Of a stretch of 51,035 nucleotides of DNA, positions 1-51,035 are shown one piece after another. The notes under the pieces are model-generated. The model ran no database searches. It saw nothing but the letters and a program-made list of their open reading frames with translations, and was not told the DNA's origin. Numbering within the stretch: position 1 is the stretch's first letter; every line of letters starts with the position of its first letter. This DNA is from Sphaeroforma arctica JP610 (Eukaryota): positions 37,040 to 88,074 of the forward strand of contig NW_014040231.1 in assembly GCF_001186125.1 (NCBI RefSeq), read 5' to 3'. The position numbers were made by a program, and so were the translations under genes.

Positions 1-333
1 ATCTAGAGTATTTTTTTTCTTTTATTTTTTTCTAAAGATATGATTTTATGAGTCTCTCGGATTCGCCCCAACAAAACATACCATAGTTTCTCATAGAGCG
101 ACAACGAAACACTAAATAAAATCCCTTCGGCGAAAACAGTACTGAGAGGATTATATATAGGCAATGTCTCGGCCTCACAATCCCTCAGAGTATTGCTGTT
201 TTCACGAGGCATACCTAACTTTACCAAAAGACTCATTTCCTTTATTTACTTCGAATTTCACGACACTTAGACTTTACCTACGCGTTTAATTACTCTAAGG
301 CATTATTATCGCCTTGATAGACCGAATCCTACA
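1..333 (+). repeat. 3' part of a family-A gypsy LTR, cut by the window start
   Basis: Closely matches 23655-23967 (shared gagtctctcggattcgccc...gagaggattatatataggcaatgtc...gaccgaat) and ends in ...ACA at 333. Confidence 0.85.
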
Positions 334-3300
334 TGACGAGTATACTGGTCCATCAATCACACTGCAAGCGTTTATATGCGTGCATGTGGTCGCTGTGGTA
401 CTAAGAAAAGTTCACTAGTATGTGACAATTGTCAAGCAAAGGGCTACAATGCTTTTGTTTACGGTAAACGTGCCAATAAAGACATTTTCCCTCGTTCTAT
501 CATCCCATTTATTACTTGTCTTACAACCGACAATTCTACATGTCACCACAAAGACAAACTACATATCGACAGCGGTGCTGGGGTCAACGATATCCCCTCT
601 AGACTTGCACATCTTCTTACCAATATAGAAGTGGGTAGCTTTCCACTACGCCTCGCTGATGACTCGATAACAACCTGGGGACGGACTGACTATTTATTTA
701 TTTATTTATTATATTTTCTTAAGTGGCCATCAAATTTAGTTCTAAAATATTGATTGCATGATTCTATTATTAGAGATTAATATTTCTTAAGAGGTATTAA
801 AAAGGCACCAAAAGTGCCAACCGTCCATTTAACTAAAAGAATTGAATCTTTATTAGATTTTTAGAAATGCTTAATAAAATTTCAATGATGGCTGAGACTC
901 GGCGGCCTATAAAAGTCGGGTGCCTCCTGACTAAGATCTCAGTTTTTTACTTGTTACTTTAGAGTAACAAGTAATAACAACCGGACTTGTAAGCTAACTT
1001 ACTTTTAGTCTCTTGCGTTATAATTCAATTAGTCAATTTACTTTAGCTATTAAAGTCCATAACGGTTTATAACACACCAAAACAACACGCGATCAATGTA
1101 GGTAACTACAGTTACACTACAACTACTACCCCCCACCAACCACTTGCTAACTCAATTGTGCCTCCAGGCAGAACCTCAACCCCGACCGTTCCTGCCTGGG
1201 GCAAGACGCAAACATATGACTCCTGTCATCGGGTCATGGGTCATCTCAATCGTGCAACAGCACTCAAAATGGCTAAGAAGGCAGGCATTATACTCACATA
1301 TTCATCACCACCACACATTAAGACAGAAGAATTGATGATCAATCGACAAGATGTCAAAAGGGGCCTTGTACACTTACAAGTCGAATGTGATTTCGACCTT
1401 TGTGCCAATAAGGACAGCGCATTGATGCACCTATCCGCTGGCCCGGATGCCGGTATAGTGGACGATTGAAGAAAGATCAATTTTATAGACTACAAATTAT
1501 GCTATGCAATCTCCAAGTGGTCTGATATCTTTGAGATGCTGGCCGTCAACGCGGCATGTGGTACTAAACTTGTAATGGTACTTCCACTTCGTCCTTGTGC
1601 TCGATGATGGAACATATTTGTGTCCCGAATATAATCACAACCATATATTACTCAGAATGATCACATTTCTCAGACATGGTGGCGTCACCGTTGGTAAGCC
1701 ATCATGAACATACACATTGATTGCTCTTGTGGGACGAATTCATACTGCTATGTCCCCAACCAAGCCATTCAATAACGCCACGAACCAACCCCGAATATCC
1801 CAAACACTGCCCAGTGTGTATTGAGGGCAAACTCAAGAACAAGAATGTGCAACACACCACCACAGACACACCACACAATCTTGGTGAGCAATTAAATATG
1901 GTTCTAGAAGGCCCTATGCCGGCTGATTGCAATGGAAATAAATACACTCTCAATATGGTATGCGATGGCAGTAAATATGGGATACACTCCCTTCTTTCTT
2001 CCAAACAAAATATGCACAAGCACATTAAGTCACTTATCGCACAAATTCTACGCCAGTGAAAACCACTTACAATTGTGGCCGATGGGGACTCAGTATTTTA
2101 AAGTACAGACGTCATTCTCCTCAGACGCTTGCCCCCCAACACACCTCAATTGAATGGGTTAGATGAACGTACACACGAAGCCTTCAATGAACTGACACGC
2201 ACTGCACTTCTTGACGCAGGCATACCATTGCCTATTTGGGGTTATGTAAAAACTTGGGCGGACTGGCTCCGTATCACGACACTTGCCACAAAAAGCAACC
2301 ACAACACCCCACACGAAATATTTCATCAACAAAAACTTATTCGTGATCCCACTGCACGTTTTCGATGCATTGTAGCATTTCGATTGTCTGGCGATACACT
2401 AAAAAAGACACATAAGTACAGCACACGTGTTGGTCTCGTTGTATTCCTCGCATCCAGAATCTTGCCACTCAACACATCATCAACTGCCGTGATGTACGCT
2501 TTTACACCAACGAGAACGCACAATGGTCCAAGGATGGTAAGCGTGCTACACGCTCTAACAACTCCACCTCATGCACCATTCCGACATTATGACACCGTAA
2601 CAATAACACTAGCCACGTTCACATACATCCCAAGTCACACCCCGTCCCTGACATCGATTCCACACCTCCCCCGGCTACAACACAAACTCACAACTCAACA
2701 TCCGCAACCACACATACGCCACAGGCACCCGATGTCATGCTGCCCACCCTCACAATGTATGACCCCGCTACTACTGAACATACCTCCATACCGGCGCGGT
2801 CTACAGCTCCTGAGCCAGTCCACGTCTCTGCTACTCCACAACCAGCTTCCGATGATCTCTCGGCTGATACTTCTCTGGTGCCAATTATCCAGTATTCCCA
2901 GCTTTCCTGCCCCAGCTCAACCCCATGATTAGTTTCATGATGCGCTCGACAATGAATTCCCATCACCTGACAACTCTACACTCAACAATCATGGTTCTTG
3001 TACATCTCACTCGCACACTTCGAGCTCTGATTAACAGTCAATGTTAGACACATCACCCAACTCTTCTTCCCGCGCCGGCCTGGTGGGCTTCGTCGCTGGA
3101 CACATATGCACAATCTATTGCACGCAAACAAGCAATACTTACAACGTACACATCAACGAGCAATTCTTGACGACTATGAACTTCGTTCTCGCAATACTAT
3201 TCCACCCACACCTTCACACCGTCCGCAACATTCACAACTTCCTGCATCGGTTGTTACACCACTCTCACAACCAATCACACACTCACAATCGTCACCGGAC

Positions 3301-5484
3301 TCCACAAAATCATCATACACACCCACACCTGCGGGCAATGTCCCACGTGCCATCGAATGGCCGAGTCTATTTGATGTTGTGTCGGAACTTCCATATTCTC
3401 CCAATACTCGCCCATCTGACATACCGTCCCGGCGACCGGTGCACTCCACTCCGTTACCACCTAGCCCACAGCCACCATTGACACCACATCCTACTCTGGC
3501 TTCCCCACTCCTGCACCATCACGTGCGGAACCGGTAATTCATCCAACCGCGTTTTCGGTCATTCCCACCACTCGACCCGAGCCTACCGTACTCGAAATGG
3601 CATCACTTCTTGACGATAGTGTCCCTAAATTAATCCCTGCCGCTATGAAACTCAACAATTGGCCACTGTGGCAGACTGCCATCACGAAAGAATATAACGC
3701 CCATGTTCGCAACAACCTCTCTGATATCATAACACACGATACTGTACCGGCACACGCCAAAATAATACACTTTAAATATGTATTTGCTCGAAAGTATGAT
3801 GAACACGGACAACCAACCGTATATAAAGCACGCATGGTTGCACGAGGTGACGAGCAAAAGAAGGGTGACTCATGCTTGGTACACATTTGCACCAGCTGCA
3901 TCCGCCGTTGCACTCCAACTGCTCATTGCTGCCGCAGCAGCTTCTGGCAAGGTCATTCACCACTTTGATGTTGATACAGCTTTTCTCTACTGTAAAATTG
4001 ATACACCAGTATACATGTACCCCCCCAAAGGTGCCATTGAACTTGAATCTGTGCTTCGTCTTAAACGTGAACTATACGGGCTTAAACAAGCCGGACGCCT
4101 ATGGAACTTTGATATTAGGGACACATTAAAATAAAATGGCTTCACCCAAAGCGCTGCCGACGAGAACATTTGGAACCACACCACAAGAAACATTACAGTC
4201 ATTATGTATGTTGACCAAATTTGCCCTGCCACCCTCCCCAATACCAACGACAGCAAAAGACCTCGGTCTTGTGAAACACTTAGTGGGCCTTCTTGTAACT
4301 CAACATCTCAACGAATCTCTCAGTATTGACCAACATGCATACATCGAACGTATGCTGCATACATTTCAACTCACTGATCGCAATCCAAAACATACACCTG
4401 GCTGCGACACACACTCCGGCCACCTTGATGGGGCACCGTACACTGGCAAATACCGTCGTTTACTTGGCGCACTGGCGTACGCAGCAATCATGACACGCAT
4501 TGATATTGCATGCACTCTCAACATGCTTGCATCATTCAACACACAGCCACTACCGTCCCACTATGAGGCACTCGAGCGTATACTTCTATAACTTGGAACA
4601 ACCAAACAATATCGCATCACATACAACCCATTCAACAACCGCAAGGGACGTGAGGCAGATGTTCTTGTTGCTTACACAGACTTAGACTGGGCAACGTGCC
4701 CCCTCACCCGCAAGACACACTCAGGCATGCTCATATGTCGCAATAACTGACCTGTCTTTTGGAAATCTCAGCGTCAGAAGGTGTCAGTCCTAGCTCTGGA
4801 GAAGCCGAATACATGGCGGCTTCGGGAACTGCTCGAAACATAGCATGGACACGCAACACTCTTGCAGATTTACGCTGCTACCCCCATCAGCCTATATCCC
4901 TCCACATAGACAACCAAAGTGCAATTAAGATTGCACTTGGCACTGGCACGCCAAAGGGACTCAAACATATAGACATCCGCCACCACTATCTGCGCGACTG
5001 TGCTCGCCGCCACAGCTCAACCTTCACGACATCGAGAACCCCGCGAAATTACATACAAAGAGCCTTGGCCACACTAAGCACGAGAAGTTCACCACCATGC
5101 TAGTAGACACACGCTAACACAAACACACACCTTCACACACACACAACGCACCAACACATACACACGCACGCTATCTAACTAGTGCGAGACTGAAAGGAAC
5201 TTTCTCTTGTACCCGGCTATACATACATACCCTGGCACAAACATCACCCAGCCACATCATCCAGACAGCACCCCTGAAGCCCTGACCACTTTCGTCTCTC
5301 CAATTCAGTCTGTCATCAATTTTACCTGCCAATCACAAAAATTACATCCAGTCATCAATTTTTTACCCAATCACAAAAATTCATTCTCCTGGCCAATCAT
5401 AATCACACTCCAGCGACAATTCCCGACTCCTCGCGAATTTTCCCCTACTTCGAGAAACCTGTTCTAGGTATCAGGGAGGGTGTA
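334..5484 (+). mobile_element. Decayed Ty1/copia LTR retrotransposon (gag end, PR, IN, RT, RH), interrupted by insertions
   Basis: Domains are in copia order. Degenerate knuckle CDNCQAKGYN, protease HIDSGA (~562-579), HRVMGHLN and CPVC of the integrase Zn region, integrase core PQLNGLDER (~2140). RT motifs YKARMVARG, DVDTAFL, LYGLKQAGRLWN, MYVD (3820-4215). RNase H motifs YTDLDWA, EAEYMA, IDNQSAI, KHIDIRHH (4670-4990). Purine run AGGGAGGG then TG at 5473-5482. Many frameshifts and stops. Confidence 0.9.
690..1074 (+). repeat. Partial family-E LTR inserted in the copia element
   Basis: Reverse complement of 9146-9368 joined to 9584-9722. Contains TATAAAA at 908 and TCAGT about 30 nt downstream, and ends in ...ACA. 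Confidence 0.8.
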
Positions 5485-8400
5485 CAAGTCTAAACTAACG
5501 TAACCATTATTGAATTTAAATGGTAACAATCAAACTAATAATGTTTTTAACAAGATCAAGAATTAATTCCTTAATCTTATCATTTGGTGGCGACGCTGGG
5601 CTTAATATATCATCGTCAAATTGGTCCTTTATAGGATCCATTCCGTTTGGTAGGCCCATAAGGGTTATCCCAAACGATAATAAGTCATCCATATCAATGA
5701 TACGATCATATGATTAGACATCTCTCTTACTAGATCGGTCTGAACCATTCGATGATCTAACAATGTGATATTAGTATCATTGGCTTTCTCATAACATACA
5801 AGTTCTTTCTCGTTCGGCAGAATAATATGCGTATTCTCTAAAGAAGTTTTCAAAAGTGTTACACGATGAGAAAGACATGATATTTGAGAACCAGGATCTA
5901 GTAACGCATTAACCTTTATTCCGTTAACGAAAACTGGTAATATAATACGTTTGTCTTCTTTAGAAGAAATCCTCTTGACCGTCGCCACGTGGTATCAATG
6001 CTGAGTCGTTCCCTTGGGATCATCCTTTGAAGGCCTCTTCTTAATTTGAGCTCTCGGTATTGAAGTACAGGAAGTAGTATGCATTCCATGCGTCTTCTTG
6101 CAAGTTGTACTTTCTAGTGCGTGTTTGCAAGAATATGTTTACCATAAAAATTATGTTTTGATGTAAGACACTGTCACATTCAACACACAACGCATACTTA
6201 GTTATAAAAATTTTCTTCTGTTGTTTTTGTTAAGTGTTCGGCTCCTTTTGGAGTACTTGTCTTGGTTGTGCTCGCTCACGAACTGCTGCTGCATACGTAC
6301 CTTTGTCTAGTTTAGTGTTAACACTAGTTTTAGATGTAGTCGTATGAGTCTCTGAAGGCTTCTCAGTTGGCTGCATAAAGCGGTGTTGTGTCCATTCTTC
6401 GACTGTAAAATCTTTAACGAACATATCCCACGTAAAATCAGTCAAGTCTGCTGACAGTTTTCGGTTTTAGTGTTTAGTCACTTATAACCTTGCCGTGATG
6501 CTCTATTCATAAGATTAGATATCACGTGCATAAACATTATTTAGAATGTTCTGCGTTGGCCCTTGGCCCAGCTTTGCTGACAAAGCTGAGTAAGTCGATT
6601 ATCAAAATCGAGTACGATGGTCTTCACCGGGACATTAAAAATTCCACCATCTAGCATACTAGATGGTAAAGGTAATCGTTTGTCATTACAGGCGATTTCT
6701 TGAACTATGTTAAAGAATTCGTCTGGTGTCTTGGCTGCTAACAGCCTTTCTTTAGATCCGTGTACACTAGTCTCTTCATTACTTCCTGGAACTAACGAAT
6801 GCGTTAACGCTGCGTAATATTCCTTTATAGGAATGTTCTGAATTGACCATTTTTCTGACATCAACTGCATCGTCTTTGATGTCGTATAAATATTAAAGAA
6901 GTCTGCAAGGTTTTCCTTTAAAGAAGTTTATAAGTGCTTTAAAGCACTCTCTCTGTCCTTGACATTTTTGGTCTACGATTTATCACTTAAGTGCTCGACT
7001 GTGTCCTTTGCTTGATTCGATGCAAGCTTTGTGTGGAATTCAATGCGTTTCTGCATTGTTTCCGCATAATTGTAACGGTTCGTTCGTTCATAAATATCTC
7101 TCGCTTGAGAGTATTATTCAATAAAAGCAGTATTATACCTTGCTGATTCTGGAGTGAATTTTGATCTATGATCAGGTATGTCTACCTGTAATCCTGCAAT
7201 CGGTTATAAAACCGGTAAATGCTACCACTTCTTTGAAGAAGATCCTACAGTTATCACAGAATCACTTAAGTGACCTGATGATCCTGTAAAAGAACTTTGT
7301 GAGACATTTGAATGTCCACTCTGTTCTAATGAACTTTTACCATTACTAACATCTTGATCTGAATCTCGATGTCACTTCGTCCTTGAGGACGCTTTTGTTG
7401 TCTGTTCTTCTGTAAGAACTTTTGGTATATTTACATTTTCATGTAATTTAGCCTTACCTTTGCTATTTGAAGTATTCGACTTAGTCGAGATTGTTGAAGT
7501 CTTGTCTGTTTTAGTCTTTGCTTTCTTAGCAGAGGTTATAGCAGCTTTAGCTGCAATTGTTTTAGCTACTCTAGCTTTAGCACTTTTTGTTTTAGCTTCT
7601 GAAGCTTTAGAAGGAGGAAGAAAAAGAATATCAGCTGAACTCTGAAGTTCTTTTCTGGATTCTAATCTCGAGTGTGTGGTACCCGGTATCCGACAACGGC
7701 GGGTATCAGCATTTCCTACTCCTTTGTCTTCATCATCAGATGCAGATGCCCAACTGTGCTGTGAAGCACTTGGTTTAGAACTCTGAAAATCTTGTTCCGC
7801 TACCTGAACTCGAGGTTGTACCTCGCTTGGAGACATCTGTTGCACTCCAGTTTGAATTATCTCTGAAGGGTCATCATAGCTGGATGTTGGAGTCTTTATA
7901 TTTTCAAAGTGCTCAGCGCTTTGCATTTCTGCAGAGCTGTCCACTAATGGACCTTAAGTCTTTGTATGTGTAGGAGTTAACTCCTCTTCACTATCTGAAA
8001 ATAATGAATGTTGACCTTTAGAGGCCTTACGAGGAGGAACCTTTAAAGGTTGATCCTCATCAGACTTAGGATCTAAATCCATAGCCTGTGTACCATCTTC
8101 TAAAGATGATACATTTTCAGTGTTCTTTAAAGAACTAGCAATCTCTCTAGATTTGCTTCTAGTTTGCCTTTGGCTAACTACTTCTCACTCTTCAGGAGAT
8201 GTATCCATTAATGGATTTGGTGCTGTAGAAGCACTTGTTGCTTCAGCAACTTGTGATGTTAAAGTAACATCAGGTACTGTAGAAGCACTTGTTACTTCAG
8301 TAACCTCTGCTTCTTTAGAAGCGTCTTTTGTCTTAATACAGCTTCATTAAGGAGGATCGAGTGTTTAACTCACTTAGGCGGGTTGGCTGCTGAAGGCGAC

Positions 8401-9738
8401 TCTGGCTTCTTCTTCTTGAGGTGCCTCTTAGGAGGCATGCTTCGAACTGAAGTCGCTCAAGGCGAGTCTCCCGTATTTATACTTTTCTGATATCTGAATA
8501 TCTTCAGTCTACTATGAAGTAGACTATAGAGATTTACCTAGTGTACTACTCTAGTGTACTACTACACTATAGTATATTAAGTTGATTCTAAAATCACACG
8601 TAAGTGCAATTTGTAAATCAGCACGTAAGTCCTTATTTTTGATAGCAGCTTTATTTATGGTTGGATTTTAAAATTCGTCTACGCAAGTAGTATTTATAAC
8701 CGTACACGTAAGTGCAAACTTATAAATTATAGATTTTAAGCTATTAAAAAATTAACACGTAAGTGCTATCTATTAATTTTGACACTTCTAAAGTGTTGTT
8801 TCAATATACTAATATATTGATTTAGATTCTAAAATCTATATCACTTTTAAAAGTGAATAACTATATGCCTATAAAGCTATTAATAAACTAACACGTAGGT
8901 GCAAATTTATCAATAATGACACTTCTAAAGGTGTTCGTATCAACATACTATTATATTGATATGAGATTCTTAAATCTGTAGCACTTTTAAAAGTGCATTT
9001 CGTTATAGTTATTCACATCTAAAAGTGAATAATTATACTAGTTTTTAAAAGCTATAACACTTAAGTGTTATTTTCAATAAAAGAATTTTACACGTAAGTG
9101 TACTAGTCAGTTCACTTTTAGCTATTTTGAAGTAACTTAAAAATGTGTAAACCGATGTGGACTTTAATAGCTAAAGTAAATTGACGAATTAAATTAAAAC
9201 GCAAGAGACTAAAAGTAAGTTAGATTGCAAGTCCGGTTGTTAATTGCTTGTTACTTTAAAGTAACAAGTAAAAGACTGAGGCCTTAGTCAGGGAGCACCC
9301 GACTTTTATAGGCCGCCGAGTCTCAGCCTTCATCGATATTTTATTAAGGATTTCTAAAAGTCTAGTAAAACACGGCTGGGATGGAAAGCGCATAATTGTA
9401 GGGGTAACTTATTTGTTTATATTCAGACATTCTGATTCGAGCCTGTTGATTGTTTTGTATAGGGTCTCAAATGGAAAACCCCATTCTAGCCGGAATAAAA
9501 GGCGTCACAAACCTTTTTTGGCGACGGACAAAAAATCGGTGATAAAGTCGACAGGGACTTAGAAAAGCTTACACTTTCAGTAATAAAGATTCAATCCTTT
9601 TAGTTAAATGGACGGTTGGCACTTTTGGCACCTTTTTAATATCTCTTAAGAAATATTAATTTCTAATAATAGAACCATCCAATTAATATTTTTAGAACTG
9701 AATATAAATGGCCGCTTAAGTTTTTACTATCCCTTTTA
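5485..9738 (-). mobile_element. Truncated Ty3/gypsy element E (5' LTR, 5' UTR, gag, protease, start of RT region)
   Basis: LTR ~9146-9738. gag starts MPPKRHLKKKK at 8438 and ends in a Cys/His motif (CKKTHGMHTTSC). Protease LLDPGS lies in ORF 5665-5988. FNNGYVSLDL at ~5490 is homologous to FNDGYVSLDL of element A. Confidence 0.8.
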
Positions 9739-12700
9739 CTAGCATTGGGTGTAACGTCTGTTGGCTGTTTATCATTTGCATGAGCGCTCTATGATCTGTG
9801 CAAAGTGTCATGTCCCTTCCTTTGATATATATTCGGATAAATTTTCCAGACTGTATACCGGTACTGGTAGCTCTTTCGTGTTTGTGCCATAGTGTTGTTG
9901 GGCTGGATTCAGGTCTTTAGAGAAGTAGAGAAAATCTCTCCTGACTCCGTCGATGACTTGAATAAACATTATCCTGTGTCATAGTCACTAGCATCGTTCA
10001 TGTTCCGAAACGGTACCCAATCAACATGCTAGTGTCGCCGTAAACGCGATGGCTCCTTTGAGTTCTTCCCACTTGTTTTTGAGTTCCGGTGTCCATAACA
10101 TGGATACACTTTGGTTCATGTTACCTTTCATTGGGTTACGGAAGCGTTTAGTTGTGTGGGCGAAGTTGGGGATGTGTTCACGCATATAGTTTGCTAGTCC
10201 AGCCGCTCTGTGTAGATCTCTTAGTGTTCTGGGTAATGGCCAGTCCATCAATCTTTTCTGCTGTTCAGGATCAGCTTTGAGCCCTTGTGTAGTTTCTTTC
10301 ACCCCTAGAATGTTGACCACTTTGACCGCGAAGGCATTCTTGTTGTGATTGAGTCGGAAGCTCGCTCCATGGTCACGCATATAGTTCGCTAGTCCCGCAG
10401 CTCTGTGTAGATCTCTTATTGTTATGGGTGGTGGCCAGTCATTCTTTCTTTTCTGACTTTTAGGATCAGCTTTGTGCCCTTGTGCAGTTTCTTTCACCCT
10501 TAGAATGTTGGCCACTTTGATCGCGAAGGCACACTTGCTATGATTGAGTCGAAAGCCCTTGTGTAGTTTCTTTCACCCCTAGAATGTCGACCACTTTGAC
10601 CGCGAAGACACACTTGTTGTGATTGAGTCGAAATCTCGCTCCATGGTCACGCATATAGTTCGCTAGTCCCGCCGCTCTGTGTAGATTTCTTGTTGTTCTG
10701 GGTAGTGACCAGTCAATCTTTCTTTTCTGACTTTTAGGATCAGCTTTGAGCTCTTGTGCAGTTTCTTTCATCCCTAGAATGTTGGCCACTTTGACCGCGA
10801 AGGCACACTTGCTGTAATTGAGTCGGAAATTCACTCCATTCAGCCGTTTGCTTATTTCACGAACTGTCTTGCGTTGTTCTTCTTCTGTAAGGCTTGTAAT
10901 GACTATGTCATCTACATACACTTGCACACATTTGATGTCTATGTGAAAATTTGCCATTTCTCTCTGAAGTTGTGCTGTGAGTCAGTGCATACCAAACGGC
11001 GCTGACTTGAATAGTATTGCGCTCCCTTCACGAGAATGTGTAGAAGTGTTGGCTTGCTTCGTCTACTAAGAAGTGGTCGATCCCTCCTGTGAGAACTAGT
11101 TTTGAGAAGAACTGTGCTCCTTGTAGGTTGCGTATTACCTAATTTATTTTTGGTAGCACGAACTTGTCTTGTTCGTAATGAGAATCAATCTCGCGTACGT
11201 CCAAACACATTCTTACTTTCTTGAAGAGATCATTTTGGTAATATTCCCTTGTAGATAACAAGGGTAAGCTCACCGTTGTCTGTGTCATCCGTTTGTATAT
11301 GTGACCGTCTGTATGCCACCCCTTCACATTTTCATATGTTTGTGGGATGTACCTATGTGGTACAAAGTTTACTTTGTCGGGCCTCATTTGTCTGACACTA
11401 ATTCCATTTGCAGGTACAGTGACTTTAGAGCCTGTTATGTTGAAATGTACGTCAGGAAGTATATTCCCGTTGGTTTCTAGGTCTGCAGGTGACTCTCTGA
11501 ACCCTTCTTGTTCGTGCTCTGGGCCTTGCTCATGTGGAGTGAGTAGTGATTCTCTTTTTGCATCTGTTGATATAAGTGGAATTCTAAATACTGCTATGTA
11601 TATACCTATGTATGAAAGTATGTCCATACCTAGAAGTATTGGTGTCTTCTTGTTTGGTATGTCCAACACTTCAAAACATTGAGAGGCTTTCCTTCCTCCA
11701 TAATTAATGCCACATACTTGGGTTGACCCTGTTCTTTGTATTCTCGCATCTGTTTGTGCTATATGTATGTAGTCCGGTTGCGCTCTGACTGATAGATAGA
11801 GTTCAGTTACTATACGTTTGTCCATACCTGAGCGTTGTGTTCCAGAGTCTACTAGGACATTGTATGTGTTGTCATTAATTTGTATATCAATGTGTAATCT
11901 TTGGTCTCGTGGTGCGGGAAGCAAGGATAAAGGTTGGTATTTTATATCATTTGTATTTATTGACAATGTTCCTTTAGCTGTATGTACATCTAGCCTGTCA
12001 GCCAGGTCAATCATATTTGCTTCCGCCCACCAGTTGTTGCAGGACTCACCGCTATTTGTTATCTCTTCTACCATCCCTGAGGTAAGCGTTAGTCTAGCTA
12101 GTTGCACATCGTTTTTGGCACGCTTCTCAGCCTTCTTGTTCTGATTTGATGTCATCATATGACATAGACTGAATCGATGTGGGGTAGCTGATACCTTACA
12201 ATAAGAACATGCACGTTCTTCGCGCGCCCCTTTCTTCTCTTGCGGTTGTCCTGTAAATTTGTCTGTCGTGATGCGCCATTGTCTAGTTTGTGACGTTTGG
12301 TAGCAGTGGTTGTGGCGTTCTGTGTTTGGCAGTGAGTAGTCACGTTCGAGTTGTATTTCTTACGCTCGCTGTGGTATTTTGCTGCGTCTCTTATGAACGC
12401 TTCAGTAAAATAATACAGCACACTATGTTTCATGTCTGATAAGTGATCGTCACTTCTATTAGTGAGTTTTTATGCTTTAATGATTGCGTCTACCTTCTCT
12501 TGCCGTTCATAGTAGATGAGTGCCATGTATCTCGCCACCTTGAGGATTTGCGTATGTATTGGCTCCTTATCCGTGTTTCGGTATCACTCTTCTAACACTT
12601 GCATTGTTCTATGCAGCCGCTCTGTGTGCACCTCTACATTCAGATGTTGTCATTGAGAAACTTTTCTAACAGATAGCCTACCGAGTGATGTCTGAGTCTA

Positions 12701-15700
12701 TCAATAATAATTCTATTGAATTGCTCTGAATTAGTGTAGTGCTTAATGACCTGCGTTTCTGAGTCACGTATCTCATGGAGTACACTTTTTGACTTCTCTG
12801 TTGCGCCAGTGAAATTCAATAGATATCTCACAAGTGCTTAATACTGTCAAAGTGGCATAGCACTGCATTGCGGAATAAACTTTATAATGTCTTCTCAATT
12901 TTCCATTCTGAAGCAACTTTCTCTGTATTTGGTAACTTCTGAAATTCTGAAGTCTATAGTAGTTTAGATAGTGTAGGTTCATTGACTATCACCTAAGCGT
13001 AAACGCATGATCTCTAGCTCGCTAATGTACTGACTGATTTAGATATTGATAGCTGGGTCGTATCTCTTCCTGAGTTCTGAGTCCACTAGAGGCATGCGAC
13101 GTTCTGGTTACTGATCGTAAAGGCCTACTCTCATCGTGTGTAGACTCGCGATAGCTACAGGTGCTGTTTGTTCCATTTTGGCTACAAACCTGCTCGCCAG
13201 GACGTAGTTGCCTTGGCAAATGCCTTTGTCTGTTAATAAACCCATTGCTTATGCCTGTATGGGTACCCCACTAGGTGTTTGTTGGCTTGAGCTACCACCT
13301 GGGGTTGGCCCCCCTGCTGGACTGTCAGTCGGACCATTCGCGTCTTACGTCCCTCGCCACCTTACACCCTTGCTCTGGTTACTTTTGGCATCTTGAGTTG
13401 CCTGTGTTGATGTGTGTGTATCGCAGGTTCTCAGTAAAGTCCTGTGCTCTATCCGTACCGAATAAGCGATTCACACCCCTTTGTCTTTGTTGGTAGCTTC
13501 TGTAAAATAAAATAAAAATTTGATTTATCTGACGTACCTTTGCTGTTATCTCACTTTGCTGCACTTTCATGTGAAGTGTTTACCATTCTGTATTGTGTGT
13601 TGGCTTATTGTATTCCTTCCTGTGATTGTGAAAGTTTTTTGATGTTTGTTGGATAAGCTTATTTAGTCACGTGTGGACTTACTTGCGCTTATTCTGTCAT
13701 ATGTGATAATATTTTTTACACGTGATCGTCACCTGTGAAGTTCCGTCTTATCGAGTTCACTTGTGATGTTCGCTCTTATTGACGTCACGTGTATAGTATA
13801 CTACACTTATAGCCTGATTCGATTTAATGTGTCTTTATCCCGAACTGACTAATTGTCCTGTGTTATTGTGCCAGACATGTGTACTTGTTTGTCTTCCTTC
13901 ATGTGTTTACGCTCGTACCCTTGTATACTTGTTCATAGTGTCCTGTGTGCAAGTCTTTTTGCTGTATATGGTGGGATATCAACGTTTATATTTCTATAGA
14001 ATGTTCGTGTGTGAATGTATATTTTTGTGTGTAGCCCTTGCTTTTCACTCTTGTGTGGTGGTGCTGTTGAACTTAAACTTGATCACTGTACTTCCTTTCA
14101 ATGCCATTTGTTGCGGCCTGTGCCAGTAAGTGTTTCTCGTGATCTAGATGCCACCATATACGTTTCTTGATTGTTTTGGTACTCAGCGAACACAATCAAG
14201 TCGTTGTTGCCTGGTTTATATTTTATTACGGATTGGATTATTCCCCAAACGGTTGTCCCCCAAACCATCTTTATGCTTAAGTGTTGTCATAATTGATTTA
14301 AATGTCACAAACTACCTTTCTTGATTGGTTTTTTAGTATTCAGCATACTCAATCAGGTTGTTGTCGCTTTGTTTGTATATTGTTTTTAGAGTTTTAGTTT
14401 TATTATTCTAATTCAGTGTTGCAAATCTTGTGTTGGGTTCGATCTAATTCCCGGATACATTTGTCCACAATTTTCTGAAGTGCTTTGCGCCCTTTATCGT
14501 TTTCTGTGAGAACCCCTTGTTTTCCCCCACTGTCCGTGAAGATTATCTGTATAAATTTTTTTAATGATATTATGTGTCCACTGTAAAACTGTGTGTGCGG
14601 TGTGTTCTGAGGTGATTTCCTCTGACTACCGCTTTTTAGGTTGAGTTATCTATGTTGACTATGTTGTCTAGGCTTTGTGAATGTCCTGTGTTGTTTTTCA
14701 ACACTCTTTCACTGATGGCTACCTTTCATGGCACTCTTGCTCAGCCCTTCCGCTTGTAGTCTACGTCCTTACACTGCTTTCTATACGATTGTGGCGTGAA
14801 ATGTCTTCAGAGGTGATTTCCTCTGAAGACTCGTATTTGATCAAGTGTTCTGATTGCCTAGAGCTTAATAGTGTTAATATTTTTCCCGTGCACTCCCTTA
14901 CTCTATTCTAATTTTCATTCGTCTCAACCTTTTGCTAGTTGTTCCAATAATTGGATGTTAATTGTTCTTGCAGGTGATTTAACCTTCACATTTGTTCTTC
15001 ACCCAGTTATCTTGTGCCTGTGAGATTGATGAACGCTCTTACCTTCTATTGATTTTCTTTTGAATGATAACCTTCTAACCTCCTTATAGTGCCTTGATAG
15101 ATTAATGGTTGCTTTGTACAATTGATTATCTTAATGTCGTGCTAGGATGAATTTGAAGATATTCGTTTTGCTAGCCTCTTCTGTGTCCTACTTGCGAGTT
15201 CCTAAACCTCACCTATTTTGGCTAGGTTATTGTGCTGATATTCTATCGATAAATTAATGCTAAGGCTAGTGTCAGTTGATCTGAGGTTTCTCTCACTATT
15301 TTATGGGATGCGTATGTCCGAAAATCACTGTGACACTTATTCACCAATTTTCACACTTCACATGGGCCCCAACATAGATAATCATATCGCCTTGACAGTT
15401 TTTGTTGTTGTTGTTACGCCTTTACAGGTTGTAAGACACTTCTTGAAACTTCTCAAAAAATTGCCTTATTCTTATCCAATGGCAGTCGAGAACGTAGGCC
15501 AGTTACTTATCTGCTGCTTGTTTCCTTCTTCATTCTCTTATCTTCTGTCAGTTGATTGTTGTCCCTCAGCTTCTTGTTAGCCCCCTGGTTACTGTCTAGT
15601 CCCAACTCCTTCACTGTTTCTTCTTCCTTTTTTCGGATTAAAGCTAAATAAAGTAGACTATTCTAGGTGACCTCTTCATTTCATTCACTTATCGTTCTTA

Positions 15701-16084
15701 CTATAGTGAGCTCTGTTCCTATTTGAATTATCTAAGTAAGCATTTTGTATAATAATAAAATAGAGTATAAAGAATACCTGAAAGATACGACCAAATGATA
15801 CAATAGGCCTCTTTTCAAGTACGGTTATCTCAGCTAGGAAAAGTTCTAGGCTGAGAAAACCAAACCGAGTCTTTATTTGTGTTTTCTAATTCAATAGACT
15901 CAGGGTTTTACGTGTTTCTCTCTCACGCGGAGTCCCGGTGTAGCTCACCGGTTCTACCACAAATCGGTCTGCTGACTCCAACATCAGAAATATTTAAATC
16001 CTAATTCCAAAACTCAAAATTTAATGATTCTAAGGTTTTGGGATTTGGATTGACTTTTTGATAATCTGGTCCCTAGATGCTGCA
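9739..16084 (-). mobile_element. Truncated Ty3/gypsy element C (family B): LTR, long 5' leader, gag, PR, RT, RNase H
   Basis: LTR begins TGCAGCATCTAGGG at 16084 and matches 18935-19222. gag ATG at 13391, knuckle CSYCKVSATPHRFSLC, protease LVDSGT, RT KVRMCLDVR and YVDD (~10915), RNase H remnant to 9739. Linking the LTR to the coding part across 13400-15740 is inferred. Confidence 0.8.
15746..16084 (-). repeat. Family-B LTR (left boundary uncertain)
   Basis: Homologous to 18935-19222 and starts with TG on the minus strand. Confidence 0.7.
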
Positions 16085-16335
16085 CAATGACTTTGTCGAG
16101 GACATCATGTATGAGTTCCCACGGTGGGTTTGCCCATACATATACTCCCTGCACTCACTTTAGTAGGAGCGCATTCTATTCTTTCGTGTAGTATTTATGT
16201 GTGTGTGCATTGTATGCCGATGCAAATATATCTACTGTGAACTTACCAACCTATATATAGAATATGGGGTATAACATCCAGTCTGTAGCTGATATGGTGA
16301 TGAGTATTTTTGTTTCCAAGGTGGTGTACTCGTAG
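16085..16335 (-). pseudogene. Isolated fragment of the family-B pol N6-adenine methyltransferase domain
   Basis: Translates GKFTVDIFASAYNAHTHKYYTKE*NALLLK*VQGVYVWANPPWELIHDVLDKVI, with NPPW at 16119-16130. Homologous to 21150-21410. Confidence 0.85.
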
Positions 16336-16339
16336 TTGA

Positions 16340-18934
16340 AATCTATAAGTTATTTATTTATTGGACTCATATCGAATCACACTCTGACTTTCTTGAACGA
16401 ACCATCAGAGTTATGTTGTTCAACAGATTGTAGCGCCAAGTTAACTGTTATTTGTTGATAGTTGATTACTACCACTTCATCTACTAACCACTTCTCAACT
16501 TGTTCTTTTACTACAGCTTCGTGACTCCAGGATACTTAGCTTCTCGTAGGACACTTCAGCTTGATAAAATCAACCCTGGTTAAGTCAAAACTGATGTACC
16601 TATCATTAAAACGGAACTTAGCCCGGTCAGCAATATAAATTTTATTATATACTAGAATAAGATCCATAATTTTACTTGCAAAGTCGGATATTAATGCCTT
16701 GACTGTGTCAGACGTTGGTACTTATCGTCTGATTGATTTTTAAAGCCCAGTCAGTAATCATAATTTTAATATTCACTAAAATAAGATCCATAATTCTACT
16801 TGCAAAGTTGGGTATAAATGCCTTGACTTGTCGTCAGATTGATCTTTTAATGAGTCAACGTTCATGTTTGGTAAACCAGTTACGGTTATACCTAGTGTGA
16901 GCAAATCGCTCATTCCGATGATAATGTCGTACTCTCAGCTTGAGTGGTGATATTTCTATCATCGGCCAGAGAGATTTTAACATCTGTAGCCATGCACGCT
17001 TTGAAGTCTTCTCATCTGCTAAAATAAGATGAGTGGTTTGCGTTCTACGTTCGATATCTTGCATTAAGGCAATGCGATCGGATATACATGAAATATCTGA
17101 ACCAGTATCAATCAGTGCACGTACTTTATTTCCATTGCAATATACATGGATTTTTACACGCTCATCTAAAGAGTCGTTGCATTTTCCTTGTAACGAATGT
17201 ACCCGGTAGTAGCTTCACTCCAACTCAATGTCGGGCTTCTTGTCGCAAGACTTCGCGTGATATACGTTTGTCTTTTCGAACTTATCGCATTTAGCGAGGT
17301 AGTGCTTACGAGTGAGTGCGTGTCTGTCATTCCAATAACCGTTAGGGGTCAGTTGGTATATGTCATACCCACACTTCTCGTCCGCACACTTCTTCACTTG
17401 CTTGTGCGGAGGTTCTTTCTCGGCACGCGCCTTCTTATCAGGTCGCGTGTTATGAACGGTCTCTCGTGGGCGTGTCGTAGCTCGCTCTTTGGAGGTCTGA
17501 CTGGATACTTATCCTTGGTCGGACTGATCGCGTAGTTTCTTAGTAGCCACCTTCTCCTTCGAGGTTACTGGATCGGCCGGGTACAGGTCCAATACAGTTT
17601 GATAAAACTAATTCCACGTGAAGCGAGTCAACGGAAACTTTGACTCGTGTCCATGATCCCGTTGTTAGCGTACTTGCGGCGAAGCTCGCTATACAACCAT
17701 TCACGATCGTTGCTGACAATGTTCATACATAATTTATGCATGGCCAACAACTCGTACCATCGCGGCATGTCGTCCTTATTAATGTCAGAGCGTTTCAGGT
17801 TGACGCCGAGCTTTAAAATGTAGCTCAATATGGTAAAGCTTGGCGCTGGGGCTGCCAAGATCGAACTCAGACCTTGGCTGCGCATGCCCTTACTTAATAT
17901 GGACATCACTAGCCAACAAACCTCTGGCCAATTACGGCAGTGATCCAGTTCGGCTAAGTGCTTCCGAAGGATCATAATAACTGGTCGTTCAGGATTGAAA
18001 GACTGTATAAGAGCAGATATCTACTGGTGTGGAGCGATGTCATTCGTCTCCAGCATTACTATAAAGGCATACAAGGTACGAGTCAAAGAATCGAGATCGT
18101 GATTATGGACGAACTCGGGGTTTTAATTTCTGGAGTCCCAGTTCGACTTAAGTCGACTGATCATTCCCTTGTACTTCTCTCAATATGGTAGAGATTGGCG
18201 CTGGGCTGCCAAGATCGAACTTAGACCTTGGCTGCGCATGTCCTTACTTAATATGGATATCACTAGCCAACAAACCTCTGGCCAATTACGGCAGTGATCC
18301 AGTTCGGCTGAGTGCTTCCGAAGGATCAGATAACTGGTCCTTCAAGATTGAAAGACTACATAAGAGCAGATATCTGTGTGGAGCGATGTCATTCGTCTGC
18401 AGCATTGCTGTAAATGTATACAAGGTACGAGTCAAAGAATTGAGATCGTGATTATGGACGAACTCGGGTTTTTGATTACTGGAGTCCCAGTTCGACTTCA
18501 ATCGACTGATCATCCCTTGGTACTTCTGGTCGTCACTGTGGTCAGTCTTGACCGCGTTGTGCCTGTAGCAGTTGATCGATACGCTTGTGTTCAATGGTGA
18601 TCATCTTGGTGTAGAAAATTACGTCATCTTTCATCTAGAGATCATGAGTGATCTCCAACAGAGTTGTGTAATCGTCGACTTCAACTCAGAAGATTGAAAT
18701 CTTCTGCAGGTTGGAACAGCACAGTTCGATTGACGCGATCTCCTTCAGTTAGCACCGAATCCATCGTCGATGGCTCGCGACGTTCATCACTATTGATTAT
18801 GATCGGTATAATAAGCGTGGGATTGCCTCGGGTGATAATTATTCGTCCCGTAGGCTTCGGCTATTGAAGTAGGGCATCCCCCCAGTCTGGAAGCTCCTCG
18901 GGAGTCTTCTTCCCTGCTTCGGTGTCTATATTAT
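16340..18934 (-). mobile_element. Internal fragment of gypsy element D (related to A): gag, protease, start of RT
   Basis: Reverse-complement homology to 24910-27150, including KYQGMISRLKSNWD, KCDKFEKTNVYHAKSC and SDGSFKKVRV. Contains a ~340-bp tandem duplication. Confidence 0.85.
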
Positions 18935-19222
18935 AGAGTAGACCTCTTCACAGGTACGATTATCTCAGCTTGGAAAAGTCCTTAGTCTGAGAGAACCGAA
19001 ATGAGTTTTTATTTGTGTTTTCTAATCCCCCGGACTTAGGACTTTACTTGAGTGTTTCTCTCACACGCGGGGTCCCGGTTTAGCTTACCGGTTCTACCGC
19101 TAATATTTATGATGACTTTAATATCAGAAATATTTCAATCTTAATTCCAAAACTCAACATTTGATGAATCTGGGATCTGGGATTTGGATTGGCTTTTGAT
19201 ATTCTGGTCCCTAGATGCTACA
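18935..19222 (-). repeat. 3' LTR of element B (truncated), preceded by a polypurine tract
   Basis: Minus strand reads AAAATTGGGGGGC then TGTAGCATCTAGGG, and matches 15800-16084. Confidence 0.85.
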
Positions 19223-20969
19223 GCCCCCCAATTTTATGCTTCTTAGCCTGCGTAGGAGAAGAAAGTGACATCTTACAGTACTAGATTATCTAGAGGTTGG
19301 TGTTTGTATAAAGGGAAAAACTTGTCCCATAGGGGGCATAACATGAAAAACCTGCCACCATTATCTATTCTTACATACTACCTATCAATATTTCTATATT
19401 TATACTACGACGAGAGTTCTCTACCACGCTCATCGGAGTCAGTCTTGACCGGTACGCATCTCAACGGTGGCTCTACAGCCAGAGTATTTGGTCCTTGTCC
19501 TTCTGGTGTGTGGGGGGAGCATGCTTCAAGGCGAGAAAAATTGGAGTGTCCCGTGGTATCAGTGAGACTTGCATAGGTCCCCCGCTTCGTGCGCTTTCTA
19601 TTGCTCGCTGGACTTTCATCAGTGCTCATTTTAGGCTTCTTTGGCCTTGACTGCTTTCGTTTGCGTCGATGGCGTTGACGTTATGTTGTAACTCCCCATC
19701 TGTTCATTGCAGTAGGTTTCCTGGGTTCCACCTCCTCGGGTGGACGGCCTGTCGTCGAGTATCGAGGATAGTTGAGTTTCCTCGTTTGGTTGTACGTGAT
19801 TATTGGAAGTGAATGCTTCCGTAGTACTGGCTCTTTTCACAAGTCCAAGTAGCTCATCACTGACCGAGTCAGAATTTTCGGGGGGCTTTAGTCCCACCAA
19901 GGTTACAGTCAAATACCCATTGCTCTCCCTGCAAACTATTTTGTATGGTCCGCCACTAGTTGCAGTCAACTTGTTCATTTCATCTAGATAGCGGACCATC
20001 AACAATTTTCCCTTCCTGGAAGTGTACATACTTCTTTTGGTACTGCCGGTCGAATGATGCGCACATCTTCTCTTGATATTGCGCAGCAATACTATCTAGT
20101 TGTGGCCTGACGGCTTCTTCTAGATTATGCAGTGGCTTTTCCCAAGATACTGTTGTACTGGGTGCGGTCACTGGCTCGTTGTAGTCCGTGAGTTGATTCG
20201 GTCTGCGACCAAAGTACACATTAAATCGTAGTGACTTGTGCCTTCTTGATGCACGCAGATTATGGCCCATCTATACGAAGGGAAGTCGTGAACACCAGTT
20301 ACCTGGATTTTGCTCAACGAATTTCCGTAACAGTGGCATGAGGTCTCTGTGTGATCGCTCATTCGCGCCTAGGACTTTAGGTTGGTACGGCCAAGAGACT
20401 AGGTGTTGTGTTGGCGCTTGTTCAACATCTTTTGAAGTATGTTGTTAACATATTCAGTGCCTTGGTCAGTCTGTATGATTTGTAGGAATCCATGTTCACA
20501 CATGATTGGTACCAGCGTGTGTGCTATAGTAGCCGTTGATTTGTCCATCATTGGACGTAATATGACATATGATGAGTGTACATCTAGCCATACTAACACA
20601 TGTGAGTCCTCTGCTGGAATTCAATAGTGGTCATATGGTGTTCACTTGGACTCTGTCGCCTGGAAATGCGGATGTGATTGATTGTAAGGGATGGAATCCC
20701 TTTTTGTGTATCGTATCTTTGAGACATGGTATGTATCCTTCAATGAACTTGTGTACATGGTGTTGGATTTCAGGCCAATCATGTCCATCTGTTTGCAACT
20801 TGTTTACCGTTTCCTCAGGAGTGTAATGTCCCAAGTTGTTGTATTGCTCGATGATGTTGACACGTGTCTCGTATTCTGTTGTCTGCGGTGCATCTCCAGA
20901 GTGAACTGGTTGTGATGCTGCAACGTGTATGGCAGGTTGTTCCCGCGTTGAGTCTTCTCCTATCTTTGC

Positions 20970-21365
20970 TTCTAAGTTGACACCCCATGGGGCCTTGCCA
21001 CAAGCTTTCTTGCCTTCGCCGAGGAAAGTATTGTTTGTGATTTCCACTAGCATCGGGTCTTCTTCTAGTAAAGACGAATTTCATTTTTGGGAAGCCACGT
21101 TGCGTTGGGGTAGTATGGTACACATATCGTGATGCTGGTTGCGTCTTCAATGACTCTGTCCCGGACATCAGGTGTGAGTTCCCATGGTGGATTTGCCCAT
21201 GCATTAACTTCCTGCGTCCACTTTTGTTGTAGCGCATTCTGTTCTTTTTTGTAGTATTTATCTGTGTGTGCATTGTGTGTCGATGCAAACAGATCTACTG
21301 CGAATTTCCCAAACTGTCGTTCATCTTCTTGGTAGAATCTGGGGTGTAGCATCCAGTCTATAGCT
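20970..21365 (-). pseudogene. Dam-like N6-adenine DNA methyltransferase domain in pol of element B
   Basis: IDWMLHP...FGKFAVDLFASTHNA...NAL...W...NAWANPPW...ITICVPYYPNATW, with NPPW at 21182-21193. Same ORF as the RNase H tail (HVPGKNNQMANMLSR). Frameshifted near 21070. Confidence 0.85.
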
Positions 21366-23144
21366 GATATGGTTATGGGCATTTTAGTTTCCAAGGTTAT
21401 GTACTCTTGGCTGTTATGTGTTGTTTCGTTCGTTTCCTTTAATATCGTCGAGGTTTTAGTATCAAAATTATCTTCGTGTAGACGCGACAACATATTTGCC
21501 ATCTGGTTGTTCTTGCCTGGAACGTGTATGATGGAGAAGTGATGGAGGAATGTTTTTGCTATCCATTTGGCTAGCATTGGGTGTAACATCTGTTGACTGC
21601 TCATTTGCGTGAGCGCTTTGTGATCTGTTCACAGTGATATGTCCCCTCCTTTGATGTATTCGGAGAAATGTTGCAGGCTGTATACTAGGGCTAGTAGCTC
21701 CTTGGTATTTGTGCCATAGCGTTATTGTGCTGGATTCAAGCCTTTGGAGAAGTAGAGAATGTCTCTTCTAACCCCATCGATGACTTGATTTAAATATTCT
21801 CCCATGCCAAGGTCACTAGCGTTCATTATTTGAAACGGTACCCCATCAACAGGGTATGCTAGTGTCGCTGAACATGCGATAGCTTCTTCGAGTTCTTACC
21901 ACTTTTTTTTTTTGAGTTCCGGAGTCCACAACACAGATATGTGCTGGTCCATTTTTCCTTTCATTAGGTTTCGGAAGTGTTTTTGTTGTATGGGCAAAGT
22001 TGGGGACATGGTCGCGCACATTTGCCAGTCACATCGCTTTGTGCAGATCTCTTTTTGTTCTGGGTACTGGCCAGTCCATCATCCTTTTCTGTTTTTCAGG
22101 ATCTGCTTTGAGTCCCTGAGTGGTGACTTTCAAACCTAGAATGTTGACCATTTTCACCGCGAAGGCACACTTGTGATTGTGTCGAAAGTTTGCTCCATTC
22201 AGCCGTTTGATTACATCACGAACTGTCTTGCGGTGTTCTTCTTTAGTTACACTCGCAATGACTATGTCATCTACATACACCTACACTCTTTTGATGTCTA
22301 TGAGCAAATTTGCCATGACTCTCTGGCACTGTGTTGTGAGTAAGTGTAGTCCTAACGGTGCTGACTTGAATGAGTACTGCGCTCTTCTCGACGAGAACGT
22401 GAAGAAGTGTTGGCTTGCTTCGTCTACTAGAAAGGGGTGAGATCCTCCTGTGAGATCCAGCTTTGAAAAGAATTGTGCTCCTTGTAAATTGTGTAGTATT
22501 TACTTTATTTCAGGTAACACAAAATTATCTTGTTCTTATCGGCAATTGATTTCGCGTAAGTCTAGACATGTTTTTACTTTCTTGAGGAAACCTGTTTGGT
22601 CATGTTCACCTGTTGATAACAACGATCGATTTACTGCGGTAGGTGTAGTTCGTTTGTAAATGTGTCCACCTGCAAGCCACTTCCATACATTTTCATTCGT
22701 TTGCGGAATGTCTTTGTGAGGTACAATGTTGACTTTAGTATGCCTCATTTGTCTGCTAATAATTTTATCTGCAGGTACTGTGACTGTGGAGCCTGATAGG
22801 TTGCAATGTACGTCAGTGGGTATATACGCATTGGTATCTAAGAGGTATGTAAGCGACTCTCTGAATCCTTCTTGTTCGTGCTTAGGGTCTTCTTCATGTG
22901 GCGTGAAGAGTGATTCTCATTTCTCATCTGTTGGTATAAGTAGATTGATTAATCCTGCCATGTATATACCTAGGTATGGTAGAATGTCCATGCCGAGAAG
23001 TATTGGTGCCTTCTTGTCTGGTAGATCCAATACATCAAAGCACTGAGAGGCTTTCATACCTCCGTAATTAATGTCACAAACTTGGGTTGACCCCGTGCGT
23101 TGTATTCTTGCGTCTGTTGGTGCTAATTGTATATAGCCCGCAGT

Positions 23145-23967
23145 TGTAATAAGCCGGGCCTCCACATTAGACTCTATGTTATAAACGTACTCTTAAGCAG
23201 TACGCAAATTCCTAAACGTACTCTTAATAGTACGAGGAACTCAAGTTTCCTAAACATACTCTTAATAGTACGAGGAACTCAAGTTTCCTAAATGTGCTCT
23301 TAATAGCACGAGGAACTTAAGTTTCCTAAAATAGTTTTTAATGGTTTTATTAATTAATACCTTTTCCATTTATCATATCAGATATTTGGATGAGGCCATT
23401 AAAAGGCCTCAGTAAAATACCAAATATAAAGAGTTGGTCTAGTTCTATTAATAGAACTCTATTTTACTTTCCAATTTTATTTATATCTGAATATTTTGGT
23501 AGCAAGATGGCTCAACCAAATATATGTTTCTAGGGACTATTAACGTTACCTAGTTGATCCTCCGATAAGCCAACCAGATGTGCCAGTCTGATGAAGGCTA
23601 AGTCGGTAATTCTTGATAGTGGCAAGTTATTGGTTTAGACAATAACTAAGGACGTCAAGAGTATTTTCAATTTTTTTCTTCTTCTAACGATAAGATTTTA
23701 TGAGTCTCTCGGATTCGCCCCAGAATAGAGCGACAACGAAACACTAAATAAAGTCCCTTCGGCGGAAACAGTACTGAGAGGATTATATATAGGCAATGTC
23801 TCAGCCTCACAATCCCTCAGAGTATTGCTGTTTTCACGATGCAAACCTAACCTTATTAAACGTCTCATTTCGTTTATTTATATCGATATTTACACGATAC
23901 TAGAATTTACCTACGCATTTATTTATTCTAAGGCATTAGTATCGCCTTTATTAGACCGAATATTACA
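23145..23967 (+). repeat. 5' LTR of element A
   Basis: Bounded by TGTAATA...TATTACA inverted termini, TATA-like TATATATA at ~23784, direct repeat at 30586. Confidence 0.92.
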
Positions 23968-24103
23968 CATTTTAAAGTTAGCAAAAGTATTAAGTACTTA
24001 GACTACTTAAGCGTAAAGGTAGATTAACTACCACAACTTCTATTTTTTTTCTCTTGTCCAAGCTGGTCGTTAAGAGACAAGCTAGTAGTCATAAGTTAAA
24101 ATT

Positions 24104-26340
24104 ATGACCAAGAAAGACAACACTTCTTCTAAGAAGCGTAGAGCTGAAAAGAAGGAGATGGAGAAAGAAGCAGCTAGCGCTACCGCAGCTATTACTGCTC
24201 AGAAGCAACCGCCGCCGCTGCTGATGCGTTTAACCGCACTGTAGCCGAAGTACTTGCCTCTGACAATAATAGTCAAAAGGACAATGCTTCAGATAAGGAT
24301 GTAGCCACTCCGTTTAAGGAGACTACTCCCACTGACAGAGTCCGAGGGCCAACTATTGCCTCAACTTCAAAGCTTTCATTTACGAAGCCAAGAAGTGATA
24401 CAAGGGACACGTCTCAAGACGCCCCAACCATTTCTTCTGACGAAACTCAGAAAGGAAAGTCCCCAATTATAGGGGCGTCCCCAATTATAGGGGACAAGGA
24501 CAAATCTCAGAAGGAACCTATTATGGAACCAGAAGAGGAGGCAAGCTCAAGTAACAAACCCGAATCTACGTCCGAGACTACTAAGCCAACGCACATAAGT
24601 AAGTAAATTACTGAAAACGCTGATCTTAAGAATCAGTTAGCGACTATTTTGAAAGACTTGACTGTCGAACATGTAGATCAATTAATTAGATCAGGAAAAC
24701 ATCCACAGAACTTATGCAAACATGTTTCCCTGGGCATAACTGAAGCCCTACAGAAGTGGACAGAACGTCGACAGGCAATTACGCCCAAAGACTCAAGCTC
24801 TACGCCTGAGGCATATGATCCAGACGTGCTCAGCGTCTCTATACCTTATGAGGCACTACCTCCAGAAGTTCAGGCAAATTACTCGCCTGTTCTGACACCC
24901 GTCCTCGAGGGTATTATAGACCCAGAGGTAAGGAGATATACTCCGCCACTTGTACCAAATTGGGAAGATAATCGTCGGAAACCAGTTAAGACTGGGTATG
25001 TTATTCCGACGCATGGATCACCCAAGGTTATATTACCAACCGCTATCCGTGGAAGTAAGCACCGAAAGGCCTCTACCATGAACTTTACAAGGGGTAATAA
25101 ACACCCCCATATACGTGTGAACGATGTCGAGTTTAATCACTTCGACCGCACAGCTTTACACCAACCCGCAGAGGATTTCCACTTTGACGAAGTGACGGAC
25201 CTGAATATATCGGTCGACGACTATACCAATAAAATGGAAGTCGCCCATGTTGCGCATCATGCTGATGACGTCGCATACTATGCGAATATTATTACGATTA
25301 AGCAAAAGCACATAGACCAATTACTTCAGGCCCAACGTGGACAAGACCACAGGGACAACCAGAAGTACAAGGGACAGATCAGTCGACTTAAGTCGAACTG
25401 GGATGCCAACAGCAAGCAGGTCGAGTTTATAAACAACCATGACCTCAACACGCTAACTCGTACGCTTAATGCGTTTACGGTAATGCTGGAGACGAATGAT
25501 ATCGCTCCCCAGCAATGGATCTCTGCCTTAATGCAGACATTTGACCCTACAGATACCAGTTATCTGATCCTGTAGCGACACCAGCATGAGCTAGACACTT
25601 GTCGTGACTGGCCAGCTGTGCGTTGGTTGGTCACATACTTGTTAAGTAAGGATATGCGTAGCCCTGGGCTGAGTTCAATTTTAAATGAACCAGCTGAGAA
25701 CACGCCCATTCAGAGTTATATTCTGAAGTTAGACGCTGACCTGAAACGTCCCGATATAACAAAGGACAAGGCACAGCGATGGTACGAATTCCTAGTTATG
25801 CACGTGTTCTGTAAGAACATAAGGAATAACGACCGTGAGAGTCTGTACACCGAGTTGCGACGTAAACACGCGACTGAGGCTCGAGACAAGGGACATGAAA
25901 CAAAGTTTCATCTATCCCGACTTACATGGGAACAGTTTTATGATCCTGTATCCACTCTTTTTCCCGCACATCGATTAACATCGGAGGGAAAAGTGGCTGT
26001 TAAGAAGCCGCGGGAGCTCACCGATCACGGGTACGTATCCAGGCAGACCTCAAACGAGAGACCCCAACATACACGTGCTCGCGACTCCACTTTAACCACG
26101 CGACCCAATAAATGGGCACGCGCAGGAGCGAAGGACATGGAACCTCCATTTAAGGAGATTAAGAAATGTGCCGACGCCCAGTGTGAATATGACATGTACC
26201 AGTTAACCCCTAACGGTTATTGGAATGGTAGACATGCATCCACCTGTATACACTTTCTTACTAAGTGTGACAAGTGTGAGAAGACCAATGGCTATCACAC
26301 TAAGTCTTGTGACAGAAAGCCCAACATTAAGTTGGAGTGA
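24104..26340 (+). pseudogene. gag of element A (disrupted)
   Basis: Low-complexity N-terminus, ORFs 24649-25575 and 25618-26340, C-terminal CDKCEKTNGYHTKSC, and position between LTR and protease. Confidence 0.8.
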
Positions 26341-29300
26341 CGGTACTAACAGGTACAATCGTTACACAGACAATACAACGACTCTTTAGATGAGCGTGTA
26401 ATAATCCCTGTATATTGGAATGAAAATAAAATCCTTGCGTTGATTGATCCTGGTTCCGAAATATCATGTTTATCCGATCGCTTTGCATTAATGAAAGATA
26501 TCGAAAGAAGAAAATAAACAACTCATCTCATTTTAGCTGATGATAAAACTGCTAAGTGTGATACTATGGCCACAGATGTTCAAATCTCCCTGGCCGATGA
26601 TAGGAGTATCACTACTCAAGCTGTGATAGTTAAGATGTCACAGAAGTACGACATTATAGTCGGAATGAGTGATTTACTCACTCTAGATATAAACGTAACT
26701 GGCCTACTAACTAACATAGATCCATTAAAGGATCAATCAGACGATAAGTGTCTGAATCCATATAAGCCCCCGTCAGACACAGTCAAGGCATTAATACCTG
26801 ACTTTGCGGACAAAATCATGGATCTGATTCTTGTTAATAAGAAAATAAAGATCACAGATTGGGCAAAATTTCGCTTTAACGACGGATATGTCAGCCTTGA
26901 CTTAACCAAGGTAGACTTTACATAGTTAAAGTGTCCCTCAACGAACTATGTATCTTGGAGACACGAGGCTGTTGTAAAAGAACAAGTTGAGAAGTGGCTA
27001 GCAGATGGTGTGATAGAAATTAACTATCAACAAACGCCAGTTAACTTGGCACTGCTAGCCGTAGACCAACATAACTCTGACGGATCGTTTAAGAAAGTCA
27101 GAGTATGTTTAGATATGAGTCCAATAAATAAATTATTGCCGACTCATAGCTTCCACTTACCTCGTATTAACAAGCTACTGCGAAGGATGGAAGGTGCTAC
27201 AGTGTTTACAACTATAGACCTTACACAAGGATACCATCAAATGCAGGTATATGAACCCCACCGTAAATACTTTAGCTTTACGTGGAAAGGCAAACAATAC
27301 CGGTTCAGAGGTGCATCTTTCAGGTTACACTCTTTACCAGCATTCTTCCAACAAGTATTGGAAGAAATGTTTGCAGACATGCCTAACGTGCAAGTCTATA
27401 TAGATGACAGAGTCATTTTTTCTAAGACTACAGGCGAACACGCCGCATTAGTCAGACGAGTCCTTAAGAGACAAAGATTAACGAGAAGAAATGCCACTTC
27501 GCAATGAGCGAAATACAGCTCTTAGGCTACCATATATCTGGGGAAAGTAATAAGATCGACCCCGGTAAGGTAGAACACCTGTTAGATTGGCGAACACCAA
27601 CTACAAGAAGAGATGTTAACAGCATGTGTGGGTTTGTAAACTTCTTTTCAGATGGAGTACTACACTTAGCCGACTACCTTAAACCTTTTGGACACTTAAG
27701 ATGTCATAAAGGCAAACCAGGAGACTTGTGGACTAAATAGTGTGATGACGCATTTAAAGCGCTCAAACACGCAGTCCAACAAGCCCCAGTTGTACAAGGG
27801 CCAGTCGATGGCGTGCCGTTTGAAATAGCATTATATCAGGTTATAGATAACAAACCTAGATATATACAATTCTTTTGTCGAGCAATGAATGCTTCACAGT
27901 TGAATTATCCAACTGTTAAACAAGAGCTATTAGCCATAGTGGCAGCTCTAACACACTTTCAAGATTACTTATACAGAACAGCATTTACGCTGATGTGTAA
28001 TCAGAAATCTCTTCAATATATGAAAGAGATGAAACCCGACTCGCAATTACTTAGTCGCTGGCATGATATAATATCAAAGTTTCATTTTGATATAAGACAT
28101 CTGTCAGGAATACATAACCATTTACCGGATATGTTATCACGTATCGTACTGGACTTTAATAAATCCGTACATGAGTTACTAGCCACTGACTGGAAATGTA
28201 ATCCCAGGTGGTTTGAACTAGCTCAAAAGATATATGGGCCACATACCATAGATATGTTTGCTGCACATCATAATGCACAACTATCGAATTACAGGACTTT
28301 AAATCATCCTAAGGGAGACGCCTTTCAAATAGACCTCTCCCAACATAATGCGTGGGCTAATCCACCATGGCAGTTAATTGCCCAGCTATTACATAAAGCT
28401 ACCATCACGTTGTGTTGCCCATTACGGAGTAAAGATCCATGGCTCAATAAATTGATCAGCATGATACAATGCGAGCTAATATATATAGATAGGGAAGTAG
28501 ATACTTTCCTATATCAGGGTACCCGAGCCGTCCAGAAGACGCCCTGGAGACATATTATTATATGTCGTATAGGTCCCATTGAAACAACCAAATGGACCCC
28601 TTCTGAGACCTTCCTTAACAAGGTCAAAGAATCAGAGATTCCACTCTCTACCCAATTGAACGTTAAGCAGTTCAAAGGCAACACAGCATTTAACGTCTGT
28701 GCACAAGAAATACAATCTACTAATGACACTGTTAAGAAGCGTCAGTCTCTAGCTAGGACTCTGTTTAATAACATAAAGTCCAAGCACGAGGTCTTTCAAA
28801 CCTTATTTTTAAAGGGATTAATGAAAGACAATCGTGAAGCAAATACACATATAATGCGACTATTTAATAAGTCAGGTGTATCTAACGCACATGAGCGCGT
28901 TTATGACGCTCATGCAAAAGCAGAACAGGAGTCTGGAAACACTACAGACTTAGAGACCACGCAAGTGGATTCTCAACACCCTACCTTTATTCTGGAAGAG
29001 CAGAATGATAAAAACATTCTTGCTTGGCTGAAGCAAAATCATAAGCTGAAGCACCAAAACGTAGTAGAAGCACTTAAATATGCTAAGCGACATGGGATCG
29101 CGCACCCTAAGCTGGCAACTTTAGTTGACAGAGTATATCAGTCATGCACAGACTGTGATCTCAAATCAGATCCAGCGCTATGGTTTCGCACCGCTTAAGA
29201 GTGTGACTGAAGATGTTCCATGGCGCAGGGTCATCATTGATCTGGTTGACCTGCCCACGTCCGAGTACACAGGCGACCGTTACGTATGCCACTTCTTTGA

Positions 29301-30294
29301 TGTGGCGTCACGGTTTAACTTGCTCTATCCATTAAAGGATAAGAATACGCAGACCGTGGCATAATTATGTTGCCAAGTCTTTGCTGACCATGGGTGGCCG
29401 GGTATTATGTGCACTGATAACGGTAGTGAGTTCTGCGATGACGTTATGGAATCGCTAGTACTCGTATCAGGCATATGCCATAAGGGAGGTGTGCCATATA
29501 AACCGCAAACGCAAGGCGCGAATGAAACGCGCCATAGACGACTTAAGTTCGTCTTGCGTACTGCATTAACGGATGATGCAGATGATTGGCCGTACCACCT
29601 TAAGTGGGTACAAACACAGATGAACGAGTGTGCTGATCCGGTTACAGGAACTACACCCGCTCACTATTTTCGTGGCAGATATAGTGAGTTACAAATCCCC
29701 TTTAACAAGGACGAACCTGATCACCATGAGTTACCACGGTTAGAGAAGGTCTAACGTATTTATAACGTTGTATATCCTTGCTTGCGAGAAATACGCAATA
29801 CAGCCTTATTAAAAAGGCAAAAGCGTTGGAACACTACCAAAAAGATAGCAGAGTATCAGGTTGGTGACAGAGTTAACATCCGTCAACCAACGTATTCCGA
29901 TGCTACTGTATTAACATCTAAATGAATAGGTCCATATATAATCTCTGTAGCAGACACTAAAAGTGAAACGTACGAGGTAAATAACCCCGATGGTTCTAGT
30001 GCGCTTAATATAGGCACAAGTCGTATTCCGACTACAAAGATTATACTCGCAAGAAGACATGACTCTAATGCCCCTCTTGACCGTTCTGAAATTAAAAACA
30101 TTATATGGAGAACGGATAAGGGAGGCTATACATACTATCGTACACGCTTTATAGACGGTACAATAGCCGAGTTGACTTCAGATGCTTTCGATAATCAAGA
30201 CTATTCAAAAGCCTTTAATCGAAAATGGCGTAAACGCCTGCATAAGTCACAAGCTAAAAGAGATAGCATGTTTCCATCGTCTGAAGGAATGTAA
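26341..30294 (+). pseudogene. pol of element A: protease, RT, RNase H, adenine MTase, DDE integrase (disrupted)
   Basis: Motifs as listed for element A, spread over several ORF fragments separated by stops and frameshifts. Confidence 0.9.
28182..28575 (+). other. Dam-like N6-adenine DNA methyltransferase domain in pol of element A
   Basis: TDWKCNPRWF...YGPHTIDMFAAHHNA...DAFQIDL...NAWANPPW (NPPW 28359-28370), in one uninterrupted ORF (27813-29198) with RNase H and the integrase Zn finger. Confidence 0.88.
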
Positions 30295-30585
30295 GTTAAA
30301 ACTTATCCGCCTACAGCATTTATCCTGAGCCTTAATGCTCATCCTTCATATGTGCTTAAGACACTGAAGCGTAAGAAACGTCCAGTCGACCACCACGGAC
30401 CTACTGGACCTAAGCCCAAAACTCACAGGGTAACCGAGAACGCTTAACTTCTCCGCCTGAGAAACATTAACTATATGTTATGCTACTTAATGTTTTGACC
30501 CGTTTTTCGTTTCTCGCTTTTTGACCCATAATCAGCTTGAGTGAGCAGCTTGCTTCTCTTGGGTCTCAAAGCTGGGTGGGGGCTG

Positions 30586-31146
30586 TGTAATAAGCCGGGC
30601 CTCCACAATAGACTATGTTATAAACGTACGCTTAAGCAGTACGAGGAACTCAAGTTTCCTAAACTTACTCTTAGTAGTACGAGGAACTCAAGTTTTATTA
30701 AACGTGCTTTTAATAGCACGAGGTACTTAAGTTTCCTAAAATGGGTTTTAATGGTTTTATTAATTAATACCTTTTCCATTTAACATATCAGATATTTTGA
30801 TGAGGCCATTAAAAGGCCTCAGTAAAATACCAAACATAAAGAGTTGGTCTAGTTCTATTAATAAAACTTTATTTTACTTTCCAATTTTATTTGTATCTGA
30901 ATACTTCGGTAGCGAGATGGCTCAGCCGAATATAGGTTTCTAGGTACTGTTAACGTTACCTAGTTTATCCTCCGATAAGCCAACCAGATGTGCCAGTCTG
31001 ATAGAGGCTAAGTATTTTTTAAATTTTTTAATTTCCTTTTTTCTAAAGATAGGATTTTATGAGTCTCTCGGATTCGCCCCAGAATAGAGCGACAACGAAA
31101 CTAAATAAAATCTCTTCGGCGGAAACAGTACTGAGAGGATTATATA
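30586..31146 (+). repeat. 3' LTR of element A (last ~180 bp missing)
   Basis: Direct repeat of 23145-23790. Joins element B protease sequence directly after gagaggattatata. Confidence 0.9.
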
Positions 31147-33827
31147 GTTGCGCTCTGACGGAGAGATATAGTTCTGTTACTACACTCTTGTCCATGTATG
31201 AGCGTTGTGCGCCCGAGTCTACTAGTGTATTGTATGTATTGCCATTACTTTGTATGTCAATATGTAAGCGTTGGTCTCGTAGTGTGGGAAGTAAGGATAA
31301 AGGTTGGTAATCTATATCATTTGCATTTATTAACAACGTTTCTTCATCGGTATATACATTGAGCCTGTCAGCCAGGTTAATCATGTTTGCTTTCGCCCAC
31401 CAGTTATTTCAGTGCTCATCACCCTCTGTGATGTCTTCTACCTTGCCGGAGGTAATCAACAGTCTTGCTATTTGCATGTTCTTTTTTACCTGTTCTTCAG
31501 CCTGCTTGGCCTGTTTTGAAACCTACATGGTACATTTACTGAACCGGTGTGGGGCTGGCATCACTTTACAATAAGGACATGCACGCTCCTCATGCGCCCC
31601 TTTGTATTCTTGTACCTGTTTTGATTGGGTGCACCGTTGTCCGGTCTCTGTCATTTGTTCGTAGTAGTAGTGCTACTATGAAACTGGCCGTGGTTGGTTG
31701 TCTTTATATTGTGTTGCTTGCGCTGCTCTCTTAGCTGCTATCTTAGCATATGATCTCCCTGCACTTTGGATGTCGTTCTTATGTCCGCCTAAGTCATAGC
31801 GTGAAACACAATGTAATTCATATCCGATAAGTGACCCTCACTCCAATCAGGTTGTTTGTCTGCCTTGATGAGCGCATCCACTTGCGCTTGTTGTCCGTGG
31901 TACGTAAGTGCTTGGTATCTTTGGACCTTGAGAATTTGCAAGTGTATAGTTCATCTGTCTGATTTGCGGTAGCGCTCCTCTAACATCTTCATTGTTTTGT
32001 GCGCTCGCTCTGTGAGATCTTCAACGTTCAGTGTCTTATTCTGCATATCATTGAGAAAATTTTCTAACAGGTAGTCTACTGGATGGTGCATGAGTCTGTT
32101 AATAATGATTCTATTGAACTGTTCAGGATCTTTGAAATGCTTTTTTTGTCTGTGTTTCAGAGTCTCTGAAGTTATTGAGCATCTCCGTTGCATAAGTGGA
32201 ATCTAATAGATTTCTTACTAGTGCGGGGTACTGACACAGTGGCACGGACTTTCCTAAGAATAGGTTTCTACATTGTGTAGTGAATTCTATAATGTCTTCG
32301 CAATTTTCCACCACGAAGTAATTATTTTTAGGGAGCTTCGGAAATTCTGAAGTCCATAGTAGGTTTGCAAGGGCTGGTTCTTTTATCTGGTCGCCTAAGC
32401 GTGCACGCATGAGCTCTAACTCACTAATGTATTGACTTATTTGAATAAGTTCATCCTCTTCATCGTCACCACACTCGTAGATAGCTAAATCATATCGTCG
32501 TCTGAGTTCCTCATCCACGAGTGGCATGCGTCGTTCTGGCTGTTGGTCATGAATGTCTACTCTCATCTTGTGCAGAGTCGGTATAGGCATCGATACTGTT
32601 TGTTCCGGTTTGGACACAAATTTACTCACCAGGACGTGATTGCCTTGTCAGATGCGTTTGTCTATTTCCAACCGCATTGCTGAAGCTAATATGGGAACAC
32701 TTCCAGGTGTAGGCTGACTCGAGCCACTACCTGGGCTTGGCCCTTCTACTGGGCTGACATTTGCGCCATCCGTGCCATCACTTCCTTCTTCACCACCATA
32801 CACGCCTGCTCTGGTTGCCGTTGGCAGCTTGAGTTGTCTGTGATGGGTGTGTGGTATACTGCAGGTTATTAGTAAAGCCTCTTGTTATATTTTGTGCAAA
32901 TGCGCGCTTCACCCCCCTTGTCTTTGGTAATAATTTATATAAAATCAATAAAAATTGGAAGATATTTTACTTACTTTTGTATTGTTGTTGCTTTGCTGCA
33001 CTTCCGTGGGAAGTGTTGACCGTTCTGTATGGTACGGTAGCTTATTGCTTTCCTTCCTGTGATTGGAAGGATTTAAATAGTGTTTGTTAGTCAAGCTTAT
33101 TTCGTCACGTGTGGACTTACTTATGTTTATTTCGTCATGTGAGAACTTAATTTCTTGTGGGTGATCTCAAATGAGATGTTCGGTCCTGGTGACGTCACAT
33201 CTTGATGTGTCTATGTGAACGTCACCTTTTGATGTTCGTTCTTGTTCCGAACAGTGGCTATGTTAACTTCACCGCTTGATGTTAGATCCTGTGCCTAGTG
33301 AGATTGTATTTCTCCACTTTGTAACACTTATGCACGTTGTATTTCAAGGTCGTTGTGACTTTAATGTGATCTAACTGCAATCGTGTATGTCTACAACCCC
33401 ATCCAATTATTAGCATGTCTTGTTTCTCATGAACTATATTTTTACTGTTTGTTCTAAGCGTTGCCTCTGTTTGTTCGAGAGTGCCTATTCCTTGTTCGTG
33501 ATCATACTTGTGAGATGGATTGGAAATGGCTTGGAGTTTGATTTCAAAGTGTTTGTGCCTCAACACTAACTTTTATTTATCCGTTATTATGCGGATCTAT
33601 GCTAGACTGTGTTGGCACTATTTGTAACCTTGTCTTTTGCTTCGCATCACCTTGGCCAAACTGGCATCAGTTCTAGGCAGAGAAAGCCGCCAGAAATGTA
33701 CAACAATTAAGGTGGACGAAAACCAGAGGTTTGATTCATGACTGTACAGAACAACAGATTAGGTAAATAACTCGCGTCGTAATGGTACCTGTTCACATAG
33801 TATTGCCCATGCAGTATGGCGCACCAA

Positions 33828-36545
33828 ATGAGGCAGGCGCTACTACTGATAGTGGCGGTGCTCACACTCTTCGTGAGTGTGAGTGTGGCCATATATCCCC
33901 CTGACCACTGGGAGTATAGTACCGATATTGAAAACGGATCGCATCTGCACGAGGTATTTGTTTAAGCGATGGTATATACTTTTCAGTTTGCTGCGTGCGT
34001 ATGCGTATGTGCAGGTCTGCCTCCTCAATCGGTCTCTAAATGCGTATGTGTATGTGTTTGTGCGGCGTCATTTGCATGGGATATTGGGCCAGTGGATGCT
34101 TAGTATATATCTGACGGTTGCATTGGTTTGTGGTGTTTCATCACATAATAGTGATTGAGGATATTGGTGACGAATGTATATTGCACTAGCGATCGTACGC
34201 TGCTAGTGATTCATATTTATATTTAGATCTAGAAAGTTCTGGAAGGGAAAAGGCTTTGGAAATTTATTACGCCGAATGTGTTAAATATATTGTTTCATTA
34301 GTGATGTGTATACACTGCGAGCATTCTCGCAGCCCTTTTATTAATATCTGTTTCTCGACTTGATTTGTTTCTTCTTGTTTCACGAATAACCTGTATTGTG
34401 CATATTGTACTTGTGGTCACGATGCTCCATTAAAATTGATGTAGTCAATGAATAAACCTTAGAAAGTATATGTATTGATGCTTTATATTGCTACGAGTAT
34501 GTTTTAGACATAAATTTTCATACATGTAACTTCCTTATGGCGAATTCGTTGTGACAGCAAGGTCCACACTTCCCTATATGAGAGTATTATGAGGCTATCT
34601 TCACGTGTATGGTGAATATATTGTCAGCATACGGAAGATTTACGCCCGTGTTTGTATGCACACACATGATTACTCACAGATACATACATATGCATACAGG
34701 GTATGTTCATATTGACGAGCAGTATTCTAAATGGCTGTACGTCTATACAGCTGTACTTCTACTTTCATGCGTGTGCGTATACGTGCGCTGTGGTCGTGCG
34801 TGCATGCTTACATTCATACATGACAATAGCGTGATTGATCCAAGTCCTAACACCTAGAGACCGGCCAATATAGGGCTGTGTAGTGTGACATTGCCAAACT
34901 TTAATTTAACTTTCCACTCTAGAAATTGGTACTCGAAGTTCTGTTTTATCGGACCGTTCACTCAGTATTGAACTGACACAAAAAATCACCCCATTCTCTC
35001 TGTCAGCTTATCACGGAAACTCTCAAGGCCGACAAAGCGCTACTGGTGCGCTGGATTGCGTCCGCTGGGTGAGGGTGATGACAAAAGCAGGTATAGCTCT
35101 TTTATAGTCAAATGCAGGTATAGCCATTAAATAGTCAAATGCAGATATGGCTCTTGATAGTCAAGCAGGTATAAGCCCTTTTAAAGTCTCGGTTAGGAAC
35201 TGCTCGTTCTCTTGTCTGTCTTTAGTTGCACGGAGAACTTTTGTATAGCCAGTCAAGATCACTGACCACTACTCAACATATATCCATGGATAGGTATAGC
35301 GGCCTGCGAGTATTAATGAAACTTCTCGTACGCTTTTTCTGCCTCTAGCTGCATGGATAATTGTGGAAACACGAATCACTGACTATTATGCTCAAAATAT
35401 ATTAGAGTTTATTGACGAGTTTGTTGATTAGTTTTCTTGCTTTGTGCTGCTGTGCGCTTTTTTTCGACCGCTTATTGTATCTATCTACATACATCTTGAA
35501 AAACTTTATATCTCGTGGCTTCATTGGTATACTCACTTGTCACCTCTGTTCTTTCTTCATCTAACCATACTCTGGACCTTAAAGGTTCCGGCCTGGAATG
35601 TAATTGTGAAAGGTAAGCTGCCACTTGGTCCTTCGGAAGATTAGTTCCTTCGTTTTGATGGATTGGTGGTTTTGATCCCAAGAGTTGGCAGCATATGATC
35701 TGTTTGGATTAGAGGTGCAGATACTGTGTATGCGAACTCATATATGGTACACTCTGCCTGTGAGGTTTTGACCAAGTTCCGTATCGAGTAATGAACTCCC
35801 CTAGTGAATAATCAATACCCCTCGTGGACAATTCATAGTTAGTCATCTCGGTATCCTCAATTAATCCAGCCTACACACCGGCCGTTTACCACATTAGTCA
35901 ATACGAAATAGCAAGTCTTGGCCCGTTAGAAGTATGTGACCCGTCATAGCAAGTCTTAACAGATCAATGCCAGTTGTGTCACGTTTATATATCACTAGCC
36001 ATACGACGGCGTGGCCATTGTGTTGAGCTGACACTAGTTATGCATTTATCCGCCCAGAGTACCATGCCGCTGACAACATAGTGTTCGACGTCATGCTAAG
36101 CAAGACCCGCATCACCAAGTACGGTGCGGGCCAGGGCGGGTGGCCCACCATCCGATACTTCAACGCTGCGACGGGTATGTTGTAGCGACTGGATGGACGG
36201 AATATACACACTTTTATTGATAATCAGTGCATGATATGTTAGGTGTGCCCGCCTCAGTGCTGCTCCCCGTGCTTGTGTGATCGTTATCTGGAGCAAATTC
36301 GAACCCTTGCCGCTTTGAAGCGAGGTGTTTGATGTGTGTGGTGTGTGCAAAGATGTGTCGTATGTGCCCAATGGACAGGCCTACGAGAAGCAGACCACCC
36401 AGTCTATGTGTGGTGAACTGGGTGATATGAAGTACATGCGTGCCTATGTATGCGTGCCTATGTGGAGTTGGCCCGTGGCAAGTCCGGTGCTGAAGGGGAG
36501 GTAAGGGCGAAGCCGTCGCCAGATGCCGGCCGCATTGAGTTGTAG
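33828..36545 (+). CDS. Secretory thioredoxin/PDI-like selenoprotein with GUGUU motif (PDI_e-like); possibly a damaged copy
   Basis: Phase-compatible GT-AG exons. 33828-33953 MRQALLLIVAVLTLFVSVSVAIYPPDHWEYS... (signal peptide; alternative ATG 33816). 35007-35090 LITETLKADKALLVRWIASAG*G**QKQ. 35585-35612 VPAWNVIVK. 36058-36174 ...GAGQGGWPTIRYFN (thioredoxin cis-Pro region). ~36353-36545 AYEKQTTQSMCGELGD...; this acceptor is uncertain and a 14-nt duplication shifts the frame. Confidence 0.8.
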
Positions 36546-36818
36546 TTGTAGAGACACTCCCGCGAGGGGTCTTTATGGGCTTTGAGAGCGATTGGAGGTC
36601 GCGCTGATTCGCACTTGACGACTTAAGCTGAGCACGACACCGCAGAGGCTAAGTTCACCACTACGCACGCCACCTTTGGGCTGCAGTGCCCCCGGAGTTG
36701 GGTATACCTCGCCAGACGCAGTTGTTATCGTAGGTCAAAATCATATCTCCACCGAACTACTACCCCCGAGCTTGCACCAATAGTGTACGCGCGGGTGTGC
36801 ACATCCTTATCCAAGTAT

Positions 36819-36886
36819 CAAACGCTAACCATATGACGTACTTTCACGAAAGCCGTAAGGCGTGATCGCACCGACTCCAACGTTTG
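36819..36886 (+). promoter_or_regulatory. Putative eukaryotic type II SECIS element
   Basis: ATGA (36833-36), 12 nt, AAA (36849-51), mini-stem GCC-GTAA-GGC, helix II partner, then CGAC (36872-75). Outer helix CAAACG/CGTTTG. About 290 nt downstream of the stop of the UGA-containing gene. Helix II pairs at only 7 of 10 positions. Confidence 0.72.
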
Positions 36887-37937
36887 GCCATGGTTGCTAT
36901 GATGACGGCGGACTCTGTCTTTTTCATTCACAGAGTGCGTTTGGGTCATCCTAGCACCACCAAACAACCCCTCACTTCCAATTGCGTTGGTAGCTGTTGC
37001 ACACAATATATCCCGAGAGAAGCTCCTGATTAAACGTTGATAATTGCGGTTTCTATTTTTGTTCTTCTATGGTGTTTTCAAGGAGCCAGTATTAAACTTC
37101 ATTTTATTAGCGAGACTTTGTTTTTGAGCCAGTTGGCCGGCATAGCGATACTTATCACACAGACAGACCCGAGTATTAATAGCGCGAAGACGTTGAGAGC
37201 CAAACTGCTGGGTCTGCCCTGACTTTGCCTATGACACTCTTGAATGTACGCAACGGGGTAACAGAAACACATTTTCCGCGATGGAGTTGCGAACGTTGGT
37301 GTCTGCCAACGATGAAATGGTGATCATACGTGGTAGAAAAACACAGTTCCGCGAGAGAAAGTAGACGTTGAAGACGGGAAATGGTTTGAAGGTCTAGTAC
37401 GCAAAAGTATGAAAGCAATAGCATACATGTGAGGTTTCTGGCGCCAATGGGGCATCACATACAATTATGCATCATATTGCAATAGAAAGGGGTTAAACGG
37501 TGGTGAACAAACTAGCACAGACAACCATGGTTCATTCAAGTGACTTACAAATTTATGATGGTGCAGTGTTGTTTCTAGTAATGGATATAGATCATGCAAC
37601 AGATAACAGTGCCACCATACCCTTTTTAATCATAGCCTTCTAAATCAAACAGAAGACTATGGTTATATGTACATGTTCTGCCAGAAAATACAAACAAACG
37701 GAGTTACTCACCCATGAAAACAACACAAAACTAGTGCAGTACACGCCTATTTGCATCAGCACTCGACTGGGTGATGCAGTTGGCCACATCTGCTGCCGTA
37801 GGCAAGTTGTTTCCAATGGAAATACAAAAAAATCTGTTGTGTCAGCGGTGGCCCTCTACATGTGCGCAGTCCTTACTTTACTTTGTAAGACGGGGTATAC
37901 CATTTTAATAATGCTTGACTGGGATACTCTAGTTGGC

Positions 37938-37992
37938 CAGCGCCTACCGTCACTTATAGATGATGGAGCGCCTACCGTCACTCATAGATGAT
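37938..37992. repeat. 28-bp tandem duplication just downstream of the ASL stop codon
   Basis: agcgcctaccgtcact(t/c)atagatgatg occurs twice. Confidence 0.85.
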
Positions 37993-38014
37993 GCGTGCAT
38001 GCTAATTGTTATAT

Positions 38015-41000
38015 TTATGACGTCTCACTACCCAGTTCTTTTCGCAAACTCTCTATTTGTCCGAGCACTGACGACTTCGATGTTCCTCCTTGCGCTTGAT
38101 ACTGCAGTATTATAGATATGAAATGAATTAGTGGTTTGTAGTGCCTTATAGACAAAACTATACAAGCTGTTAGATTATAGCTTGCGTCTAAAGCATTTAC
38201 AAAGAACAGTTGATCAGTTATGTGGCAATGATTGCAATAAGGTGGGGACGAACAAACTATGCATTGGAGTTGTATGGGAATATATAGATTTCTCGTCAAG
38301 TTACAACTGCATGAATTGACATTCTTTTCTCAGAACACTACGCAACCAAAATTGCCAACTAGCTACGCACGCAGATATTGATAAATTTATAAGAATGAAA
38401 GTGACGCGGAACGGTCTAAAATTCCAGTGCAAACAGCTGCGGCCACCCTTACCTGTTCGACGCTATTTTCAAAGTCCCACAGCGAAGTGACATCGTCTCC
38501 GAAGTGCTTGGACACCGTTCGCATATCTGAGTAGCATAGAAATTGAAGACATACTTATGTTTATACAACTTCGTGTGTACGGCGATTGCGGATGTTCATT
38601 AGATAACACGCTTTGTGGAGTAGGTAATTCAAACACATTCGCCAATAATAAACTTTGCTGAGTCAAAACGCCGTGCCTCACCTCTGAATATTCCAAAGTT
38701 CACGTATTCCTAATAGTTAATCACTACATTCAATGGTTGCAAAATCGCATTTAATAGTGGATCGATATTCCTACCGCCATACATCGTGCGCCATACAACG
38801 AGGCAGAGAAAAATGAACAATGCATTTATACCTTCTTTAGTCAACCCATCCATTTCACACTTCTTGTCTTCGGCCATTCGTACGACCTCTCCGGCCAATC
38901 CATGCGCCTCGCGGAACGGAACCTGAGCAAAAACCGATACACAGCGTCATGGAGGGGATGTCAGATACGAAACCACCAAATACAAGAGTTGTGGTGCTGA
39001 AACGCTACGACGGATCGCCAATGGCAGCCGAGAGATATAGTGGAAATGATAGCAAGGCAGTAAGTGAGAATGAGTCCACAGAAAGCCTACCCCAGAGCAA
39101 AACTACCAGAGATGACCTGTCACTCATACAACGCATAAATTAACTACCAGACAAGGAAAAGAGACTAAAGAAACCAAAAATCTACCGAGTTTCAGGGTAG
39201 AATGCCAAGCTCAGAATTATACATCAAGATACAGACGCGGTCTCCACTGTGGTAGCTATATACACATCTCGCCGTGTATGGGCTTGAAGGTATGGGCTTC
39301 AGACATTTACGCCACGAGTGCATGCTGAATAACGAATACACTCGTTGAGTGCACATACCCCTTTTCGGACTAAGTAGTACGCGACATCAGTGGACAGCAT
39401 CTCAATCGCTAGAGCGCTCTTCATCTTCACCTCATCGATTGTCAGCGTTGACATCACCCCCTCTATCGCATCGATGCATGTGAACAGACGCAGAAGTACG
39501 AGCGTGTGTACGAGAATTTTAGTTTTTATGATACTAAACCTTATGGATTGTACAGACTGGTAAGGCTGCGTATCAATTATAGTAAATCCCAACCGACTCC
39601 ACTGTATGTCTATTACAACGAGGGTGCCTACCCCCCCCCCCACTAAAGCCATAATAAGTAGGTATAAATACCTCAATCTGTACCTACAGCCAAGCACATA
39701 TCAATAAAGATATGAATAGGAGGGGTGGGCGTACCTAAAATTATTAGAGCCACCGTGTATTCTGACAACGGCCAAGCACACACACACACATACCAGCTAT
39801 TTGCAAGAGGCTTTCCAACGTGTCCGTAACGTTGAATAGAGCCTCCTTATCCTCTTGCATGTCTTTGTTGTAGGTACTGGGCAAGCCTTTCATGGTCATC
39901 ATGAATCCAGCGAGCTGCATACACACAAGGTTGCACAGGAGTTGGTGGGGGTCAGAACGCATGAAGTGTGCCATGCCAAACGTGATATTCATGTCCACAA
40001 GGTAGCGTGTTTCCATATGCAGTTGCAAATAATCGTACATGCACGTGAGACATAATTGCGCACACTCGCGCGCACATGCTGACAGGGATTGATTTCGCCG
40101 CGATCTACGTCAAATATGTATGGAGGTACACTTAAGATCGGTCCAGTTAGGTGCTCTCCAGTCAAATGATGGTGCAAATCAATACATAGTATATATACAC
40201 ACCGATCCACTCTTCTCTCGAACCCCATGTATAAAGGCACCTTCTACAAAGCTTGACAATTGAATGCGATCTTATGCCATGGTTATGATCAGCCTGGTAC
40301 AGTGCAAACAGTTCATCCGGCAACAGAAACTCACTCGAACATAGATATTAAGGGATCCAAACATTTAAACTGACTTTATCGCGATCCTATACCAATCCAA
40401 CCCCCCCCCCCCGCGGGTCGCCCTTATCCAAAGGGTCAATTAGATACTGAGTCACAGCCTGGACAACTCTATCTCAAATAGATAAATGTAGCCTACCTGA
40501 CCGAACACTCGACCGCTCTTGCCTCTGATGAGTTCCAAACTATCGGCGTTTCTTTTCTGTGGCATAAGCGAACTACCCGTACTGTGCGATGACGGGGAAG
40601 TGGGTGTAGGAATAAGACATAATCAATGCACTTGCTTGCGTCTATATTAGAGCCTTTGTGTATATAACATAAACTTGCACGCTCACGTCAGTGACCCTAT
40701 TTATGTAGCTTGTTAAGCTTCAAGAGGGGAAGGTGATGTACAAGTGATCAAAGTTTGCAACAGTACGGTGGTATGTATATCGTACACAATTTTTGTTGAA
40801 CGCATGCATACAGAAACTCCACATTCAAGCCTATTCGCTTTAAGGCGGCCAACGACTCTACAAATTTAGTATGAAATAATGTAAGACTCAATTACGCGCG
40901 CATATGTATCAGTTGCCAAAATCACGCGAGAGACGGCTCATCTACAGTCCAGGTTCAGCCAAGCTCACCCCGGGATACACAAGCTGTTTCTTAGGGACAT

Positions 41001-44000
41001 ATGCATTATATATTTCCGTAAACATGCGTGCATTTTGAACTTACCTATACGCATCAGCAACCGAGATGAAGCCAAACTCCTTGGTGGAATATATGATGAG
41101 ATCCTCAGCCCACCCACTCAGATGCGAGGCTACTAGCGATGACCAGAACAAGAACTCTGTGATGAAGTCACGCGAACGGGTGGCCTCGAGACTATTGGCT
41201 GTAGGCCCTCTGAACCCTGTTCGAGAGAATCAAGGTTCGTATATATCAGACACGGCTTACCCATACGTAAACATGCTTGTGAATCCCACACATACAGATT
41301 CATATCCCTGCACAGAAATTTCAAAGCTAAACTGTGGCAAGAATTTAGACCAAGTGTTCATTCCAGGGACGATCGTATACGCTTATCTCAAATTCTCTGG
41401 CCCAATAATGTGCATAACGCGCGCACTTGATCGCGTAAGTGGACATAAAAAACTATCAAATAATCAAATGCAACAACAGAAAACAGCAGAAACAAAAATC
41501 CACGACATTGGGTAGACTTTTCACTACCAGTTGGCTGCTTGCCAAAGCTTTCCAGTCTAAGTGCGAGTCAGTTATTACACATACCATCAGATACGCTATA
41601 ACACACACCCGAAGGCAGCGAACGCACAATAACGAGTCCAGAGTATACCGTAATACATCTTACCTAACTCTTGCGCTATGAACTGCCTGTCCACACCAAA
41701 GGGATTGCCAGCCAATGCCCCTGAGCCCAACGGACACTCGTTGAAACGGTGGATGAGAGAGTCCAAAGCTTCCAGATCGTGTGTCAGTTGCGAGGCGTAT
41801 GAACACACCCAGTGTGACCAGCGGATGGGTTGAGCACGCTGCAAGCGACAACAGTGATGTTAGTGCCACAGAAGTCTAGATACTCAGATAGCGAATTCTG
41901 CACAGCGCATGTATAAGCTTGTTTGTTTAGTGTGTATATGTACATAATCCTAAATGTTTGATGTGTATGTGTGCATAGTGTTGTATGTTTAGTGGAGCAA
42001 ATGGCAACAGACATGCCCCCAGAGCACTCCTTTACAGATTGAAAGCTCGAGAGCGTTGCTGCTGAGCTATCTAAGTTACGCCGTCGCAGTATAAATCGAG
42101 CTGACCACCTCCATTATGATATGGTCATAGTTGCCATTCGATTGTAACAGCAACTGTCAGAAATACGAACCATCGGCACACGGGGAAACACCAAAATAAT
42201 TCAAACAGGTTCAAGACTCCATCAAAATAGCAAATTGACACTCATTCAGATTGTGGTACATCTTAATCGTTATTAAAGGTCCCATGTCATATGCCAACAC
42301 TTGCTACACTTTAAAATCATTTACTGAATTTGATAGGGCTTCCGGTCTGCAACGTTGTGGTACAAATTATACACATCTACTAGTAACTATAAGCATACCT
42401 GTAAGTGTGTGTAACCGGGCATGAGGGCGTCTACTTCTTGTTGTGCTCTGTTGAGATGTACACTGATTAAACTCACTAGATATTTTCTGATTGTTGCCGC
42501 CTCTTCGCGTAGCCACAATCGCATGTCGGTCGCTACCTGCCATGGTGTGGAATTTGATAGGCTGTTTGAGTATCGACGAACGACGCAACACTAGAGATTT
42601 ATATATAGATGTATATCTACATGTGTACATATATATATATACGTCGCATACATGATTCGAGTACCTGACAACTCAAGGAGCCAGTACAACATTTCAGATC
42701 TATTCTGGCACTCAAATTATTCTAGACAATGCGTTAAACAAATGGTTTTCTGTAGCATAAGTTCAGTACTCTCATTTCAAGCGCAATCGATACATCAGTG
42801 CGTATGCATTTACAGATATATTTATACAACGACACAGTAGTCCACCGAGTCTTTGCTATTGCGGACAGTGTGGAAAAACAGAACGACATATGGTACTAAA
42901 CTCTTTGGAGATGCATCTCGCAGGAGTATACGTACACTTTATGCATGTATTAATCCCGTCTATTTGCTTACATAGCAACTACATTAAACATACCTGATCA
43001 TTTCTGCTACGACCGGTGTGTAATTTTCCGGCGACATCCCCCACCATCTCCTTCAAACGACGCTCGTTTGCTGTGTGAATGTCCTCATCTCCGGACTATG
43101 GAGCAAAAATGACAGAGATAAATGCTCTGAAACATTATGTATCGATTATCTACAGGATCCGATAACATCGTTTCTTGGAATCATACACTATAATCCAGAG
43201 CAAATATAATTTGCAGTACTGTGCTCTAATGTGTCAATTCGAGTGGGAATTTCCTTACAAAGCCCGGTTAGGCATGTCAAATGTACAGGACCTACAGACG
43301 CATGCAATGGTACATCGGACTAACCTTGATAACAAACGACCCTGCCTTCCACTCCTCCAAGACGTCCTGTAGCCCCTTTTGTAGTGTTTCAGATTCAGCG
43401 TCCGTAATGAGACCTGCTTTAGCGATAGCCTTCGCGTATACAATCGACCCCTCGATGTCCTAATATTGATAGTTGAGATTTTACCGCAAAGAAGTTCATA
43501 GAAGTTCAATGTAGATGCTGGGTATGAACTATAGATCCGGCGGCATTAGAGGGTTTCCATCGAGGTTATATCTGGACTTAAAGGAGTTGTTATATGTATG
43601 ATACACCTCCCAATTCAAGCTTCGTAGCTTGTTTATTTGTATCACACATATAGCACACAGCTTGAAGGCAATATTCTTAAAGATATATCAGCAACACCAA
43701 CATGGATATACAATACTCAACACTGAAATATTAAATGAACACGAAGCAGTCATTGATCGATGCAATAATCCACATTCATCTTAAACGTGGGCCAATTTTC
43801 TGCAATGAGGGCGTCTAGTATTGTGCTAAAACGCCTTACCAGCTATCATGAAGCAAAGTTTCGCATCACTGGCGACATATGAGGAATGGCGCACACATTC
43901 CGACTATGAGATTAAAGATACGTACGCGTGCACAGGTCGAATATAAAATAACTAAATGTATTCCTTTGAAACTCAAATCACTAAACGAAAAACGAATACT

Positions 44001-44296
44001 ATTATAATGTAAATTCCAAATCACTCGAAATTCTGCCACCTCATATACCGCCATAAAAGCGTTGAACCTTACTGCTGACAAAGCATGAACAGGGGTGATC
44101 ACTTCGTCATATCTGTCCATACATTCGCTTATCAAATAGAACGAAGATTGCTTTGTAAACAAACACTCTGTCATACCTGTTTGTACATGCGTTTGTCGAA
44201 TCGAATGGAAGCGTTAAATTCCTCCATCACCGGATCCTGCGCGCCGGTAAAGCGGCCACCCCACAGCTTGGTCTCTGTTTGCTTTGGTTGCGTCAT
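38015..44296 (-). CDS. ASL: Argininosuccinate lyase, 12 exons, ~467 aa
   Basis: Exons 44296-44177, 43459-43325, 43095-42994, 42536-42399, 41838-41664, 41216-41045, 40581-40497, 39914-39794, 39462-39359, 38922-38832, 38526-38453 and 38101-38015, all GT-AG, totalling 1404 nt. Motifs [74 protein letters not shown] and GVPFREAH. Confidence 0.97.
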
Positions 44297-46287
44297 GGTG
44301 AATATTTGAACTGCTACACTTATCTTTCTCTGTTACAGCTTTGCTATATAGAAGTGGCGTATGGTTTCGTATGAATTCACTGCTGAGTGTATATATTTTA
44401 TATATATCTCTCTAGAGGGAGAGAGTGAGGTTTTAGTCACATGTTGTGCCACACAACTGTGATGGGAATCGCAGACGTTGAAGAACAACAAAAAAAAAGC
44501 TGTTGCAGATGTGTTTTGATTGGAAGAGAATGCGTCTATCTGATCGGTGTGTGTCGAACACGGTCAGTCAGTCTAACCGCAATACGTTTTGAGTTTTACG
44601 TTTAAACTAAATAATATACGTTCACAATTAACGTTGATATTGGGATGGCCCTACATCTGGCGGTTACGCTCTAAAGAGTGTCCATTTTAAAAAATAAAAT
44701 AGAGCATACTGTATTAGGCCGATTGTGATTTCCCCAATCTTTTAACCCCCGTATAAACGTTTCAAAGCATACGTATATATTATAAATAAAAAAAAGCGTT
44801 TACGTATATTATAAATATAAATAAGCGTTTACGCATAGCCTACTAAAATGGACCTCTTCGAAATAAAACGGATTGAGGGCATTCAGAATGACGCAGAATT
44901 GCAGACCCAGTATGTACATACACACCTATTTCTTTTCAAAAATAAAAACAAAATATACAAAACCCAATATTTATGGTTCATCCCAGAATGAGTTTGTAAA
45001 TACATGCGACTACGTACACGCGTATCTTGCACTACACAAATTTGGACATGTATTTACAAACATGTGTATTCATATTCTCCAAGAGGCATAGAAAAGCAAA
45101 GAGGCTCTGTCGTTTCTTGGGGTCGTTCACTGCCCATTATAGCACAGTATCGGGTATACAGATAGACTTGAAGTTGGCGTTAGATTATTTTATTTGCAAT
45201 TGCAAACCTTGACAAGAGTCGGAGACGAGGGAGCCAAAGTCAATTTGTTTGAAAGTAATATCGGGACACTATATCAGGTTGTACTGATGAAGCGGTTCCT
45301 TTCATGTTGGGCTTAGCACGCATAAATTACCATTGGCTTCAAAGTCGCCACAGAAATCCAATCCGTCATTGTTAAAACTATCGCCGACGGTAGTATTCCG
45401 AATTACAGCAAACGTTACTTTATCTACGTTTGTATCCAATAAACATTATGTACTGTTGTCATTCAGCTGCACAGCTTAGTTTTGAGGCTCTTGAAATCGG
45501 GTTAGTAATTGAAGGTATGGCAATTTCTAGATACATGCCCAAGTGCTATTTCTTGAATCATTCTTCTGAGCAGATTATTATACCGTTGCCTTCGCTTAGC
45601 GCCTTCGAAAGAACATCTATTGTCAATTATGAAGACGATCCATCAACAACTGTGCGCCGAAAAGAATGCCAACAGAGACGTATCTTTCGGATTGGCGCGG
45701 TGCATGATTGTCGGAGGCCGAGATGTTACAGAGACTTATACTGGGCATACAACAGGGTGGGAGTGTGGCAGAGACAATATACAATTGCTGCTGTGAACCA
45801 AAATGCACTTAAGGCATATCAGCTTAGACAGAGCTTATATTTATTATGGAACGTTTACACTCGAGGTTATTTGCACTTTACCCGCCTCTTTGCGATTGTT
45901 ACTATTTTTCAGTATCGCATGCGTTATTCAGATTGCTACACCATCTGTAGTGCCGCGTTGTTTGTTCTCCATGATTACGAATGTGTTACCTATGGCTTCT
46001 ATCCTCAAGCACCTCCCGCATATCACTTAAACAGATGTTGCAACGTGTCGCTTATCGAGTCACCGTATCTCACCCAGTTCGACTCGATAATCGTATTAAC
46101 CTATTCACGTGGTGTAATAGCCTTTCTGGTTTCTGCAAGGCTCAAATGTATTTGGTCAATCGCCTGCCAACATAGGTAGTCTGCATACAGATGTCACCGA
46201 CTCTCTCATGTTTATTCGTATCTTCCCACACCAAAGCTTATATAAACCTATTAGCAACAGAGGTAGAATACTTCACAGTCAACCCCA

Positions 46288-46322
<35 letters not shown>

Positions 46323-46784
46323 GCTAGGCATGTATTTAATAAACTGCTCTGCAGGAATTCCTTGCATTCTGATTGGCCAGTCCTGGTCTAACCCCATTGT
46401 GAGTCCCGAAAAATCAGCATTTCAAATGTTGGTGGCCTGGGTCTTGGGCGACGTAGCAATCGCTGCTGACTCATACTACGGGAGACGTGTTCAGCTCAGT
46501 GGCTCAGTGGATGTCACTCTCCACTTAAAAGCACACCGGGGCTGTGACAAAAGTCTTGGGATCATATGAATCATGCTGGAATCATACGCTCATAGTGTTC
46601 TGCGCTGAAAGGTAGGACTCTGGCTCGCACGTGCTACGGAGAAGTGACTGCCTAAACATGCAGTCCAAGGCTCCTCATTGACGCTGGATGGATCTCTACA
46701 CTAACACTCTCCCCCGACTAAGTACGTTCATATATATGTTACAGCATCATGTGCGCTTTATTGCTATACGTAATGGATACCAGC

Positions 46785-47064
46785 CTATAGCTCTTCATCA
46801 TCACTCAAGCCCAGTTCTGGGTATTCTCCACATACCACCCACTTGCATTTCACAAAACCGCCGTATTTGGGCTCACAGGTGAAGTACCTCTTGCCTTCCA
46901 CACTGCCATCGTTCTTGCCGTATGGTTCATCGTACTCTATGCCAGCCCAGATTCCTGATGGCAGATGGATTATAGCCACATCAACACTCGAATCCAGTAC
47001 AAGAATACGTAAATTCAACATGCTCATATATATTTATATATATACATATCCATATCCATACACG

Positions 47065-47096
<32 letters not shown>

Positions 47097-51035: not shown

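What the first reader, a model, noticed from the sequence alone, without database searches (positions are those of the whole stretch)
27813..29754. Gypsy LTR retrotransposon with an N6-adenine DNA methyltransferase fused between RNase H and DDE integrase
Seen: one ORF runs RNase H, then DW..P..F, DMFA..N, DAF, NPPW, then the integrase H-H-C-C, inside an element with direct TG..CA LTRs, a PPT and a D-D-E core. Known: NPP(Y/F/W) is the catalytic motif of amino (N6A/N4C) DNA methyltransferases, and a Dam-like domain after RNase H is typical of DIRS1-like elements, which use a tyrosine recombinase. I do not know it as a standard gypsy domain. Inference: an LTR lineage that may methylate its own cDNA or target, for example to mimic host 6mA or avoid silencing or nucleases.
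Basis: partly seen in the sequence, partly recalled or inferred. Interest (0 to 1): 0.9.

Follow-up and report, generated by a model that had tools for sequence, protein, structure and literature searches.

The report
Broken gypsy retrotransposon carrying Dam-like methyltransferase
This is a broken copy of a gypsy-type jumping gene in the single-celled animal relative Sphaeroforma that carries an adenine-methyltransferase-like domain between its RNase H and integrase; the design is real but was described in this same species in a 2026 preprint, and what the domain methylates (likely the element's own copying intermediates) is still untested.

Summary
ORF 27741-29198 reads RNase H, a Dam (PF05869) domain with DMFA..N and NPPW, then the integrase zinc finger. 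It lies in a 8.0-kb LTR element (23145-31144) whose RT groups with Ty3/gypsy, not DIRS-like RTs. One correction: the LTRs end TG..TA, not TG..CA. This copy is dead: stops, frameshifts, an RNase H deletion, LTRs 93% identical. Intact relatives have PR-RT-RH-Dam-INT in one ORF.

A neighbouring host exon is identical to a Sphaeroforma arctica protein, and the RT and Dam trees place the element with Abeoforma whisleri elements. It therefore belongs to the 'ichthyosporean DAM-LTR lineage' of bioRxiv 10.64898/2026.05.21.726589, which covers S. arctica. The scan also noted this design 23 times in at least 3 other genomes. Verdict: already known.

Two small additions. The domain's closest solved fold is the RNA cap methyltransferase PCIF1, ahead of T4 and E. 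coli Dam, which favours an RNA or RNA:DNA-hybrid substrate. The lineage also keeps a divergent C-terminal chromo-like domain that the preprint says it lacks; this is weak in the finding's own family.

The parts
23141..23144 (+). left copy of a probable 4-bp target-site duplication (CAGT; the right copy TAGT is at 31145-31148)
   Evidence: the uninterrupted paralogous site is near 11777. A 2-bp reading is not excluded.
23145..23787 (+). 5' LTR (TGTAAT...ATTATA) with a 38-bp internal tandem repeat
24178..26340 (+). gag-like region, broken by stops at 24604 and 25573, with a Cys/His cluster at its end; gag by position only, no Pfam hit
26389..26925 (+). aspartic protease region (IDPGS at about 26440), stops at 26515 and 26923
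26926..27471 (+). reverse transcriptase (YIDD at 27397), frameshift/deletion near 27472
   Evidence: RVT_1 E 1.1e-13
27741..28145 (+). RNase H, with an 11-residue deletion at about 27830 that removes its first acidic motif
   Evidence: other copies carry extra letters at 27830 (table 7)
28173..28595 (+). Dam-like / PCIF1-fold N6-adenine methyltransferase domain (DMFAAHHN 28251, NPPW 28359); 5 residues missing after NPPW
28596..29039 (+). poorly conserved linker
   Evidence: 33% identity between P0001 and P0002, against 69% for Dam
29040..29156 (+). integrase H-H-C-C zinc finger
   Evidence: Integrase_H2C2 weak in the intact relatives
29164..29925 (+). integrase D-D-E core, in a shifted frame, with stops at 29362, 29752 and 29923
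   Evidence: rve E 5.9e-9 in P0002
30064..30258 (+). degenerate chromo-like C-terminal module (weak in this family)
30574..30582 (+). short G-rich polypurine-tract-like run
30586..31144 (+). 3' LTR
19634..23140 (-). second, divergent Dam-bearing gypsy family (family B) into whose protease gene the element inserted; its Dam domain is at 21089-21376 and its 5' part continues at 31148-31387
   Evidence: P0003 residues 3-84 map to 31387-31148 and residues 80-1225 to 23156-19724

Best explanation
This is a decayed copy of a Ty3/gypsy LTR retrotransposon of the ichthyosporean DAM-LTR lineage in Sphaeroforma, whose intact relatives encode PR-RT-RNase H-Dam-integrase in one polyprotein, and whose Dam-like domain likely methylates adenines (N6) on the element's own RNA:DNA or single-stranded copying intermediates inside the particle rather than ordinary double-stranded DNA. 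The marked cDNA would then integrate and be maintained as 6mA by the host AMT1 system, keeping the new copy transcribed. Shown: architecture, gypsy placement, host, methyltransferase fold, conserved motifs, and that this copy is broken (identity about 95% sure). Inferred: catalysis, substrate, packaging with Pol, and hand-over to AMT1 (about 50%).
For: Architecture in intact P0001-P0003; best PDB sequence match Ty3-G, E 6e-63. RT tree: both window RTs sit in a 16-row clade (SH-aLRT 99) with two A. whisleri proteins, apart from 22 DIRS-like RTs (100). Dam tree: a 21-row clade (99/94) with A. whisleri proteins and an S. arctica protein. A host exon is 100% identical to S. arctica SARC_05238. NPP[W/F] is kept in 18 of 19 database members of the clade and in both window families. 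Dam identity between families matches or exceeds RT identity (69% against 61%; linker 33%). The model (pLDDT 94) matches PCIF1 best, Z 10.4, against T4 Dam 7.8 and E. coli Dam 7.5. [quoted passage not shown] The preprint reports more 6mA and more expression on DAM-LTRs than on other LTRs in S. arctica, and proposes the hybrid/AMT1 model.
Against: No activity has been shown: expression in dam- E. coli gave no 6mA (preprint). Iyer et al. 2016 consider DIRS1 MTase domains likely inactive (PMC4738411, passages). One intact family member, P0002, has CPPW instead of NPPW. The only DNA-level selection test possible here, between two decayed family-B Dam copies, gave dN/dS 0.70 (95% CI 0.33-1.57), not distinguishable from neutral, against 0.26 for RT. 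The 6mA enrichment is correlative, and host AMT1 acting on transcribed copies could explain it alone. By sequence the domain scores better to Dam (102 of 106 relatives) than to PCIF1 (28 of 106).
Confidence: 0.5

Rival explanations
1. The domain acts on RNA only, like PCIF1/CAPAM: it adds m6A or cap-adjacent m6Am to the element's genomic or messenger RNA, affecting stability, translation, packaging or escape from RNA surveillance. The 6mA on DAM-LTR DNA would then be a by-product of their being transcribed.
For: PCIF1 is the top structural match by two methods, followed by rRNA methyltransferases. PCIF1_WW matches 28 of 106 relatives at E <= 0.1, best 1.7e-7. Iyer et al. place DIRS1 MTases in the PCIF1 clade. 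It would explain the negative E. coli DNA assay. The preprint's main text never mentions PCIF1, CAPAM or m6A (0 occurrences).
Against: The match covers only about 150 of PCIF1's 480 residues, at 12-14% identity. A shared fold shows no function. Neither window copy nor P0001 hits PCIF1_WW.
Confidence: 0.2
2. The domain is catalytically inactive or weak and is kept as a nucleic-acid- or SAM-binding module, or as a structural spacer, in the Pol/integrase precursor.
For: Iyer et al.; the negative heterologous assay; CPPW in P0002; the dN/dS test is not distinguishable from neutral.
Against: The catalytic Asn-Pro-Pro-aromatic motif is kept in 18 of 19 clade members, and the D-x-F-A..N motif in at least 14 of 19 by a strict pattern, across families only about 40% identical.
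Confidence: 0.2
3. The arrangement is an accident: a DIRS fragment nested in a gypsy copy, or a mis-assembly.
For: The window is a tangle of nested, chimeric fragments; for example, a family-A RT piece is joined to a family-B Dam piece at about 16360.
Against: In-frame PR-RT-RH-Dam-INT polyproteins exist independently. RT and Dam trees are congruent for the clade. All 30 bins of pol, Dam included, are covered by contigs in 3 of 4 runs laid, and 29 of 30 in the fourth.
Confidence: 0.01

Closest known systems
Ichthyosporean DAM-LTR lineage (Fernandez-Moreno et al., bioRxiv 10.64898/2026.05.21.726589; whole main text read, supplements not available)
   Same: Ty3/gypsy RT with a DIRS-derived Dam domain, NPP motif, hosts S. 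arctica, A. whisleri and P. gemmata. The window's host matches S. arctica, and its RT and Dam group with A. whisleri elements.
   Different: The preprint says the lineage lacks chromodomains; I find a divergent chromo-like C-terminus, clear in most clade members and weak in this family. It does not discuss PCIF1. This copy is broken. I could not check whether this exact family is in their supplementary tables.
DIRS1-like retrotransposons with an MT domain (PMC3783388, passages; PMC4738411, passages)
   Same: RT-RNase H followed directly by a PF05869 domain; the domain is homologous.
   Different: DIRS lack a protease and a DDE integrase, use a tyrosine recombinase and have inverted repeats. 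This element has PR, a DDE integrase, direct LTRs and a gypsy RT.
PCIF1/CAPAM cap-specific adenosine N6-methyltransferase (PDB 6irx, 6irw)
   Same: Closest solved fold: Z 10.4, rmsd 2.7 over 134 residues; NPP-aromatic motif.
   Different: 12-14% identity; only about 150 of 480 residues correspond; it is a cellular RNA enzyme.
Phage Dam-type methyltransferases (PF05869, phrog_111)
   Same: Best sequence-profile matches: E 1.9e-6 and 7.1e-6 for the window domain.
   Different: Only the first half of the Pfam profile aligns; T4 and E. coli Dam structures score lower (Z 7.8, 7.5); representative eukaryotic domains gave no DNA methylation in E. coli (preprint).

Membership tests
Ty3/gypsy LTR retrotransposons | Pol order PR-RT-RH-INT with a DDE integrase | tested here: met
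Ty3/gypsy LTR retrotransposons | RT groups with gypsy RTs | tested here: met
   (SH-aLRT 100 split from DIRS-like rows; 33 of 115 Dam-free RT hits used as gypsy rows); best PDB hit Ty3-G
Ty3/gypsy LTR retrotransposons | Direct LTRs with a short target-site duplication and a PPT | tested here: met
   TSD has one mismatch, termini are TG..TA, PPT is short
Ty3/gypsy LTR retrotransposons | Primer-binding site (tRNA or self-priming) | tested here: inconclusive
   No TGG start after the 5' LTR and no self-complementary stretch of 7 or more bases in the LTR; no tRNA genes in the window to compare
Ichthyosporean DAM-LTR lineage | Dam (PF05869) domain within a gypsy Pol | tested here: met
Ichthyosporean DAM-LTR lineage | Ichthyosporean host (S. 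arctica, A. whisleri, P. gemmata) | tested here: met
   Host exon 100% identical over 56 aa to SARC_05238; two more exons match by eye
Ichthyosporean DAM-LTR lineage | Dam domains form one clade with A. whisleri and S. arctica elements | tested here: met
Ichthyosporean DAM-LTR lineage | No chromodomain (as stated in the preprint) | tested here: inconclusive
   No Pfam Chromo hit at the gathering score, but a divergent chromo-like tail scores 12-38 bits in 11 of 18 sequences tested; weak in this family
DIRS1-like retrotransposons | Tyrosine recombinase, no protease or DDE integrase, inverted terminal repeats | tested here: not met
Active N6-adenine methyltransferase | Class I fold with SAM-binding and NPP-aromatic motifs | tested here: met
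   (model is of intact P0001; the window copy lacks 5 residues)
Active N6-adenine methyltransferase | Methyl transfer to DNA or RNA | not testable with these tools
   The published E. coli assay on representative domains was negative

The most novel reading that the evidence does not exclude
The retrotransposon 'Dam' domain is a stripped-down PCIF1-type enzyme that methylates the element's own RNA or RNA:DNA hybrid during reverse transcription, not dsDNA. In ichthyosporeans it works together with an overlooked divergent chromodomain on the integrase, so these elements both write and read chromatin-type marks.
Probability: 0.3. Interest if true: 0.6.

Novelty: already known. Interest (0 to 1): 0.2.

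Why it matters
The class matters: retrotransposons that may write 6mA to look like active host genes. But it is already in a preprint that covers this species, and this copy is dead. What this analysis adds is a sharper, cheap test. The fold points to PCIF1, whose preferred substrates are RNA and RNA:DNA hybrids, which could explain why the published DNA assay failed. It also suggests that the lineage's 'no chromodomain' description needs a second look.

Tried and rejected
No whole genome is held for this window, so copies could not be counted or compared genome-wide, and selection on the Dam domain across family-A copies remains untested.

A sequence search of the Dam domain against PDB found nothing useful (best E 0.54). 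A profile search with alignment A4 was swamped by RT columns. The first structure model, from 5 sequences, was poor (pLDDT 46) and was not used.

The ESM Atlas returned unnamed eukaryotic clusters and one set with Dam in 11% of members; it added nothing.

Sequencing runs: no holder is on record as RNA. Two runs guessed to be RNA hold the sequence, but contigs cannot show expression, so no claim is made.

dN/dS between decayed window copies was inconclusive for Dam. ApT, CpG and GATC counts gave no hint of a target motif. No PBS was found.

The DIRS-like label in my trees rests on architecture alone (RT-RH-Dam at the C-terminus, no integrase).

Literature searches found no description of Dam in integrase-type LTR elements earlier than the 2026 preprint. 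PMC11673190 and the Chlamydomonas v6 preprint (passages) mention MT only in a figure legend or for DIRS. Repbase and GyDB could not be searched.

Rejected: DIRS membership, nested-fragment artefact, and TG..CA termini.

Full report
Observation. The frame 27741-29198 is open for 485 residues and matches RT_RNaseH (E 4.5e-19) and Dam PF05869 (E 1.2e-5; E 1.9e-6 and 28.1 bits, the gathering score, for 28161-28640 alone). The D-D-E core follows in another frame after a shift near 29160. Upstream lie protease and RT (RVT_1 E 1.1e-13).

Element limits. Direct repeats at 23145-23787 and 30586-31144 are 92.8% identical over 556 columns (K2P 0.076). Both start TGTAAT and end ATTATA, as does a third LTR end at the window start, so the termini are TG..TA and not TG..CA. 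The flanks CAGT and TAGT are a probable 4-bp target duplication; an uninterrupted paralogous site lies near 11777. The element inserted into the protease gene of a second, minus-strand gypsy family (family B) that also carries the Dam domain: P0003 residues 3-84 map right of the element and residues 80-1225 left of it.

State of this copy. It is dead. Pol has stops at 26515, 26923, 27738, 29196, 29362, 29752 and 29923, and frameshifts near 27472 and 29160. It has an 11-residue RNase H deletion and a 5-residue Dam deletion relative to P0002. In four public runs, tens of thousands of contigs (42,544 in X1) lie along the whole pol, Dam included. Nearly all of them read otherwise at the stops at 26515, 27738, 29362 and 29752, so those lesions are private to this copy of a many-copy family. 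Depth there is not a copy number.

Intact relatives. Three of 83 candidates matched the Dam region: P0001 (1376 aa, 69%), P0002 (1400 aa, 65%) and P0003 (1288 aa, 41%; family B). All read RT-RH-Dam-INT in one ORF, with Pfam protease hits in P0002 and P0003; P0001 starts inside its protease. The best PDB sequence match of P0002 is Ty3-G (E 6e-63). A profile search returned 6,328 representatives at E <= 0.001, of which 150 were listed. Of 30 scanned, many share the architecture, and three of the ten looked up are Abeoforma whisleri proteins; another near hit is an S. arctica protein. Of 117 further RT-RH relatives, 2 carry Dam.

Trees. The RT tree has 77 rows: 20 Dam-LTR, 33 of the 115 Dam-free hits, 22 DIRS-like by architecture, and 2 from the window (quick method). 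It separates the DIRS-like rows from the rest (100) and puts both window RTs in a 16-row all-Dam clade (99) with the A. whisleri proteins. The Dam tree (63 rows, careful method) recovers the same group (21 rows, 99/94). Deeper nodes are weak, so I do not infer a donor. NPP[W/F] is kept in 18 of 19 database members; P0002 has CPPW. Between P0001 and P0002 the domain is 69% identical, against RT 61%, RH 72% and the linker 33%. The only DNA test, between two decayed family-B copies, gave dN/dS 0.70 (CI 0.33-1.57) for Dam and 0.26 for RT, so it is inconclusive for Dam.

Host. An exon at 46788-46955 (minus strand) is 100% identical to Sphaeroforma arctica SARC_05238; the next true orthologue-like hit is 80%. 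Two more exons match the same protein by eye.

Fold. With 106 sequences, the P0001 domain models at pLDDT 94.2. Foldseek's only hits at E <= 0.001 (3 of them) are PCIF1/CAPAM. VIA-align ranks PCIF1 first (Z 10.4, rmsd 2.7, 134 residues), then RNA methyltransferases (Z 7.7-8.7), T4 Dam (7.8) and E. coli Dam (7.5). By sequence, 102 of 106 relatives hit Dam and 28 hit PCIF1_WW at E <= 0.1; all 5 members of the small alignment hit phage phrog_111. Iyer et al. (PMC4738411, passages) already place DIRS1 MTases in the PCIF1 clade and think them likely inactive. [quoted passage not shown]

C-terminus. A profile from chromodomains of related gypsy elements scored 12-38 bits on the tails of 11 of 18 clade sequences, including A. 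whisleri P0071 (22.9 bits); the best of 360 shuffles was 5.0. The finding's own family scored within the shuffled range: window 1.3, P0002 0.3, P0001 no hit at the tail. Against a profile from the clade's own tails, P0002 scored 13.5, P0001 6.4 and the window -0.8, with the best of 900 shuffles at 9.0. Profile-profile comparison gave 93.5% to the clade tails and 30.6% directly to chromodomains. The clade profile was selected with the chromo profile, so its 99% match to it is partly circular. I read this as a real but divergent chromo-like module in the lineage, degenerate in this family.

Prior art. Fernandez-Moreno et al. (bioRxiv 10.64898/2026.05.21.726589; whole main text read; supplements not available, and they may list this family) describe DAM-LTRs. 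Their ichthyosporean lineage occurs in P. gemmata, A. whisleri and S. arctica and has a conventional Ty3/gypsy organisation without chromodomains. They report more 6mA and more expression on DAM-LTRs in S. arctica, no 6mA gain in dam- E. coli, and a model of hybrid methylation followed by AMT1 maintenance. DIRS MT domains are long known (PMC3783388, passages). Searches found no earlier description for integrase-type elements. The scan's own notes hold 23 similar findings in at least 3 other genomes, and the 8 shown all point to the same preprint; I had found the preprint before seeing them. None are on this genome or this sequence.

Mechanism and verdict. Most likely the domain travels with Pol into the particle and N6-methylates adenines on the element's own RNA:DNA or single-stranded intermediates, seeding 6mA that host AMT1 keeps (inferred, about 0.5). 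RNA-only action (0.2) and a non-catalytic role (0.2) remain open. The finding is a correct reading of a real but already described architecture, in a species where it was described, on a dead copy. Novelty: already known. Interest 0.2.

Noticed in passing
protein P0201 (one Logan contig, host unknown): A copia-type polyprotein (gag, zinc knuckle, Dam with NPPW, protease, integrase, RVT_2) carrying the Dam domain. The preprint's main text has 0 occurrences of 'copia' and one search listed no such report, so this may be an undescribed capture.
   Followed up: partly
proteins P0082 and P0117: Integrase-type polyproteins with an Exo_endo_phos (APE-like) domain and Dam ahead of RT-RH-INT. 'Endonuclease' does not occur in the preprint's main text.
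   Followed up: partly
proteins P0164 and P0181: RNase H-Dam followed by a weak Tudor-like hit.
   Followed up: no
window 16086-18929 (-): Decayed family-A copy whose RT start is joined, in frame, to a family-B Dam fragment at about 16360; a chimeric or deleted nest.
   Followed up: partly
window 9719-13747 (-): Second family-B copy, uninterrupted at the site where family A inserted; it breaks off inside RNase H and has internal duplications.
   Followed up: partly
window 1-333 (+) and 5485-5973 (-): A further family-A LTR end with its 5' leader, and a protease fragment.
   Followed up: no
window about 2100-4600 (+): Broken ORFs that look like a copia-type integrase and RT by recalled motifs; not scanned.
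   Followed up: no
window about 38700-43500 (-): Intron-rich host gene that looks like argininosuccinate lyase by recalled motifs; not scanned.
   Followed up: no
window 46785-48500 (-): Tubulin-folding cofactor B-like CAP-Gly gene, identical to S. arctica SARC_05238 in the exon searched.
   Followed up: yes

What the first reader, a model, noticed from the sequence alone, without database searches (positions are those of the whole stretch)
33828..36545. Hidden selenoprotein gene with three clustered UGA codons (G-U-G-U-U) at a thioredoxin active-site position
Seen: exon 35007-35090 reads GGG TGA GGG TGA TGA (TGA at 35070, 35076, 35079). It follows a strand-like LLVRW segment and precedes Q(V)PAWN, where CxxC sits in PDI/thioredoxin. 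Neighbouring exons supply a signal peptide and GWPTIRYF. Known, from memory: a GUGUU-motif PDI-like selenoprotein (PDI_e) was described in diatom and haptophyte selenoproteomes, and adjacent Sec-Sec is very rare. Inference: if this host is not an alga, this extends the family or points to lateral transfer. The ORF track misses it.
Basis: partly seen in the sequence, partly recalled or inferred. Interest (0 to 1): 0.88.

Follow-up and report, generated by a model that had tools for sequence, protein, structure and literature searches.

The report
Broken triple-selenocysteine gene in animal relative
A single-celled relative of animals carries a spliced gene of an enzyme family so far reported only from algae, with three UGA codons at its active site that likely encode selenocysteine, but this copy has three breaks that two close relatives lack, so it is likely a recently dead gene.

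Summary
The G-U-G-U-U exon is real and belongs to the PDI_e selenoprotein family (described 2020, called algae-only). The first three introns are spliced in transcript-like contigs. 118 of 119 metagenome loci matching the motif are homologues with TGA at all three places, and a SECIS-like element lies at 36833-36875. The host is Sphaeroforma arctica, an ichthyosporean, so the family reaches opisthokonts; I found no report of that. The fourth intron has no acceptor and stays in the transcript, giving a stop at 36184-36186 after 121 codons. A 14-bp duplication frameshifts the last exon, and one conserved codon is missing. Two relatives about 95% alike splice that intron, lack the duplication and keep the codon. 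Best reading: a transcribed, recently pseudogenised copy of an ER redox selenoenzyme that looks intact in close kin (0.8). Selenium incorporation, the host's full Sec machinery, and lateral versus vertical origin are untested or unresolved.

The parts
33671..33953 (+). Exon 1 (5' UTR from about 33671; ATG at 33828; hydrophobic leader of about 21 residues, then the family's I-Y-P start)
   Evidence: X3 contig start, joint 33953/35007; signal peptide read from sequence and family alignment, no predictor run
33954..35006 (+). Intron 1, 1053 nt, GT..AG
35007..35090 (+). Exon 2 with G-U-G-U-U; TGA at 35070, 35076, 35079 (codons 64, 66, 67)
   Evidence: unchanged in relatives X6 (35061-35155, 0 differences) and X7 (35005-35091, 0 differences)
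35091..35584 (+). Intron 2, 494 nt, GT..AG; starts inside a 27-nt minisatellite
35585..35612 (+). Exon 3 (28 nt, V-P-A-W-N)
35613..36057 (+). Intron 3, 445 nt, GT..AG
36058..36174 (+). Exon 4 (strand 3, G-G-W-P-T-I-R-Y-F cis-proline strand)
36085..36086 (+). Lesion 1: three bases present in both relatives are missing here; the residue between the invariant F and D is lost
   Evidence: table 4 (X6, X7); 116 of 119 loci have G/A/M/C there, 0 have no residue, 3 not scored
36175..36366 (+). Lesion 2: intron 4, spliced in both relatives, retained here; donor GTATGT intact, no AG at the place of the acceptor (about 36363-36364); in-frame TAG at 36184-36186
   Evidence: table 5 (joint 36175/36367 in X6, X7); (no joint)
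36367..36546 (+). Former exon 5 coding part (A-Y-E-K, M-C-x-E-L-G, Y-M-R-A-Y-V, ending R-I-E-L stop), now 3' of the stop
   Evidence: 27 residues match the family profile, 26.6 bits
36436..36463 (+). Lesion 3: exact 14-bp tandem duplication, a frameshift, absent from both relatives
   Evidence: D4; table 4; present with 0 differences in X3, X4, X5, X8 and X9
36833..36875 (+). SECIS-like element, type-2 shape (AUGA, 11-nt arm, AAA, GUAA-capped ministem, GA)
   Evidence: 1 hit in the UTR; 2 of 200 shuffles; best hit in the window for a homologue-derived sequence model, E 0.21; weak stem: 8 of 11 pairs, -6.8 kcal/mol against homologue median -12.8
36895..36955 (+). Strong hairpin in the 3' UTR, not SECIS-shaped; role unknown
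   Evidence: -25.5 kcal/mol, z -4.3; picked by eye, so the z-score is flattered
36547..37053 (+). 3' UTR; contigs end at 37032-37053, X6 with an A-run loose end; X7 runs on to 37329

Best explanation
This is a spliced gene of the PDI_e triple-UGA thioredoxin family in Sphaeroforma arctica that carries three breaks absent from two close relatives, so it is likely a recently pseudogenised copy of an endoplasmic-reticulum selenoenzyme. How the intact form would work (inferred): a signal peptide sends it into the ER and a C-terminal R-I-E-L holds it there; the 3' SECIS recodes the three UGAs; U64 and U67 take the places of the two cysteines of PDI's C-G-H-C and cycle as a diselenide on thiol or disulfide substrates, while U66 takes the histidine's place and tunes or relays the redox step. 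The Sphaeroforma form is short (about 174 residues if the relatives keep the window's stop) and lacks the ERp29-type helical domain of most homologues. What this copy does: introns 1-3 are spliced and intron 4 is kept (shown), so translation would end at a UGA or, with full recoding, after 121 codons, about 30 residues short of the end of the thioredoxin domain and without the retention signal (shown from sequence); the product would likely not fold (inferred).
For: Family: as-transcribed product scores 143.7 bits on a profile of 66 homologues; 37 of 48 columns conserved in 90% or more of 43 homologues are matched, 6 of the 11 misses lying in the absent helical domain and 1 at the intron-4 break. 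UGA is kept: 118 of 119 loci, pattern allowed TGC/TGT; 21 of 21 database proteins spanning the motif read GWGWW, which I take as UGA translated as Trp by gene callers, none Cys. GUGUU aligns on W-C-G-H-C. A folded homologue (pLDDT 90.7) has a thioredoxin domain over residues about 23-157 (Z 13.8 to ERp46 Trx2); the window's product stops at about family position 123. Lesions: tables 4 and 5, both relatives; all gap letters of their exon-4 and exon-5 pieces (3+28 in X6, 3+26 in X7) are accounted for by listed indels, none other in coding sequence. The relatives' states match the wider family, so the window's states are derived. Not assembly errors: the same letters stand in X3, X4, X5, X8 and X9, 4 coded studies, though X9 may be the window's source. 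No close second copy: 2 of 405,908 records of X9 laid at 80% likeness, the locus itself and a 64-nt piece upstream of the gene.
Against: The copy still has its three UGAs, a SECIS-like element and transcripts. Exons differ less from the relatives than introns do (X6: 1 difference in exon 2, 1 in exon 4, 3 listed in the coding part of exon 1; introns 21 of 548 and 53 of about 1000), which fits constraint until recently or still. Contigs drop rare isoforms, so a minor spliced form is not excluded. 96 substitution rows were not shown, so a nonsense change in the relatives' exon 5 is not excluded. No protein or selenium data. The window's own exons 2 and 4 match no Pfam family alone. Sec machinery of the host is supported only by one listed SPS gene.
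Confidence: 0.8

Rival explanations
1. A minor isoform uses the cryptic AAG acceptor at 36352. It would give a 168-residue protein with the whole thioredoxin domain, a five-residue change in one loop and a frameshifted tail without R-I-E-L: a secreted but active selenoprotein.
For: That acceptor is in frame with the old exon 5; intron 2 of this gene uses an AAG acceptor; UGAs and SECIS-like element are retained.
Against: No such joint in 4 runs; no branch-point-like CTRAC word near it, whereas introns 1-3 have one (sequence shown); the missing residue in strand 3 and the frameshift would still apply.
Confidence: 0.08
2. The 121-codon product is a new secreted mini-protein that keeps U-G-U-U and serves to carry or store selenium, or as a redox peptide; loss of the C-terminus and retention signal was selected.
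For: Leader, three UGAs and SECIS-like element are intact; intron-4 retention is the only form seen; coding differences to relatives are few.
Against: Three independent breaks on a short branch, one inside a core strand; about a quarter of the thioredoxin domain and an invariant cysteine are lost; SECIS stem at the weak end of the family.
Confidence: 0.06
3. The UGAs are plain stops or are read as Trp/Cys, and the locus was never a selenoprotein gene in this lineage.
For: Host tRNA-Sec, eEFSec and SBP2 could not be examined; Rfam found no SECIS; the candidate does not fold better than shuffles (z +1.1).
Against: Relatives keep an open frame through and beyond the UGAs with a spliced last intron; UGA fixed in 118 homologues that allow Cys codons; SECIS-like hits in 25 of 62 homologue UTRs against 1 of 62 reverse strands and 0 of 62 shuffles; an SPS gene is listed for the species.
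Confidence: 0.04
4. The stretch is algal contamination or a mis-assembly.
For: The family was reported only from algae.
Against: Same window as an exon 100% identical to S. arctica SARC_05238; one 13.2-kb DNA contig spans the whole gene with 0 differences; orthologous transcripts about 95% alike, introns included, in two other labelled organisms.
Confidence: 0.02

Closest known systems
PDI_e selenoprotein family (GUGUU), Jiang et al. 2020, PMC7539508 (passages read; Fig. 2a and supplement not seen)
   Same: G-U-G-U-U motif, thioredoxin fold, SECIS-like element in the 3' UTR; 33-48% identity to 43 marine homologues.
   Different: Host is an opisthokont, where the paper says algae only (Haptophyceae, SAR). 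Short form without the C-terminal helical domain. This copy is broken at three places; the passages read describe loss of the motif in Fistulifera, not a pseudogene with the motif intact.
ERp29 / Drosophila Wind (thioredoxin fold plus helical D domain)
   Same: Full-length homologues share the two-domain layout: Foldseek aligns 209-214 columns to Wind, Pfam ERp29 in 7 of 43 members at E up to 0.05, ESM Atlas features 0.93.
   Different: ERp29/Wind lack a CxxC site (own knowledge); the Sphaeroforma gene has no D domain even when read past its breaks.
Canonical PDI a-domains (ERp46/TXNDC5, P5/PDIA6, PDIA1)
   Same: Active-site position, helix 2 and cis-proline strand align; Z 13-14.
   Different: C-G-H-C is replaced by U-G-U-U; one catalytic domain only.

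Membership tests
PDI_e | Three neighbouring Sec codons forming G-U-G-U-U | tested here: met
   feature taken from PMC7539508
PDI_e | Homology over the thioredoxin-like domain to GUGUU proteins | tested here: met
   143.7 bits on a profile of 66 metagenome GUGUU proteins; the paper's own sequences could not be read, so the family was rebuilt from the motif
PDI_e | Thioredoxin fold | tested here: met
   for homologues: Pfam Thioredoxin in 43 of 43 at E up to 0.05, model and fold searches; the window's own joined product was not folded
PDI_e | [quoted passage not shown] | tested here: inconclusive
   pattern hit at 36833-36875, 2 of 200 shuffles; E 0.21 with a sequence-only model; Rfam blank; weak stem
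PDI_e | Intact reading frame through the whole domain (functional member) | tested here: not met
   window copy: stop at 36184-36186, frameshift at 36436-36463; relatives X6 and X7 have no frame-breaking indel
PDI_e | Selenocysteine actually incorporated | not testable with these tools
   needs 75Se labelling or mass spectrometry
PDI_e | Host has Sec machinery (tRNA-Sec, eEFSec, SBP2, SPS) | tested here: inconclusive
   no genome held; one SPS gene model listed for S. arctica, Sec position unaligned, in PMC4561486 supplement 11; name absent from supplements of PMC5330540 and PMC4342817
ERp29/Wind-like | C-terminal all-helical D domain | tested here: not met
   window gene has 26 residues after the domain, none of the conserved D-domain columns; present in most homologues
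Canonical PDI | C-G-H-C active site | tested here: not met
   U-G-U-U at the aligned place

The most novel reading that the evidence does not exclude
Ichthyosporeans, close single-celled relatives of animals, acquired an algal triple-selenocysteine ER oxidoreductase by eukaryote-to-eukaryote transfer, trimmed off its helical domain, and are now losing it: S. arctica is a natural null whose close kin still express the intact gene, a ready pair in culture for testing how adjacent UGA codons are decoded and what the third selenocysteine does.
Probability: 0.4. Interest if true: 0.62.

Novelty: new member of a known kind. Interest (0 to 1): 0.45.

Why it matters
It overturns the published 'algae only' range of the one eukaryotic family described with consecutive Sec-Sec by placing it in Holozoa, which means either transfer between eukaryotes or an ancient gene lost in animals and fungi. 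It also catches a selenoprotein gene in the act of dying, with UGAs and SECIS-like element still in place, next to relatives about 5% diverged that keep it; that gives a natural null and wild-type pair for a protein with no biochemistry in the papers I found. The family itself is known and common in marine eukaryotes (about 370 matching stretches estimated), and this copy probably makes no working protein, which caps the interest.

Tried and rejected
Whole genome: not held, so no search for tRNA-Sec, eEFSec, SBP2 or distant paralogues. No run is on record as RNA ('no RNA holder listed'); X13 laid nothing, no evidence either way. Exon 4 alone found no homologue of 75-2000 aa in the 5.8-billion set. 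Rfam over 33000-39500 found nothing at E up to 5. A covariance model of 21 homologue SECIS candidates came out without base pairs, so scores sequence only. Prokaryotes: 1 of 192 pattern stretches passed tblastn, and it is an out-of-frame chance match; one of the two patterns used Cys codons, so the test is limited. Viruses: 0. Origin: a quick tree (109 rows, 146 columns; careful search unfinished) puts the window on a long branch (0.64) with three unlabelled metagenome proteins at 99, but these were fetched for likeness to exon 4 and carry no taxon: inconclusive. Intron positions in three genomic homologues read in detail (L003, L052, L067) match none of the window's four: inconclusive. The hairpin just after the UGAs, seen in 26 of 61 homologues (z below -2; 3 and 4 of 61 in control segments), is absent here (z +1.05), but more than half of the homologues lack it too, so it does not diagnose decay. 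Other candidate acceptors in intron 4 (36242, 36257, 36378, 36393, 36402) give short out-of-frame tails. Literature searches for prior reports: searches gave only PMC7539508 for the family and nothing on Sphaeroforma selenoproteins; most subscription papers are not in the library. The wide structural search was not run.

Full report
Observation. The exon at 35007-35090 reads GGG TGA GGG TGA TGA at the stated places, and the word occurs once in the window. Four transcript-like runs laid on 33500-38000 show GT..AG joints for introns 1, 2 and 3, and one 1370-nt contig of X3 covers 33671-37032 through the UGA exon without a difference. The runs are only guessed to be RNA; the joints are absent from the DNA-like run X9, whose single contig spans the whole gene unchanged. 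With all three UGAs read through, the product has 121 residues.

Family. A degenerate pattern for R-W-I-A-S-x-G-[U/C]-G-[U/C]-[U/C] gave 119 metagenome loci from 21 of 64 parts of the collection. 118 are homologues with TGA at all three places; one (L085) is a chance match. The pattern demands this context, so divergent or Cys forms with another context are not counted. A profile search found 1354 database proteins; of the 120 listed, the 21 that span the motif all read GWGWW, which I take as UGA read as Trp by gene callers. The window's product scores 143.7 bits on a profile of 66 full-length-like homologues, and the piece at 36367-36450 scores 26.6 bits on the next part of the profile. PMC7539508 (passages) describes this motif as PDI_e, 12 genes in 10 algae, and concludes it is found only in single-celled algae; its Fig. 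2a and supplement were not seen, so identity with its sequences rests on the motif and fold.

Structure. An AlphaFold model of homologue L019, U entered as C, has pLDDT 90.7. Residues about 23-157 are a thioredoxin domain (Z 13.8, rmsd 2.2, 110 aligned, to ERp46 Trx2), followed by three helices; Foldseek aligns the whole to Wind, and Pfam and the ESM Atlas point to ERp29. Profile alignment to PDIs puts U-G-U-U on C-G-H-C and W-P-T on the cis-proline strand. So the first and third Sec stand for the catalytic cysteines and the middle one for the histidine. Most full-length homologues end in xDEL/xEEL-like words. The Sphaeroforma gene, read past its breaks, lacks the helical domain and ends R-I-E-L; similar short forms occur elsewhere (L067, L105, P0125, P0130).

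Host. An exon of the neighbouring CAP-Gly/TBCB gene is 100% identical to SARC_05238 of Sphaeroforma arctica JP610, Opisthokonta, Ichthyosporea. No prokaryotic or viral homologue was found. Searches found no report of the family outside algae or of selenoproteins in Sphaeroforma. An earlier AI note reports a foraminiferan member (unchecked, and within SAR).

The copy is broken. Runs X6 and X7, labelled as two other organisms and 3.5-5.8% different in introns, differ from the window in three shared ways. They have three more bases behind 36085, which restores the residue between the invariant F and D that 116 of 119 loci have and none lacks (3 unscored). They splice intron 4 (joint 36175/36367, one letter between), giving the family's G-x-x-G-x-x-Y spacing; the window has no AG at that place and no branch-point-like word before it, which fits a small deletion or substitution at the acceptor (inference). 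They lack one copy of the exact 14-bp repeat at 36436-36463. All gap letters in their exon-4 and exon-5 pieces are explained by listed indels, and their UGA codons are unchanged. Because the relatives agree with the distant homologues, the window's states are derived. The lesions stand in five runs of four coded studies, probably one strain. The truncated product would lose about 30 residues of the thioredoxin domain, an invariant cysteine (C138 of the model) and the retention signal. No copy 80% alike or more was laid from X9 (2 of 405,908 records); a distant paralogue is not excluded.

Recoding signals. A SECIS-shaped pattern hits the 3' UTR once, at 36833-36875 (2 of 200 shuffles); the same pattern hits 25 of 62 homologue UTRs, 1 of 62 reverse strands and 0 of 62 shuffles. 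The window's stem is weak (-6.8 against a median of -12.8 kcal/mol over 28 hits), Rfam is blank, and a sequence-only model ranks it first in the window at E 0.21. An SPS gene model is listed for the species in a supplement of PMC4561486 (that part and the abstract's start seen); the rest of the machinery is untested. With intron 4 retained, the last spliced junction lies 46 nt after the first UGA rather than 163 nt; by the 50-nt rule known from animals (own knowledge) this would shelter the transcript from nonsense-mediated decay and may explain why it persists. That is inference.

Against my reading. The UGAs, the SECIS-like element and transcription all persist, exons differ less than introns from the relatives, contigs hide rare isoforms, and 96 substitution rows were not shown. 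One joint in X6 (35087/36055) may be skipping of exon 3 or an unlaid 28-nt exon. These leave about 0.14 for a functional minor or truncated product.

Origin. Unresolved. The quick tree groups the window with three unlabelled proteins chosen for likeness, and three genomic homologues share no intron position with it. Transfers between Ichthyosporea and stramenopiles have precedent in the nitrate pathway (PMC6400420, passages), direction debated. I put transfer slightly ahead of ancient inheritance with loss, about 55 to 45, on the patchy known range alone.

Verdict. A real new member of a known family, in a lineage where it was said not to occur, and in this organism most likely a young transcribed pseudogene.

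Noticed in passing
window 35082-35190: A 27-nt minisatellite starts at the exon 2 donor and repeats the CAG|GTATAG word; copy number differs in the relatives (more in X6, fewer in X7). A second donor at 35118 would bring a stop at once.
   Followed up: partly
window 36895-36955: Strong near-perfect hairpin just 3' of the SECIS candidate (z -4.3), holding AUGA twice but without the AA loop or GA pair of a SECIS.
   Followed up: partly
loci L002-L080, 48 nt after the UGA UGA: A coding-region hairpin right after the adjacent UGAs in 26 of 61 homologues (3 and 4 of 61 in control segments), like a Sec redefinition element; not mentioned in the passages of PMC7539508 that I read.
   Followed up: partly
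alignment A2, positions C138, C160, C168 of L019: Three invariant cysteines outside the active site; C138 is kept in the Sphaeroforma exon 5 and could partner the extra Sec. Distances in the model could not be read.
   Followed up: no
L004, L006, L051, L070 3' UTRs: Two SECIS-like hits each, as might be expected for three close UGAs.
   Followed up: no
L067, L105, P0125, P0130: Short family members that end soon after the thioredoxin domain with a retention-like word; the helical domain seems to have been lost several times.
   Followed up: partly
window about 38400-44290, minus strand: Argininosuccinate lyase gene in many exons (Pfam Lyase_1), tail to tail with the selenoprotein gene; a well-covered transcript piece begins near 37890.
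   Followed up: partly
window about 46800-48500, minus strand: Tubulin-folding cofactor B-like CAP-Gly gene, SARC_05238.
   Followed up: yes
window 1-32000: Decayed LTR retrotransposons of two kinds (RVT_2 near 3766-4131, RVT_1 near 26926-27504) fill the region upstream of the gene.
   Followed up: no
window 37629-37669: A 41-nt piece shared with other transcripts of the organism (loose ends on both sides in X3, X4, X5), probably a repeat fragment.
   Followed up: no
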